The notes below the pieces were generated by a model, which saw only the letters and a list, made by a program, of their open reading frames with translations, was not told the origin of the DNA and ran no database searches. 47,610 bases of DNA from an uncultured Candidatus Saccharibacteria bacterium. Its GTDB lineage: Bacteria > Patescibacteriota > Minisyncoccia > Phycocordibacterales > UBA918. The stretch covers positions 118,452 to 166,061 of the forward strand of contig CAYGKO010000003.1 of assembly GCA_964350735.1 (NCBI GenBank), written 5' to 3'. Numbering within the stretch: position 1 is the stretch's first letter; each line of letters starts with the position of its first letter. A program made the translations under genes and the position numbers. This document shows positions 1 to 47,610 of this stretch, piece after piece.

Positions 1-436
1 TCACGTGGCCAACATGTAATCGGTTTGGACTGACTGTAAACTGAAAGTTAACTAACACCGGCATGACATGCTCCATCACTCGGGCACCGGCGAATTGTCC
101 ACCACCAACTCCGACAACATACGCGGTCTTCCCGGCGTATTCGGTATACAATGAATCCATCAAGAGCTTCCATTCTCCCGGAAAGCTATGGTTGTATTCT
201 GGTAGCACAAAGATAAACGCGTCTGTTTTCTCCACAATTTCTTTCCAGATCGAAGGAGTGTTATCAGCTCCTCCCACCCCCCACGGTGGTACGGTTGCCC
301 CATACTGCAGACAATCAGCTACCCTAGCAAGCTCTACCGCAGCAGATTTTGATTGTAGTGACTCATAAATTGTAGACGCCACCTTTTGTGAGACGTTATT
401 AATCCGAGCGGTTCCAAGCACAACAGTGTATTGCAT
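1..436 (-). CDS. NADPH-dependent FMN reductase (flavodoxin-like), runs off the window edge; missing from the ORF track
   Basis: Manual translation from ATG at 436 gives MQYTVVLGTARINNVSQKVA...TDAFIFVLPEYNHSFPGEWKLLMDSL...GVGGGQFAGAR. The GTxR, PEYNxSxPG and GGGxxxG motifs match this family, and there is no stop before base 1. Confidence 0.85.
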   Translation of the reverse strand, partial: MQYTVVLGTARINNVSQKVASTIYESLQSKSAAVELARVADCLQYGATVPPWGVGGADNTPSIWKEIVEKTDAFIFVLPEYNHSFPGEWKLLMDSLYTEYAGKTAYVVGVGGGQFAGARVMEHVMPVLVNFQFTVSPNRLHVGHV

Positions 437-446
437 AATAAAATAA

Positions 447-2972
447 TTATTTACTAACCAGACTCCAATCTCCGGCCGCTAGCAGTGGTTCGGCTTTTTT
501 GTATTTTAATGCTTTAGTTTCGGTTCCATTGGTGATAGTAACAACATCGTTACGAGCTGGTGTATTCACTACAGCTCGCTGTTTAGACTGGATGACCGCG
601 CCAGCTGTTTGCGAGCCGCCGATTCGTTTTGCTGCTGCTGCTTGCTTACGAAGCGCTTCCTCTTCTTTCTGAAGAGCTTCTGGTCGCACGTTTGGAAGCA
701 ATTCGGCAATGCGATGCAAAATGGTTGTTTGCAGTTCAGCAAACAGTCTTGTCCCCTCCTTGCGATATTCATTAAGCGGATCACGCTGCCCGTAGGCGCG
801 CAAATTGACACTATTACGAGCATAACTCATCACTTCCAGATGTTCTACCCAAATGATATCAGTCACCTGGAGAATCAGCTTACGCATCATTTCATACCAA
901 TCATCTTCGCTCAACTCGCGTTTTTTGGACTCTATCGCTGAGACACTTTCTGGCACCTCAAGTTGTACTTCCTCTAAGACAGAATCGATTTCTTCTTTTG
1001 ATCCAATAAGGAGCTTGCGGCGTCGCGCATACAGCACCTGTCGTTGCTTATTGAGTACATCATCATACGCCAAGACCTGCTTTCGAGCGTCAAAATGAAA
1101 TCCTTCGATTCTAGTTTGAGCTGACTCTAGTTGTCGAGTGATCATTCCGTTTTCAATTGGCTGATCTTCAGGGATTTTAAACGTACTCATTAAGCTCTTT
1201 ACCCGATCACCGCCAAAGCGGCGCATAAGATCATCTTCCATTGAGACATAAAATTGCGTTTCGCCTGGGTCACCCTGTCGTCCTGAACGTCCCCGCAGTT
1301 GATTATCGATTCGTCTTGCTTCGTGCCGTTCAGTACCAAGTACAAACAAACCTCCAAGCTTTAGAATTTCTTCTGACTGCTCTTTAGTAGCGTCCATTCC
1401 TCCCAATTTAATATCAACTCCTCGCCCGGCCATATTAGTCGCTAACGTAATAGCGTTTTTTCGTCCAGCATCAGCAATAATCTCTCCTTCTCGTTCGTGG
1501 TTTTTAGCATTAAGCATCTGGTGTGTCACTCCAGCTTTTGTGAGTGCTACTGACAAAGCTTCGTTAGAATCAATTGCTGCTGTCCCTACCAAAATTGGTT
1601 GTCCCGCAGCATTAACAGACTTTATCTTTTCGATAATAGCATCAAATTTTCCTTTAGTGGTTTGAAAGATCAGATCATTGCGATCAAGACGAGCTACGTC
1701 CTTATGGGTTGGTACCGGCACTACATCAAGCCCATACACGGTATAGAACTCTTCTTGCGAAGTTAGTCCGGTACCCGTCATTCCCGCCAACTTATCGTAC
1801 ATACGGAAATAGTTCTGATAGGTAATAGAGGCGTAGGTGCGTGACTCTTTTTGAATTGCCACCCCTTCTTTTGCCTCAACAGCCTGATGTAAACCGTCAG
1901 ACCAACGCCGACCAGCCTGTAGCCGTCCGGTGAACTCATCGACGATCACAATCTCATTATCACGGACCACATACTCTTTATCACGACTGTACAGCGCTTT
2001 TGCGCGTACTGCAGTCTCAAGATGGTGCACATACTTGATCCCTCGGTCAGTATAAATATTATCAATACCCAGCATCTTTTCAGCCGCTTCGATTCCGGAG
2101 TCATTAAGAGTGGCGCTTTTGAGTTTTTCATCCACTTCAAAATGCTCATCAAGATTGAGACGTTCCGCAACCCGGGCAAATGTTTGGTAGAGATTATCGC
2201 CATCTGCAGCTGGAGCTGAAATAATGAGTGGTGTTCGAGCCTCATCAATTAAAATTGAGTCAATCTCATCGACGATAGCAAACGAATGATGCTTCTGTCG
2301 AATCTTATCGGCATCAAATTCAATATTGTCACGCAAGTAATCAAAACCAAACTCGTTGTTGGTACCATACGTAATATCAGCAGCATACGCCTCTTGTCGT
2401 TCGCACGGTCGTAAAAAATCATAGACTACTTTATACGCCCCAGTCTCATCTCGCTCCGCATCTTTTTCTTCATGACCGGCATCATATAAAAATGATGCTT
2501 GAGTATTAATCACACCAAGTGACAGTCCAAGTGCCTGATAAATCTGACCCATCCAGACAGCGTCTCGACGAGCAAGATAATCATTTACCGTTACTACATG
2601 CACCCCAGTCCCCATAAGAGCGTTTAGATAGCCCGGCAAGGTTCCTACCAACGTCTTTCCTTCCCCCGTTCGCATTTCAGTAATATAACCCCGATGCAAA
2701 AGTACACCACCCACCAACTGAACATCATAGTGACGCAGTCCTAGTGTACGCTTTGCGGCTTCTCGCACACAGGCAAAGGCTTCAGGTAAAATTGAATCTA
2801 AAGTCGCCCCATCAGCAATCTGCTGTTTAAATGCCGTAGACTTGGCAGCCAGTTCTTCATCAGACAGCGCCTCAATCGCCGCTTCGAAACTATTAATTTC
2901 TGTAATCAGTGGTTGGATTCCTTTCAGTTCTTTTTCGTAAGATGGACCGAAGAATCTATCTAAAATTGACAT
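447..2972 (-). CDS. secA: Preprotein translocase ATPase SecA
   Basis: Motifs EMRTGEGKT, VVTVNDYLARRD, VDEIDSILIDEARTPLIIS, TNMAGRGVDI and RIDNQLRGRSGRQGDPG. Confidence 0.99.
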   Translation of the reverse strand: MSILDRFFGPSYEKELKGIQPLITEINSFEAAIEALSDEELAAKSTAFKQQIADGATLDSILPEAFACVREAAKRTLGLRHYDVQLVGGVLLHRGYITEMRTGEGKTLVGTLPGYLNALMGTGVHVVTVNDYLARRDAVWMGQIYQALGLSLGVINTQASFLYDAGHEEKDAERDETGAYKVVYDFLRPCERQEAYAADITYGTNNEFGFDYLRDNIEFDADKIRQKHHSFAIVDEIDSILIDEARTPLIISAPAADGDNLYQTFARVAERLNLDEHFEVDEKLKSATLNDSGIEAAEKMLGIDNIYTDRGIKYVHHLETAVRAKALYSRDKEYVVRDNEIVIVDEFTGRLQAGRRWSDGLHQAVEAKEGVAIQKESRTYASITYQNYFRMYDKLAGMTGTGLTSQEEFYTVYGLDVVPVPTHKDVARLDRNDLIFQTTKGKFDAIIEKIKSVNAAGQPILVGTAAIDSNEALSVALTKAGVTHQMLNAKNHEREGEIIADAGRKNAITLATNMAGRGVDIKLGGMDATKEQSEEILKLGGLFVLGTERHEARRIDNQLRGRSGRQGDPGETQFYVSMEDDLMRRFGGDRVKSLMSTFKIPEDQPIENGMITRQLESAQTRIEGFHFDARKQVLAYDDVLNKQRQVLYARRRKLLIGSKEEIDSVLEEVQLEVPESVSAIESKKRELSEDDWYEMMRKLILQVTDIIWVEHLEVMSYARNSVNLRAYGQRDPLNEYRKEGTRLFAELQTTILHRIAELLPNVRPEALQKEEEALRKQAAAAKRIGGSQTAGAVIQSKQRAVVNTPARNDVVTITNGTETKALKYKKAEPLLAAGDWSLVSK

Positions 2973-3019
2973 AATGGGACTAAGTGTACCGCAAAATCCA
3001 CTCGCTGCCTATCGGCACG

Positions 3020-3047
3020 AAAAATACCGCCCGAGGGCGGTATTTTT
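3020..3047. terminator. Intrinsic terminator downstream of the H1-like gene
   Basis: AAAAATACCGCC-CGAG-GGCGGTATTTTT perfect inverted repeat with T-tracts on both strands. Confidence 0.85.
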
Positions 3048-3066
3048 TGGTCTCAAGTAACGAAAA

Positions 3067-3324
3067 TTATTTACGTCGTCGAGCGGTTGTCTTTTTTGCA
3101 GCTGGCTTTCGCTTCGCTGGTGCCTTCTTAGTAACTTTTTTTGCTACTTTCTTGGCTGGCTTTCGCTTCGCTGGTGCCTTCTTAGCTGCTTTTTTTACAG
3201 TTTTTCGAGCAGTCTTTTTAACTGTTTTCTTTACAGTTTTCTTAGCTGCCTTACGTACTGTCTTTTTTGCAGCTGGCTTTCGCTTCGCTGGTGCTTTGCG
3301 AGCTGCTTTCTTTTTTGCTGGCAT
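3067..3324 (-). CDS. Histone H1-like Lys/Ala/Arg-rich basic protein
   Basis: 85 aa made almost entirely of K/A/R/T/V/P, with APAKRKPA repeated three times. It has its own intergenic leader and terminator. Confidence 0.75.
   Translation of the reverse strand: MPAKKKAARKAPAKRKPAAKKTVRKAAKKTVKKTVKKTARKTVKKAAKKAPAKRKPAKKVAKKVTKKAPAKRKPAAKKTTARRRK
3088..3294. repeat. Intragenic direct repeats in the H1-like gene
   Basis: GCTGGCTTTCGCTTCGCTGGTGC occurs at 3101, 3155 and 3272. The first and third copies match over 36 bp (3088-3123 and 3259-3294). Confidence 0.9.
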
Positions 3325-3485
3325 ACTTTAAATGAAAGGTTGGTTTTATAACTTTCGACCGCTCGACGCACTCCGATTTTCAAAGAACCAATACTGTAAG
3401 AGATTGTCTGCTTACATACATTATCGCCCGTACAAAAATTACTGCAACAACTTTTATAAAAAAGTTTGTTGATAAACTTTTGTCT

Positions 3486-4505
3486 CTATAATCTAGTTAC
3501 TTCCCACTCAATAGAAATCTTCGTCTTATCAAAAACAGTTTTTGAAATTTTTTCGGCGAACTGCGTTACCTCCGCTGCTGTTGCGCTTCCATAATTTATG
3601 AATACTAAAGCCTGCCCCGCATAAGAACCCACTGCCCCAGAGCGCACGCCACGAATATCACACACTTTATCTAGAACCCAACCAAGCGGAATTTTAATGG
3701 TGTCAGCTGTCACTGCAAAGCCCGGTAGATCAGGATATTCTGTTACTAATTTCTGATAGTGTTTGGTTGCAATAACTGGATTTTTAAAAAAAGATCCTGC
3801 AGTACCAACCTGGTTCCAGTCAGGAAATTTTTTTGATCGAATTGCGATCACTGCATCTCGAACTTCTGCTAGCGTGACCTGATTTTTTTCTTGTAAGGGC
3901 AAAAGATCTTTGTAATCTAAAATAGGTTTTGGTATTTTGCTCAATGTAAATGTAACAGCACTTACTACATACTTTCGTCCAGCATCAGTCTTAAAAAAAG
4001 AATCACGGTACGCAAACGCACATTCTTCTACCGTAAAATTTCTAAACTCAAGAGTAGTAGTATTTAACACCCGTACTGCTGTGACTACTGATTCTATCTC
4101 AACACCGTAAGCTCCAACATTTTGAATCGGAGCAGCTCCGACTGTACCAGGAATATGGGATAAATTTTCTAGACCCCAGTACCCCTTCAAAACGCACTGC
4201 TGTACAACATCATCGAGCGCTTCCCCGGCTCCGACTGTGAGCACTACGGTCTCTTCTGTTTCTGAAACTACCGTAATACCACTAATTTCATTCTTGATTA
4301 CTAAACCAGGGAACCCTGTATCTGAAGCAAGTACATTAGAACCACCACCTAAAACAAACCAAAGCTGTTTATTAGATTTTGCATAGGTAATAGCCTGCTC
4401 TAGTTCCAGCTCGGTTGTAACAGAAACAAATTCCTCTGCTGCACCTCCAATTTTAAAGGTAGTATGTTTTGAGAGCGGCACTGCTGGCTCGTATTTGAGC
4501 TCCAT
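3486..4505 (-). CDS. murB: UDP-N-acetylenolpyruvoylglucosamine reductase
   Basis: Motifs HTTFKIGG, LGGGSNVL, GLENLSHIPGTVGAAPIQNVGAYG, FAYRDSFFK and GTAGSFFKNP. Confidence 0.98.
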   Translation of the reverse strand: MELKYEPAVPLSKHTTFKIGGAAEEFVSVTTELELEQAITYAKSNKQLWFVLGGGSNVLASDTGFPGLVIKNEISGITVVSETEETVVLTVGAGEALDDVVQQCVLKGYWGLENLSHIPGTVGAAPIQNVGAYGVEIESVVTAVRVLNTTTLEFRNFTVEECAFAYRDSFFKTDAGRKYVVSAVTFTLSKIPKPILDYKDLLPLQEKNQVTLAEVRDAVIAIRSKKFPDWNQVGTAGSFFKNPVIATKHYQKLVTEYPDLPGFAVTADTIKIPLGWVLDKVCDIRGVRSGAVGSYAGQALVFINYGSATAAEVTQFAEKISKTVFDKTKISIEWEVTRL

Positions 4506-4508
4506 AAG

Positions 4509-6719
4509 TTAACAGCCCTCTTGTGGCGTTTTTCCAACTTCAATATTTTCAATGTAACACTGACCAGTAGCCGCAAAACTCGGTACAGCAGCAACCCCAG
4601 CCTGCAAGGCTTCTATGGCTTTATCCGTCTGCTGATCACGGTAGTAGATAAAAGCCTGACTAGCGTAATGTTGTGCATTTCCTGGATCGGCTTCAATGCG
4701 AGCATCAAACATCCGATGTAAAAGCTCGGTCTCTCCTTTTGCTTCAGCAGCACTCAAGGCAAAGTTGTTTCTCGCAAAATTCAGCCAATTTTTTTCAGTC
4801 ACTACCTCATCTACCTTTTCCGCCTGTCCAGCATGGACGAGTACACTAGCATAAAAAATTTGGGCCTGTGGGTTCACAGGAGCTAAGTCATACGCCTCTT
4901 TCATAAATCCGAGCGACTCTTCGATTCTTCCTCGTTGAAAAGCAGTAATGCCTTGTTCAATCACAATGGCTGGTTTATTTGGTGACAATGAACGCGCGAT
5001 CGCTGCTTGTTCAGCCGACTGATCAAACTGCCCTAGACTACGATAGAAGCCCCCAACAAAAACATGGACTCGAGCATCGTTGGGTTTATCTTTAGCGAGT
5101 TTCAATAACTCAACCTCTGCTCGTTCGGCAAACGCTTGCTTTTGCTCATTTGGTACATTTCGATCAGCTACAATACGGATCGCCTGCTGTGCTAACTGTT
5201 CCACCACTTCTTGACGAGCAAATGATCCGCGATCTAAAGCTTCATCAAATGCAGCCAATCGCTGCTCTATTGTCGGGGCAGAGATGGCTTTAATGATATC
5301 TCCAGCCGCCTGCATCCCTGGCACGTTCACTAGGTACACCACTACGAGGGCCAGCACTGCAACACTAGGTGCAACTACATGAGTAACAACAGATTCATCT
5401 GTCTTAAGATTTTGCCACTTTTCAACTTTTTCTCCAATTCGACTGTGGATCAAAGCCAACAGGATAGCAAAGAAAATAAAGCTCACGATATTATCGAATA
5501 CCACTAAGTTGTGGGTGAAATATCCAGCCAAAATTCCGAGCAAAAGACCTCGTTCTACTACTGTAAAGCTATCGTCTGGTCGAATAAGTGGCCGAATAAC
5601 AATGTAGTACGTCGCAGCAGCAAAGATGCTGAGATACGCAATCAGACCAAGGATTCCTCCTGCCACCAGCCAATCCATGAATACATTATGCGCTCGATCG
5701 TACCACAGCTCAGCGTAGTAAATTTCTGGAATGTAGTGCTCGTTAAAAATGTAGTTAAAGTTACCCTGTCCCCAACCGAGAATCGGTCGCTCTTTCACTC
5801 CTTCGAGCGCCATCCCCCAAATCTGGGTTCGGAGCGTGAGTTCTTCCAAGTTAATTGAGGCCGCTCGTTCTAGAATTACATTGTTCTGCACTACTGCCGT
5901 ATCTTTAAACTGGAACAAAGCTCCCACCAAGACCGCAACCACCACTACCCCACCAAGGGCAATTTTTCGCACTACTGGAAACTGAGTATTGAAGAGCGCA
6001 ATGTATGCGGAACCAAGAAAGAGTCCACCAGCGAGACCGACAATCGTACCTCGAGTTGCTGTCTGCACTAAGAGGAAAACGAACGTCAAAGCAATCAGAC
6101 CAAGTAAGACACGGACCCAGGTTGTCTTGACGGCATTAATAAGCCACAACGCAATAAATGTGTTGAAAAGCATATACACTGCCATGTACGAAGCGTTTCC
6201 TAACGTTCCGGTAATACGCCATCCACCCTGAGTGATCACCTGTTGTCCAGCGAGCTGTTGAAAGGCGTAAAAGGCTACCAAGCCAGCAGCAAATAGAGCG
6301 GTGGTAAAAAACACCGTCCATGACGTGGTCTTCATCCCTAAGAAATCAATCTGCTTATTACTTAAGATACTCCCCAATACTACAAAGTATAAGAAGAAGT
6401 GCACGAGTGTGACATACCCATCCATGCGTTCGAAGTTACTCCAAAAACTCTTTAGTGCATATTCCCCTCCCAAGTTTGCAAACAGCATGACGGACAACAA
6501 GGCCCCAGCGGAAACCAGCACCCATGATAATTTAGGCCGATACTGTGTATCTAAGAGCGCCAAAATGATCCAGCCAGCGAAAATTATTTCGACAATAATG
6601 CGGAAATAAAAGTTTTTCCCAGTGATAAACGGGAAATACATCGAGTCTGAGACGACGGTTGGTAAAAATAATACTAAAAACGCACCACCAAAGACTACTA
6701 CTTGAAGGAAATCTTTCAT
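4509..6719 (-). CDS. O-antigen ligase family (Wzy_C) membrane protein with C-terminal TPR-like repeats; possible O-oligosaccharyltransferase
   Basis: About 12 hydrophobic segments, with GTLGNASYMA, TATRG, R..IW...RPILGWGQGNF and AHN motifs and a helical repeat C-terminus. Start moved to ATG 6719 because the upstream part of the ORF crosses a hairpin. Confidence 0.85.
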   Translation of the reverse strand: MKDFLQVVVFGGAFLVLFLPTVVSDSMYFPFITGKNFYFRIIVEIIFAGWIILALLDTQYRPKLSWVLVSAGALLSVMLFANLGGEYALKSFWSNFERMDGYVTLVHFFLYFVVLGSILSNKQIDFLGMKTTSWTVFFTTALFAAGLVAFYAFQQLAGQQVITQGGWRITGTLGNASYMAVYMLFNTFIALWLINAVKTTWVRVLLGLIALTFVFLLVQTATRGTIVGLAGGLFLGSAYIALFNTQFPVVRKIALGGVVVVAVLVGALFQFKDTAVVQNNVILERAASINLEELTLRTQIWGMALEGVKERPILGWGQGNFNYIFNEHYIPEIYYAELWYDRAHNVFMDWLVAGGILGLIAYLSIFAAATYYIVIRPLIRPDDSFTVVERGLLLGILAGYFTHNLVVFDNIVSFIFFAILLALIHSRIGEKVEKWQNLKTDESVVTHVVAPSVAVLALVVVYLVNVPGMQAAGDIIKAISAPTIEQRLAAFDEALDRGSFARQEVVEQLAQQAIRIVADRNVPNEQKQAFAERAEVELLKLAKDKPNDARVHVFVGGFYRSLGQFDQSAEQAAIARSLSPNKPAIVIEQGITAFQRGRIEESLGFMKEAYDLAPVNPQAQIFYASVLVHAGQAEKVDEVVTEKNWLNFARNNFALSAAEAKGETELLHRMFDARIEADPGNAQHYASQAFIYYRDQQTDKAIEALQAGVAAVPSFAATGQCYIENIEVGKTPQEGC

Positions 6720-6753
6720 AAAATATATAGTGAGAACTATAGCATAACGAGAA

Positions 6754-6784
6754 GTGCGGGCGGAGGCTTCGCCTCCGCCCGCAC
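6754..6784. terminator. GC-rich perfect hairpin between sat-cysC and the ligase gene
   Basis: GTGCGGGCGGAGGC-TTC-GCCTCCGCCCGCAC, a 14-bp stem with only a weak U-tail. Confidence 0.6.
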
Positions 6785-6810
6785 CACACAAAACCTTATT
6801 TGGTCAAATA

Positions 6811-8481
6811 CTAGCGTTTTTGTATCAAGCTCTCTTGCACTAAATACTCAATCACAGCCTCAGCGTGATTAGCCGGGTCTCCGGTTGAGGCATCAACTAC
6901 CAGTTCTGGGCTGATCGGCGCTTCATAGGGATCACTCACGCCCGTAAACTGCGGAATAATCCCCGCCCGAGCTTTTTCATACAAACCTTTCACATCCCGC
7001 GCTTCACAGACAGCGAGCGGCGTCGCGACATGCACCTCAATAAAGCTTCCCTGCGCTTCGACAAGACTACGCGCTTTATCCCGCGCTTGGGCATACGGGG
7101 CAATCAACGAACAGATCGCGATGCCGCCGTGCTTAGTAATCTCACTCGCCACATACCCAACCCGCTGCACATTTAAATCCCGGTGCTCTTTGGAGAACCC
7201 AAGTTCAGAAGTTAGGTGATTTCTAATCACATCACCATCAAGTAACGTGACTTCCCGATCTTGGATCTCGAGTAGTTTTGATGCTAATACAGTAGCTACG
7301 GTTGATTTCCCCGACCCGGATAAGCCAGTAAAGAAAACCGTCACCCCGCGCCGCTTTTGTTTAGCGACCCCCACCATCAATTCTGCAATACTTTCCGGAA
7401 ACGAAAACCACTCGGGCACCGACTCACCAGCAAATAACAGCCGCCTGAACTCTGTCCCTGAGATCGACTGAGTTTCTTCCCCCTCTGTCAGTTCGTCCAT
7501 GCTCACATATGATTCCTTGCTCGGCACATACGCCAACTCCGCACTCGGCACCACTACGATCCCCACTTCTGCAGCATATTGCTCAGCCAAGTCTCGCGCT
7601 TCATAGGCCCCATAGAACGGTTCGCCGTTACTATCTTTTCCTGGACCAGCATGATCACGCCCCACAATAAAGTGCGTGCAGCCGTAGTTCTTCCGCACGA
7701 TCATATGCCACAGGGCTTCGCGGGGCCCGGCCATCCGCATCGCGAGCGGCAGCAGCGCTAGATGAGTAAAGTCTTTCCCGTACTTCTCACACACAACCCG
7801 GTACGTGTGCACCCGAGTGATGTAGTCGATATCACCTTCTCTAGTCATCCCGACTACCGGATGCACCAAAACTGGCGCCCCGACTGATTCGTGCGCGCGC
7901 TTAACAAGCTCAAAATGAACGCGGTGCATTGGATTGCGCGTTTGAAAGGCTACCACCGTATCCCAGCCCTTATCTTTAAATACTTGCTTGAGTTCAGTCG
8001 GTGTATACCGGTGATCTTTAAAATCATGTCGTTCCGGCAACTGCAGCATTTCTATTTTTCCTCCGATGTAGGTATCATGCATCTGATTCATCACGTAGCG
8101 CACACCAGGGTGCAGCATGTCGCTGGTACCGTACACTTTTTCCACCTCGACTTGTTTATCAGGTTGGTACCGACTTTCGATAGTCATGACCGCCAGAGGA
8201 TTACCAAACTGATCACACAGCACCACCTCGTCACCGACTTGGTGTACAAAAGAGTCTGGTACATCAAGTACCACCGGAATCGGAAACAAAGCCCCGTCCG
8301 TCAAACGCATATCAGACACCACCGACTCATACTCAGCCTGATTCATAAATCCTTCGAGCGGTGCAAACCCTCCCACCATTAACATCTCTAAATCAAAAAT
8401 CTGCCGATCTTTGAGGTTAAATCGCTCAATATTTTGTACTGACTTGAATTTTTCTTGAATATTAAACATATTTTTGTTCAC
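6811..8481 (-). CDS. sat/cysC: Bifunctional sulfate adenylyltransferase / adenylylsulfate kinase (PAPS synthase)
   Basis: N-terminal part has GGFAPLEGFM, AFQTRNPMHRVH, MAGPREALWH and THFIVGRDHAG. C-terminal part has FTGLSGSGKST, LDGDVIR, LGFSKEHRD and RDVKGLY. Confidence 0.97.
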   Translation of the reverse strand: MNKNMFNIQEKFKSVQNIERFNLKDRQIFDLEMLMVGGFAPLEGFMNQAEYESVVSDMRLTDGALFPIPVVLDVPDSFVHQVGDEVVLCDQFGNPLAVMTIESRYQPDKQVEVEKVYGTSDMLHPGVRYVMNQMHDTYIGGKIEMLQLPERHDFKDHRYTPTELKQVFKDKGWDTVVAFQTRNPMHRVHFELVKRAHESVGAPVLVHPVVGMTREGDIDYITRVHTYRVVCEKYGKDFTHLALLPLAMRMAGPREALWHMIVRKNYGCTHFIVGRDHAGPGKDSNGEPFYGAYEARDLAEQYAAEVGIVVVPSAELAYVPSKESYVSMDELTEGEETQSISGTEFRRLLFAGESVPEWFSFPESIAELMVGVAKQKRRGVTVFFTGLSGSGKSTVATVLASKLLEIQDREVTLLDGDVIRNHLTSELGFSKEHRDLNVQRVGYVASEITKHGGIAICSLIAPYAQARDKARSLVEAQGSFIEVHVATPLAVCEARDVKGLYEKARAGIIPQFTGVSDPYEAPISPELVVDASTGDPANHAEAVIEYLVQESLIQKR

Positions 8482-8542
8482 TACTTTAACACAGAGAATT
8501 AAACTATCTACGAGTTAATTAAGTTATAGTAGTGACAAAGAT

Positions 8543-9757
8543 ATGATGACTCTAATAAGAAAATACTACGGATTTTTTACCCAAGGAATTGGATGGATAT
8601 TCAGTTCTCAACTTATAGTTAGCGCGGTTGGTTTTATTTTTACAATTGTCATCACTAATGCCTTATCTGTTACTGAATACGGTATATATAAGTATGTAAT
8701 AGCAATAGCTTCACTATTAATCATATTGACAGCATCCGGCTTGATCTCAGCCATGACACGTGTCGCAAGCACAGGCAACGGAGGTGAGATACGCTACCTT
8801 ATATGGGTACGAACGCAGTGGGCGCTATTGGCCTGCTTAGCTGGACTTGCCTTGGCTGGATACTATGCCCTGAATGATAACTTTCAACTCACTATCTTGA
8901 TGTTAATTATTGCCATTGGCATGCCGATCAGCGAAATCCTACGAATGTACCAACCAATACTTCAAGGTAGACGAGCGTACAAACTACTGAGTATATTTGA
9001 CACATATGGACATGTTTCTCACTATACTGTTGTTGCTGTAACAGCCTTAAGTGGAGCAAACTTAACCTGGGTCGTCGCTAGTTATTTTATCTCTTACGTT
9101 GTCGCATATAGCTGGCCTTTTTTATATGCCTATAAAAAATTTACGACCACAATGATTCCGGCCGCGCAAGCCCGCATGTTTGGTATCCACATGAGTATTG
9201 CAAACTCAATCGCGGTCGCCTCTACCCACATTGATAAACTTCTTGTCTTCACAAATATTGGAGCGGCTGAAGCAGCAATCTATGCTGTTGCAATTGCTCC
9301 AGTTGAAATATTACGTAGCTTCCAAAAAAGTATTACCACCTTCATTCATCCTCGGGTGGCCCAATATAAAAAAATTACTTTCAGAGAGCACCTCATCAAC
9401 CACATTCTTCCCGGCCTTTCCATTTCTATAGTAATAGCAGGAGCATATATAATATCCGCATTAGTCCTCCTTCCTTTATTTTTTCCTAAATATCCAGAAG
9501 CTGTAGTACTTTCACAGCTATATGCAATATCTATACTAGGCATTACAATGTTTCCAAATACAGTACTGGAAGCCCGTCTAGCTACTCGGGAACTTTATTA
9601 TCATAAGATCAGTGCCAGTTTTATTAGAGTAGCACTAATAGTGGCCGGACTGCATTTTTATGGAATAACCGGAATTATAGTGGCTCAAGTTATTGCTCGT
9701 TTAATTACTTTTATGTCAGCGCTTATTTTTGTTTATTTAAATCTGAAAAAAAGCTAA
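8543..9757 (+). CDS. Wzx-type oligosaccharide flippase
   Basis: About 12 TM segments, with L(S)..EYGIY near the N-terminus and IDKLLV..IG..AAIY in the second half; sits in a glycan locus. Confidence 0.8.
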   Translation: MMTLIRKYYGFFTQGIGWIFSSQLIVSAVGFIFTIVITNALSVTEYGIYKYVIAIASLLIILTASGLISAMTRVASTGNGGEIRYLIWVRTQWALLACLAGLALAGYYALNDNFQLTILMLIIAIGMPISEILRMYQPILQGRRAYKLLSIFDTYGHVSHYTVVAVTALSGANLTWVVASYFISYVVAYSWPFLYAYKKFTTTMIPAAQARMFGIHMSIANSIAVASTHIDKLLVFTNIGAAEAAIYAVAIAPVEILRSFQKSITTFIHPRVAQYKKITFREHLINHILPGLSISIVIAGAYIISALVLLPLFFPKYPEAVVLSQLYAISILGITMFPNTVLEARLATRELYYHKISASFIRVALIVAGLHFYGITGIIVAQVIARLITFMSALIFVYLNLKKS

Positions 9758-9820
9758 AATTCATCCAGTAACAATAAAAAGACTGCTTTATCCCTTAATC
9801 ACGATCAGTCCTGACCCAGA

Positions 9821-10291
9821 CTACTCTAATATGTTTTTTATCACCCTCGCAGGAGATCCTACAGAAACAGTGTTTGGGGGAACATCCTTTGTAACTACTG
9901 CACCAGCACCAATTACAGCATTTTTTCCAACAATCACACCCGCCAAGATAATTGCCCCAGCACCAATCCATGCACCATCATCTATGTGCACTGGCTTTGA
10001 AAAATGACCACGATCTTTCCCGGTATCGCCGTACTGCAGTCCAGCGCTGTTAATGCTGGCATGGTTCGAAATGTTTACATGAGAACCAATAATCAATCCA
10101 CCTTTTCCACTCAGATATGCTCCATCGCTGATACTTGAAAAATCACCAACCTTTATATTTTGAGGGCAGGAAATCTTAATTCTTCCGCTCACCCTTAATT
10201 TCTTACCACACACATTAAATAGTTTGCTATACCAAAAACTAGACACTTTTACATGTGCTCGATCGAATATCCTATGAAGGAAAATAAACAT
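9821..10291 (-). CDS. Hexapeptide-repeat (left-handed beta-helix) O-acetyltransferase
   Basis: [39 protein letters not shown]...GSPARVIK. Confidence 0.9.
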
Positions 10292-10305
10292 ATAGAAGTT
10301 TTGAA

Positions 10306-10971
10306 TTATTTTTTCACACCCACTGCCTGAACATTTGAGTATAGTGAACTATCCATTTTTATATCCCTATTGATACCTCCGTAATCCTGCCTAATAAAAA
10401 TATCAAATCCTGGCATTATTTTAGCAACTAGGAAAAGAGGCACTTTTACAAAAGGAGACATATCTGTCTGATACCCAATTCTTTGCAAAAGAATACCAAT
10501 AGTTCTAAAAGGTCGGCACGAGGCTCGCGAAACTTCGACTACAAAGCCAGCTTGTTCTAATAAATATTTCATTCCATAGATACTAAAATGGAAATAGTTC
10601 TCAGGGGCATTATGTGTTGAAAAAGCGTAACTGGCGGAAATGATAACTTTTCCGCCTGGCTTAATAATCCGATTAAATTCTGTTAATGTCTTAAGAGGTT
10701 CTGGAACATGCTCTAGTAATCCAGTACAAACAATTGCGTCATAAGATGAGTCGTCAACTGGAATCTGCTCGTAATTTTTTTCAGCTATAATCTTAACCTC
10801 TTCATCAACCTGTTCGACATTGCATTTAGTGCGGTTTGGAAAGTAAAAATCATACGCCATGTCATCAGAATGAACTATTAACACCCGCTCTTCCGGTGTT
10901 GTGGCCGCTTCTTTGCACAACTTTTCTATGTCTGGTTGTGATAATTTTTTAGTGATCCAGTTTATAAACAT
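10306..10971 (-). CDS. Class I SAM-dependent methyltransferase (type 11-like)
   Basis: [20 protein letters not shown] and RIIKPGG motifs; motif I is degenerate (LIVHSD). Confidence 0.75.
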
Positions 10972-10998
10972 AATGCGATTTTATTGGGCGTAAGTATA

Positions 10999-12552
10999 TC
11001 ATAGCGACCTGATATGCTCTGCGAGACGGATAGTTAAGCCGGCTGCAACAAAAGTAGGATTGATGTTGCCCCCAGTTGGCATCACAGACGTACCCGCTAT
11101 AAACAAATTACTAATTCCATGCACTTTCTGATGTGCATCAACTACAGAAAAACGGGGATCCTCACCCATTCTTGTAGCCCCCATATGGTGGGCTCCATCA
11201 CTTACTACTGTCCAGGGGTCATAAGATGGCTCAACATACTCAAACTCTGAACCACTGAATATACTCTTTATTTCTAAATGCAATTTTATAAGCGAGTTCT
11301 TTTCGTTTTGACTTAGGTCATAGCTCACCACCGGAAGCGGAACACCGTTACAATCTAGTTTTTTTGATAGAGTAACAGCATTCTCAGCACGGGGTTCAAC
11401 CTCTAAGTAATTACGAAATTTAAATCTCTCAATCTTCGGCTTTTTATTAAAAAATTTCATCTGTGCATAGAGTAGTACTAGCCAAAATACAGAAATATAT
11501 TCACTAAAATGATTCTTTCTGGTGCTAATGTCAAGAGATACGTCCTCCTGGTTAGAAACCGAATTTTGTTTTTTGTAAAAGTTTTTGAGCGATATAAACT
11601 TTGTAAACAGGCTGTTTCCTGTCCACGGATACATCGGAACTAATTGAGTGTAGTGATGCGCCATTCTGTGCTCTCTCCTGAAAGACTCAGTCAAACCTAT
11701 GCCTAAGTACCACCTATAAGAGCCGTCTTCCTGAACAAAAAAATCCTCAAATGATTTGCTTACATCTGATTTTAATACCACTTCCCCAGCAAAACCTTTG
11801 GGGTGATTCATAAAATATTTTCCAACACAATCACACTTGTTTCCAGCAGACCCTGGTTTTGTTACGGGAGAATTAAGCAGTAGACGAGCATTCTCAATCC
11901 CACCAGCTGCTAGCACAAATTTTTCCGCCTTGATTCTAATCTTTTCATTTCCAACGATCACCTCGGCCGCACTGATCTCTGTACCTGAATCACTCTCCAA
12001 TTTGCTAACTGCAGCATTGGTAATAAATATATAGTTCTCCTTTTCAAAAAGGCTGTCATACATTTTTTTACACCGCATCACAGGTATCTTCGCTGAGAAT
12101 AGTTCAGCCTTGAGATTTGCATTTGCACTTAAAATATCTGGGCTCTCCTTGACCGCCTGTTCGTAGGACTCAATCGCAGGAAAGCCGTATTTTAAACCTG
12201 CTTGTTGTAAATACGCTCGAAGTTCATGGATAGTGAGCGGCCATTTTTTTAAATTACACGCAGCATCGTTCATATCAAGCCCATCAAGCATTCCTGACAA
12301 TCCCCACCAAGTAGCGGTCGAACCGCCAAACCCTCTTACTCGGGACTGATTTCTAATTTTTAGTGATCCTGAGATCACCTCTTTTAGAGACTCTGCCTTT
12401 TCATTATCTCCACTTTCAATAATACAAATCTGCAGATCAGTATTTTTTAGTTCTTCTAATAATATATATGTCATCAATCCACCACCAATTAGGCACAGAT
12501 CAAATCTCTGATTACAGCTCCGCTCTACTTCTTTAAAATCCTTGCAGAGCAT
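10999..12552 (-). CDS. GMC-family FAD oxidoreductase
   Basis: Motifs RGFGGSTATWWG, FVLAAGGIENARLLL, VGKYFMNHP, HHMGATRMG, VVD...VHG..NLFIAG and NPT. Start placed at ATG 12552, just after the upstream stop. Confidence 0.88.
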   Translation of the reverse strand: MLCKDFKEVERSCNQRFDLCLIGGGLMTYILLEELKNTDLQICIIESGDNEKAESLKEVISGSLKIRNQSRVRGFGGSTATWWGLSGMLDGLDMNDAACNLKKWPLTIHELRAYLQQAGLKYGFPAIESYEQAVKESPDILSANANLKAELFSAKIPVMRCKKMYDSLFEKENYIFITNAAVSKLESDSGTEISAAEVIVGNEKIRIKAEKFVLAAGGIENARLLLNSPVTKPGSAGNKCDCVGKYFMNHPKGFAGEVVLKSDVSKSFEDFFVQEDGSYRWYLGIGLTESFRREHRMAHHYTQLVPMYPWTGNSLFTKFISLKNFYKKQNSVSNQEDVSLDISTRKNHFSEYISVFWLVLLYAQMKFFNKKPKIERFKFRNYLEVEPRAENAVTLSKKLDCNGVPLPVVSYDLSQNEKNSLIKLHLEIKSIFSGSEFEYVEPSYDPWTVVSDGAHHMGATRMGEDPRFSVVDAHQKVHGISNLFIAGTSVMPTGGNINPTFVAAGLTIRLAEHIRSL

Positions 12553-12553
12553 T

Positions 12554-13168
12554 TTATTTTTCCAGGAAATAATAAAAACCACCTACTTGCACTTTTGGTT
12601 TTTTATCAATCCATTGGTCAAATTTTCTGGCTATCGCAATGAGCAGATCTGATCTCCCCAAGGGCGTTAATCGTACAATCATCTCAATACGGTCTCGAAC
12701 GTGCACATAGTCAAAGCGAGAAAAAGGTTTTGCCAAATGCTCGAGTGTGTCTTTTGTGAAGCGCCAATAGTCTTCATAATATCCTTCGTGAGCATGATAA
12801 TAGTATAGAAATGGGACGTAAATGAGTAGTCGTCCACCAGGCTTCAGCACCCGATGCATTTCTTCCATCGCTCGGACCGGATCTTTTACGTGCTCTAAAA
12901 CAGCTAAACAAATAATGGCATCGACACTATTATCAGTTAGCGGAATCGCGTGTATATCACCCACGATATCAGGCCCGTAATCAGGCACTGGATCCATGAC
13001 AGTATAATCAACTTTTTCTATGTATTCTTTTAGCCACGCACGAGAGCTGTCATACTTACTTCCAGTCTCCTTACGAGCCCGCAACCCTTCTCCAATATCA
13101 AGGACTGATTTAGAATTATCAAATAAATCGATACATTTTTCTTCGAAGAATTTATCCCAAACATTCAT
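12554..13168 (-). CDS. Class I SAM-dependent methyltransferase
   Basis: Motifs VLDIGEG, GDIHAIPL..NSVDAI, LEHV, RVLKPGG and DYWRFT. Confidence 0.88.
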   Translation of the reverse strand: MNVWDKFFEEKCIDLFDNSKSVLDIGEGLRARKETGSKYDSSRAWLKEYIEKVDYTVMDPVPDYGPDIVGDIHAIPLTDNSVDAIICLAVLEHVKDPVRAMEEMHRVLKPGGRLLIYVPFLYYYHAHEGYYEDYWRFTKDTLEHLAKPFSRFDYVHVRDRIEMIVRLTPLGRSDLLIAIARKFDQWIDKKPKVQVGGFYYFLEK

Positions 13169-13170
13169 AA

Positions 13171-14955
13171 TTATGATTTCAGCTTAAACGTGATTGAACA
13201 CTCTGTTATCTTTTTAAAAGTAATGGCCTTTTTCCCGTGCGTATAGATACCATTTGATGTAATGGTAACATCCTTGGTCCATTCTGGAAGAAAATACCTA
13301 ACTACACCTTGTGTTTGGTCAGAGCGAAACACTTCGCTGACTTCAATAGAATCAGGTAAACATTTATAATTTCTATTCACACTAACACCTGCCATAGACG
13401 TTCCACTTTTTTCAGAGACCCCACCATTATAGGCATACGCATTGTCGACATGCTGCTTTATTGAACTTTCGCAAAAATATGCCGATGAGTAGACATGATG
13501 AAGACTGAAGGCATGACGCAACAATATTAAAAATCTATACAAACTTGAATATAAATAACCACCACGTATCTCAATTAAAATATAAAATAATAATCGCTTG
13601 AAATCATTTTTTGATATATCTACTGGAGAAGTTCCAATACTTTTTATTTTTTTTATACTAAAATTTAACGGTATACTTGCAGCTAATTCTGTGATGACAA
13701 TTTTATTTTTATAATTCTCATCATTCTTTCCAAAATAAACTACCGAGCCACCCCCAATTCTTGGACCCCAAAGCGGGTTCTGAGGCTTCTTGGCGCCGCG
13801 GATTATCAAACCATACGAATCACGAGTAACATTTAAAATATCGGCATTGGAAAAGAGATTTATACCCTCTGGTACTTCGGGACTGATATCTTCTGGAAGA
13901 AGTTTCAACTCAGCACTGATTCGAGTTAGCCAAACACAATGTGAATTCCAAAAATATGGACACTGGAAATTTTCTGGGCCGCCAAGATGATCTCTGATAC
14001 CTCCTTGTTTTAACACTAAATGCTGATTTAAAATCTCTAATGCTTTTAGCGCATATCTTGCATAGCGTTTATCCTTGGTGTAAGTATAAAACTTTAAGAA
14101 GGCGTAAATATCGTATGAATTGCTTGCTATTTCATAGTCTGAAATAAAATACCAACGTTTTGTTTCAAGTTGAATATTTTTAATTCCATCTTTTTGGTAA
14201 AAAGCCGTCAGAAAATCAACCGCTGGTTTCAGCCGCGCAATCAAATTCTCACACATAAGATCACTGCGCTCTGCTGCATGCCAAAGAAAAGCAATATGTC
14301 GTGAGTGATAATAGTTAGTAGTATCTGCAATGGCTGGATCAAGTCCATGTTTTTTGTAGTCGGTCACGTATGGAATACTTCCGTCAGATTGAATATCATT
14401 GAGACTCATTTCAATACATTTTGATATAGCTGCTTTCCACCCCTCTTGGGGATTCAGCGCATACCCTGATGCCAAACCAGTAGCACCCCACAAACGCTGA
14501 TTGGTGTGTACTTTTTCAAGAACTGTCCTAGTCAAGTAGGTTTCACAATTCTTAGTCAAAACATCATGAAGCAGCGCTTGTTCTTTATCTAAAAATTCAT
14601 CAGCGTGCTTCTCTAGCATTAGTGCCAACATGTCACTTACTGCCCCGCTGTCAATAATATGATTAGACATATTCCATCGTTCGCTACCGTCCGATGTAAA
14701 AAAATATTCTCCATTATATGACTGGAGTAACTGAGGCATCCGTAAGGCCCGAGCTTTAGCACGCTCTAGATATTTTCTCTCTCCTGTCTGCGTATAAAGA
14801 TATTGATCTATCCCAATCGAATACGCTGTCTTTCCAGTATGTTCAACTCTATGTTTTGGGCAGTAATTTTTCCCTTGCACATCAGTTCCAGTGTCAAAAA
14901 AATTAGAGACGGACGCCAATATTGCATCTAATTGAGCTACGTGAACGCTACTCAT
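13171..14955 (-). CDS. Uncharacterised protein, probable (alpha/alpha)-toroid carbohydrate-active fold
   Basis: 594 aa. Helical N-terminal repeats (YLYTQTGERKYLERA, FYTYTKDKRYARYA, QSDGSIPY) are followed by a beta-rich C-terminus. The fold call is inference. Confidence 0.5.
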   Translation of the reverse strand: MSSVHVAQLDAILASVSNFFDTGTDVQGKNYCPKHRVEHTGKTAYSIGIDQYLYTQTGERKYLERAKARALRMPQLLQSYNGEYFFTSDGSERWNMSNHIIDSGAVSDMLALMLEKHADEFLDKEQALLHDVLTKNCETYLTRTVLEKVHTNQRLWGATGLASGYALNPQEGWKAAISKCIEMSLNDIQSDGSIPYVTDYKKHGLDPAIADTTNYYHSRHIAFLWHAAERSDLMCENLIARLKPAVDFLTAFYQKDGIKNIQLETKRWYFISDYEIASNSYDIYAFLKFYTYTKDKRYARYALKALEILNQHLVLKQGGIRDHLGGPENFQCPYFWNSHCVWLTRISAELKLLPEDISPEVPEGINLFSNADILNVTRDSYGLIIRGAKKPQNPLWGPRIGGGSVVYFGKNDENYKNKIVITELAASIPLNFSIKKIKSIGTSPVDISKNDFKRLLFYILIEIRGGYLYSSLYRFLILLRHAFSLHHVYSSAYFCESSIKQHVDNAYAYNGGVSEKSGTSMAGVSVNRNYKCLPDSIEVSEVFRSDQTQGVVRYFLPEWTKDVTITSNGIYTHGKKAITFKKITECSITFKLKS

Positions 14956-16082
14956 ATTGTTAAAAAGTTACAAATTGACTGAGCTCGGTTCTTCCAAGTG
15001 TACTTAGTAACCACTACTTGAGCTTGGTCTGCTTTCAGTTGTGACTGAGTACTACCTTGTAAGCACTGAACAATCGCTGACTTAAAGCTTTCTGGATTAT
15101 CAGGCTCTGCAAACGTTGCAGTTGATTCATCCAGCACCGATCGAATGCTCGGAATATCAGAAGCTACTACTGGTACTCCTGATGCCATATAGGTAAACAC
15201 CTTTAGAGGTGAAGTATATTTTGAAGACAGATCGCTTGTTGCAGTGTTGGGAATAACCAAGACATCAGCTGCTTTCTGTAACTGAGGCAAGTCTCTGTAG
15301 GCGGTAAAGCCAAGGAAAGTTACCCAAGGGTAAGTCGCTTTATATAATTTTACCTGTGCCGGTGAACCGCCACAGACAAACACTTCAAAATTATCTGTAC
15401 CTTCAGCCGCTAAACAAAGCGTATCGACCCCTTTCCATTTTTCTAGTCCACCAAAATACATCACCACTGGTTTTTCGGTCTTGATACCAAGCCTATCTCG
15501 CGCTTCTGCTTTAGTGCCGGGAGCATCAATAAAGGACTCATCGATACCATCGTGAGCCACCAGTATCTGACTGTCAGGAATCCCTCGCTCACTATAGGCT
15601 GCTTTAATACCTTCAGAAATGACTACAAACGGGACGCCATGCCGCGCCAAGCTACGCACCGCTTTTGAATATTTAGCCTCATGTGATTCGTATACCAGCT
15701 TTTCATACCCAAGGAAGAAACTCAGAAACCAGAGCACCCATTCATCGCGACTATAGATAACATCTGCATTTTTGGTTTCAATACTTCGTACTGCCTTATG
15801 GGTAAAAACTAATCGTTGCACTGTTAGAGCGGGCACCTTAAGAAATGATGGCAATGAGTCTCCCCAAGCAGCCATATCTGGTACCGAGATACGGTGTGTG
15901 GAAAATAAAAATTTTGCGCCATAGTACTGTTCTGGGGCATCAGAGATATTAGTCTTACGATCAGTTACAAATAAATTCACCTCATGACCGAGAGACGCTA
16001 AAGCATTACAATTTTGCACAATTTGGGTACTGTGCGCTCTATTGCTGGGGAATCGACTGTTACTTAGATACGCAATCTTCAT
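14952..16082 (-). CDS. Glycosyltransferase family 4
   Basis: Motifs MKIAY, YFGGLEKWKGV, ADVLVIP and TSPLKVFTYMASGVPVVASD. Confidence 0.92.
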   Translation of the reverse strand: MKIAYLSNSRFPSNRAHSTQIVQNCNALASLGHEVNLFVTDRKTNISDAPEQYYGAKFLFSTHRISVPDMAAWGDSLPSFLKVPALTVQRLVFTHKAVRSIETKNADVIYSRDEWVLWFLSFFLGYEKLVYESHEAKYSKAVRSLARHGVPFVVISEGIKAAYSERGIPDSQILVAHDGIDESFIDAPGTKAEARDRLGIKTEKPVVMYFGGLEKWKGVDTLCLAAEGTDNFEVFVCGGSPAQVKLYKATYPWVTFLGFTAYRDLPQLQKAADVLVIPNTATSDLSSKYTSPLKVFTYMASGVPVVASDIPSIRSVLDESTATFAEPDNPESFKSAIVQCLQGSTQSQLKADQAQVVVTKYTWKNRAQSICNFLTI

Positions 16083-16084
16083 GA

Positions 16085-16936
16085 TTATTTTTTAGCCACG
16101 ACATCGTGGTGAGTTGGAAAGAGATACTCCATACTAGTTGGAAGAAGTTTCCGAATGAGGTGATTGAGAGGGTTTGAGAAATACACTCGATAGCCTCGAT
16201 TTATAAAACTCGGCAGGAACAAGATTCGTTTCGGGATGATGGTAAAACCAAATGATCGAATATTCACTTCCCCATATTCACTGAAAAGCTTACTAACCTC
16301 AGATCGAGAAAAATAACGTACCGGGCCATTGCGATACTCATCAGCAAATAACTTCATAAACCACAAATATAATGCCACCTGGTAGCCCATCAAAGAATGG
16401 AGGCTTGGGAATGACGAATACACAAACACTTTACCGCCCGGCTTTAATACTCTAAAAATCTCACTAATTGACCGCTTAGTGACTGATTTGTGATTATGTA
16501 AAAAGACTGCCGAGACAACCACCGTATCGACCGAGTTATCCGCTAATGGGAGATCATCAATCTGACCGTACACAAAATGCATTGGTGTGTTTACACTTAT
16601 TGATGTTTTTCGATCACGCGCGTAGCGCAGCATCGACAACGAGCTATCGACTCCAATATAGCCTTCAAAATCACGTCGCGGGAGCAGCTGTTCAGCAATC
16701 CGTCCATACCCGCAACCAACATCAAGTACAATGCCGTCATTTGCATCTACTGCAAGTTCGTCAATTTGTGGCATCCCCTTCTCTATAGCATGTGCTTCAC
16801 TTTCAGCTGATGTGGCAGCATCAAGCAAATCGGACTGTGACAAAGTGTCCCAGACAGTTGAATCAGCCTGATCTGGCGGTACCATGAGGCCTTCTGCTAC
16901 TTTATATCCAGGTCGAATGAGTGAAGAAATTTCCAT
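16085..16936 (-). CDS. Class I SAM-dependent methyltransferase
   Basis: Motifs VLDVGCGYG, GVDSSLSML, LPLADNSVD and RVLKPGG. Confidence 0.92.
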   Translation of the reverse strand: MEISSLIRPGYKVAEGLMVPPDQADSTVWDTLSQSDLLDAATSAESEAHAIEKGMPQIDELAVDANDGIVLDVGCGYGRIAEQLLPRRDFEGYIGVDSSLSMLRYARDRKTSISVNTPMHFVYGQIDDLPLADNSVDTVVVSAVFLHNHKSVTKRSISEIFRVLKPGGKVFVYSSFPSLHSLMGYQVALYLWFMKLFADEYRNGPVRYFSRSEVSKLFSEYGEVNIRSFGFTIIPKRILFLPSFINRGYRVYFSNPLNHLIRKLLPTSMEYLFPTHHDVVAKK

Positions 16937-16938
16937 GA

Positions 16939-17739
16939 CTATTTTTTAAACCAGCCGGTAATACGAGCAAATATATCATACCCGCCCTCAATCCAGCGAC
17001 AGACTGACATAATTGGCTGGTTTTTCTCTACTAGCGTACGCGGAATTTCACTATCTGCGCGGCTCAAAAAACCACTAATTGCACTGTATATATGGGTGAA
17101 ATTATGCTCCTGCACTAAAGTAGTGGTGGCAGCTGAAAAATCAATCCTGGTACCAAATGGGTACGCAAAGTGGCTGATTTTGGTACCGAGCTGTTGTTCT
17201 AGCACTGCTTTGTTCTTTGTAACCTCAGTTTGAGCAGCTGCCAGACTAACCTTACCTAAAGAGACATGGGAGTGGGTATGGGCGCCGATCACCTGCCCTG
17301 ATTGATGTAGGGTATGCAGTCCTGCAGTGGTCAAGAGTTTTTTGGGAGACAGCAGCAACTGCTTGCGGGCAAATGTCGTGGCCTCCTCTTCATCATTGGC
17401 CACCTCAAGAATTTGAGTACTGACAAAAAAGATTCCTCGTAAGTGATGTTGCTCTAAAACGGGTAGCACAGTAGTGACCCAAGAATCATACCCGTCATCA
17501 AAGGTCAGGAGGAGATTGATTTTTTCATTATTAAAATTACCCGATACAAAATCAGCTGGTTGCAAAATATGATACCGATCACTGAGAGTGGCAATGAGTG
17601 ACTCAAACCAAGCCAGGTCGGCCACATCATGAAAAGCGACTACTCGCACCAACGGCTTTTTGGCTTGACGTTGGTGCAGCGCCACAAGACCGAAGCGGCA
17701 ACAGGCCCATATGAAACCATCTCGAATCAGGTGTTTCAT
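16939..17739 (-). CDS. Polysaccharide deacetylase (CE4/NodB family)
   Basis: Motifs LTFDDGY, GAHTHSH and FAYPFG. ATG at 17739 overlaps the sulfotransferase stop (ATGA). Confidence 0.9.
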   Translation of the reverse strand: MKHLIRDGFIWACCRFGLVALHQRQAKKPLVRVVAFHDVADLAWFESLIATLSDRYHILQPADFVSGNFNNEKINLLLTFDDGYDSWVTTVLPVLEQHHLRGIFFVSTQILEVANDEEEATTFARKQLLLSPKKLLTTAGLHTLHQSGQVIGAHTHSHVSLGKVSLAAAQTEVTKNKAVLEQQLGTKISHFAYPFGTRIDFSAATTTLVQEHNFTHIYSAISGFLSRADSEIPRTLVEKNQPIMSVCRWIEGGYDIFARITGWFKK

Positions 17740-18569
17740 AGCTTCCATTCAGTTAGCATGTCCCGGCCTAGATACTCGCCAAGCTGGCGCACGTCATCAA
17801 TAAACACGCTGGCAACAAAACTAGTATCTGGTTTGGCTTTTTCAGTCGGTGACGCGTGATTAGTATTTTTAGAACGAATGTAATCTGGTAGACCTGAACG
17901 CTTCACTTTATGTACCAGCGCATCCAGGCCATGGGCACGCAGCCACTCTGCTAATCTGTGCATCCCTTTATCAATTCGATAGTTCTTGGGCGCGCGAGCA
18001 ATGTTGATACGACTTTGTAGTGACGGCGGAACAAATGAATCGTCCACTCCAATATGTCTATAGATACTACTCATAAAGGCCTGTGGGTCGCGCGCAATGT
18101 CTTCATACACCAGCACCAGGAGCTGCTCCTGAGAGAAATATTGTAGATATCGATCAATCTGATTCATGTATTTCCCCTGCTCAACACAGCTAACTTCAGA
18201 TTCAGTATACGCTGCAAAAGTCACATCTTCGGTAATTTCTCCAGCCTTGATGGCATTGCGATACTGTGAATAAGCGCGCTCGACTGGATTGCGCACTACT
18301 AAGAGTAACTGCGTGTCTGGATATAAAGTATGGATACGTGCCGCTGCCACATCACTGTATGCATACGAGGTTGAAAATTCACCTAACTTCAAATTCTTAT
18401 CACAGTTACGCCAGTGATTTTCATACCACTGCCTCCCCTCACTAAAGCGCGGGCGACTAAAAAAGTGAATCTCCTTCACCGGAGCACAGACTTCAGGATG
18501 CTCATACAAGCAGGCGTAAATCCATGAGGTCCCTGACTTTTGCGCGCCAATGCCAATAAAATTAATCAT
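17736..18569 (-). CDS. PAPS-dependent sulfotransferase
   Basis: 5'-PSB loop GAQKSGTSW, KEIHFF and 3'-PB motif RNPVERAYS. Start placed at ATG 18569. Confidence 0.92.
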   Translation of the reverse strand: MINFIGIGAQKSGTSWIYACLYEHPEVCAPVKEIHFFSRPRFSEGRQWYENHWRNCDKNLKLGEFSTSYAYSDVAAARIHTLYPDTQLLLVVRNPVERAYSQYRNAIKAGEITEDVTFAAYTESEVSCVEQGKYMNQIDRYLQYFSQEQLLVLVYEDIARDPQAFMSSIYRHIGVDDSFVPPSLQSRINIARAPKNYRIDKGMHRLAEWLRAHGLDALVHKVKRSGLPDYIRSKNTNHASPTEKAKPDTSFVASVFIDDVRQLGEYLGRDMLTEWKL

Positions 18570-19602
18570 GTGTGAAGATACGTCCATATAAAGTAGCGAG
18601 AGAATGATTCTGCTCGACTGACGCTCGTAATGCATTGATCATCGCATATTTCTCCGCTTCAGACCATGACAAAATTTTTTGCGCTTGAGCAGCGAAGCCT
18701 CTGATATCTCCCTTGTCTTCGAACAATCTGTGTGGCAGCAACATAGCTTCAAAAGCTTTATTTCCAGTAATTGGAATACATCCACACGCCATTGCTTCTA
18801 AGATCACTTTATCTAAACCATCATGCTCAGACGGATTCATGAAAATAACCGCCGACTGGTATAACTTCAACAACTCTGACTGATTAACAGGTGGTCTGAT
18901 CTCAATCGTGTCTGATAAATCATTTGCGTTGATGAGGTCAATGATTTCTTGATGGTAGATTTTATCAGTCGCTTCCCCTACCAGCACGACTCGTAATGAC
19001 TGCTCCCTCTGCTGCAGCAGCGCTATTGTTTTAATCACCTGTTCAATCTTCTTTGTTCGTGAAAACCGTCCTGCGAACAAGATGTCGACATTTCTTTCTT
19101 CCGAAACGGGTAAACTAAATAGGTCGAGATCGATTGCGTGCCCAATCACCAAACGCTTCTGCGATCGAATTGGAAAGCTCGCAGCTGCCGCAGTATAAAC
19201 CCGATCAGTAAAAATTAGAGCTAGCCTTCCCATAGTATTAATCTGCCCATGGGTCTTCCACCAGTAAAACTTTGTTGTATATAGCTTTCGCACTACAAAG
19301 AATGGAGCGGCGAGGAGATTATAAATAGCTCCCATGTGAAAAAAAACGTAGTCAACGCGCACGCGAAAAAATACCTGGGCAAAAACACGGTAGAACGTTC
19401 CAAGCTGTGACAACTTACTGGCTCCCCGCTCTTTTCCAAGTGAATATATCCGTACATGGTCGGGCAACTCATACTCGCCTTTCTCTAGACAGATCACGTG
19501 TACTTCGCTGAAATATTTAGAAAATTCGAAGATCCAACTATGAAAAAAACCCAGAATAGGGTGATTCCGATCTACAACTTGAGTACAAATGAGTAATTTC
19601 AT
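18562..19602 (-). CDS. Glycosyltransferase family 4
   Basis: Motifs FAGRFSRTKK and SEHDGLDKVILEAMACG. Confidence 0.9.
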   Translation of the reverse strand: MKLLICTQVVDRNHPILGFFHSWIFEFSKYFSEVHVICLEKGEYELPDHVRIYSLGKERGASKLSQLGTFYRVFAQVFFRVRVDYVFFHMGAIYNLLAAPFFVVRKLYTTKFYWWKTHGQINTMGRLALIFTDRVYTAAAASFPIRSQKRLVIGHAIDLDLFSLPVSEERNVDILFAGRFSRTKKIEQVIKTIALLQQREQSLRVVLVGEATDKIYHQEIIDLINANDLSDTIEIRPPVNQSELLKLYQSAVIFMNPSEHDGLDKVILEAMACGCIPITGNKAFEAMLLPHRLFEDKGDIRGFAAQAQKILSWSEAEKYAMINALRASVEQNHSLATLYGRIFTHD

Positions 19603-19606
19603 GAGA

Positions 19607-21025
19607 TTAATTAGCAGCTGCAGTCACTGGCATTTTGAGTGACACTGCCTGTTCCTGAATAGTGTCTTTTTGTTCTTCGGGTAGTAACGCCACTTCGATA
19701 CTATCCCGGAGAGCTTGATAGTAAGCCTCTTTATCTTCATACAAGCGCGTATCTGCAATGGTTTTCGATTGTCGCTTAAATTGAACCCGGAGGGCTTGGC
19801 TGTTAATAAATTTAACCATTTTCTGTGATAAACAATGTGGGTCTCCAGCTGGACACAACAGTGCTGACCTACCATCTTCTAACAAATCCAAACGCAATTC
19901 CGTTTCATACGCGACAATCGGTAGTTGTGCTGCTAAGGCTCTAAGTGTCATTTCATCACTTGTACTAGCAAGACCAGTTTCAATTAGCACATCAGCTGTC
20001 TTGAAATAAGAGGTCAGGTCACTGGATTCTGAAACAAAGACAACGTTTTTTTCAATCCCAAGTAGACTGGCTTTTTCGGTAAAGAGCTTCTTGGCTGGAC
20101 CACTGCCAACTACCACCAAACCAATTCGGTTCTGATATAAAATATTTCGCAACGAAACAAACACATCATGTAGATGGCTGTCTGCAGTCAGATCTCCAAA
20201 CGTCAGAATAATTAATTTGTATTCTGGATATCGTTCGTGTAGATCAAATGCAGGGACGCCATTTTTAAATGCATCAAAATTATAATACTGGGGTAGCACC
20301 CTTTGATCTGCCGTTTGTATCGACACCTTTTGTTTTAAACTCATTTCAATCTCTGAAGAACCGTAGCGCACACTAGGAGCCTGATGTACTACGTTTTTTA
20401 TAGCTCGCTTCTCCCAAAAAGAAATCTTTGCAGGTTGTAGATCAGTTCCAAAGACAGCATTATTTATCTGCACCTGCCATACTCTGCCAAATCTTTTACC
20501 TACTGCCATCGCTGCTACACCAGAAACGAGCGGGTCCATTGCCACGATAATATCTGGTCGCAAACTATCATTAAACAGCAAATCTTCTTCGGCTCGACTA
20601 AGTGCTGCCTCACCTGCCACAGTATGGTCTACCGCCTGGACGCTGTATGTCCACATATTTGTTGATATCCGCTCAGTCTCTTCTGTGGCCGAGCGACTAG
20701 AAAGAAGTACCATTACATGCACTTCATCAAACCAATATGATTGTTCGAGGTAGTATTTTTCGGCAATACTGCCCTTTTCTAACACAGCGGTATTTGTCGT
20801 TATAAAAAGTACTCGTGATTTTGCTCGTCCGCTATCAAACGTCAAAATAGACGGAGCTCGCTTTTCAGCTTCGACTGATACTTGATTAGCATTATTTTCA
20901 GCAACACCTGGATCTGCAACGTGTAGCACATGATCAAGTACTGCATTTGCCACCTCAGACTGATCTGCCCAAGTATCACTTAATGTACTCTCAATGTGTG
21001 TAGTGAACTCTTTTTGTTTTGCCAT
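19607..21025 (-). CDS. GT4-like (GT-B fold) protein with a degenerate donor-binding motif
   Basis: RPDIIVA, LVVVGSGP, LGIEKNVVF and ADVLI motifs are present, but the E-x7-E motif is absent. Confidence 0.7.
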   Translation of the reverse strand: MAKQKEFTTHIESTLSDTWADQSEVANAVLDHVLHVADPGVAENNANQVSVEAEKRAPSILTFDSGRAKSRVLFITTNTAVLEKGSIAEKYYLEQSYWFDEVHVMVLLSSRSATEETERISTNMWTYSVQAVDHTVAGEAALSRAEEDLLFNDSLRPDIIVAMDPLVSGVAAMAVGKRFGRVWQVQINNAVFGTDLQPAKISFWEKRAIKNVVHQAPSVRYGSSEIEMSLKQKVSIQTADQRVLPQYYNFDAFKNGVPAFDLHERYPEYKLIILTFGDLTADSHLHDVFVSLRNILYQNRIGLVVVGSGPAKKLFTEKASLLGIEKNVVFVSESSDLTSYFKTADVLIETGLASTSDEMTLRALAAQLPIVAYETELRLDLLEDGRSALLCPAGDPHCLSQKMVKFINSQALRVQFKRQSKTIADTRLYEDKEAYYQALRDSIEVALLPEEQKDTIQEQAVSLKMPVTAAAN

Positions 21026-21032
21026 TCACATT

Positions 21033-21038
21033 AGTATA
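21033..21038 (-). promoter_or_regulatory. -10 box, putative leaderless start
   Basis: TATACT followed by 7 nt and then ATG 21025. Confidence 0.6.
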
Positions 21039-21044
21039 GCTGAC

Positions 21045-22175
21045 TTATGAACCAATCAAGAACGACTCTTTCCACGCATGTGCGTATAAAGACTGTGCTT
21101 GATGAATTTCGCCTGCTTTCGCATACCCCGCTCGCTGAAAACTGATACGTTGATCTCTGATAGAGACTGCCCGGAGTGACTCCTGTAGCTCATCGCCTGA
21201 CTCACTCTGAAGAACTACCCCATGCTGTCCTGAAAGTACAAGCTCTCCCACACAACCAACATCAGTTGTTACCAATGCCAAACCAGCTGCCATAGCTTCC
21301 AAAAGTACTAATGCATACCCTTCATGGGCGGAGTTAAGTACAAACACATCATGCGTAGCCATCAATGCAGGAACATCGTTAGTCCATGGTAAAAAAGTAA
21401 CGCGCTCTTCTATACCTTTATCTACCACCAAACCCCTTAGTTCTGACTCTTGGTTTCCTTCACCTAACAATGTCAGCTGATAACCTGGGCTTTCCTGGCA
21501 CAAAACTGCAAAGGCAACAATAAGTTCTGGCAATCTTTTTTCAGGAGAGAACCGACCAGCGTATAAAAAACGGACTATGGCGGGCGCTTCGTCATACGCA
21601 CGGTTTTTGCCCACCGTCAGAAACTGCTCTAGTTTTACCTGTACCGGAAGCACGGCAATTTTATCTCCTGTGACACCAAGCGGGATCAGTGATTTTTTAA
21701 TCCGATTTGACACCACCCGCACCCCTCTTGCGCGTCGCAACACAAACAAGCCAAAAACATATCGCAAGCGGTTAAGAGGTGAACTGACCAGCCAATTATC
21801 ATTACCAAAATTATCACCATGAATCTGTATATGATGGACCGCATTCTTTGCTTTAGCCGCAAAATATCCAACAATACTAGTCTCGAACGGATCTTGGCTG
21901 CTCACCACCCAGGTAGTATCAGAATTTTCTTTTAAGATTTTCTTGGTCAACCTATACCCATCAATCAACATCCCCAAACTCGAAGCGCTGTGTGTTCCGT
22001 ACACAGAAAGGGCCCCGGAATGATATTCGCGCGGACGACCTTCAGCCTCCCGCGTGAACACCACCATGATATGACGATCTACTTCTTTAGAAAATTCTTC
22101 CATACGTTTTTGTTCCCGACTATCTGTATCGAGGACCCGTTTGGCATAGCTCACGGCAAGTAAATTAACTGACAT
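21045..22175 (-). CDS. Glycosyltransferase family 4
   Basis: Motifs YAGRFSPEK and SAHEGYALVLLEAMAAG. Confidence 0.92.
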   Translation of the reverse strand: MSVNLLAVSYAKRVLDTDSREQKRMEEFSKEVDRHIMVVFTREAEGRPREYHSGALSVYGTHSASSLGMLIDGYRLTKKILKENSDTTWVVSSQDPFETSIVGYFAAKAKNAVHHIQIHGDNFGNDNWLVSSPLNRLRYVFGLFVLRRARGVRVVSNRIKKSLIPLGVTGDKIAVLPVQVKLEQFLTVGKNRAYDEAPAIVRFLYAGRFSPEKRLPELIVAFAVLCQESPGYQLTLLGEGNQESELRGLVVDKGIEERVTFLPWTNDVPALMATHDVFVLNSAHEGYALVLLEAMAAGLALVTTDVGCVGELVLSGQHGVVLQSESGDELQESLRAVSIRDQRISFQRAGYAKAGEIHQAQSLYAHAWKESFLIGS

Positions 22176-23295
22176 ATTTCTTGAGTAATGTTGCTAATCG
22201 ATCAACTGACTTCTCTTTAGAAAAATCTTGCACGCGCAAACGCGCGTTCTGGATCAACTTTTCTCGTTGTCGCTGGTCTGTATAAATATGAATAATACGT
22301 TCTGCAAATATCTCAACATCATCTACTGCAACAAGCGCTCCAGAGAGACCGTCTTGTACTAACTCAGGATTGCCACCCACCTCAGTAGTGACAATTGGTA
22401 CACCCAGGTCCATTGCTTCGAGTAGTGTGTGAGAAAGTCCTTCATAAGAAGTATTAAGCACAAACACATCTGCTGCGGTCATACTAGCCCCCAGCGCCTC
22501 TTTACCTAACCCCCCAACTAACCGCACCTGGCTGGCCACCCCATGTTCTCTCGCTAATTTATTAATCCTATCTTTCTCGGGGCCATCACCGGCAATCACA
22601 AGTGTCGCTTCTGGAAATTCCTGCTGAACCGCAACTAATACTTCTACCAACTTCTCCATTCCTTTCCACGGCACCAAGCGCCCAGCAGAAAAAAGAGTTG
22701 GGCTAGTGTATTCTAGCTGACTGCGCAATTCAGTTTTTGTTCCAGTTACTGCTAGAGGAAACAAAGCGCTATACACTACCTGGATCCGATCTATTTTTAC
22801 CTTAGACCACGTAGCAACAATTGACTGCAGATACTCACTCGGCACAACAACTAAGGCAGCTCGCGCTACTACATACGACTGGAGCCAGGAAAACATTTTC
22901 ACCCGCAGGCCATATCCACGACCTTGATTTTTGGTATATCCATCAAGGGTGTCCTGCACGCCAAAACGTTGTACTCCCTGCTCCCACGCATAGTCTCCAC
23001 CAAGGCGAACCAGAAGTGGAATACGTCGCAGTCGAGACACGAGCAAAGCCGGCCAGCCCACACTCATTGGATCCAGTGCAAACACTGCGTCAGCGTCTTT
23101 AGTGGCTCGGAAAAGTATCTGCGTATACCGCAGATGCCGAAACAACTTAGGGACTGAACGTACAGCACCATACGGCACAACCTCAACCACAAAACCTTTA
23201 GTTGGTAATTCTTTCGCAATCATTGCGGCGTAGGTGGCTGGACCACCAATATCAGGAGGAAATAATCCAGCAGCCATGACGATCTTTTTTTGCAT
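22165..23295 (-). CDS. Glycosyltransferase family 4
   Basis: Motifs FPPDIGGPATY, SAGRLVPWKG and YEGLSHTLLEAMDLG. Confidence 0.93.
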   Translation of the reverse strand: MQKKIVMAAGLFPPDIGGPATYAAMIAKELPTKGFVVEVVPYGAVRSVPKLFRHLRYTQILFRATKDADAVFALDPMSVGWPALLVSRLRRIPLLVRLGGDYAWEQGVQRFGVQDTLDGYTKNQGRGYGLRVKMFSWLQSYVVARAALVVVPSEYLQSIVATWSKVKIDRIQVVYSALFPLAVTGTKTELRSQLEYTSPTLFSAGRLVPWKGMEKLVEVLVAVQQEFPEATLVIAGDGPEKDRINKLAREHGVASQVRLVGGLGKEALGASMTAADVFVLNTSYEGLSHTLLEAMDLGVPIVTTEVGGNPELVQDGLSGALVAVDDVEIFAERIIHIYTDQRQREKLIQNARLRVQDFSKEKSVDRLATLLKKYVS

Positions 23296-23301
23296 AAATA
23301 T

Positions 23302-23310
23302 ATTGTATCA
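23302..23310 (-). promoter_or_regulatory. Extended -10 box, putative leaderless start
   Basis: TGaTACAAT followed by 6 nt and then ATG 23295. Confidence 0.65.
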
Positions 23311-23321
23311 ACAGTTTCCCC

Positions 23322-24332
23322 TTACGGTACAAGATCAATAATTACTCGGGCAGTCTTCTCAGCGTCGCCTCGAACTAAACTACGAACCAACACATCAGCC
23401 GAACTTTTTTTTACAACTTCTCGGCTCAATAAATCTTGACGAATTACCTTCATACCAAGCTCGGCACTATCATCAATAACTGGAAGTTGCCCCGCTTTAG
23501 CATACTTTTCAAGCAAATCTTCTGCGACATCTCCCGTATTCACTAAAACCACATCAGGGGTTCGACCTACATACTTCATCACCTCATCTACATGCCCTTT
23601 AAGGGTGAGATTATCAGTCTGACCTGGTCTGGTCATTAAGTTTGAAGCAAATACAAATGTGGCAGTAGTGTCCTGCAAAGCTTCCGCCACACCCCCAATG
23701 ACACAACTCGCGAGTAAACTTGAATAAATATCTCCTGGTCCAAGCAGCACCAGATCAGCTTCTGCAATCGCTCCCTTAACCTCTGTAGTAATCATTCCTT
23801 TTGGTTCAGCCCAAAAATTTACAATCCTCTTTCCGTAGCGATCTAAAGCAGGCTCATCAATATCATGCTCTCCTTTCACTACTAAGCCGTCTTCATACTC
23901 TGCAACAATATGTACATCATCTACAGTTACTGGTAAGACTTGGCCGCGAACTCGCAAAATACGGGAAGCAGCTTTAATGGCAACCGCTTCTGATCCAAGC
24001 AATTCTGTAAGCGCAATCAGGAGCAGATTACCAAAATTATGACCTTTTACACCCTCGCCTTTCTCAAAACGATACAAAAATAATTCTCGCACCAACTGCT
24101 CATGATCATCTACATCTGTCGCCAGAGCTGCCAGACCTCGATTAACATCACTCAATGGGAGTATTCCAAACTCATCTCGAATCCGAGCGTTTGAGCCGCC
24201 CGAGTCCGCCATGGAAACGACAGCTGTAACATCATGGGTCTCATGATATTTTTTAAGTCCGCGCAACACTGGATGAATACCAGACCCGCCGCCAATTACT
24301 ACTATCTTCTTGCGTTCAGTTTTTTCGATCAT
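23322..24332 (-). CDS. yvcK: YvcK/GlmR (UPF0052, CofD-related) protein
   Basis: Motifs VVIGGGSG, ADSGGS, YRF..G..GHNFGNL, GEHDID, LGPGDIYSS and NLMTRPGQTD. Confidence 0.9.
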   Translation of the reverse strand: MIEKTERKKIVVIGGGSGIHPVLRGLKKYHETHDVTAVVSMADSGGSNARIRDEFGILPLSDVNRGLAALATDVDDHEQLVRELFLYRFEKGEGVKGHNFGNLLLIALTELLGSEAVAIKAASRILRVRGQVLPVTVDDVHIVAEYEDGLVVKGEHDIDEPALDRYGKRIVNFWAEPKGMITTEVKGAIAEADLVLLGPGDIYSSLLASCVIGGVAEALQDTTATFVFASNLMTRPGQTDNLTLKGHVDEVMKYVGRTPDVVLVNTGDVAEDLLEKYAKAGQLPVIDDSAELGMKVIRQDLLSREVVKKSSADVLVRSLVRGDAEKTARVIIDLVP

Positions 24333-24376
24333 ACGTATACATAACTTCTTTTCAGACTGAATTGTTACAAATACAG

Positions 24377-24382
24377 TATACT
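24377..24382 (+). promoter_or_regulatory. -10 box, putative leaderless start
   Basis: TATACT followed by 7 nt and then ATG 24390. Confidence 0.65.
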
Positions 24383-24389
24383 ACGACAT

Positions 24390-25388
24390 ATGAAAAAGCC
24401 TGGAACACTCGTGATTTCCCTTGATTTTGAACTCATGTGGGGGATGTTTGACAAGGTCACTCCCAACACCTACGGTGAGCAGATTCGCGGTGTACACACA
24501 GCCATTCCTCGCATCTTGGATCTGTTTCAACAGCACGATATCCACGCCACCTGGGCAACAGTTGGTATGCTACTTTATCCAGACTTCACTTCCCTACGAC
24601 ACGCAACAGATAAGCTCAGAGCCAAACCCGCTTACACCAACCCTGTCCTATCTGCGTACCAACACCTCTCTACCTTAGATTCAAACGCAGACCCCGCACT
24701 GTATTTTGCACCAGAGTTAGCGCAGCAAATCAGTCAGACTCCACATCAAGAATTTGCCAGCCACACTTTTTCGCACTATTACTGTCTCGAAGCCCAAGCC
24801 GGTAACGTACGCGACGCGTTTGCTTCTGACTGTATCGCGCTACACACAGCCACTCGAACATTCGCCGAACCAGCAACCTCCATCGTCTTCCCCCGCAATC
24901 AGTGGTCCCTAGAAGCTCTCCAGGTGTGTGCCGAACAGGGCTACACCGCCTTTCGTGGTACTGAAAATCATTTTATATACAGAGCGCGGAATGAATCGAA
25001 TAAGACAAATATTCTATTACGAGGGCTCCGTTTCCTAGACCGCTATCTCAACCTCACTGGACACCACACCTATCTCTCATCCAACCTTTCGATATATCGA
25101 AAGGTTGGGAGTCTGGTTAATATTCCTGCCAGCCGACAGCTGCACCCATATAGTAAAAAATTATCCTTTTTAGAAAAATTAAAACTGCAGCGAATCAAAT
25201 CAAGCATGACTCACGCTGCCAAGCGCGGCGAAGTGTTTCACCTCTGGTGGCACCCCCACAACTTTGGCGTTAATCAAACTGAGAACTTCGTAATGCTCAC
25301 TGACATTCTCAAGCATTTCTCGCACTTACAAAAAACTTACGGTATGCAGAGCCAGAACATGCATGAGCTTGCTACCGCTACTGTTTAG
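24390..25388 (+). CDS. Polysaccharide deacetylase family protein (CE4-like)
   Basis: Motifs VISLDFELMWG, ATWATVG, EFASHTFSH, SIVFPRNQ and FHLWWHPHNFG. Confidence 0.88.
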   Translation: MKKPGTLVISLDFELMWGMFDKVTPNTYGEQIRGVHTAIPRILDLFQQHDIHATWATVGMLLYPDFTSLRHATDKLRAKPAYTNPVLSAYQHLSTLDSNADPALYFAPELAQQISQTPHQEFASHTFSHYYCLEAQAGNVRDAFASDCIALHTATRTFAEPATSIVFPRNQWSLEALQVCAEQGYTAFRGTENHFIYRARNESNKTNILLRGLRFLDRYLNLTGHHTYLSSNLSIYRKVGSLVNIPASRQLHPYSKKLSFLEKLKLQRIKSSMTHAAKRGEVFHLWWHPHNFGVNQTENFVMLTDILKHFSHLQKTYGMQSQNMHELATATV

Positions 25389-26179
25389 AAGACCTTTCGA
25401 ATTTTTTCTTTCCAACTTTTTGGCAACGAAAAACCAAGGCTAAACAATATTTTATTAACTTGCTTCCCCGCAGAAATTACACCAACTGAAATACTACTCA
25501 GCAGGTGTTCTTTTATACTTGGGTTCCAATCCGCATCTGGATCAATTAATAACGCCTCAGTTCCAAATGAAAACTGGCTGCTGGTCAAAGCAGCCAAAAT
25601 TGACACTTCTGAAAGTGTATCAAGCTCCATCGTTGTGATTGGCGCGCCAAAATGTTCACTTCGATGGAAATCAACTCCTCCAGTTGCAATCAGACTTGGC
25701 TGAGCTACCCGCAGCTGACGCAATAAATTGGCAGCGCGAGTACGAGGCACGAGCTTCCCATCATATTGCTGATTCCAAATCTCTACCCCATCAATCACCT
25801 CCTCCATCACTACATCAAGCGCAAATTTATTTCGAACAGGATGTGCCAAAATTGTTAATGCCGCTTCGTTACTCCAGGTACGCAACATAGTCGCATCAGC
25901 AAACTGTCCTAAAAAGTCAGTTGATCCAAATTGCAAAATATGGGCATCTTTATACGGCACTTCAAAGCCCGGCACAAACACAAACGAATCATCTGAAAGC
26001 TCTCGGCACTCGGTCACAAAAGCCGCCGCCCCGGCAGCGGTCATTTCATCTGTATGCTCACTCATGCATGCAAAAAAAATATCTCGCTCCAGCAAAAAGG
26101 CTTTCAACTCTGGTAGTGACAGCTTTCCATCGTATGAGTGGGTTGAGTGGGTATGCAGCAGGCCTTGGAAAGTACTCAT
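25385..26179 (-). CDS. PHP-domain metallophosphoesterase
   Basis: Motifs LHTHSTHSYDG, SEH, PGFE, AHP, GVEIWN and GGVDFH. Confidence 0.88.
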   Translation of the reverse strand: MSTFQGLLHTHSTHSYDGKLSLPELKAFLLERDIFFACMSEHTDEMTAAGAAAFVTECRELSDDSFVFVPGFEVPYKDAHILQFGSTDFLGQFADATMLRTWSNEAALTILAHPVRNKFALDVVMEEVIDGVEIWNQQYDGKLVPRTRAANLLRQLRVAQPSLIATGGVDFHRSEHFGAPITTMELDTLSEVSILAALTSSQFSFGTEALLIDPDADWNPSIKEHLLSSISVGVISAGKQVNKILFSLGFSLPKSWKEKIRKVF

Positions 26180-27381
26180 AACTTAGTTTTTATTACATCA
26201 ATCAGTTCCATAAAAAATGGCTTCGGATCGCGCCAACTCCACACATCACTTTGTGTTCCAGCCGGAACAGTAAAAAAATCTCGCAGCGCCAAACGACGGC
26301 TAGGATATAAGACTGGACGCATCGCATCACGCAGAAACAACACCCGTAATAGATTACGGAGGTCTCCGAGCCAGTGTCTAGTTATTACTCCTTCGCGGGC
26401 TTCAATTAGAGCTGGTTCGTCTAAGTCCCCCGTTAGTTGCTGGTACGCCAAATACGGGAAGTCGACTCCAGCTGCAACCGCGAGTGGGAGTGAGCCCCAA
26501 AAACGACCGTTTATTTCCATCAAAAGTGGCGTACGGGTGTCGGCCTCAATCTTAAATTCCACCATAATTGGTCCCGTCCAATTAAGTGCCCGGACCAACT
26601 TTCTGGCTGCCGTCTCCATTAGCTCTACCTCAGTCCCTTCCCGTATTGTCTCTTTTAACACTGAGGCCCCTCCAGTTGGTGACATCGACCGCAACCGGTG
26701 ATGCACTGTTTGAGCTACCACCCGACCAGTCTCAGCAAGTAATTCCACACCGTATTCTTCGCCTACAATAAGCGGCTGCAATAGCGGCGACTCTCCAGTT
26801 GCAGTTTGTATATCTCGAAACAGTTGCTGCACCTGTTCCACTGAATGCGCAAACACGGCAGTGCCCGACACTCCGACCGACTCCTTCCAAACAATACTCT
26901 GCCGTGGCTTCACCACCATAGGAAACATAAACTCACTGCTGCGGCGTTTTATTTCTTCGCTGTTTTCTAATAACCAAGTCGGTATCACTGCTACACCGAG
27001 TAATTTCGCTTCGGAGTACGTAGCCGCTTTATTAAACGCAATTGAAAACGCGTCTTCATCAGCCCAATTAAATAAAATGACTCCCTCAAGTTCAGCGCGG
27101 CACTGTTGTAACGTTTGGTGAGTAGCATCAGAAAAAGCCAGTACCACTGGTAGGGTGCCACAGGCTTTAGCTTCCCGTTTCAATGCCTTCACAAAAGCCG
27201 CCTGGTTTATTTTCGGGTCAGGATAGACAAAGCGCTCCGTCATCCCAGAAGACCACAGGGCCATACCAGTGTTTCGTATACACCCAGCCGTCACCTCAAC
27301 GTGCTGCGCTCGCAAAGAACGCACCGCCGCTAAGGCTGACTTTAGGTGTCCATCAAGAATAATGACGCTCATACGTATCAA
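26176..27381 (-). CDS. ATP-grasp carboxylate-amine ligase
   Basis: Motifs FPMVVKP, LLQPLIVG, MVEFK and LMEINGRFWGS. The true start may be ATG 27372. Confidence 0.88.
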   Translation of the reverse strand: MIRMSVIILDGHLKSALAAVRSLRAQHVEVTAGCIRNTGMALWSSGMTERFVYPDPKINQAAFVKALKREAKACGTLPVVLAFSDATHQTLQQCRAELEGVILFNWADEDAFSIAFNKAATYSEAKLLGVAVIPTWLLENSEEIKRRSSEFMFPMVVKPRQSIVWKESVGVSGTAVFAHSVEQVQQLFRDIQTATGESPLLQPLIVGEEYGVELLAETGRVVAQTVHHRLRSMSPTGGASVLKETIREGTEVELMETAARKLVRALNWTGPIMVEFKIEADTRTPLLMEINGRFWGSLPLAVAAGVDFPYLAYQQLTGDLDEPALIEAREGVITRHWLGDLRNLLRVLFLRDAMRPVLYPSRRLALRDFFTVPAGTQSDVWSWRDPKPFFMELIDVIKTKL

Positions 27382-27428
27382 ATACTACTACAAGACTGGG
27401 TTTTTTGTTACATCTTAGCTATAAATCT

Positions 27429-27437
27429 TGTTATAGT
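27429..27437 (+). promoter_or_regulatory. Extended -10 box, putative leaderless start
   Basis: TGtTATAGT followed by 6 nt and then ATG 27444. Confidence 0.65.
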
Positions 27438-27443
27438 AGGGAC

Positions 27444-27971
27444 ATGAAAATCCTGATTGCGACCGCTCTCTTCCCGCCGGACATTGCTGACCCGGCTCCC
27501 TATGTGAAAGAATTGGCGACCAGACTACAAGCAAATCATATGGTCACCGTACTAACCTACGGTCGGTTCCCCGAATCTGTTTCAGGCGTCACGGTAGAAT
27601 ATATACCAAAACAGACTGCCGCCCTGTGGCGCATGTTTTTATTTACTCGTGCCCTATGGCGACTAACCCAAAAAGCTGACTGCGTACTGATCCAAAATGC
27701 CCCTTCAACCGAACTGCCCGCTGCTATCGTTGGTTTATTTTATAAAAAAAAGTTACTCATCATGGCTAGTGATACCAAGATCAAATACTCCGGGTGGCGA
27801 AAACTTGTATCGCTAGTAGCAAACATGAGTAGCCACAAACGACTTACTATCAACCTCCCGACTAGTCGACCAGAAATCCATCCGTTTCGGGAACTGTCTG
27901 ACACTGCCCACACTGATCACGAAACTTCGTGGAAAAAACACCTAACTACACTAGAAACTTATTTAGTATGA
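27444..27971 (+). CDS. Stand-alone GT4 N-terminal (acceptor-binding) domain
   Basis: MKILIATALFPPDIADPAPYVKELA resembles the N-terminus of the GT4 at 22165-23295. There is no C-terminal donor domain. Confidence 0.7.
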   Translation: MKILIATALFPPDIADPAPYVKELATRLQANHMVTVLTYGRFPESVSGVTVEYIPKQTAALWRMFLFTRALWRLTQKADCVLIQNAPSTELPAAIVGLFYKKKLLIMASDTKIKYSGWRKLVSLVANMSSHKRLTINLPTSRPEIHPFRELSDTAHTDHETSWKKHLTTLETYLV

Positions 27972-29074
27972 ACACCTTCTCGCACCAAGACTGGTTGACC
28001 TACTGCAATGATGAGCTGTCGGCAGTGACTCCACTCCTTGAGCAGCACAGCTATCAACTAAGCGACCATCAGCCTCACTTACAAGGTGAACGATTTTTGA
28101 TGCAGGCGGTTACGACTACCAGTGGTCGCAAGCTGATTTTGTTTGGCACTGATAGTGCTGGCAAAAAAGTAGTAATCAAAGCCACCAGAGACGCAGCCGG
28201 CAAAAAAGAATTAATCCACGAGCGTTATTGTCGCTCGGTGCTCAACGAAATCAAATTTGCTGCCGAAGTATTTCATACTCCGGCTGAAATAGCCTGGCTA
28301 GAAAGCCATGGTTTTATTGTTGCAATCAGTGAGTTTATCGAGCAAACATCTACCTTCTTAGACCGCCCACTACCGGAACAATTCGAGTTTGCTCTCAAGG
28401 CCTTTAAAGCCCAAGAAGGCGCTCACGCCACCACTGCCAGTCATTTCCGAGCCATCAAAAAAGTTTACGCGCTTCGTACTGCCACCGAATATTTGAAGCA
28501 ATTTAATACCCTTACGAACGATTTACTGACTGGCCTACCGGAAGATACTAATCTGCAGCAGACGCTTACTGAAGCGACTGACTTGCTTACTACCCACCAA
28601 ATTATTCTCGATCAATACAGCGGCTTCCTGACCCACACCGACTTTGTCCCCCACAATATCCGTATTAACAACCAGGGAGTGATGTATCTCCTTGATCACT
28701 CCTCCCTCACCTTTGGCAACAAGTATGAGGGCTGGGCACGTTTTATTAATTTTATGGAACTCTACAATCCCCCGCTCGCGAGCGCTTTAGTGCAGTATGT
28801 AAAAGATAATCGCAGCGCTGAAGAATCACTGGCCCTGAAACTAATGCGCACCTACCGCCTGGGTGAAATCACTTGGTATTACTTTAATAAAATCGCTCAG
28901 AGTGACGGTAATTTAAAACAGCTCAATCAAGCTCGCGTGACATTTTGGAGCACCATCCTCTCTTTTGTACTGACTGACCGAACAATCCCACCAGTAGTCA
29001 TTACTGACTATCAAACCAAAAGAGACTCACTCCGCAGTGATGCCGAAAAAGACCGACAGCGCGGATTACACTAG
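27968..29074 (+). CDS. APH/protein-kinase-like phosphotransferase
   Basis: VVIK lysine, catalytic loop HTDFVPHNI and LLDH metal motif. Its ATG overlaps the upstream stop (ATGA). Confidence 0.75.
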   Translation: MNTFSHQDWLTYCNDELSAVTPLLEQHSYQLSDHQPHLQGERFLMQAVTTTSGRKLILFGTDSAGKKVVIKATRDAAGKKELIHERYCRSVLNEIKFAAEVFHTPAEIAWLESHGFIVAISEFIEQTSTFLDRPLPEQFEFALKAFKAQEGAHATTASHFRAIKKVYALRTATEYLKQFNTLTNDLLTGLPEDTNLQQTLTEATDLLTTHQIILDQYSGFLTHTDFVPHNIRINNQGVMYLLDHSSLTFGNKYEGWARFINFMELYNPPLASALVQYVKDNRSAEESLALKLMRTYRLGEITWYYFNKIAQSDGNLKQLNQARVTFWSTILSFVLTDRTIPPVVITDYQTKRDSLRSDAEKDRQRGLH

Positions 29075-29607
29075 AGTTGCTCTAACTGACTCACTAAACT
29101 ATCGTACTCATCAAGTAGCGAATGGTGCCACATTGCTTTTAGTCGATCGCAGAGTAATCGTTCAAACCATAACTTCTTCTCTTTGCCGCGATTAAACACC
29201 TCCCACACTGATTCACCGTCACGCGCATGACCAGCGAGGAGCGAGCGAGCGTTATGAATCTTATCAGCCACCGAGACTGCCTTAGTGGCATCACTCGCTG
29301 CTGCCACCGCTTCTACATAAGCTGCTTTTCGCTCTTCCCAGACCAAACTAGTATCTTCAGACACTGCCGTTACTATCTCCACCACCTCAGTCCCCAGGAC
29401 TGCTTCTAATTCTGCCGTTGTCATATCACTATCTTCGAGTACATCATGCACTAATCCGGCTGCTACTACCGCTTCTGAAAATCCGTGCTGTTCCAAAATC
29501 CGTGCCACCATTATAGGATGCACAATATACGGCGAACCATCGTCTTTACGTATCTGGTCTTTGTGAGCGACTGCCGCTATTCGCAAGGCTTTTTCAATTA
29601 GGTCCAT
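29071..29607 (-). CDS. Mesh1-like HD-domain small alarmone hydrolase
   Basis: Motifs AHKDQIRKDDGSPYIVHP, LVHDVLED, VSED and ADKIHN; hydrolase domain only. Confidence 0.9.
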   Translation of the reverse strand: MDLIEKALRIAAVAHKDQIRKDDGSPYIVHPIMVARILEQHGFSEAVVAAGLVHDVLEDSDMTTAELEAVLGTEVVEIVTAVSEDTSLVWEERKAAYVEAVAAASDATKAVSVADKIHNARSLLAGHARDGESVWEVFNRGKEKKLWFERLLCDRLKAMWHHSLLDEYDSLVSQLEQL

Positions 29608-30809
29608 AGTGGTTCAAATACTTGTGTCTGCATTTTCTTCGCAATAATATCCCAGTCATACTCTTCAAGTACCATCTGGTGAGCAGTGGCTACCACCTTC
29701 GCTGTTTGCTCTGGTTGAGCAAGAATCTCAGTCACCGCCGCTACAATTTGGGCTGGTTCGTCCAGGTCAACGGCCCAGCCGGTTGGCTGCTTCTCTGGAT
29801 TACGCTTGGCATCAAACAAGAAGTCGGCGATACCACCAACCTGGGTAGTCACCACCGGCAATTTACACGCCATAGCTGAAAGAAAGGCGTGTCCGAGTCC
29901 TTCACTGCGTGATGGACCGACAAAAATATCGAGGACATGCCGATACTGACTCACCACTGAGCGGTCAACTTGACCGGTAAAAATGACCCGCTCTTCCAGA
30001 TTTAATTCTGCTACCAAATTCCGCAACTCTTCATCAATCGGACCGCCGCCCACAATCAGCAGTCGAATATTACTTGGCAGTTGTGGCATTGCCTTAATTA
30101 CTGTATCCCAACCTTTTTGATCAACCAGCCGAGCGGTATTGCCGATAAAGATTTCCCCGTCTTTTTTACCTAGCTGCTGCTTTAAATTCTCTACCGTTGC
30201 CTGATTAAAACTGGGTCGAATTGAGTCTGGGTTTGCCCCATCAGGAATAATCGGCATAGTACCGGTGTAGCCCATCTGTCGTGCCCAAGCACCAAGAAAT
30301 TCTGAAATGGGTTGGACTACAGTCGCGCGCGTAAAAGCTCGTTTGAAGAGTGGCCACATTGGTTTAGCCTTACGTTCAATGTAGTCTGGCGGGTCTCCCT
30401 CCTGCAGGGAGAGGGCAAAGGGTACGCCGGTGAGTAGATTAAAAATCACCGTCGGTACCCCTGCTCCGTGGGCCATCATCGCCCACGCTCCGTCGTACTT
30501 ATGCTGACGGTGTAGTCGCCACCCCTTAATTCCTGCCGCCAGCTGGAAATAATACTTATTTAGATGTAGTGGAAATTGTTTCCGCTCTTCAAGCGTCGCA
30601 TCTGGCTTCCCAAACAAGCCAACGTAGTGGCACGTAACATTTTTAAAAGTCTGTACTCGTGGCACGTTACTATCGTAATGCATCGTCACCATATGAAATT
30701 CAATCTCCTCAGCCTCAATCCGATCAGTAATATCCTCAATCGCTGACTCCGCTCCACTAATAGTACCTGGCAGATAATCGAGTGAGAAGATAAGAATTTT
30801 CTTTTTCAT
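29598..30809 (-). CDS. Glycosyltransferase family 4
   Basis: Motifs SGAE, TARLVDQKG and PSRSEGLGHAFLSAMAC. Confidence 0.9.
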   Translation of the reverse strand: MKKKILIFSLDYLPGTISGAESAIEDITDRIEAEEIEFHMVTMHYDSNVPRVQTFKNVTCHYVGLFGKPDATLEERKQFPLHLNKYYFQLAAGIKGWRLHRQHKYDGAWAMMAHGAGVPTVIFNLLTGVPFALSLQEGDPPDYIERKAKPMWPLFKRAFTRATVVQPISEFLGAWARQMGYTGTMPIIPDGANPDSIRPSFNQATVENLKQQLGKKDGEIFIGNTARLVDQKGWDTVIKAMPQLPSNIRLLIVGGGPIDEELRNLVAELNLEERVIFTGQVDRSVVSQYRHVLDIFVGPSRSEGLGHAFLSAMACKLPVVTTQVGGIADFLFDAKRNPEKQPTGWAVDLDEPAQIVAAVTEILAQPEQTAKVVATAHQMVLEEYDWDIIAKKMQTQVFEPLWT

Positions 30810-30810
30810 A

Positions 30811-31692
30811 CTAATGTTTAGTTTTTACATCTGTGACATAGTCCATAAGCTGACACTGCTGTGCCCAACCCAGCGCTTCCAACTTCCTCGTATCGTCCGC
30901 CCCGGTTGAACGGGTTGATTTGGTTGGTTCCTTGAACTCAATTTCAAGACCAAACATACTGGCTAACTCTAGCAGCGAATAGACTTCTTTGGCACAAATA
31001 GCATATTCATCGGCCCCGCCCTGTTCTCCAATCAGCACTAGCGCATTCACAGTATCAGCCACATGAGTAAAGGCGCGGGTTTGTTCGCCGTTCCCATTGA
31101 TACTACACGCGCCACCCGCCAGCTGACACTGCCGAAAAGTTTCCACCACTGTGCCGTAGCCACCGTCGAATTGACCACCCCGTTCACCAGGGCCATACAC
31201 ATTGTAGAAATATGCAATTGAGTACGGCAGATCGTACCAGCGACCATAGTTATGAACGAGCTCAGTATTTACGGCTTTAGAAAAATTGTACGGCGCGCGA
31301 TCGCGTCCTGCTACCTCTTGAGTCCTCTCGTCAGCAGTGAACTTAGTTGATGATCCGGCATACACCAACTTGCAGTTTTGGGCACGCCAAAACTCTAGCA
31401 CTGCGCAGGTGCCAGCTGTATTCAAATCCCATACTTTCTCGGGCTCTTCTAAGCTGGGGGCAATCCGTGAATACTCACCTAGGTGATAGATACAATCGAC
31501 TGATTCTGTTACCAACGTGGTGATGTCTTTAGTATGGCCTTCAATATATTGAATACCTTCGTGATGATTGTCTTTTGAACCAGTGAAGTAGTTATCAAGT
31601 GAGATTACGCGATGTCCTTCTGCTAGCAGAGCCTTACATAAATGTGACCCCACAAACCCTGCTCCGCCGGTTACTAGAATTGTCTGTACCAT
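30811..31692 (-). CDS. NAD-dependent nucleotide-sugar epimerase/dehydratase (extended SDR)
   Basis: Motifs [27 protein letters not shown] and [12 protein letters not shown]. Confidence 0.92.
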
Positions 31693-31704
31693 AATGGAGT
31701 AATA

Positions 31705-33099
31705 CTACCCGGTTCTGATCCGCCCGGCAAATATACCGAGGAATCCTAAAGCCAAGACTCCCGCCAAAGCAAAATATGGCAGTGAATTATTAGGAATACT
31801 GGACGCAGCACTTTGTTGCAACTGAGCTCCTTGAGGTGCTGTTGTTCCAGTTAAAAGTAGTGGCGTATCTGGTGTTTCTATTATTGTTGTCGACTTAGGT
31901 TCATTTGGAAACTGAAAATCCTGCGAAGGGGGCGCTGCAATTGGCGCGACAAGATTGACTGGCGATACTGTTAGACTCTGCTCATTTAAAGCTACTGGTG
32001 GTGATACCTTTGACATTCCATTGGTTGCCAAAATCACTCCTTCGGTGTCAGATAAAACTATCAGGTCTTGGATCTCAGCCCGTATTAATTCTTTCGTAAT
32101 GGTGAGAGTAGCGCCTGGTAACAAAATCGTATTCTCAGGAATAACCACCATGTTTCGAGCTTGAATCTGGTAATTTGAAAGATCGATCTCATATTTAGCG
32201 TCGTTATTAATTTGCACATCTCCTTGCCGGGTGCGCGTGATAGAAAAATTAACGGGAAGAACTGTGATCTCATGGCGGATAGTCGCTTCGTGACGCGCGT
32301 ATCCAGCTTCAACAAACACCACGTAAGTGCCCGGAAACGCATACGAGTGTTGCACTTCTTGACCACCGTCTTCATTAAAATCACCAAAGTTCCAGTCATA
32401 TGTGATCGACGGCATAAGTTGCCTTGCAATACCTGAAGGTTCAATCGAGAAATCTATCAGTTGATTTACATAGGCACGGGTCGGGGCTTCAAGCGCTAAC
32501 TCGAGTACAGAATCCTTAAGTTCAAGCTTAGTGGTGGTCGTTTTATTTCCAGAACTACTTTTACTGACTGTTTTTGTTTCCGAATCTGTATTGTCATCAT
32601 CGTCTGACTCTTCCACTATTACACTCGACTCTGTCGCGTTTTGACTTCCTGGTGTTGCCACAGCGGTGATCCAGCCACCACTAGTGTACTGAGCTGTTTC
32701 TTTAGTCGTATTATCACCGCCAATGTTTTCCCAATTTTCTCCTCCCGATACTTGGTCTTGCATGTTATCACTTGCGTCTCGTAGTGTGAGCGTAGCGCCA
32801 GTATTAGGGAGTGATCCGGTGTATATTTGAAATGCCGTGCCCGGCGCTGAATCATCATCAGTTCTTTCCAAGACTCCATATTCCCCGCTCGACAAAAAAC
32901 CTTCTAAGATAATTTCAAGATTCATTCCATCGCTAATTGTCCATCCGGCCACATCTGTACTCGAACCGTCATTATGTAGCTCAATCCACTCATCATTGGC
33001 AGAATTGCTAGTGCCCATCCACGCAATTTCACTGAATGTAACCGCAGCCTCGCTCACTCCTGGCACCATCAGCACACTAGTGATAATGAGCCAGCGCAT
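31705..33099 (-). CDS. Membrane-anchored surface protein with lamin-tail and PKD domains
   Basis: Signal peptide, then FSEIAW..DEWIELHN...GWTI and TPGSQN (lamin tail), then YDWNFGD..HSYAFPGTYVV (PKD). A P/S/T-rich linker leads to a C-terminal TM helix. Confidence 0.85.
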   Translation of the reverse strand: MRWLIITSVLMVPGVSEAAVTFSEIAWMGTSNSANDEWIELHNDGSSTDVAGWTISDGMNLEIILEGFLSSGEYGVLERTDDDSAPGTAFQIYTGSLPNTGATLTLRDASDNMQDQVSGGENWENIGGDNTTKETAQYTSGGWITAVATPGSQNATESSVIVEESDDDDNTDSETKTVSKSSSGNKTTTTKLELKDSVLELALEAPTRAYVNQLIDFSIEPSGIARQLMPSITYDWNFGDFNEDGGQEVQHSYAFPGTYVVFVEAGYARHEATIRHEITVLPVNFSITRTRQGDVQINNDAKYEIDLSNYQIQARNMVVIPENTILLPGATLTITKELIRAEIQDLIVLSDTEGVILATNGMSKVSPPVALNEQSLTVSPVNLVAPIAAPPSQDFQFPNEPKSTTIIETPDTPLLLTGTTAPQGAQLQQSAASSIPNNSLPYFALAGVLALGFLGIFAGRIRTG

Positions 33100-33102
33100 A
33101 GA

Positions 33103-35322
33103 CTATTTAAGCGGCGTCTTATCGGCAGTAGTCACCCGCATCATCCGCTCGAGCTTTTTAGGATCAAGCGGATCTTTGTTTTTCACTTGCGTATACTCAT
33201 TTACTGGAGCTTCCGTTTTTTCAATCTCGACCTTAGGAGCAGCGCTACTTGCTTGATCACTCCCAACCCTCTCTTTCTGTGCTGACTGCTCGGTAGATGA
33301 TGGGGATTCTTGCACTGACTTTGGTTCTGTTGGTTTTGTATCACCCAAGACTGCTGAGAGAGCGTCGCGCAAAGACGTATTTTGAGTTGTTACAACTTCA
33401 GAAGCTGCGGTATCCGGCTTTTTCTGTCTCACTTCTTCAGTTGGTTTGGGCGGAGTTGTGTTCTCTGATTTCTTTTCTGCTCGTTCCTGTGGCGCCGGCT
33501 TTTCACCTGACTTCATCTGGCCTCTCTCTTTTTTTGGAGGGTCATTTTTTTCTTTTACTTTCTGCTCTGTTGGTTTTTCTTTTACCGTCTCTTTAATTGC
33601 TGCCGCTAAATCAGATCGTTTAGTATCTTCAGAATTTTCTGGTTTTTCCTCATGTCCTCTGCCAGAACCTTCTTTCTGCTTACTCTGATCAGGTCGCTCA
33701 GCTTTCTTTTCAACACTGGCTAGCTTTTCATCTTTTGGCGCAATAGTCTTTAAAATCGAACGTAAATCATCAAGTTTTTTTTCCTTGCTGTTTTCAGTTT
33801 TATTCATTCGGTCTGATCGGTCAGTCTGTGGGGAACGCGCCACTCTCTCGGTTTGATTTTGATTTGGCCGCGGCTGATCTGGTTGAGCTCCTTCTGCTGA
33901 ACGAGGAGTGTCAGATTTTCGTGACTGCTCTGCTGGTCGATCAGGGCGCGGACGAGCTGACCGTTGATCTCGATCATTTGTTTTTGGACGATCAGACCGA
34001 TTTGAAGATCCGCCAGGATCACCACCTACCGGTTCTGTCATCCAGGTATTGATATCGTTCTCCACCTCAGTTCGGGTTGAGGCAAATTGCATTCGACTGG
34101 CATGCACCACCATCTGTTTACAGGACTCTCGCTTGGCTTCAATTGGAGGAAGTGTAGTAGCTGAAAATGGCTTAGACCCAATCCCATCAATCATGAGGGT
34201 CAGATAAATCTGAGCGAAGCCTAAGTTACAAATGTCTACTGCATAAAATTGTGGTGCATAAATTGTCTCTAACGTCTCAGCATCAAACGGGCCGACGCGG
34301 AATGACACGATGGTACCGACGTTACCAAACACCGCATTGCGCACCTCTTCTTCCATTTGTTCAACGTACTGGTGCGCGATAGTTAGGTTGAGCTTATATT
34401 TTCGAGCCTCTGACAGGATGTCAGCGAAGGTTGCATTCGCAAAACTCTGGAACTCATCTACATAAAAATAAAAGTTTGATAGCTTTTTCAGTTCTTCTCC
34501 TGTTACATCGGCTCGGCTCATGGCTGCCAGATAAATACGAGTGGTCAACATCGAACCAAGCAGGTTGGCATTACTTTCACCTACCAACCCTTTTGAAAGG
34601 TTCATGATGAGAATTTTTTTCTCGTCCATGATCTTTCTCAGATCAAAACTTGATTTTGGTTGACCGATGATATTTCGAATCAAGGGGTTAGCGGTAAATT
34701 GTCCAATCTTATTTTTAATCGAATCACCTGCCTCCTGCATGTACCGCTCGTTGTAGTTAAGGAATTCGTCTACCCAAAAGGCCTTTACTGCGGGGTCAGA
34801 AATATTATCGATCACCTTCTTACGATACTTTTTGTCTGACAACATGCGGTTCACCCCAAGCAGCGTTGAATCTGGGTATTCCAGCAGGGCCAAAAGAGTG
34901 TTCTGAAGAATGTATTCCATTCGCGCTGACCAGGCGTCAACCCAAATCTTCTTAAAGACTGACATCAATCCCGACACCACCAAGTGTCGCTTGTCTGGCC
35001 CCACATCTTCCATCACGTTAAACGCCACCGGACAGTCAGTATCAAACGGAGCAAAATACAGCACATCGTCTTTTCGTTCTTCTGGTACGTAATCAAGTAG
35101 TGTCACCGCCGTCTGACCATGCGGATCAATGAAGGCGATACCTTCACCGTTTTGCATATCCTGCACTGCCATATTCTCGAGCAAGGTCGACTTACCCATA
35201 CCAGTTTTACCGATCACGTACATGTGTCGCGTCCGGTCTTTAGCCTTAATACCAAACGGCACATTAGCCCCGCGGGCATCGGTCTTAGCAAAAAATGTGA
35301 TCTTCTCTGGATCGAAACTCAT
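33103..35322 (-). CDS. TraD/VirD4-like type IV coupling-protein ATPase with a long charged tail
   Basis: RHMYVIGKTGMGKS (Walker A), IDPHG, YVDEFQ (Walker B), SEARKY and AHQY. Roughly the last 300 aa are low complexity. Confidence 0.88.
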   Translation of the reverse strand: MSFDPEKITFFAKTDARGANVPFGIKAKDRTRHMYVIGKTGMGKSTLLENMAVQDMQNGEGIAFIDPHGQTAVTLLDYVPEERKDDVLYFAPFDTDCPVAFNVMEDVGPDKRHLVVSGLMSVFKKIWVDAWSARMEYILQNTLLALLEYPDSTLLGVNRMLSDKKYRKKVIDNISDPAVKAFWVDEFLNYNERYMQEAGDSIKNKIGQFTANPLIRNIIGQPKSSFDLRKIMDEKKILIMNLSKGLVGESNANLLGSMLTTRIYLAAMSRADVTGEELKKLSNFYFYVDEFQSFANATFADILSEARKYKLNLTIAHQYVEQMEEEVRNAVFGNVGTIVSFRVGPFDAETLETIYAPQFYAVDICNLGFAQIYLTLMIDGIGSKPFSATTLPPIEAKRESCKQMVVHASRMQFASTRTEVENDINTWMTEPVGGDPGGSSNRSDRPKTNDRDQRSARPRPDRPAEQSRKSDTPRSAEGAQPDQPRPNQNQTERVARSPQTDRSDRMNKTENSKEKKLDDLRSILKTIAPKDEKLASVEKKAERPDQSKQKEGSGRGHEEKPENSEDTKRSDLAAAIKETVKEKPTEQKVKEKNDPPKKERGQMKSGEKPAPQERAEKKSENTTPPKPTEEVRQKKPDTAASEVVTTQNTSLRDALSAVLGDTKPTEPKSVQESPSSTEQSAQKERVGSDQASSAAPKVEIEKTEAPVNEYTQVKNKDPLDPKKLERMMRVTTADKTPLK

Positions 35323-35328
35323 GCCAGA

Positions 35329-35337
35329 ATTATAACA
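35329..35337 (-). promoter_or_regulatory. Consensus extended -10 box, putative leaderless start
   Basis: TGtTATAAT followed by 6 nt and then ATG 35322. Confidence 0.75.
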
Positions 35338-35343
35338 GAAGCA

Positions 35344-35369
35344 CCGCGCGTCCCCGAGGGGTCGCGCGG
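35344..35369. terminator. GC-rich hairpin after the small ORF at 35377-35541
   Basis: CCGCGCG-TCCCCGAGGGGT-CGCGCGG imperfect inverted repeat. Confidence 0.5.
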
Positions 35370-35376
35370 CGATATT

Positions 35377-35541
35377 TCAATACTCTCTCAAATTATCTGT
35401 AACCAATGCCCAGATGGTCATTCCGACAATCAACCCTGCCATGAGATAGACCGGTAGTTCTGGTTTTTCATAGAGTACCCTCGACATTGTTTTATATGTC
35501 CTGGCAGTAGCCCTGATTACACTTACTCGTTTCCTCTGCAT
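35377..35541 (-). CDS. Small single-TM protein (54 aa), missing from the ORF track
   Basis: MQRKRVSVIRATARTYKTMSRVLYEKPELPVYLMAGLIVGMTIWALVTDNLREY. It fills the intergenic gap, has a basic N-terminus plus one hydrophobic helix, and is followed by a hairpin. Confidence 0.55.
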   Translation of the reverse strand: MQRKRVSVIRATARTYKTMSRVLYEKPELPVYLMAGLIVGMTIWALVTDNLREY

Positions 35542-35584
35542 TACTCTCAACCTTCTCTGAACTCATTTCGCGACCAGCATTTAA

Positions 35585-36967
35585 TCACCTTTCGGTACTC
35601 GATGCAATCAAATCTGTTGGGGACAGCTCTAAAAACCCAGGGGTCTTGAGCGCAGCTTTGGTATAACGATTACTTGGGGCCCAAATCATCCAGTCCATCA
35701 CTCCGGCATCATAGCTCGCTTGGATTTGGGCCCGCACATCAGCCGCATCGTAGTCGCCACCATAATCAAAATCTTGAATCCACGTCCGCAGCCTGCTCGC
35801 ATCATAGACTGGTTTTTTATACTGACCGGTGAAGGTTTTGGTGCCACTCGCATTCGTACTGTAGATCGGCTCGTGTACAAATCCTTCCACCACCGTGGTC
35901 GATGCCATCATTCGCCGTACTCCACTCGCCATCGCATGATTCACGATTTTATAGGGATAATTATTAGGATCACCAAGACCGAGGTAATCATTTGGATAGT
36001 GCGATGGATACACCATCGGCGCGATAAAATCAAAGTACGGCGCGGCCCGCTCAATCACCTGCCCAATCGATAAATCATCAGTATTGGTCGTGGTCATCCC
36101 AAACAAATCAGCTGACGTATACGGCGTGCTACTCGCCTTGCCTGTATTCTCATGTCGATAGGCGGCAAAGTTACTCTCGTCTTCCATCGCTTCGTCTAGG
36201 TACGCAAAGAAGGCTTCCAGGTTCGCTTGTTTGTCACTCCCATACTCCCCTGCTGCACTAAGGGGGAAAGAGATGTCGCGCATATTTCCATCAGATGGAT
36301 ATCGCACGTAGTCGAAGTTCAGCTCATCAAAGCCGAGATTGTATGACTCAACTGCCAACTCAATAATATGATCCCAATAATCTTGAGCTGCTACATCAAT
36401 AAACGAAAGACCCTTCCCGTCTTTCCAGTTAGTCACACCGTCGAGTTTCTTGACTGCCAAATCTGGCCGCACGTTTGTATAAAAAGGATCCTGGAACACT
36501 GTGATACGCGCAATCACATAGATGTCGTTGTCGTGCAACATTTCGATCAGCTGCCGCATATCGCGCGTCCCACACCGAGCATTCTCCCAGGCTGACTTCC
36601 AGGCTACACTCTCAGGTGGAAATGAGATAGTGCCCGAATAATCCTTCACATCGATAATCACACTATTCACTTCAGTCTCAAGCATCAACTCAACCAAATC
36701 CTGTCGAAAGCTTGGTGTCCCCGCCACGCACGAGGTCATATAAATATTCTTTACTTGAGCTGGCAATGGGACGTGTTGCACCACTGGCCGCGTATCAGGA
36801 ACTTCTTCCTGCACCACCACAGCATCTTCTGCCGACACCGTCGTTGATGAGCTCACTACACTGGCTTGTTGTATGTCATACGATACAGCTGTCATCCTAG
36901 GAGCTCCTACTAAAAGCGCTGTTACAATCCCAATTATGATTGCAGTAACAACACCCCACTGGATCAT
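35585..36967 (-). CDS. Putative glycoside hydrolase (DUF4015-like TIM barrel), N-terminally anchored
   Basis: Motifs NSVIIDVKDYSG, YVIARITVFQD, GFDELNFDYVRYP, APMVYPSHY and RTWIQDF. Confidence 0.8.
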   Translation of the reverse strand: MIQWGVVTAIIIGIVTALLVGAPRMTAVSYDIQQASVVSSSTTVSAEDAVVVQEEVPDTRPVVQHVPLPAQVKNIYMTSCVAGTPSFRQDLVELMLETEVNSVIIDVKDYSGTISFPPESVAWKSAWENARCGTRDMRQLIEMLHDNDIYVIARITVFQDPFYTNVRPDLAVKKLDGVTNWKDGKGLSFIDVAAQDYWDHIIELAVESYNLGFDELNFDYVRYPSDGNMRDISFPLSAAGEYGSDKQANLEAFFAYLDEAMEDESNFAAYRHENTGKASSTPYTSADLFGMTTTNTDDLSIGQVIERAAPYFDFIAPMVYPSHYPNDYLGLGDPNNYPYKIVNHAMASGVRRMMASTTVVEGFVHEPIYSTNASGTKTFTGQYKKPVYDASRLRTWIQDFDYGGDYDAADVRAQIQASYDAGVMDWMIWAPSNRYTKAALKTPGFLELSPTDLIASSTER

Positions 36968-37233
36968 ACGCTGTCAGGTTCGTTTATCTTCCCTCGACTT
37001 TCGACAAATGATTCTCCGCCACGTTCACCATTACCACGATCAATCCGACGGTAGTAGGCTGCGCGACGCAGTAAATACCCTACGATCACCAACAGTGCCC
37101 CAGCTCCGGTAAGCACATACAACTTCCAGTCAGACGGAATCCCTAAAGACGGGATAAATAACACCAATATTCCAAGCAACAGTACAATCGATTCTTTAGA
37201 CACAATCTGGGTGGTTATTTCAGTAATAAGCAT
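36964..37233 (-). CDS. Small two-TM membrane protein
   Basis: Two hydrophobic helices; the stop overlaps the next ATG. The start is uncertain. Confidence 0.65.
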   Translation of the reverse strand: MLITEITTQIVSKESIVLLLGILVLFIPSLGIPSDWKLYVLTGAGALLVIVGYLLRRAAYYRRIDRGNGERGGESFVESRGKINEPDSV

Positions 37234-37263
37234 ATTTTAGCGCCTGATCCCCAGATCGACAAA

Positions 37264-38604
37264 TTATCGCTTGAGCGACTCAGAACCTGAAACACCACTC
37301 GCAATTACTTTATCGACATATTTTTGTAAACGTGCTTCTGTTACCCCAATTGTTTCAAAAACAAGTTTTTTAAACAACTCTCTTGCATTATATACAGCCA
37401 GATCTATCCGATCAGACTCCGGAGCAAGAAGGCGTTTAATTTCATCAGCTGCAGATACAACTTCCGAGTGCATATCAAGAGCACCATTTACCGTCTCCTC
37501 ATCTGAAGTAGTGAACGGTCTAATTCGTTCCCTATACACTTCTGCATTAACTTTAAAATTCTCAGGCACATCATTCTCTTCAGCACGATAGTTGCCAGTC
37601 AACGTTTTGTAAAACTGTGTTGTCTCGGTATTATTATCCATCCGAAATCGTTGACCAATCGGGATACTAACCTGTGTTTTCGCCCACCCCAACACCACAT
37701 CCGCAGCAACTACGAGTTCGTCTGCTGACAATTCATCAATCTGTAAACACTGTGCCGACAAACCAACATTTAACTCAAACAATTCTTCAAATCCTTTTCG
37801 GATACCGATTTCTGGCCGAGCCATTGACGCAATAAGATCGGCAGTTCCCCCCGCATTACCTAAGCCACTAGTTCGAGTCGTCGATGAGTCAATCAAGGCC
37901 GCAGCAACCGAATCGGCATCATCTACAAAACCACCTTCCTCTAATCGCCTTTTTGTTTGATTATTATATGGAAGCTGCTCCATTGGTACTCGATTTCCAA
38001 AATCCATTTCGTCGGGAGTGGTGGCTTCAAACAAATCCTGTACTTGTTGATCAAACACAAGAAACAATCGATCAAACGAGTCTGATGATGGATTGATTAA
38101 TGCTTGATACACCTGATCATAATCACCATCTTTTTCAGCAACTAAATTTGGGTGTCGTACATCGAGTAGGGCGCGACGCATCAATAAATAACTTTCGTAC
38201 TCATTTCCCCCTTCTCCAAAAGACCGCTTACGCACCACCATCCCATTTTCGGTAACTTCAGAAATATTCATAGCAGCATCGTGATAAGTCATTCCTGCAC
38301 GCGCTGCCAAAACAGCTGTTTGCTTAATTGCCTTCGGTATAAACTCGTCATCAAATGACTCAACCTGGGCTCTCGCTAGCGCTTCTGCTCCTCTGCGTAC
38401 TCCTCCTTCTACATATTTCCCATCTTCATTGGGATCACCAATTGAGTGTTCAGGATCGTGATATAACAAATCAGAATGTTTTTGTATCAAATATTTCTCC
38501 CCTAAAGAGACCACCTGCTCAATTTGTGCTGTAAATTCAGCAATGTCTTCTGGACTAAATTCAACTTCTAATCTTTCTGGACGGACGGTCGGTACTTTTT
38601 CCAT
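37264..38604 (-). CDS. Hypothetical protein with divergent HD-superfamily phosphohydrolase motifs
   Basis: YHDPEH ... YHD ... NEYES ... EAT ... ADL occur in the order seen in HD phosphohydrolases. Confidence 0.55.
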   Translation of the reverse strand: MEKVPTVRPERLEVEFSPEDIAEFTAQIEQVVSLGEKYLIQKHSDLLYHDPEHSIGDPNEDGKYVEGGVRRGAEALARAQVESFDDEFIPKAIKQTAVLAARAGMTYHDAAMNISEVTENGMVVRKRSFGEGGNEYESYLLMRRALLDVRHPNLVAEKDGDYDQVYQALINPSSDSFDRLFLVFDQQVQDLFEATTPDEMDFGNRVPMEQLPYNNQTKRRLEEGGFVDDADSVAAALIDSSTTRTSGLGNAGGTADLIASMARPEIGIRKGFEELFELNVGLSAQCLQIDELSADELVVAADVVLGWAKTQVSIPIGQRFRMDNNTETTQFYKTLTGNYRAEENDVPENFKVNAEVYRERIRPFTTSDEETVNGALDMHSEVVSAADEIKRLLAPESDRIDLAVYNARELFKKLVFETIGVTEARLQKYVDKVIASGVSGSESLKR

Positions 38605-38610
38605 ACTGTT

Positions 38611-39300
38611 CTAAAGTTTAATTACGATAAACTCTCCTTTCTGTTTATTTGGATTTGTCTCTAGTATAGCAAGTAATTCACTTGGTGTGCCGACCAGCAT
38701 CTCTTCGTGCATTTTGGTGAGCTCCCGTCCAATGTGTAGCTTTGAATCTGGATACATCTCTACTAATGACGCTAAGGTTTTCATGATGCGGTGCGGTGAC
38801 TCAAAGAAACTCACTGGGTGCTCGTAGGTCGCGAGACCTTTGAAAAACGTCTCACGCCCTTTCTTGTGCGGAACAAAGCCTAAGAATGTAAACGCATCAG
38901 ACGAAATCCCCGCGATTGAGAGCGCGGCCGTCACGGCGGAAGCGCCGGGGATCGCCTCAATGACAATCTCTGGTGATTCTGTCCGTACGTGCGCTACCAG
39001 CCGCGCCCCCGGGTCACTGACCCCTGGTGTCCCGGCGTCGCTGACATACACAATATGTTTCCCTGCTTCTAGACACTCTAGTGCGTACGCAGCTACATAG
39101 GCTTCCTTTTCGGCATCAGCGCGTACCAGTTCTTTTTTCTCCAGTTCTAGTCGTTCAATCAGTTTCCCGGTCATGCGGGTGTCTTCACAAAAAATCATCT
39201 CAGCGGCTTTGAGTGTTTCAATCGCCCGCAGCGTAATATCCCCCATATTTCCAATCGGGGTCGCCACTACCGATAGTTTTCCTAACTGCTTAGATTTCAC
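38611..39300 (-). CDS. rsmI: 16S rRNA (cytidine1402-2'-O)-methyltransferase
   Basis: Motifs VATPIGNMGDITLRA, CEDTR, VSDAGTPGVSDPG, FESPHR and RELTKMHEE. Confidence 0.97.
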   Translation of the reverse strand: MKSKQLGKLSVVATPIGNMGDITLRAIETLKAAEMIFCEDTRMTGKLIERLELEKKELVRADAEKEAYVAAYALECLEAGKHIVYVSDAGTPGVSDPGARLVAHVRTESPEIVIEAIPGASAVTAALSIAGISSDAFTFLGFVPHKKGRETFFKGLATYEHPVSFFESPHRIMKTLASLVEMYPDSKLHIGRELTKMHEEMLVGTPSELLAILETNPNKQKGEFIVIKL

Positions 39301-39327
39301 AATATAGCTACGCTACCATTTCAGTAT

Positions 39328-39366
39328 AAAAAAAGGAAGGCGGGACCATGACAGCCCACGCCTTTT
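39328..39366 (-). terminator. Probable intrinsic terminator after the ORF at 39380-40036
   Basis: On the minus strand, AAGGCGTGGG...CCCGCCTT is followed by CCTTTTTTT. Confidence 0.55.
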
Positions 39367-39379
39367 CGTACTTGGTCGT

Positions 39380-40036
39380 TTATTGACCGAAGATGCCGAG
39401 CAGTTGTTTCCCTTCAACAACGCGTTGTTCATTTTTCTGCTCAATATCACGCCAACCTTCTGGTCGTTCATGCATTGGAGGCAGTTTTGTCTCAGCAGCA
39501 TTCATGAGACCGCGGTATTCTGAGAATCGAGCTTGCGCATCTTGCCAATTTAAATACTTACCCGCCAGAGCCCACAAGTACATCAGGTCACGCAGGATCC
39601 GCACTTGTTGATAGACGTCCTTAACGGCAACGACTTCTTCTGAGATCTCTACCAAAAGCTCGCGCTTCAACGTGCCACGCTCAACCAGCACATGTGCGAG
39701 CGTGAGCTGAAGCAGTAGTCTAGTGTGATCGCCAGGAGCTACGTCAGCAGAACTCTGATCAAGCAGTTCCAGTCCTACTACCGCAGAAAACTCAGCATGC
39801 CTGAAGAAGTGTCGGTTGACTTTATGCCCCAAGGCGAGCGACACTCGTCCGAAAACATCGTGATGTCTCTGTTTAAATGAGAAGCGAAGCAGGAGCATGC
39901 GGGCATACACCTGCAATATCCAGAACAGCAAGAATGGTCTCGCAAGGCGCCACCACCCTGATCGTCCCAAACGTGTGTATGACCAGCTCAAAGAACTGGT
40001 GTATCGATCTAGCCTAGCCGGCATAGTAACCTCCAA
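39380..40036 (-). CDS. Hypothetical protein
   Basis: 218-aa ORF that fills the rsmI-murC gap and is followed by a terminator. No recognised motif. Confidence 0.55.
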   Translation of the reverse strand: MEVTMPARLDRYTSSLSWSYTRLGRSGWWRLARPFLLFWILQVYARMLLLRFSFKQRHHDVFGRVSLALGHKVNRHFFRHAEFSAVVGLELLDQSSADVAPGDHTRLLLQLTLAHVLVERGTLKRELLVEISEEVVAVKDVYQQVRILRDLMYLWALAGKYLNWQDAQARFSEYRGLMNAAETKLPPMHERPEGWRDIEQKNEQRVVEGKQLLGIFGQ

Positions 40037-40089
40037 GAGAAATTTTCAGAATGCTCCGAAGAGCCCTGTCGCTAGAGTACAACACCAGA

Positions 40090-41355
40090 TTATTGTGTCA
40101 ACAGATCACTGATCTTTGTCACATCTCCTGCGCCAGCCACGACCACTACATCAGTTTTAGACACCCGACTGGCGACTGCCTCGGCAGCTGCTTCTAAGGT
40201 ATGGAAATGCTCGGCCTTTACTCCAGCAGCAATCAAGTCAGCTACGATCATTTCACTACTTATACCGTCATCGTGAGTTTCGCGCGCCGCGTAGATTGGC
40301 ACCAGAATAACCCGGTCGGCTTTTTGTAGCGCGGCGACAAAGTCGCTGCGCAGTTCTTTGGTGCGTGAAAAAGTGTGCGGTTGAAATACTACTGTCAGGT
40401 CACGCAGTGGATATTTTTCCCGGGCCGCACTAATCACTGCTTTCAATTCAGTCGGGTGATGCGCGTAATCGTCATACACTGGTGCGTTGTGTATATCTCC
40501 TCTATATTCAAAGCGGCGCTTCGTACCAGCGAAATTCTTCAGGGCTTCGTCAATGTGCTTCTTCTCAATTCCTAGAAATTCCGCCGTTCGTCTAGCGGCG
40601 GCGGCATTGAAGTGATTGTAGAGTCCCGGCACCGGGAGATCGAATTGCAGATCAAGCGCTTCTTGATAATCAAACACTGGTGCGCCTAAATTTTCTAGCA
40701 CGGGGGCGACTGTAGTATCTTTAGTCGGAGCAATAATCGCTCCTTCAGGTGGTACCTTCTGCGCCAAACTCGCGAACGCAGCTTGTACATCGGCTAAGTC
40801 TTTAAAATAATCAACATGCTCATGCTCTAGGTTGGTAATCACGAGCACATCTGGCTCAAAGTGCAGAAAGTGCCGCATGAACTCACACGCCTCAACCACA
40901 AAGTACTTACTCTTCCCCGCCCGGAAGTTGCTGCCAGTCTTAGTACGAAGCGACCCCACGATCGCCGACGGATCGAAACTAGCTTCTTCGAGCACATCAA
41001 TCAGCATAGCGGTGGTAGTGGTCTTGCCGTGTGTCCCGGCAACCGCGATCAGGTAGTACTCATTAGCGACGTGTGCCACCGCTTCAAAGTAGCTCATCGT
41101 TGGCTTATCAGTCGCGCGAGCTTTTTCTAGCAGTTCTGGATTCAATGTCAGCCACGCATCGCTGTATACGTATACATCAGCTTCGGGTAGCTCTGATTGA
41201 TCTAAAGAAATTACTACCCCTACTTCACGTAACGCATCAAGTGTTCCCGGACTCTCCGAGTCGTTCGTACCACCCACCTCCCAGCCTTCATGCACATAAA
41301 ACCGCGCCAGTCCTGAGATTCCGATGCCGCCGATGCCGATAAAGTGAATTTTCAT
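40090..41355 (-). CDS. murC: UDP-N-acetylmuramate--L-alanine ligase
   Basis: Motifs IHFIGIGGIGISGLA, AGTHGKTTTT, VEACE, DDYAHHPTE and FQPHTFSRT. Confidence 0.97.
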   Translation of the reverse strand: MKIHFIGIGGIGISGLARFYVHEGWEVGGTNDSESPGTLDALREVGVVISLDQSELPEADVYVYSDAWLTLNPELLEKARATDKPTMSYFEAVAHVANEYYLIAVAGTHGKTTTTAMLIDVLEEASFDPSAIVGSLRTKTGSNFRAGKSKYFVVEACEFMRHFLHFEPDVLVITNLEHEHVDYFKDLADVQAAFASLAQKVPPEGAIIAPTKDTTVAPVLENLGAPVFDYQEALDLQFDLPVPGLYNHFNAAAARRTAEFLGIEKKHIDEALKNFAGTKRRFEYRGDIHNAPVYDDYAHHPTELKAVISAAREKYPLRDLTVVFQPHTFSRTKELRSDFVAALQKADRVILVPIYAARETHDDGISSEMIVADLIAAGVKAEHFHTLEAAAEAVASRVSKTDVVVVAGAGDVTKISDLLTQ

Positions 41356-41357
41356 AT

Positions 41358-42110
41358 TTAGGGAATTACCTCAATAGTATACGTGCCTGTAGGAAACATG
41401 CTATCGACGAGCCCTCGGAAAGGCTGTGATTCTGCAGTAATCAAAAACTTAGTTGTCCCATTGGCAACTTCTCGAGGCCAAAACATTTGCTTAGCTCGTT
41501 CAGCCACAGCCCAGGCTGGGTCATAGATAGAGACTGATTCTTTTATTACTTCACGAAATAATGACTCAACCAGTGGATAATGTGTACACGCCAACACTAA
41601 GACCGCATCATTTGGTAACTCTGGCAAAGCGCCAGTAATGATAGTTCGAGCCAGACCCTGATCATCAGTCTCAATCGCTCCCGCCAAACCAGGCAACGGT
41701 ACCGTCGCACACTCTTTGCCGACCATAGCGAATGCGCTTTGATATAGTTCAGAAGCAATCGTTGCTGGCGTAGCGGCAACCACAATTGGCCGATTAGTAT
41801 CCCGGAGCGCCGTCACTGTCGGACCAACCATTTCAATCATTGTTTCTGGTGCAAAATCGAGTACATCGTATAATGAAATCACCATTGATGCCGATACGCT
41901 ATTACACGCACTAATGACGACGCGGGCACCTTGCTTTTGTAGAGTACACAACGCGCGGACCGTATTTTGTGATATTTCCTGTCGCGTGCGTTCCCCATAT
42001 GGAGCACGAGCAATGTCGCCGTAATACACCACATCAGCCGACGGCAATTCTTCACGCAGTGCACGCAGCACCGTGAGTCCTCCCGAACCTGAGTCAAATA
42101 ATCCAATCAT
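41358..42110 (-). CDS. murI: Glutamate racemase
   Basis: Motifs IGLFDSGSGGLTV, PYG, ACNS and ACTHYP (both catalytic Cys present). Confidence 0.93.
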   Translation of the reverse strand: MIGLFDSGSGGLTVLRALREELPSADVVYYGDIARAPYGERTRQEISQNTVRALCTLQKQGARVVISACNSVSASMVISLYDVLDFAPETMIEMVGPTVTALRDTNRPIVVAATPATIASELYQSAFAMVGKECATVPLPGLAGAIETDDQGLARTIITGALPELPNDAVLVLACTHYPLVESLFREVIKESVSIYDPAWAVAERAKQMFWPREVANGTTKFLITAESQPFRGLVDSMFPTGTYTIEVIP

Positions 42111-42150
42111 TATCTAATTGATACCCACGTACCACATCAATAGTTACGCT

Positions 42151-43515
42151 CTATACATTTTCCACTAAACTCATAAATTCATCATTTCGTTCGTATTCAT
42201 TTACGTACTGCGCAAAACTAGCAAACGCTGGTGAAAAGAGAATGACATCACCAGCAGTTGCAGCCAAGCGCGCTTCTTCAAAAGCGCGAGGTAAATCCTC
42301 TACTACCGTCACATTGACGTCATTGTTATGAATCAACTCCAAGAGTGCGTCAGTACCTGAGCCCGGGGTGAGCACCACCTGCCTGCAATGATCTTTGATC
42401 GCCAGCGCTAAAGGCGCTACGTCGATATTCTTGTCCGCTCCACCTGCGATCAGGATGAGGTTCTTATTACCCAAATCAAGGGCTTCAAGCGCTGCGGTAG
42501 TGGCCTGTGGCGTCGTGGCGTTGTTGTCATTGTAGATTCGGACGTTGTCGGCTGTTTTCACAAGCTGCAGTCGCCCTTCGACTCCAGGAAAACTGGCCAA
42601 GCCTTCAAAGATCTCTTCATCAGTGAGACTAATCGCTTTTAAGGCTTCGTATGCCAAGGCAGCGTTGAGACGATTGTGCTCACCCGGCATGGCCAAAAGA
42701 CAATCCTCCGGGATCACACTCGCGTCTGCCAAAATCACCTCCTGCCCGAGCGAAATCCCTTGCAAGGTCTTCGCTCGGTCAAAAACCTCCGGAGTAGTTA
42801 CTAGTACCCCACTCTCTTCTTGGTAGCGAAAAATGTTGGCTTTGTCTGCGAAATATAGATCCATCGCATCAGCCTTACTGAGTCCGCCGCGTTCATAATA
42901 ATTGAGATGGTCTTCCATAAAATTAGTGAAAACCGCGATCTGTGGACTCATCTCACTCCACCCCCATCCTTGTAGCTGCCACGAATCAAGCTCCATCACA
43001 CACAGCGAGTCTGTCTGCACTTCCTTGAGGAGTTGCAAGTTTGAGAGACCACGAACATTCCCTCCCAATAAAATCTGTTCGCCCGTAGTAAAACTCAATA
43101 CATGATGGATCATCTGTGTCACAGTACTCTTCCCGCGCGTACCAGTGACTCCAATGACTGGAATTTTTGCCAACTCTGCAAACAGTGCTGCAGACTGCTT
43201 AAGCGTCACACCAGAGACCTTAGCCTGTTCTATATATTCAGAATCCTTCGGTACTCCAGCAGCAACTAAAACTAAATCCCGATCGATGAAATCTTCTTTC
43301 CGATGCTCTCCGAGCACAAATTTCACATTACTAAAACCTTTCAATCGATTGAAAGATTCTTGGAGTTCACTTTCAGTTTTTAAATCAGTCACAATCACCT
43401 CAGCTGCTCCAGCCTCCGCAATATACGCTGCGTCGCCCACACCACGCCCTAAAAGCCCCAGACCCATCACAGTCACTTTCTTGTCTTTAAAATAGTCTTG
43501 GAAATTCACCTTCAC
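42151..43515 (-). CDS. murD: UDP-N-acetylmuramoyl-L-alanine--D-glutamate ligase
   Basis: Motifs VTGTRGKST, GGNV, ELDSWQL, DHLNYY, LIAGGADK and LFSPAFASF...R. Confidence 0.95.
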   Translation of the reverse strand: MKVNFQDYFKDKKVTVMGLGLLGRGVGDAAYIAEAGAAEVIVTDLKTESELQESFNRLKGFSNVKFVLGEHRKEDFIDRDLVLVAAGVPKDSEYIEQAKVSGVTLKQSAALFAELAKIPVIGVTGTRGKSTVTQMIHHVLSFTTGEQILLGGNVRGLSNLQLLKEVQTDSLCVMELDSWQLQGWGWSEMSPQIAVFTNFMEDHLNYYERGGLSKADAMDLYFADKANIFRYQEESGVLVTTPEVFDRAKTLQGISLGQEVILADASVIPEDCLLAMPGEHNRLNAALAYEALKAISLTDEEIFEGLASFPGVEGRLQLVKTADNVRIYNDNNATTPQATTAALEALDLGNKNLILIAGGADKNIDVAPLALAIKDHCRQVVLTPGSGTDALLELIHNNDVNVTVVEDLPRAFEEARLAATAGDVILFSPAFASFAQYVNEYERNDEFMSLVENV

Positions 43516-43568
43516 ATCATACGGAAAAGTTACCCAAATTGCCAGCAGCTTTTGTTATACTCTTAGAA

Positions 43569-43724
43569 ATGAATAACGCCCTTGAACGACATAAATTTTT
43601 TCCGTACATTGCCTGGACCACTGTCATTTTGTTCGCTTTGTTTGTCGGACATCTCACCATGACTATCAGTCAACAAATTTCAAGCTTGGGCGAGCGTGCG
43701 GTCACCTTAGAAACCAATCTATAA
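43569..43724 (+). CDS. Small single-TM protein
   Basis: MNNALERHKFFPYIAWTTVILFALFVGHL...; preceded by TGtTATACT (43553-43561) 7 nt before the ATG. Confidence 0.6.
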   Translation: MNNALERHKFFPYIAWTTVILFALFVGHLTMTISQQISSLGERAVTLETNL

Positions 43725-43743
43725 GGCGTGCTACACTTTTTCA

Positions 43744-44337
43744 ATGAGAATCTGTCTCGATTTTGAGCCTAAAAAAATCGCTCGCTTTGCACTGCTTGGC
43801 ATCCTTATTACAGCTGTCTGGATAGCCGCGCTCTTCCTGGCTGAGTATGTCGCCACAAACGACATGGCGCGCAATTTAGTAAGCCAGTTTGGTTACATTG
43901 GAGTACTGGTAGTGGCTATAGTCTCAGGCTTAAATGTCTTAGTGCCAGTCCCGGCAGCTGCATTTGTTCCTGTCTTCGCTGCTGCTGGCCTCCATATCTG
44001 GTTAATTATCGGTGTATTAGTGATCGGCACCACTATAGCTGATCTGATTGGATACTACGTTGGGCGCTGGAGCAAAGAGTTTGTACAAGAGCATTATCCC
44101 AAGACGTTCCGTAAGATGAAAATCCTTGATGACAGCCATCACAACTGGGTACTGCCCCTCGTTTTTGTCTACGCTGCCTTACTGCCATTCCCAAACGAAG
44201 CTATTATCATCCCCCTAGCTTTGATCGGATTTCGATTTAGAACCTTCTTGATTCCCTTAATCCTCGGGAATATAGTTTATCAAACTGCCCTGGCCTTCGG
44301 TGCTACTAATATATTCACCTTACTCTTTGGATTCTAA
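43744..44337 (+). CDS. DedA/VTT (SNARE-associated) family membrane protein
   Basis: Motifs PVP, GTTIADLIGYYVGR and PFPNE; multiple TM segments. TGcTACACT lies 6 nt before the ATG. Confidence 0.8.
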   Translation: MRICLDFEPKKIARFALLGILITAVWIAALFLAEYVATNDMARNLVSQFGYIGVLVVAIVSGLNVLVPVPAAAFVPVFAAAGLHIWLIIGVLVIGTTIADLIGYYVGRWSKEFVQEHYPKTFRKMKILDDSHHNWVLPLVFVYAALLPFPNEAIIIPLALIGFRFRTFLIPLILGNIVYQTALAFGATNIFTLLFGF

Positions 44338-44340
44338 GCG

Positions 44341-44363
44341 ATCAGTCGAACGCTCTAGCCAAC
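44341..44363. repeat. 23-bp exact copy of part of tRNA-Ile (D-loop to anticodon)
   Basis: ATCAGTCGAACGCTCTAGCCAAC occurs at 44341-44363 and at 44494-44516. Confidence 0.9.
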
Positions 44364-44456
44364 CCTCCAATCTCCTGAAGATTGATTGGTCGCTGCGCGA
44401 ACGGAAAAATTGCTATACGCAATTTTCAGCTCGTCCGGGCAAAGTAAAACCCTCTG

Positions 44457-44530
44457 TCCGGGCTCAAGGATTTGAACCTTGGACCTTTCGAGTATCAGTC
44501 GAACGCTCTAGCCAACTGAGCTAAGCCCGG
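44457..44530 (-). tRNA. tRNA-Ile(GAU), CCA not encoded
   Basis: CCGGGCT-TA-GCTC AGTTGGCTA GAGC-G-TTCGA CT GAT AC TCGAA-AGGTC-CAAGG TTCAAAT CCTTG-AGCCCGG-A folds into a full cloverleaf. Confidence 0.95.
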
Positions 44531-44606
44531 ACAGAAGGTTTTACGCTTCAGAAGAATATTCAAGTGGCCAGTACTATACCAAAAAAAGATTGAAAATGTA
44601 AGGGGA

Positions 44607-44651
44607 AAGGAAAAGCCGGCGCGTGAGTTAAAACTCATTTATCGCGCCGGC
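44607..44651 (-). terminator. Intrinsic terminator after the ORF at 44660-45010
   Basis: GCCGGCGCG...CGCGCCGGC stem (44615-44651) followed by TTTTCCTTT on the minus strand. Confidence 0.7.
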
Positions 44652-44659
44652 ACTTTGCG

Positions 44660-45010
44660 TCAGTCAGTCTCAGGCATAACCTTGTTTTCAGGATACAAAG
44701 ACATCATATCCATGAAGGTTGTTGTTTCTGCAACAAGAACCCAATCCCGACGACCGACCTTATCGCACCCTCTCTGGAGCGGGGTTGTTTCAAGATCGAA
44801 ACGAACCACCCCAATACATTTCCCCGAATAAATAGTCCTATATTCAAGCGGGGTTAATGCCCAGGTATGTAACAAGAATCCACCTCCCGCAATCATCAAT
44901 GTCACGCTGATCAGTAAGGACAAAAGGATTGGAAGCGGGCCGTCTTTTCTCTCAAAAAATGACTTTTTGGGAGCATTCGCCTGTATCGTATACACTGCAC
45001 TTCTCCTCAA
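44660..45010 (-). CDS. Hypothetical single-TM protein
   Basis: One hydrophobic helix, flanked by a promoter and a terminator. Confidence 0.6.
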   Translation of the reverse strand: MRRSAVYTIQANAPKKSFFERKDGPLPILLSLLISVTLMIAGGGFLLHTWALTPLEYRTIYSGKCIGVVRFDLETTPLQRGCDKVGRRDWVLVAETTTFMDMMSLYPENKVMPETD

Positions 45011-45042
45011 TATTTCCGGTCTAAGCGCCGGTTACTAAAAAT

Positions 45043-45070
45043 ATTATACATACTTATATTTAAAAGTCAA
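45043..45070 (-). promoter_or_regulatory. Sigma70-type promoter
   Basis: TTGACT-16 nt-TATAAT on the minus strand. Confidence 0.7.
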
Positions 45071-45118
45071 TGTTAGCACTCACGTTTTAGTGCGTGTCAA
45101 CTGCGGTATGATTAGGGG

Positions 45119-46939
45119 ATGAAATACTTCTACCTTTTCGCTTTATTCTTAGCTTTACTCACTTCACTTTCCCCATCACCTGCACTGGCTGAAACCGAAC
45201 GTGGCACTCTTGGTCCTGACAATTGTTTGCTGGGCTTAGCTGACTGTGGTGATGTCGAAATTCGAGCAACAACCCGTGAAGACTACCCAGAAACAGTCCC
45301 TACTATAAAAGGTCAAATAGTCCCGACCGAAACCTGCTGGCTTTTCTTTACCTGTGAAAAAGGAACACAGAACTTAACGCAATTCTCCGAAGTTGACTCA
45401 AACGGAAACCTCTCCGGCCGATCAATTGGTGGCGGCAACCTGGTTGGGGGTGATGATGGGATCGCCGCGTACATAATAAAAATTATTGCGTTTATTAACT
45501 TTGCAATTATTCCACTACTCTTTGGAATAGCCCTGCTTTTCTTCCTGATTAATATCGTCCGGTACTTTATTATCGACACCAGTAGCGCTGACAGTCGTGA
45601 GAAAGCCAAGCGTTCAGCCCTCTACGGCATTGCTGCCTTTGTCTTTTTGGTAAGTATCTGGGGGATCGTTAATTTGTTTGTAAGTGGTCTCGAGTTTGAT
45701 CAGCAGGATTCGATCTGTCCCGACTACTTAGGGAGTTGGTGTGGAAACCAGAGTTTTTCTGGCAACACCCGCAGTGGCTCCGGCCAAGGTATTTTCCCGC
45801 CATTTAGCAATCGAGTAAACACCCCAACTGACGGTAGTACACCAGCTTTAGTTGATTTTGGTTGTGGCAGTGGTGTAGATGAAGACGATTGTGTTCAGTA
45901 TTCTGGTTTAGCCGAATTATTGTATGGTCCAGATGCTGACCAGACGGCACTAAGCTTTAATCCAGGCAATCCACGCAATCAGGGTAATACTCCTCAGATT
46001 GCTTCTAATGCCAGTTGTGCGGCCGGGGTCAACACCCTGCGTCAAGCGGCCAATATTGAGACTAATCAAGCTGTCTATGCCTTCTACACTACCGCCAGTG
46101 GCCAAACTGCCTGGACTAACTTAACCGATGACAATCGAAATAACCGGCTTGTCATCGATGCTGACACCATTAATCAAATAGAAGCCAACGGTGCGACCGA
46201 TGTTCGGATTGTACAAATGCAACCTAAAAGTATTGCTAGTACGGTGGAGCTTCCCCTCGATGGTTATGGACCTAGTGCCGCTGACTACAGCGTGCAGTGT
46301 GACAATATATTGCGAGACTTCCCTTTCATCACCGTTGACTGGAACGGGGTATGGAAAAGCGAGAACGAAAGTAGGCTGGCTTGTCCACGGAGGACTTCAG
46401 ATACTGAAGATCTAATTCTCATCGACGCCCTTTACGCTGTATCTATGCTCCCCGCCGGATCTCGAAATGAAGAATTTCAAAAACTCTTAAATTCAGATCT
46501 AGTACCGAACGATGATCGGGCTGACTTGACTGGGTTCGCTAATGGCAATCTAGACAACATGAGTCCTGAACAAATCAGAAATCTTGCCAACAGTATCGAA
46601 AGCGATGTGAAAATAATGAGCAATCGCGTCACAACCACAGAAGCCTGTCAGATTACTACTTCAATCGCAGCACCTACGCCGCCGCCAGTTGCTCCTCAAA
46701 CAACAGAAGAGCTTGTTCGTACTGCTGTTGCTACAGGTATCGGGGCTGATCCGGCTGTAGTGAGCACTGTTAACTTTCGGGCTGTTACTTGGAATGACGG
46801 CTGCCTAGGACTCGCTGAAGCAGGTGACATCTGCACAATGGCTACTGTGCCGGGCTTTGAAATTATACTTAACGTTGGTGGTGAGCAAAGAACCTTTCAC
46901 ACCAATAGTAACGGGTCCATCTTCCGGGAAAATCGCTAG
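45119..46939 (+). CDS. Secreted/membrane protein containing a CPR-type (TrbC/VirB2-like) pilin domain and Cys-rich extensions
   Basis: Signal peptide, then a two-helix hairpin IIPLLFGIALLFFLINIVRYFI...REKAKRSALYGIAAFVFLVSIWGIVNLF, and a C-terminal WNDGCLG...PGFEI..HT motif. TATGAT lies 6 nt before the ATG. Confidence 0.75.
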   Translation: MKYFYLFALFLALLTSLSPSPALAETERGTLGPDNCLLGLADCGDVEIRATTREDYPETVPTIKGQIVPTETCWLFFTCEKGTQNLTQFSEVDSNGNLSGRSIGGGNLVGGDDGIAAYIIKIIAFINFAIIPLLFGIALLFFLINIVRYFIIDTSSADSREKAKRSALYGIAAFVFLVSIWGIVNLFVSGLEFDQQDSICPDYLGSWCGNQSFSGNTRSGSGQGIFPPFSNRVNTPTDGSTPALVDFGCGSGVDEDDCVQYSGLAELLYGPDADQTALSFNPGNPRNQGNTPQIASNASCAAGVNTLRQAANIETNQAVYAFYTTASGQTAWTNLTDDNRNNRLVIDADTINQIEANGATDVRIVQMQPKSIASTVELPLDGYGPSAADYSVQCDNILRDFPFITVDWNGVWKSENESRLACPRRTSDTEDLILIDALYAVSMLPAGSRNEEFQKLLNSDLVPNDDRADLTGFANGNLDNMSPEQIRNLANSIESDVKIMSNRVTTTEACQITTSIAAPTPPPVAPQTTEELVRTAVATGIGADPAVVSTVNFRAVTWNDGCLGLAEAGDICTMATVPGFEIILNVGGEQRTFHTNSNGSIFRENR

Positions 46940-46957
46940 TCTCGACGGTTACTAACT

Positions 46958-47002
46958 ACAAATAAAAGAACCGCACCCAGAGGGTGCGGTTCTTTTATTT
47001 GT
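46958..47002. terminator. Bidirectional intrinsic terminator
   Basis: ACAAATAAAAGAACCGCACCC-AGA-GGGTGCGGTTCTTTTATTTGT, a 21-bp perfect inverted repeat between convergent units. Confidence 0.92.
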
Positions 47003-47269
47003 CTTATGACAATTCCATACTATGTATACACATTTTAAACTCCTTACAGGAGCTATACACTTTGTCGTGATTTTAATTCTAAAATCACAGTCAAAGTCTT
47101 GCTGAAAATTTTTTCCATCACTCTCTTTTGTCTTATCCTGGCTTTGTCTTTCCAAAGTGTCTGATACCAGTTAGGGATGGTGAGTATCATTTCCCCTTAG
47201 GTGCTCAATTGAGGCACCTAACATCGACCAATTAGATGAAATAGGCATCATGCCTACCATCGTGTCCAA

Positions 47270-47610
<341 letters not shown>

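Follow-up and report, generated by a model that had tools for sequence, protein, structure and literature searches.

The window, by which we mean the whole stretch of 47,610 nucleotides that was analysed, contains a glycan locus in which a fused Sat-CysC gene and a PAPS-type sulfotransferase gene lie together, confirming the pairing reported in an earlier note on this DNA. The span discussed here, 6811-18569, runs from the Sat-CysC stop codon to the likeliest start codon of the sulfotransferase. The features of the locus are:

3486..4505, minus strand: MurB, housekeeping gene of the conserved left flank (FAD_binding_4 and MurB_C domains)
4509..6791, minus strand: Wzy_C (O-antigen ligase / polymerase / O-oligosaccharyltransferase family) polytopic membrane protein with C-terminal TPR repeats
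6811..8481, minus strand: Sat-CysC, bifunctional sulfate adenylyltransferase / APS kinase (PAPS synthase), 556 aa
8543..9757, plus strand: Wzx-type (MOP family) flippase (Polysacc_synt 58.3 bits against 28.2; at least 8 hydrophobic segments)
9821..16936, minus strand: variable tailoring cassette of low GC (0.37-0.43), made up of the next seven genes
9821-10291, minus strand: hexapeptide acetyltransferase
10306-10971, minus strand: methyltransferase (SAM type)
10999-12582, minus strand: GMC oxidoreductase
12554-13168, minus strand: methyltransferase (SAM type)
13171-14955, minus strand: 594-aa protein, no Pfam family
14952-16082, minus strand: GT4 glycosyltransferase
16085-16936, minus strand: methyltransferase (SAM type)
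16939..17748, minus strand: CE4 polysaccharide deacetylase (PDA; Polysacc_deac_1 73.6 bits)
17736..18569, minus strand: PAPS-dependent sulfotransferase (ST), 277 aa, heparan-sulfate glucosamine sulfotransferase-like fold
18562-19602, 19607-21025, 21045-22175 and 22165-23295, minus strand: four GT4 glycosyltransferases, conserved block upstream of ST
23322..27381, mixed strands: remainder of the conserved right-hand block, syntenic in related loci, made up of the next four genes
23322-24332, minus strand: YvcK/CofD-like UDP-GlcNAc-binding protein
24390-25388, plus strand: second CE4-like deacetylase
25385-26179, minus strand: PHP/CehA-type metallohydrolase
26176-27381, minus strand: ATP-grasp ligase

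Profile searches of Sat-CysC returned, in this order, the domains PUA_2 (150.4 bits), ATP-sulfurylase (268.7 bits) and APS_kinase (202 bits). With 792.8 bits the protein also clears the 669-bit cut-off of NF004040, the NCBIfam equivalog model of the bifunctional enzyme. PDB entry 2gks aligns with it over the full length (residues 15-553 of 556, E 1.7e-169), the active-site stretches QTRNPMHRVH, GRDHAGPG, GLSGSGKST and LLDGDVIR are retained, and full-length orthologues with 60-78% identity are present in 17 or more kin. The Wzy_C/TPR gene begins 19 nt downstream on the same strand and encodes about 12-13 hydrophobic segments (Wzy_C 65.6 bits, cut-off 31.7), and MurB follows 3 nt further downstream. 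The Wzx gene is divergent from Sat-CysC, with a 61-nt spacer between them. Between Sat-CysC and ST all genes are of glycan-pathway types, plus the 594-aa protein noted above. The cluster holds five GT4 genes, a sixth lies at 29598-30809 and MurC/MurD-like ligases are encoded at 40-43.5 kb; no initiating phosphoglycosyl transferase was found among the 40 window ORFs scanned.

The ST open reading frame (17736-18635) matches Sulfotransfer_1 (69.6 bits, cut-off 22) and Sulfotransfer_3 (64.5 bits) and is the only match to either family in the genome. Its start codon is most likely the ATG at 18569, in a ATGATTAA overlap with the stop codon of the upstream GT4 gene; this start yields a protein of 277 aa, matching the length of its homologues. 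ST is translationally coupled to this glycosyltransferase on one side and to the CE4 deacetylase on the other, the PDA gene overlapping its 3' end by 13 nt. The motifs GAQKSGTS, KEIHFF and RNPVERAYS are present, residues E33, H35, R93 and S101 are shared by all of 36 homologues (K11 by nearly all), and orthologues among close Patescibacteria kin are full length with 48-62% identity. For the predicted model (pLDDT 87.1), matches at a probability of 1.0 were obtained with 3rnl and with the sulfotransferase domains of heparan-sulfate 3-OST and NDST. The best match was PDB 3rnl from Alicyclobacillus acidocaldarius (sequence E 4.3e-22; fold E 5.7e-14, TM 0.70/0.78), a structural-genomics entry whose title names no substrate and which is therefore of no help in naming the acceptor. 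Among characterised proteins, ST is closest in both sequence and fold to the heparan-sulfate glucosamine sulfotransferases (3-OST-3, E 3.8e-16; NDST1 sulfotransferase domain, E 2.7e-12; Foldseek alignments to NDST1 and 3-O-sulfotransferases at 17-30% identity). Lower-ranked significant fold matches included tyrosylprotein (TPST), polyketide CurM/olefin-synthase and cytosolic SULT structures, and the predicted fold does not reveal acceptor specificity. ST is probably cytoplasmic, because a hydropathy scan found no TM-like segment in it.

PDA is a probable GlcNAc de-N-acetylase. In 22 orthologues its residues D84, D85, H157 and H161 never vary, and its predicted model (pLDDT 95.1) gave as best fold matches PplD (PDB title 'Streptococcus pyogenes deacetylase PplD'), PgaB, IcaB and BpsB; Agd3 and NDST1 were absent among the fold matches listed. 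Among NCBIfam models PDA scored best against HfsH (44.6 bits) and PgaB (43.5 bits), in both cases far under cut-off. Neither CE4 protein showed a TM-like segment in the hydropathy scan.

Genes of sulfur metabolism were searched for in the assembly of 1,052,309 bases in 7 contigs (95.68% complete). The earlier note had seen neither an APS/PAPS reductase gene nor one for cysteine synthesis nearby, which is true of the 40 window ORFs scanned and of the whole assembly, and the check for cysH and cysIJ that it proposed was likewise negative: PAPS_reduct (PF01507) gave 0 matches (control, 14 of 14 genomes positive), NIR_SIR, the sulfite reductase family, gave 0 (control, 11 of 14 positive), and neither a CysH/CysD-type PP-loop protein nor a CysK/CysM cysteine synthase was found. 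The single PALP match was rejected as a cysteine synthase, being a threonine synthase by TIGR00260 (213.3 bits, cut-off 167.1), and the hexapeptide protein of the locus was rejected as CysE (59 bits against 210.65). Searches of the genome for sulfate importers of the SulP, PiT/PHO4, TSUP/TauE and CysT/W classes found none; the lone candidate, a weak and unconvincing one, is an IT-superfamily carrier of CitMHS type (CitMHS 294.5 bits, Na_sulph_symp 51 bits), which occurs in 3 of 19 kin and in the distant genome G188. Two Inositol_P proteins (82.4 and 44.5 bits, under the CysQ cut-off of 228.8) are candidate pAp phosphatases. The description of the pathway as self-contained therefore holds only in part, given that no convincing importer was found and that the pAp phosphatase candidates are sub-threshold.

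A survey of Sat and sulfotransferase genes in Patescibacteria, as the earlier note had suggested, revealed both co-occurrence and synteny. Above cut-off, a phylum sample of 301 genomes contained Sat in 11, Sulfotransfer_1 in 10 and both in 7, these seven being spread over 7 families. Sulfotransfer_1 was thus present in 7 of 11 Sat-positive versus 3 of 290 Sat-negative genomes (Fisher p 9e-10, or 1.8e-8 without G000, the kin not being independent), and in four of the seven double-positive genomes Sat and an ST lie no more than about 8 kb apart. An order sample of 151 genomes gave an ST relative in 5 of 9 genomes with Sat and 4 of 142 without. The association is not absolute, as four Sat genomes have no PF00685 match and three ST genomes no Sat in the phylum sample, and four Sat genomes have no ST relative and four ST genomes no Sat in the order sample; APS kinase is likewise missing in eight of nine 'ST-only' genomes. 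Among close Patescibacteria kin carrying an orthologous ST, Sat is present in 17 of 19. Across 36 ST loci, a CE4 gene lies within 1.3 kb in 27, a GT4b-like gene in 29 and both in 26, the order in non-CPR MAGs being ST-GT4-CE4.

The left flank (MurB-Wzy_C/TPR-SatCysC) and the right flank (PDA-ST, at the edge of the GT4 block) are kept in all six kin whose loci were fetched, as is an opposite-strand Wzx match, and the order of the four-GT4 block is kept in related Patescibacteria loci. MurB (37-51% identity, position conserved) and the Wzy_C/TPR gene (46-51%) are found in these six and in the congener G671, which has no sulfation module and retains the MurB and SecA neighbours; in G310 only an APS-kinase frame is left at the syntenic site. 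The interval between the flanks is in the six kin a cassette of 3-28 kb that differs from one to the next, and in these and G671 it holds mostly unrelated genes, the kin cassettes encoding GT4s, methyltransferases, AT3-SGNH, TagF-like, NeuB and AsnB-like proteins, nucleotidyltransferases and a UDP-sugar dehydrogenase. The earlier note suggested that sulfation could affect host attachment, mimicry or phage evasion; the variability of the locus is compatible with a surface structure being under diversifying pressure and does not indicate which pressure. The closest SecA relatives (67-73% identity) belong to MAGs titled Candidatus Paceibacterota, Kaiserbacteria, Saccharibacteria or Paceibacteria, in agreement with the earlier description of the organism as CPR-like.

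Sat and CysC are the canonical opening steps of sulfate assimilation, and three other Sat-bearing genomes of the phylum sample (G072, G205 and G250) have strong PAPS_reduct matches, which in G072 adjoin Sat. However, it is very improbable that Sat-CysC here begins an ordinary route to cysteine, with the sulfotransferase incidental: the genome yielded no APS- or PAPS-consuming assimilatory route, its only PALP enzyme and the hexapeptide protein of the locus having failed as cysteine genes, and PAPS_reduct at E<=1e-8 is found in none of the 19 close kin. We likewise give hardly any credence to the two genes being decaying relics without current function. CPR genomes are reductive, and G671 and G310 have lost all or most of the module, but both ORFs in the window are full length with intact motifs, and their orthologues in 17 or more kin are full length with invariant catalytic residues.

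It is unlikely that ST, merely housed in a glycan locus, transfers sulfate from PAPS to a protein tyrosine, a lipid or a small metabolite. Membership of a Pfam family does not define an acceptor, the best match has no assigned substrate, and TPST, CurM/olefin-synthase and SULT folds are among the lesser matches; against this stand the overlaps of ST with the GT4 stop and the CE4 start, the recurrence of the trio in loci that include non-CPR MAGs, the polysaccharide glucosamine on which the closest characterised relatives act, and the position of ST as the sole sulfotransferase detected in the genome, sharing its locus with the only other sulfur-activation gene. Sulfation might instead be directed at lipid II or a wall-linkage unit in the peptidoglycan pathway rather than at a separate Wzx/Wzy glycan, with CE4 de-N-acetylating GlcNAc and ST sulfating it. 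MurB is transcribed in the same direction at 3 nt from the Wzy_C gene, the conserved block includes YvcK, a UDP-GlcNAc-binding cell-wall homeostasis protein, MurC/MurD-like ligases lie in the window, and the best structural match of PDA is PplD, which presumably de-N-acetylates the linkage-unit GlcNAc of streptococcal wall rhamnopolysaccharides. We nevertheless consider this distinctly unlikely, as the locus has its own Wzx, five cluster GT4s and the kind of variable tailoring cassette that heteropolysaccharide units typically have, whereas MurB and SecA are housekeeping genes with a fixed place beside the locus, in the congener without the module too.

The locus is therefore probably a dedicated sulfation module within a hypervariable Wzx/Wzy_C-type surface-glycan locus of a Paceibacteria/Kaiserbacteria-like member of the Patescibacteria. 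The organism most likely adds sulfate to a cell-surface glycan, because PAPS would be made without a cysteine route and a carbohydrate-type ST lies inside a surface-sugar cluster. From the gene content we infer that Sat-CysC would convert sulfate and 2 ATP to PAPS, which would serve solely as a sulfuryl donor because the genome has no detected PAPS/APS reductase, sulfite reductase or cysteine synthase. The apparently soluble ST would then act at the cytoplasmic face on a lipid-linked oligosaccharide built by the neighbouring GT4 enzymes, where its target sugar would most likely be a glucosamine-type residue de-N-acetylated by the translationally coupled CE4 deacetylase. The sulfated unit would be flipped by Wzx, and the Wzy_C/TPR protein would polymerise it or ligate it onto its final carrier. 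The proposal that PAPS is made to sulfate a glycan is thus supported, the GT4-ST-CE4 trio and the heparan-sulfate-type relatives favouring, though not proving, a glycan acceptor.

The logic of such a module is already known from rhizobia and cyanobacteria, and no literature description of one in CPR was found. The Aquifex aeolicus SAT/APS kinase (2gks) shares domain order, full-length alignment and NCBIfam equivalog with the window Sat-CysC, whose gene, unlike that of Aquifex, sits in a glycan locus and in a genome that lacks sulfate reduction. Caulobacter HfsH, the PNAG deacetylases PgaB/IcaB and streptococcal PplD are CE4 de-N-acetylases acting on surface-polysaccharide GlcNAc, and we know of none that is coupled to a sulfotransferase. 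With the animal heparan-sulfate NDST1 and 3-O-sulfotransferases ST shares its fold and aligns by sequence. Sulfation by ST may be either N- or O-. Animals use PAPS for sulfation only, as the window organism would. However, NDST1 is a single Golgi-membrane enzyme, whereas the window pair are two separate, apparently soluble bacterial proteins, and PDA resembles PplD, PgaB and IcaB rather than NDST1 among its listed matches. PDA nonetheless shares the DD...HxxxH metal and base pattern described in the relevant part of PMC10864358 for NDST1 (D319/D320, H389 and H393).

Synechan of Synechocystis PCC 6803 is made by a Wzx/Wzy-type extracellular polysaccharide cluster (xss) with many glycosyltransferases and, as in the window, in-cluster sulfotransferases, which belong to Pfam PF00685, PF03567 or PF13469; according to the portions of PMC8205485 that describe it, xss has no PAPS synthase within the cluster, and they mention no CE4 partner, both of which the window locus has, and the authors state there that they knew of no in-cluster sulfotransferases in other bacterial EPS clusters. 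The synechan host is a sulfate-assimilating phototroph, unlike the window organism. Rhizobia also assimilate sulfate, via CysH/CysIJ/CysK, which the window organism cannot, and NodB, a CE4 deacetylase, acts in their Nod pathway. NodPQ is of the GTPase-coupled CysD/CysN-CysC type, whereas the window enzyme is a homomeric Sat fused to CysC, and the window genome has no PF01507/CysD match. The relevant sections of PMC6192434 describe NodH as the enzyme that sulfates Nod factor and state that sulfated polysaccharides are not made by a nodPQ mutant of Mesorhizobium loti. The rhizobial NodPQ/NodH system thus resembles the module proposed here in that dedicated PAPS synthesis feeds a sulfotransferase acting on a GlcNAc-derived glycan (Nod factor) or on surface polysaccharides.

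The bifunctional PAPS synthase (Sat-CysC), the PAPS-type sulfotransferase (ST) and the polysaccharide deacetylase coupled to it (CE4) occupy the following reading frames of the window:

6811-8481, minus strand: Sat-CysC, 556 aa, with PUA_2, ATP-sulfurylase and APS_kinase domains
16939-17748, minus strand: CE4 polysaccharide deacetylase, adjoining ST
17736-18635, minus strand: ST open reading frame, with Sulfotransfer_1 and Sulfotransfer_3 domains

Sat-CysC is, by its sequence, a putative maker of PAPS from sulfate and ATP. Its domains follow one another in a single polypeptide (PUA_2 at residues 9-147, 150.4 bits; ATP-sulfurylase at residues 157-369, 268.7 bits; APS_kinase at residues 378-530, 202 bits), and it passed NF004040, the NCBIfam equivalog of bifunctional enzymes of this kind, with 792.8 bits against a cut-off of 669. 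The solved structure of the Aquifex SAT/APS kinase (2gks) aligned with residues 15-553 (E 1.7e-169). The protein holds QTRNPMHRVH, GRDHAGPG, GLSGSGKST and LLDGDVIR, which we take to be active-site stretches (QxRNxxH and GRDHAG of Sat, the P-loop GxxGxGKS and LDGD of the kinase); QTRNPMHRVH and LLDGDV are identical in 2gks, and GRDHAxPG and the P-loop are kept with substitutions. In other families of the same order (G641, G648, G654, G711 and G748), the ATP-sulfurylase frames are 714-941 aa long, which suggests additional fused domains, and a further compared genome (G098) contains two Sat copies in frames of 304 and 735 aa.

ST matched Sulfotransfer_1 (PF00685) with 69.6 bits (cut-off 22) and Sulfotransfer_3 with 64.5 bits (cut-off 27), and is the sole match to either family in the genome holding the window (G000), where Sulfotransfer_2 (PF03567) gave 0 matches in a search whose control was likewise silent in every genome. 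The probable start is the ATG at 18569, which overlaps the stop codon of the GT4 gene upstream in ATGATTAA, so that 6811-18569 spans from the Sat-CysC stop codon to the likely start of ST; read from this ATG, ST has 277 aa, equal to the length of its homologues, and its 3' end overlaps the CE4 gene by 13 nt. The motif GAQKSGTS (residues 8-15) is presumably the 5'-phosphosulfate-binding loop with its Lys, and the R...S of RNPVERAYS (residues 93-101) the 3'-phosphate-binding motif. Across 36 ST homologues G8, A9, Q10, T14, S15, E33, H35, R93, P95, R98 and S101 are invariant, and K11 is kept in at least 90%. KEIHFFS of ST aligned to AEPHFFD of 3-OST-3, the Asp of 3-OST-3 being Ser38 in ST, and the Glu-x-His within both is assumed here to mark the catalytic stretch.

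A fold search with the structure model of ST (pLDDT 87.1, pTM 0.82) yielded 79 PDB matches at E<=0.001, all of which, among those listed, are sulfotransferases. The best match was 3rnl, a bacterial sulfotransferase without assigned substrate, followed by the human heparan-sulfate 3-O-sulfotransferases 3, 1 and 5 and the sulfotransferase domain of NDST1, all with probability 1.0; curacin, olefin-synthase, tyrosylprotein and cytosolic sulfotransferases ranked lower. The sequence search gave E-values of 4.3e-22 for 3rnl, 3.8e-16 for 3-OST-3 and 2.7e-12 for NDST1. The 3-OST and NDST enzymes are the nearest characterised relatives of ST, with identities of 17-30% in the Foldseek alignments, and ST is not filed as a member of either. 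In a word-indexed search 471 homologues were found at E<=0.001; the best 120 of these, all 271-314 aa long and 53-62% identical, define an uncharacterised sulfotransferase subfamily of at least that size.

Followed along the minus strand in descending coordinates, the locus comprises an ATP-grasp ligase, a PHP-type metallohydrolase, a YvcK/CofD-like protein, four GT4 proteins, ST and CE4; a second CE4-like gene, encoded on the plus strand, lies between the PHP and YvcK genes. CE4 is followed by a methyltransferase, a GT4, a 594-aa protein without Pfam match, a methyltransferase, a GMC oxidoreductase, another methyltransferase and a hexapeptide acetyltransferase, and beyond these lie a Wzx flippase on the plus strand, Sat-CysC, a polytopic protein with a Wzy_C domain and TPR repeats, MurB and SecA. 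The placing of Sat-CysC and ST within one glycan locus by the earlier note is thereby borne out by domain, equivalog, motif and fold evidence, with Wzx, Wzy_C and GT4 genes between and around them. The Wzx (MOP) flippase matched Polysacc_synt with 58.3 bits (cut-off 28.2), its match to the MOP flippase NCBIfam being sub-threshold, and the Wzy_C domain scored 65.6 bits (cut-off 31.7) in a protein that could alike be a polymerase, a ligase or an O-OTase. No Bac_transf or Glycos_transf_4 domain, as in initiating phosphoglycosyl transferases of the WbaP/WecA type, was found among the 40 window ORFs scanned, and none of the ten conserved-block proteins searched against NCBIfam reached a cut-off. 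Since Sat-CysC is separated from the Wzy_C/TPR gene by 19 nt and the latter from MurB by 3 nt, these genes are probably co-transcribed; a consensus scan of 3000-10500 was uninformative, with 13 promoter-like sites where 12.5 were expected and 10 terminator-like sites where 6.1 +/- 2.6 were.

Further genes of the window were noted beside this set. The 594-aa protein (13171-14955, minus strand) is soluble and without Pfam or NCBIfam family; in the ESM Atlas it fell with unnamed, mostly Planctomycetota clusters (0.98) and with a cluster of ulvan-lyase N/C-domains (0.96), ulvan being a sulfated polysaccharide, and a 43%-identical copy adjoins the ST-deacetylase pair of another fetched locus (L025). 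As a lead, it could be a modifying enzyme of lyase fold. At 24390-27381 the second CE4-like deacetylase, the PHP/CehA-type metallohydrolase and the ATP-grasp ligase form a conserved sub-block beside the GT4 genes, and the adjoining of deacetylase and ATP-grasp enzyme suggests another amine modification, an amide-linked substituent, of the same glycan. The regions 29598-36967 and 45119-46939 encode a GT4 with an NAD-epimerase, a lamin-tail/PKD-domain protein, a VirD4/TraG-like coupling ATPase, a DUF4015 glycosyl-hydrolase-like protein and a T4SS-pilin-domain protein, gene types typical of the surface and conjugation-like machinery of CPR.

Assimilatory sulfate reduction, which would offer another explanation for Sat-CysC, was sought throughout the G000 assembly (1,052,309 bases in 7 contigs, 95.68% complete, 0.52% contaminated), of which the window is G000:C3:118452-166061. 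PAPS_reduct (PF01507, which takes in CysD as well as CysH) gave 0 matches in the whole assembly, the control being positive in 14/14 reference genomes, and sulfite reductase (NIR_SIR) likewise gave 0 matches, with the control positive in 11/14. No cysteine synthase CysK/CysM was found in the genome, the sole PALP protein being a threonine synthase (TIGR00260, 213.3 bits against 167.1), and the hexapeptide protein of the locus is not CysE (59 bits against a cut-off of 210.65). A CysD/CysN pair of the NodPQ type finds no PF01507 match in the genome either, and the window enzyme is of the Sat type. The lack of an APS/PAPS reductase or cysteine synthesis gene, which the earlier note had reported for the surroundings of the locus, thus extends to a 95.7%-complete genome from which CysH, NIR_SIR and CysK/CysM are all absent, and no assimilatory route accounting for Sat-CysC was found in it. 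The interpretation that PAPS serves glycan sulfation is supported by every computational check available.

In the proposed pathway, Sat-CysC would make PAPS, and ST would act as a soluble enzyme at the cytoplasmic face, sulfating a sugar of a lipid-linked unit assembled by the neighbouring GT4 proteins; its target would probably be a hexosamine de-N-acetylated by the coupled CE4. A hydropathy scan found no TM-like segment in ST or in either CE4 protein; at the N terminus of the CE4 orthologues, basic residues come after a short hydrophobic helix. The sulfated unit would then be flipped by Wzx, and polymerised or ligated to lipid, wall polymer or protein by the Wzy_C/TPR protein. The pAp left by ST would need to be removed, for which two Inositol_P proteins and one weak DHH/DHHA1 protein are candidates in G000, none of them reaching an equivalog cut-off for a pAp phosphatase. 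One of the Inositol_P-family genes is adjoined by a REP-associated tyrosine transposase (L004:634-1302, on contig C2 of G000; 78.9 bits against a cut-off of 80).

Sulfate import is the weakest point of this proposal: SulP, PHO4/PiT, TauE/TSUP and CysT/W gave no match in G000, and the only match among the five transporter families searched was the following:

G000:C3:21439-22812 (L082:988-2361): CitMHS/IT-superfamily anion carrier, ca. 96 kb from the window, with a CBS-domain protein upstream (L082:483-941)

This carrier was found in 4/40 genomes examined, namely in 3 of the 19 close Patescibacteria genomes with an orthologous ST (hereafter kin; G318, G301 and G315, at 75-83% identity) and in the distant G188, where a 42%-identical homologue lies ca. 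7 kb from Sat. It is a weak candidate for a sulfate importer, best described as a CitMHS-type carrier present in few kin. The description of the pathway as self-contained therefore stands only in part, the importer searches being negative apart from this single weak candidate and the pAp phosphatase candidates being sub-threshold.

Co-occurrence of Sat and ST was surveyed in evenly drawn samples of 300 genomes of the phylum, 300 of the class and 150 of the order, each with G000 added. ST was scored by PF00685 in the phylum sample and by a profile of the ST subfamily (A1, E<=1e-20) in the class and order samples, so that a Sat genome counted as ST-negative may hold sulfotransferases of other families; as PF01507 spans CysD and other PP-loop enzymes, a possible CysH was called at E<=1e-17 in the Sat genomes of the phylum and at E<=1e-8 in ST genomes. 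Among the 301 genomes of the phylum sample, ATP-sulfurylase exceeded the cut-off in 11, Sulfotransfer_1 in 10 and both in 7, that is, in 7/11 Sat genomes as against 3/290 others (Fisher p 9e-10, or 1.8e-8 without G000; genomes related to one another are not independent, but the 7 genomes represent 7 families). In the order sample (151 genomes), the A1 profile and Sat were each found in 9 genomes and together in 5 (5/9 against 4/142), and in the class sample an ST relative was present in 4/301. Sat and ST lie within ca. 2 kb in G101, G060 and G193 and within ca. 8 kb in G041. The association and synteny which the earlier note had proposed to look for in Patescibacteria are thus evident in the phylum and order samples and, as proximity of the two genes, in these four genomes. 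Two of the four Sat genomes without PF00685 (G072 and G205) have strong PAPS_reduct matches, that of G072 adjoining Sat, as expected for assimilation.

Conversely, 8/9 Patescibacteria with an ST-family gene and without ATP-sulfurylase also have no APS kinase (G639, G652, G659, G066, G213, G222, G317 and G671; 7/8 at least 90% complete), the STs scoring 216.9 bits in G639 and 186.2 bits in G652 with the A1 profile and 83.3 bits in G066 with PF00685. In such genomes either PAPS comes from elsewhere, perhaps the host, or the PAPS genes are unassembled.

A pattern scan of species representatives yielded 37 ST loci, 19 of them labelled Patescibacteria at 48-62% identity (by MAG title Paceibacterota, Paceibacteria, Kaiserbacteria or 'Saccharibacteria', and for one of the 19 just 'uncultured bacterium'); another locus, 48% identical, belongs to a Vicinamibacterales MAG. 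SecA of the 19 kin is 67-73% identical to the window SecA in 17 (G313 being fragmented and G317 giving no match), as against 57-60% in 7 genomes of the same order and 69% in one of the same genus; by this measure the 19 ST-bearing genomes are near kin of the window organism. These kin were found via ST itself, and the frequency of ST in the clade is not derivable from them. ATP-sulfurylase is present in 17/19 kin, at 60-78% full-length identity of Sat-CysC to the window protein, and the two kin lacking it are assemblies of 0.6-0.7 Mb and uncertain completeness, one of which (G310) contains a syntenic APS-kinase-only frame of 254 aa (G310:C1:22089-22544), ca. 5 kb from SecA and without ATP-sulfurylase match, that may be a truncated Sat-CysC. 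PAPS_reduct at E<=1e-8 was found in 0/19 kin and in 1/25 Patescibacteria-labelled ST genomes, the one being without Sat.

The flanks of the locus are constant among kin and its middle is not. In 6/6 fetched kin the interval from SecA to ST holds MurB, Wzy_C/TPR, 0-3 genes and Sat-CysC, a plus-strand Wzx follows 1-6 kb past Sat-CysC, and the deacetylase-ST pair stands at the far end; the distance between SecA and Sat is 4.4-9.2 kb in ten kin, as compared with 4.4 kb in the window. Upstream of ST, most long kin loci keep the ATP-grasp, PHP and second CE4 genes, YvcK in some, and four GT4s. The distance from Sat-CysC to the deacetylase varies from 3.3 to 28.4 kb in six kin (8.5 kb in the window), and most ORFs between them have no match to a window protein. 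A scan of 20 of these cassette ORFs found GT4s, SAM and FkbM methyltransferases, an AT3-SGNH acyltransferase, a TagF-like glycerophosphotransferase, nucleotidyl-/cytidylyltransferases, NeuB, an AsnB-like amidotransferase, radical-SAM enzymes and a UDP-sugar dehydrogenase fusion, 3/20 being without family.

Recent horizontal transfer of Sat-CysC was considered, its GC3 of 0.531 exceeding the 0.31-0.43 of its neighbours, and was rejected because an equal or higher GC3 occurs in 11.2% of the 627 ORFs of at least 200 aa in the genome, the kin Sat-CysC genes likewise exceed the local median GC3 in 6/6 genomes, and the gene keeps a fixed site beside SecA-MurB-Wzy_C. The compositional outlier is instead the cassette, whose GC is the lowest of the window (0.37-0.43, with 0.385-0.406 over 8001-14000, against 0.451 for the genome), which fits an exchange of cassettes between lineages. 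The one unbiased congener drawn (G671, same genus, 99% complete) keeps MurB-Wzy_C/TPR but lacks both Sat and the GT4b-ST-CE4 block, and the cassette it carries is a different one; its sole ST-like ORF is 29% identical over 169 residues and without Pfam match. With the flanks kept in G671 without the module, and with cassettes that differ, the sulfation module is, as judged from gene content, ancestral to a group of kin, yet dispensable and exchangeable in the manner of O-antigen and capsule loci. A reshuffled middle together with absence in a congener is, by analogy, what surface structures show when they are under pressure to diversify, of which recognition by phages or hosts is one possible source.

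The coupling of ST to CE4 recurs widely: of 36 ST-match loci, 26 contain both CE4 and a GT4b-like gene no farther than 1.3 kb away; taken singly, CE4 is that near in 27 and the GT4b-like gene in 29, and 4/9 loci without CE4 stop less than 850 nt past ST. The order is GT4-ST-CE4 in Patescibacteria and ST-GT4-CE4 in five more distant loci, 4/5 of them from MAGs not labelled CPR. The best folds for the CE4 model (pLDDT 95.1) were PplD, PgaB, IcaB and BpsB, which are GlcNAc de-N-acetylases of polysaccharides, and D84, D85, H157 and H161 are invariant in 22 orthologues. It is conceivable, if rather unlikely, that the conserved, translationally coupled genes of the GT4-ST-CE4 trio together represent the animal NDST in split form, in which GT4 would add GlcNAc, CE4 would deacetylate it and ST would N-sulfate the amine, placing an N-sulfoglucosamine (heparan-like) epitope on the hypervariable surface glycan of ultra-small episymbionts that keep a PAPS synthase solely for sulfation. 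NDST1 is described as having an Asp-Asp...His-x3-His arrangement within a (beta/alpha)7 barrel, D319 being the base and D320/H389/H393 the metal triad (PMC10864358); the window CE4 shares this DD...HxxxH pattern, and such a de-N-acetylase stands beside an NST-like ST in 27/36 loci. However, NDST1 and Agd3 are absent among the listed fold matches of the window CE4, and ST and CE4 are two genes with a 13-nt overlap rather than one fused polypeptide. Prediction of an ST-CE4 complex returned no answer (score 0.00 in both runs) and bears neither way on binding. Were the split-NDST reading true, the ST-bearing CPR genomes without Sat and APS kinase (8/9 checked) would need host PAPS.

Because CPR/Patescibacteria have lost most of their biosynthesis and live in attachment to other microbes, the functions they retain are informative. 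PAPS costs 2 ATP per sulfate and has no use here in making cysteine, which points to a sulfated product of value to the cell. Matches to sat/cysC in CPR genomes would accordingly be read as sulfation capacity, not as sulfur-cycle potential, and the three small soluble enzymes would offer a concrete way to assay CPR envelope chemistry. No link of a sulfotransferase or sulfated glycan to CPR/Patescibacteria was found in the literature searched, which included looking up terms in PMC10811913, PMC7304191, PMC12114108, PMC11608272 and PMC11484240; for groundwater CPR, PMC12114108 reports PAPS synthase genes without sulfur-reduction genes, with a generic comment alone.

The module is recurrent, previously undescribed in CPR and directly assayable; its logic is already known and it overturns nothing, but as a recurrent CPR module it would widen the picture of bacterial glycan sulfation, which is regarded as rare. 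Sulfated bacterial glycans are said in the synechan paper to be reported from cyanobacteria only (PMC8205485), and rhizobial sulfated-polysaccharide cases are documented elsewhere (PMC6192434). The PAPS synthase and ST of the window follow the same logic as NodPQ/NodH of rhizobia and as the sulfated surface polysaccharides that depend on nodPQ in Mesorhizobium loti (PMC6192434), and the locus resembles that of Synechocystis synechan, a Wzx/Wzy cluster bearing sulfotransferases (PMC8205485). Unlike NodPQ, the window has a Sat-type fused PAPS synthase in place of CysDN-CysC. It differs from both the rhizobial and the synechan systems in that its genome is without any sulfate assimilation, as in animals, and in the conserved GT4-ST-CE4 trio.

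What the first reader, a model, noticed from the sequence alone, without database searches (positions are those of the whole stretch)
16939..18569. Sulfotransferase coupled to a deacetylase: a split NDST-like pair
Seen: the sulfotransferase stop and deacetylase start overlap (ATGA at 17736-17739), downstream of four GT4-type genes, and both retain their catalytic motifs. Known: animal heparan sulfate NDST de-N-acetylates GlcNAc and then N-sulfates it. The QKSGT, KExHFF and RNPxxRAYS motifs are shared with that sulfotransferase clan, though they also occur in other bacterial enzymes. Inference: a bacterial two-gene route to N-sulfated hexosamine, giving a glycosaminoglycan-like coat.
Basis: partly seen in the sequence, partly recalled or inferred. 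Interest (0 to 1): 0.82.

Follow-up and report, generated by a model that had tools for sequence, protein, structure and literature searches.

The report
Conserved bacterial sulfotransferase–deacetylase gene pair
A heparan-sulfate-type sulfotransferase gene and a sugar de-N-acetylase gene overlap by four bases inside a surface-sugar gene cluster of a tiny bacterium, and the pair travels together across several bacterial phyla, so the two enzymes almost certainly work on the same sugar, possibly making an N-sulfated amino sugar that has no known bacterial enzymes.

Summary
A 277-aa PAPS-type sulfotransferase (17736-18569, minus strand) and a 266-aa CE4 deacetylase (16939-17739) overlap in ATGA. 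They lie downstream of four GT4 genes, and both keep their catalytic motifs.

The pairing is not chance. Of 34 loci from other genomes that encode an ortholog of the sulfotransferase (39-62% identity), 21 have the deacetylase as the next gene. Six more have one GT4 gene between them. Only 3 of 45 loci with distant sulfotransferases hold any CE4, and those hits are weak and far away.

The conserved unit is a triad: GT4, sulfotransferase and deacetylase. It occurs in Patescibacteria and in records labelled Vicinamibacterales, Gammaproteobacteria and Actinomycetes. The window's locus also encodes a fused PAPS synthase, a Wzx flippase and a Wzy-like protein. The genome shows no PAPS reductase and no second sulfotransferase.

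Sequential de-N-acetylation and N-sulfation is my leading reading (about 0.4), but it is not shown. The sulfotransferase is equally close to O-sulfating 3-OSTs and to the NDST N-sulfotransferase domain. The deacetylase is PgaB/IcaB-like, not NDST-like. No clean deacetylase-sulfotransferase fusion was found.

"Split NDST" holds as a functional analogy, not as family membership. A glycosaminoglycan-like backbone is unsupported.

The parts
17736..18569 (-). PAPS-dependent sulfotransferase, 277 aa, heparan-sulfate NST/3-OST clade
   Evidence: PF00685 at 69.9 bits and PF13469 at 65 bits. PDB by sequence: 3rnl 4e-22, 3-OST-3A 4e-16, NDST1 ST domain 3e-12. AlphaFold model has pLDDT 87.8. Foldseek top hits are 3rnl, 3-OST-3 and NDST1. 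It is the only PF00685/PF13469 hit in the genome.
16939..17739 (-). CE4 polysaccharide de-N-acetylase-type enzyme, 266 aa (269 aa if started at 17748), PgaB/IcaB/PplD-like
   Evidence: PF01522 at 73.6 bits. Best NCBIfam matches are HfsH and PgaB, both below their cut-offs. Model has pLDDT 95.7. Foldseek top hits are PplD 1.3e-13, PgaB and IcaB. Invariant across 23 orthologs: R32, H37, D81, D82, H154, H158, R234.
17736..17739 (-). ATGA overlap: the ST stop TGA and the deacetylase start ATG share 4 nt
   Evidence: Read. The same 4-nt overlap occurs in 9 of 20 directly adjacent ortholog pairs. All 20 junctions lie between -28 and +9 nt.
18528..18542 (-). QKSGT, the loop that binds the 5'-phosphosulfate of PAPS (ST residues 10-14)
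   Evidence: Read. Q10, T14 and S15 are invariant and K11 is at least 90% conserved in 24 sequences.
18459..18476 (-). KEIHFF; E33 is the presumed catalytic base (ST residues 32-37)
   Evidence: K32, E33, H35, F36 and F37 are invariant. The motif aligns with AEPHFF of 3-OST-3A. A Glu base is described for HS3ST1 and NST1 in passages of PMC11625862.
18267..18293 (-). RNPVERAYS, the motif that binds the 3'-phosphate of PAPS (ST residues 93-101)
   Evidence: R93, P95, R98, A99 and S101 are invariant.
17491..17505 (-). TFDDG, CE4 motif 1 (catalytic base Asp and metal-binding Asp; residues 79-83)
   Evidence: F80, D81, D82 and G83 are invariant in 23 sequences.
17266..17280 (-). HTHSH, CE4 motif 2 (two metal-binding His, H154 and H158)
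   Evidence: H154 and H158 are invariant.
18562..19602 (-). GT4 glycosyltransferase 'GT4_d', third member of the conserved triad; its stop overlaps the ST start by 8 nt
   Evidence: PF00534 at 67.6 bits. A homolog flanks the ST in nearly all ortholog loci, in the orders GT4-ST-CE4, ST-GT4-CE4 or ST-CE4-GT4. ST orthologs fused to GT4 domains in either order: P0144, P0149.
19607..23295 (-). Three further GT4 glycosyltransferases (19607-21025, 21045-22175, 22165-23295)
   Evidence: PF00534. The order GT4a-b-c-d-ST-CE4 is kept in Patescibacteria loci.
6811..8481 (-). Fused ATP sulfurylase / APS kinase (PAPS synthase), the sulfate-donor supply
   Evidence: PF01747, PF01583 and PF14306. NF004040 at 792.8 bits against a cut-off of 669. 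No PAPS-reductase-family hit in the genome.
8543..9757 (+). Wzx/MOP-type flippase
   Evidence: PF01943 at 58.3 bits. A weak MOP flippase match in NCBIfam.
4509..6791 (-). Wzy_C (O-antigen ligase/polymerase-like) membrane protein with C-terminal TPR repeats
   Evidence: PF04932 at 65.6 bits plus TPR families.
14952..16936 (-). Methyltransferase (16085-16936) and GT4 (14952-16082) directly downstream of the deacetylase
   Evidence: PF08241 and PF00534. The methyltransferase follows the deacetylase only in the same-genus genome, L002 = L037.

Best explanation
The pair is the tailoring core of a conserved three-gene module: a GT4 glycosyltransferase, a sulfotransferase and a CE4 deacetylase. The module sits inside a Wzx/Wzy-type surface-glycan locus that makes its own PAPS.

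Proposed steps:
1. At the cytoplasmic face of the membrane, the GT4 adds an N-acetylhexosamine to a lipid-linked oligosaccharide.
2. The CE4 enzyme, which is membrane-associated through its N-terminal segment, removes the N-acetyl group.
3. The sulfotransferase, made from the same transcript in step with the deacetylase, transfers sulfate from PAPS to that residue. I think the freed amine is the most likely acceptor, which would give an N-sulfo-hexosamine.
4. The unit is then flipped by Wzx and polymerised or ligated by the Wzy_C-TPR protein.

Shown:
- gene identities and catalytic motifs;
- the overlaps between the genes;
- conservation of the triad across phyla;
- PAPS synthase in the locus;
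- absence of export signals on both enzymes.

Inferred:
- that the three enzymes act on one residue;
- the sugar identity;
- the lipid carrier;
- the order of steps;
- the N-linkage of the sulfate.

My odds:
- a sulfated glycan is made: about 0.85;
- the deacetylase and the ST are functionally dependent on each other: about 0.7;
- the sulfate goes on the nitrogen: about 0.4.
For: 1. Conservation from the ST side.
- Of 34 genome loci with ST orthologs (39-62% identity), 21 have the CE4 ortholog as the next gene.
- Six more have the order ST-GT4-CE4.
- Two have a CE4 elsewhere in the locus.
- Three of the 5 loci without one end within 335 nt of the ST.

2. Controls.
- With a profile of the CE4 family, 3 of 45 loci with distant STs (at most 29% identity) have any hit. 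Those hits score 48-57 bits, lie on the opposite strand and are at least 3.6 kb away.
- 0 of 20 loci with distant STs from relatives of the same genus or order have a hit, though these loci have only 1.5-kb flanks.

3. Conservation from the CE4 side.
- In a metagenome scan, the two closest CE4 relatives (40% and 37% identity) have the ST directly upstream.
- Two more loci show ST-GT4-CE4.
- That is 4 of 80 loci. The other 76 hold more distant CE4s.

4. The triad survives changes of gene order and of phylum. Record titles include Paceibacterota, Kaiserbacteria, Magasanikbacteria, Vicinamibacterales, Gammaproteobacteria, Actinomycetes and UASB270.

5. Coupling of the genes. Junctions lie between -28 and +9 nt in 20 of 20 adjacent pairs, and 9 of the 20 have the ATGA overlap.

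6. Rosetta-stone fusions of the ST orthogroup.
- GT4-ST (P0144) and ST-GT4 (P0149).
- A Wzx flippase with a C-terminal ST (P0279), which places the ST at the cytoplasmic membrane face.
- One 1150-aa protein with a borderline DUF2334/CE4-like region, a methyltransferase, a GT4 and the ST (P0153).

7. Distant CE4 relatives are fused to GT4 and GT2 domains.

8. The CE4 is of the de-N-acetylase kind. Its best folds are PplD, PgaB and IcaB, with TM-scores of 0.66-0.71 normalised to the query. Its metal and base residues are invariant.

9. Compartment.
- The ST begins at its PAPS loop, with no leader.
- The CE4 has no signal peptide.
- The hydrophobic N-terminal segment of the Patescibacteria CE4s is followed by more positive charge than precedes it.
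- That segment is missing in four non-Patescibacteria members.

10. Sulfate supply. The locus encodes a bifunctional PAPS synthase. The 95.7%-complete genome shows no PAPS-reductase-family hit and no other PF00685/PF13469 gene.

11. For the N-linkage specifically.
- The ST lies in the only carbohydrate-ST clade known to contain an N-sulfotransferase.
- An obligate partner that frees an amine is most simply explained if the amine is the acceptor.
- Nitrous-acid assays report N-linked sulfate in the exopolymers of Pontiella, and the same assay was applied to granular-sludge polymers. Both papers say the bacterial enzymes or pathways are unknown (passages of PMC7356697; passages of PMC10483923).
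Against: - No assay or structure fixes the acceptor atom.
- The ST profile is slightly closer to O-sulfating 3-OST-3A (83.6 bits) and 3-OST-5 (77.1) than to the NDST1 N-sulfotransferase domain (74.1). Its closest solved relative, 3rnl, carries only the generic name 'Sulfotransferase'.
- The bacterial carbohydrate sulfotransferases named in the review passages I read (NodH, Stf0, KpsS) act on hydroxyl groups (PMC11625862).
- No clean CE4-ST fusion was found: 0 hits, 0 of 20, and 0 clear cases among the 150 best. The N-terminal region of P0153 matches the CE4 family only weakly (hhalign probability 28%).
- Free sugar amines are often left unsubstituted in bacterial glycans, as in PNAG and holdfast (recalled).
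- The module is rare. No further ortholog of either gene appeared in an even sample of 400 genomes of the phylum. Only 1 close ortholog appeared among 100 relatives.
- PAPS synthase and ST hits overlap only partly among relatives. Four genomes have both, out of 21 with an ST hit and 9 with a PAPS synthase hit.
Confidence: 0.4

Rival explanations
1. O-sulfation that depends on deacetylation. The CE4 makes a residue with a free amine. The ST recognises that residue and sulfates one of its hydroxyl groups, or a hydroxyl of a neighbouring sugar. The product is a zwitterionic amino-sugar sulfate, not a sulfamate.
For: - This reading explains the conserved triad and the coupling equally well.
- The ST is marginally nearer the 3-O-sulfotransferases, and it shares their E-x-H arrangement in KEIHFF/AEPHFF.
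- The characterised bacterial carbohydrate STs named in the review are O-sulfotransferases (passages of PMC11625862).
- From recall, not checked here: mammalian 3-OST-3 accepts N-unsubstituted glucosamine. That would be a precedent within this clade for an O-sulfotransferase that needs a free amine.
Against: - It needs a separate reason for a free amine to be obligatory for an O-sulfotransferase.
- It leaves the reported N-linked sulfate of microbial exopolymers without enzymes.
Confidence: 0.3
2. Independent tailoring. The ST and the deacetylase modify different residues of the same repeat unit. They are kept together only because the whole cassette is inherited and transferred as a block, as NodB and NodH act at opposite ends of Nod factors.
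For: - In Patescibacteria the whole block is syntenic: ATP-grasp, PHP-like gene, second CE4-like gene, GT4a-d, ST, CE4. Adjacency there could partly reflect shared descent.
- NodH sulfation is independent of N-modification (passage of PMC11625862).
Against: - Outside Patescibacteria the surrounding genes differ and the gene order changes, yet GT4, ST and CE4 stay together (L041, L043, L045, L047, L048, L050, L052, L054, L108, L110).
- Distant STs almost never have a CE4 neighbour (3 of 45, all weak).
- Junctions of -28 to +9 nt are maintained.
Confidence: 0.2
3. The acceptor is not a polysaccharide repeat unit. It is instead a glycolipid, a small glycoside or a protein-linked glycan, as in the GT4 + deacetylase + amine-modifying logic of mycothiol and bacillithiol synthesis. 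This rival can be combined with either N- or O-sulfation.
For: - GT4_d has weak matches to MshA, BshA and a GlcNAc-phosphatidylglycerol synthase model, all far below their cut-offs.
- No initiating phosphoglycosyl transferase was recognised among the window's ORFs.
Against: - The locus holds five GT4 genes between 14952 and 23295 and a sixth at 29598-30809, plus a Wzx flippase and a Wzy_C protein.
- An ST ortholog is fused to a Wzx flippase (P0279).
Confidence: 0.1

Closest known systems
[quoted passage not shown]
   Same: - It combines a metal-dependent sugar de-N-acetylase of the (beta/alpha)7-barrel type, with an Asp/His/His site, and a PAPS sulfotransferase of the NST/3-OST clade (passages of PMC10864358).
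- The ST here matches the NDST1 sulfotransferase domain at 1.2e-19 with the profile, and by fold at 1.7e-10.
   Different: - Here there are two separate genes and no NDST N-terminal domain.
- The deacetylase is PgaB/IcaB/PplD-like CE4. The NDST domain is described as Agd3-like, and Agd3 is placed in CE18.
- The enzymes are cytoplasmic, not Golgi-lumenal.
- No heparosan-type synthase or clear uronic-acid supply was seen.
- N-sulfation is unproven.
Heparan sulfate 3-O-sulfotransferases (3-OST-1, -3, -5)
   Same: - They are the best-characterised sequence and fold relatives of the ST (83.6, 77.1 and 68.7 bits; Foldseek 5e-11).
- They share the P-loop, the Glu-x-His motif and the 3'-phosphate motif.
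   Different: - They are animal Golgi enzymes that act on hydroxyl groups of a finished polymer.
- They have no deacetylase partner.
PgaB / IcaB / BpsB / PplD / HfsH de-N-acetylases (CE4)
   Same: - They are the best fold matches, with Foldseek E-values of 1e-13 to 1e-10 and TM-scores of 0.62-0.71 normalised to the query.
- HfsH and PgaB are the best NCBIfam matches.
- The metal and base residues are conserved.
   Different: - PgaB, IcaB, BpsB and PplD work outside the cytoplasm (recalled). This family has no signal peptide and sits beside a PAPS-dependent enzyme.
- All NCBIfam scores are far below the equivalog cut-offs (44.6 against 400 for HfsH), so this is a separate subfamily.
Nod factor tailoring (NodB deacetylase + NodH sulfotransferase) and bacterial sulfated exopolysaccharide clusters (synechan xss; Actinoplanes wps-1 with WpsH)
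   Same: - These are bacterial glycan pathways that use PAPS sulfotransferases.
- WpsH is predicted to carry a heparan-sulfate-sulfotransferase domain in a Wzx/Wzy cluster (passages of PMC13390465).
- The synechan cluster was seen only as a search listing and abstract (PMC8205485).
   Different: - NodB and NodH act independently, and NodH is an O-6 sulfotransferase of another Pfam family (passage of PMC11625862).
- In the passages I read, no deacetylase is listed among the named wps-1 products. The one polysaccharide deacetylase mentioned lies in a different cluster, wps-3.
GT4 + deacetylase + amine-modifying enzyme pathways (MshA/MshB/MshC, BshA/BshB/BshC)
   Same: The logic is the same: a GT4 installs GlcNAc, a deacetylase frees the amine, and a third enzyme re-derivatises it (recalled). 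GT4_d has weak matches to MshA and BshA.
   Different: - Those deacetylases belong to the LmbE family, not CE4 (recalled).
- The third step there is an amide ligation, not sulfation.
- The products are small thiols.

Membership tests
PAPS-dependent sulfotransferase, Pfam PF00685 (heparan sulfate NST/3-OST clade) | Profile score above the curated cut-off | tested here: met
   PF00685 at 69.9 bits against 22; PF13469 at 65 bits against 27.
PAPS-dependent sulfotransferase, Pfam PF00685 (heparan sulfate NST/3-OST clade) | 5'-phosphosulfate-binding loop with Lys, and 3'-phosphate-binding Arg...Ser motif | tested here: met
   GAQKSGTS at residues 8-15 and RNPVERAYS at residues 93-101. Q10, T14, S15, R93 and S101 are invariant and K11 is at least 90% conserved in 24 sequences.
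PAPS-dependent sulfotransferase, Pfam PF00685 (heparan sulfate NST/3-OST clade) | Catalytic base Glu on the loop after the first strand-helix unit | tested here: met
   E33 in KEIHFF is invariant and aligns with the Glu of AEPHFF in 3-OST-3A. A Glu base is described for HS3ST1 and NST1 in passages of PMC11625862.
PAPS-dependent sulfotransferase, Pfam PF00685 (heparan sulfate NST/3-OST clade) | Sulfotransferase fold closest to NST/3-OST structures | tested here: met
   Model pLDDT 87.8. Foldseek: 3rnl 1.1e-14, 3-OST-3 4.8e-11, NDST1 1.7e-10.
PAPS-dependent sulfotransferase, Pfam PF00685 (heparan sulfate NST/3-OST clade) | Sulfotransfer from PAPS to a carbohydrate acceptor | not testable with these tools
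   Only indirect support: a PAPS synthase in the locus.
[quoted passage not shown] | Deacetylase and sulfotransferase domains in one polypeptide, with an N-terminal accessory domain | tested here: not met
   Two genes here. No longer ST relatives. 0 of 20 longer CE4 relatives carry an ST domain. Of the 150 best ST-profile hits, 6 are longer than 450 aa: three GT4 fusions (P0144, P0148, P0149), one Wzx fusion, one multi-ST protein, and one with a borderline DUF2334/CE4-like region.
[quoted passage not shown] | Deacetylase domain of the Agd3-like (CE18-related) type | tested here: not met
   The listed Foldseek matches of the CE4 model are PplD, PgaB, IcaB, BpsB and Bacillus CE4s. No NDST1 or Agd3 entry is among them. 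The NDST type is taken from passages of PMC10864358 and section 2.1 of PMC13353177.
[quoted passage not shown] | Asp/His/His metal site plus Asp base in the deacetylase | tested here: met
   D81, D82, H154 and H158 are invariant. The acid His is inferred to be H37 by analogy with PgaB-type enzymes (recalled, not tested).
[quoted passage not shown] | Sulfate is transferred to the amine freed by the deacetylase (GlcNS product) | not testable with these tools
   The ST profile scores 74.1 bits against NST and 83.6 bits against 3-OST-3A, which does not discriminate.
[quoted passage not shown] | Substrate is a heparosan-type GlcA-GlcNAc polymer | tested here: inconclusive
   Only GT4-type transferases were found in the locus. 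The genome's sole PF03721 hit is partial and marginal: 26.5 bits in a 275-aa frame.
Carbohydrate esterase family 4 (PF01522), PgaB/IcaB-type de-N-acetylases | Profile score above the cut-off and a (beta/alpha)7 barrel like PgaB/IcaB | tested here: met
   PF01522 at 73.6 bits against 23.1. Model pLDDT 95.7. Matches to PplD, PgaB and IcaB have E-values of 1e-13 to 2.5e-12 and TM-scores of 0.66-0.71 normalised to the query.
Carbohydrate esterase family 4 (PF01522), PgaB/IcaB-type de-N-acetylases | Motifs TFDD and H-x3-H conserved | tested here: met
Carbohydrate esterase family 4 (PF01522), PgaB/IcaB-type de-N-acetylases | Membership in a named equivalog (PgaB, IcaB, HfsH, NodB, PdaA...) | tested here: not met
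   All 11 NCBIfam matches are far below their cut-offs. The best are HfsH at 44.6 against 400 and PgaB at 43.5 against 321.9.
Carbohydrate esterase family 4 (PF01522), PgaB/IcaB-type de-N-acetylases | Extracytoplasmic location, as for PgaB and IcaB | tested here: not met
   No signal-peptide-like N-terminus. The hydrophobic segment has a mean Kyte-Doolittle value over 15 residues of 1.0-2.2 in Patescibacteria members, and 0.3-0.7 in L045, L047, L048 and L052. Net charge after the segment is mostly +4 to +6, against +1 to +3 before it. The topology itself is inferred.

The most novel reading that the evidence does not exclude
This triad is a natural prokaryotic counterpart of NDST: a GT4, a cytoplasmic CE4 de-N-acetylase and a heparan-sulfate-type sulfotransferase. 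It would install an N-sulfated hexosamine on lipid-linked glycans before export, and it moves between phyla as a cassette. If so, it supplies the missing enzymes for the N-linked sulfate reported in microbial exopolymers. It would also offer small, bacterial enzymes for the N-deacetylation/N-sulfation step that heparin bioengineering currently has to build artificially.
Probability: 0.4. Interest if true: 0.85.

Novelty: new variant of a known kind. Interest (0 to 1): 0.62.

Why it matters
- Sulfated bacterial glycans are considered rare. One 2026 paper still states that bacterial sulfated polysaccharides are produced exclusively by cyanobacteria (passage of PMC13390465).
- Nitrous-acid assays report N-linked sulfate in Pontiella exopolymers, and the same assay was applied to wastewater-granule polymers. 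Both papers say the bacterial enzymes or pathways are unknown (passages of PMC7356697; passages of PMC10483923).
- This module is a concrete, testable candidate. It consists of three small soluble or peripheral proteins with a defined genomic signature. The wider ST profile matches 3,814 cluster representatives at E <= 1e-30, a set much broader than the orthologs that carry the module.
[quoted passage not shown] A native bacterial deacetylase/sulfotransferase pair would therefore have practical value.
- The locus also shows that a bacterium with a 1-Mb genome spends genes on PAPS synthesis, apparently only to sulfate its surface.
- If the sulfate proves to be O-linked, the finding shrinks to a new, tightly coupled tailoring cassette for sulfated amino-sugar glycans.

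Tried and rejected
- **Complex prediction of ST with CE4, using alignments A1 and A2:** the verdict was 'no answer' (score 0.00, mark 0.32). I do not use it for or against binding.
- **Expression:** no RNA holder was listed. One DNA holder was found, a biofilm metagenome that may be the source.
- **Word-based search for longer, fused ST forms:** none scored. This is weak evidence.
- **Longer CE4 forms:** 20 hits, with fusions to GT4, GT2, methyltransferase and PF01636 domains, none to an ST.
- **Exhaustive ST-profile search:** it gave GT4, Wzx and multi-domain fusions but no clean CE4-ST fusion. The N-terminus of P0153 matches the CE4 alignment at only 28% hhalign probability. It does not match the window's second CE4-like protein.
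- **Phylum-wide co-occurrence:** an even sample of 400 genomes held no further ortholog of either gene. No 2x2 table could be made.
- **PAPS synthase versus ST among 101 relatives:** the overlap is only partial (G000, G008, G038, G097). I do not use it as support.
- **Metagenome scan from the CE4 side:** Only 4 of 80 loci were informative.
- **Donor sugar of GT4_d:** PDB and NCBIfam matches were too weak to say.
- **Deciding N- versus O-sulfation from sequence or fold:** not possible.
- **Literature:**
  - Searches (0 papers) found no paper describing a bacterial sulfotransferase-deacetylase pair or a native bacterial N-sulfotransferase for glycans.
  - This covers only the held open-access library.
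  - Supplements are closed, so Table S4 of PMC7356697 (the Pontiella sulfotransferase genes) could not be compared with this family.
  - bioRxiv 10.64898/2026.10.18.759982 was checked by passages and is not relevant.
- **Rejected reading:** that the longer ORF from 18635 is the true ST start. The orthologs start at the MINF/MIDF position.

Full report
**1. What is in the window**

Genes from 3486 to 24332 run almost without a gap on the minus strand.

The sulfotransferase (ST) is 277 aa and runs 18569->17736.
- It matches PF00685 (69.9 bits, cut-off 22) and PF13469.
- It begins directly at its PAPS loop: MINFIGIGAQKSGTS.
- The longer ORF from 18635 is not the real start, because 23 orthologs begin at the same MI(N/D)F position.

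The deacetylase runs 17739->16939 and is 266 aa. An alternative ATG lies at 17748.
- It matches PF01522, carbohydrate esterase family 4 (CE4; 73.6 bits, cut-off 23.1).

The junctions are tight.
- The plus strand reads tcat at 17736-17739. On the minus strand this is ATGA, so the ST stop and the deacetylase start share four bases.
- The ST start overlaps the stop of the upstream GT4 gene by 8 nt (ATGATTAA at 18562-18569).
- Four GT4-type genes (PF00534) lie upstream at 18562-23295.

- ST: QKSGT (18528-18542), KEIHFF (18459-18476), RNPVERAYS (18267-18293).
- Deacetylase: TFDDG (17491-17505), HTHSH (17266-17280).

**2. The surrounding locus**

The locus holds these recognised genes.

| Coordinates | Strand | Product | Key evidence |
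|---|---|---|---|
| 3486-4505 | - | MurB | PF01565, PF02873 |
| 4509-6791 | - | Wzy_C (O-antigen ligase/polymerase-like) membrane protein with TPR repeats | PF04932 |
| 6811-8481 | - | fused ATP sulfurylase/APS kinase (PAPS synthase) | NF004040, 792.8 bits against a cut-off of 669 |
| 8543-9757 | + | Wzx/MOP flippase | PF01943 |
| 9821-10291 | - | hexapeptide acyltransferase | PF00132 |
| 10306-10971, 12554-13168, 16085-16936 | - | three methyltransferases | PF08241 |
| 10999-12582 | - | GMC oxidoreductase | PF05199 |
| 13171-14955 | - | 594-aa protein with no Pfam family | see noticed in passing |
| 14952-16082 | - | fifth GT4 | PF00534 |
| 23322-24332 | - | YvcK-type UDP-GlcNAc-binding protein | TIGR01826, 256.6 bits against 196 |
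| 24390-25388 | + | second, divergent CE4-like gene | PF01522, 31.1 bits |
| 25385-26179 | - | weak PHP-like gene | PF02811, E 0.003, below cut-off |
| 26176-27381 | - | ATP-grasp gene | PF15632 |

The genome is 1.05 Mb in 7 contigs and 95.7% complete. In that genome:
- the ST is the only PF00685/PF13469 match;
- no PAPS-reductase-family gene was found, whereas the same search found one in 14 of 14 control genomes.

The PAPS synthase therefore has no detected client other than this ST. From this I conclude that the locus makes a sulfated surface glycan by a Wzx/Wzy-type route.

**3. Is the pairing more than chance?**

The ST has many close relatives.
- 471 proteins scored E <= 1e-3. The 120 best, apart from the window's own protein, are 53-62% identical, 271-314 aa long, and none carries a specific name.
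- A profile of 24 of them (A1) finds 3,814 cluster representatives at E <= 1e-30.

A scan of one genome per species returned 80 loci. Thirty-four of them (L023-L056) encode orthologs at 39-62% identity. I mapped all the window's locus proteins onto these loci with tblastn. I then searched them with a profile of the CE4 family.

| Arrangement in the 34 ortholog loci | Loci |
|---|---|
| CE4 ortholog is the next gene after the ST (in L033 it is interrupted by 100 N) | 21 |
| Order ST-GT4-CE4 | 6 |
| CE4 elsewhere in the locus (L053, L055) | 2 |
| No CE4 found | 5 |

Of the five loci without a CE4:
- three (L034, L044, L049) end within 335 nt after the ST;
- L038 has 807 nt with no ORF;
- L056 has about 10 kb without one.

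Controls with the CE4 profile:
- Of 45 loci with distant STs (at most 29% identity), 3 have a hit. These score 48-57 bits, lie on the opposite strand and are at least 3.6 kb away.
- Of 20 loci from same-genus or same-order relatives that carry distant STs, none has a hit, though their flanks are only 1.5 kb.

The test from the other side used a metagenome scan with the CE4 alignment.
- The two closest CE4 relatives (40% and 37% identity) have the ST directly upstream.
- Two more loci have ST-GT4-CE4.
- The other 76 of the 80 loci hold more distant CE4s.

In the 20 directly adjacent pairs with an uninterrupted junction, the distance from ST stop to CE4 start is -28 to +9 nt. Nine of them have the same ATGA overlap.

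**4. The conserved unit is a triad, and it moves between phyla**

A homolog of the GT4 gene just upstream of the ST (GT4_d) accompanies the pair in three different orders:
- GT4-ST-CE4 in the Patescibacteria loci and in L043;
- ST-GT4-CE4 in L041, L047, L048, L050, L052, L054, L108 and L110;
- ST-CE4-GT4 in L045.

Record titles place these loci in:
- Paceibacterota, Kaiserbacteria and Magasanikbacteria;
- records auto-labelled 'Saccharibacteria';
- Vicinamibacterales, Gammaproteobacteria, Actinomycetes and 'UASB270'.

Within the window's own genus the module is rare. Only 1 of 60 genus members searched has a close ortholog (G008, 52% identity). An even sample of 400 genomes of the phylum held none. 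The distribution is patchy and cassette-like.

Domain fusions point the same way. Among the 150 best profile hits, 6 are longer than 450 aa:
- P0144 is GT4-ST.
- P0148 is a partial GT4 followed by the ST.
- P0149 is ST-GT4.
- P0279 is a Wzx flippase with a C-terminal ST.
- P0174 has several ST domains.
- P0153 (1150 aa) has a borderline DUF2334/CE4-like region, a methyltransferase, a GT4 and the ST. Its deacetylase-like part matches the CE4 family only weakly (hhalign probability 28%).

Distant CE4 relatives are fused to GT4 and GT2 domains, and never to an ST in the 20 found.

**5. What kind of enzymes they are**

*The ST.*
- Its closest solved relative is 3rnl, an Alicyclobacillus protein deposited only as 'Sulfotransferase' (118 bits with the profile).
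- Next come 3-OST-3A (83.6), 3-OST-5 (77.1), the NDST1 sulfotransferase domain (74.1) and 3-OST-1 (68.7).
- The AlphaFold model (pLDDT 87.8) gives the same ranking by fold.
- The PAPS-binding residues and the Glu of KEIHFF are invariant. A review describes a Glu base for both HS3ST1 and NST1 (passages of PMC11625862).
- The family thus belongs to the NST/3-OST clade. Sequence and fold do not say whether it sulfates N or O.

*The deacetylase.*
- Its model is very confident (pLDDT 95.7).
- Its best fold matches are PplD, PgaB, IcaB, BpsB and Bacillus BC0361/BA0330 (E-values of 1e-13 to 1e-10).
- By name these are de-N-acetylases of GlcNAc-containing polymers.
- Invariant residues are R32, H37, D81, D82, H154, H158 and R234.
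- I infer that H37, in the FHDV motif, is the catalytic acid, as in the permuted PgaB-type CE4s. That equivalence is recalled, not tested.
- All NCBIfam matches are far below their equivalog cut-offs, so this is a subfamily of its own.

*Compartment.*
- Neither protein has a signal peptide.
- In Patescibacteria members the CE4 has a 15-residue hydrophobic segment. Its mean Kyte-Doolittle value is 1.0-2.2, and in most members more positive charge follows it than precedes it.
- Four non-Patescibacteria members lack the segment.
- I read this as a cytoplasmic catalytic domain held at the membrane. That fits a PAPS-dependent partner and a lipid-linked substrate. The topology is inferred.

**6. Comparison with NDST**

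According to the passages I read of PMC10864358:
- The deacetylase has an Asp/His/His metal site, an Asp base (D319) and a His acid (H529).
- That deacetylase domain is homologous to fungal Agd3.

Section 2.1 of PMC13353177 places Agd3 in CE18. It reports that heparosan-specific deacetylases cluster nearer to it than to CE4 enzymes.

The bacterial pair thus uses the same two enzyme superfamilies and the same chemistry on the deacetylase side. It fails three defining features of NDST membership:
- a single polypeptide;
- an Agd3-like deacetylase;
- the N-terminal domain.

The product is unknown. Nothing supports a heparosan-like or uronic-acid backbone.
- Only GT4-type transferases are present in the locus.
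- The genome's one PF03721 hit is a marginal partial match.

**7. Mechanism and odds**

The most economical reading of an obligate, movable GT4 + de-N-acetylase + sulfotransferase cassette is as follows. The GT4 adds an N-acetylhexosamine, the CE4 frees its amine, and the ST sulfates that residue.

Cytoplasmic deacetylation of a freshly transferred GlcNAc is, in known pathways, often the prelude to re-derivatising the amine. LpxC/LpxD, NodB/NodA, MshB/MshC and BshB/BshC are examples. In others the amine stays free, as with PIG-L, ArnD and HfsH. All these examples are recalled.

| Reading | Odds |
|---|---|
| N-sulfation of the freed amine | about 0.4 |
| O-sulfation that depends on the free amine | about 0.3 |
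| Independent tailoring of different residues | about 0.2 |
| Acceptor is not a polysaccharide (can combine with any of the above) | about 0.1 |

The prior that characterised bacterial carbohydrate STs are O-sulfotransferases counts against N-sulfation. So does the slightly better match to the 3-OSTs. The absence of a clean CE4-ST fusion also counts against it.

In its favour, nitrous-acid assays report N-linked sulfate in Pontiella exopolymers, where 75-80% of the sulfate was N-linked. The same assay was applied to granular-sludge polymers. Both papers say the bacterial enzymes or pathways are unknown (passages of PMC7356697; passages of PMC10483923).

**8. Novelty and limits**

My searches of the held library found no description of a bacterial sulfotransferase-deacetylase pair or of a native bacterial glycan N-sulfotransferase.
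- Supplements were closed, so the Pontiella sulfotransferase list (Table S4 of PMC7356697) could not be compared.
- The enzyme families are known. What is new is the conserved triad and its possible product.
- I therefore file it as a new variant of a known kind, with moderate to high interest that depends on one simple assay.

The complex prediction gave no verdict, and no RNA data were available.

Noticed in passing
window 13171-14955 (-): A 594-aa protein inside the biosynthetic locus has no Pfam family above cut-off. The protein-language-model search puts it near clusters that carry ulvan-lyase N- and C-terminal domains (score 0.96). The only Pfam hint is Alginate_lyase at E 0.011, below cut-off. 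A 43%-identical homolog follows the pair in L042. A lyase- or epimerase-like fold inside a locus for a sulfated glycan is unexplained.
   Followed up: partly
window 24390-27381; also loci L024-L030, L033, L039, L051: A second conserved sub-cassette lies upstream of the GT4 genes in many Patescibacteria loci. It consists of an ATP-grasp enzyme (PF15632), a weak PHP-like protein and a divergently transcribed second CE4-like deacetylase. It could be a second pair in which a deacetylase frees an amine and a partner re-derivatises it, here by forming an amide. That is speculation.
   Followed up: partly
window 6811-8481 (-) and whole genome G000: A 1.05-Mb Patescibacteria-type genome carries a fused ATP sulfurylase/APS kinase. 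No PAPS-reductase-family gene and only one sulfotransferase were detected. PAPS seems to be made only for sulfation. Among 101 relatives, 9 have this PAPS synthase. Three of them (G002, G041, G056) show no match to this ST at E <= 1e-10.
   Followed up: partly
proteins P0279, P0144, P0149, P0153, P0174: Other organisms fuse ST orthologs to other domains. The partners are a Wzx flippase, GT4 domains in both orders, and a chain made of a DUF2334-like region, a methyltransferase and a GT4. One protein has several tandem ST domains.
   Followed up: partly
window 31705-35322 and 45119-46939: Genes that look like type IV secretion or conjugation components lie next to the glycan locus. They are a TrwB/VirD4-like coupling ATPase (33103-35322), a protein with lamin-tail and PKD domains (31705-33099), and a protein with a T4SS-pilin domain (45119-46939).
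   Followed up: no
window 10999-12582 (-), 9821-10291 (-), 10306-10971 (-), 12554-13168 (-): The same locus holds a GMC oxidoreductase with a pyranose-oxidase-like C-terminus, a hexapeptide acyltransferase and two more methyltransferases. Apart from scattered weak methyltransferase matches and a hexapeptide acyltransferase in L025, they are not seen in the ortholog loci. They probably add strain-specific decorations.
   Followed up: no
window 35585-36967 (-): A DUF4015 putative glycosyl hydrolase (259.9 bits) lies close to the glycan locus. Its role is unknown.
   Followed up: no
window 3486-4505, 40090-43515: Peptidoglycan genes flank the glycan locus: MurB, two Mur ligases and a glutamate-racemase-like gene. 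The product could be a wall-linked polymer and not a capsule.
   Followed up: no
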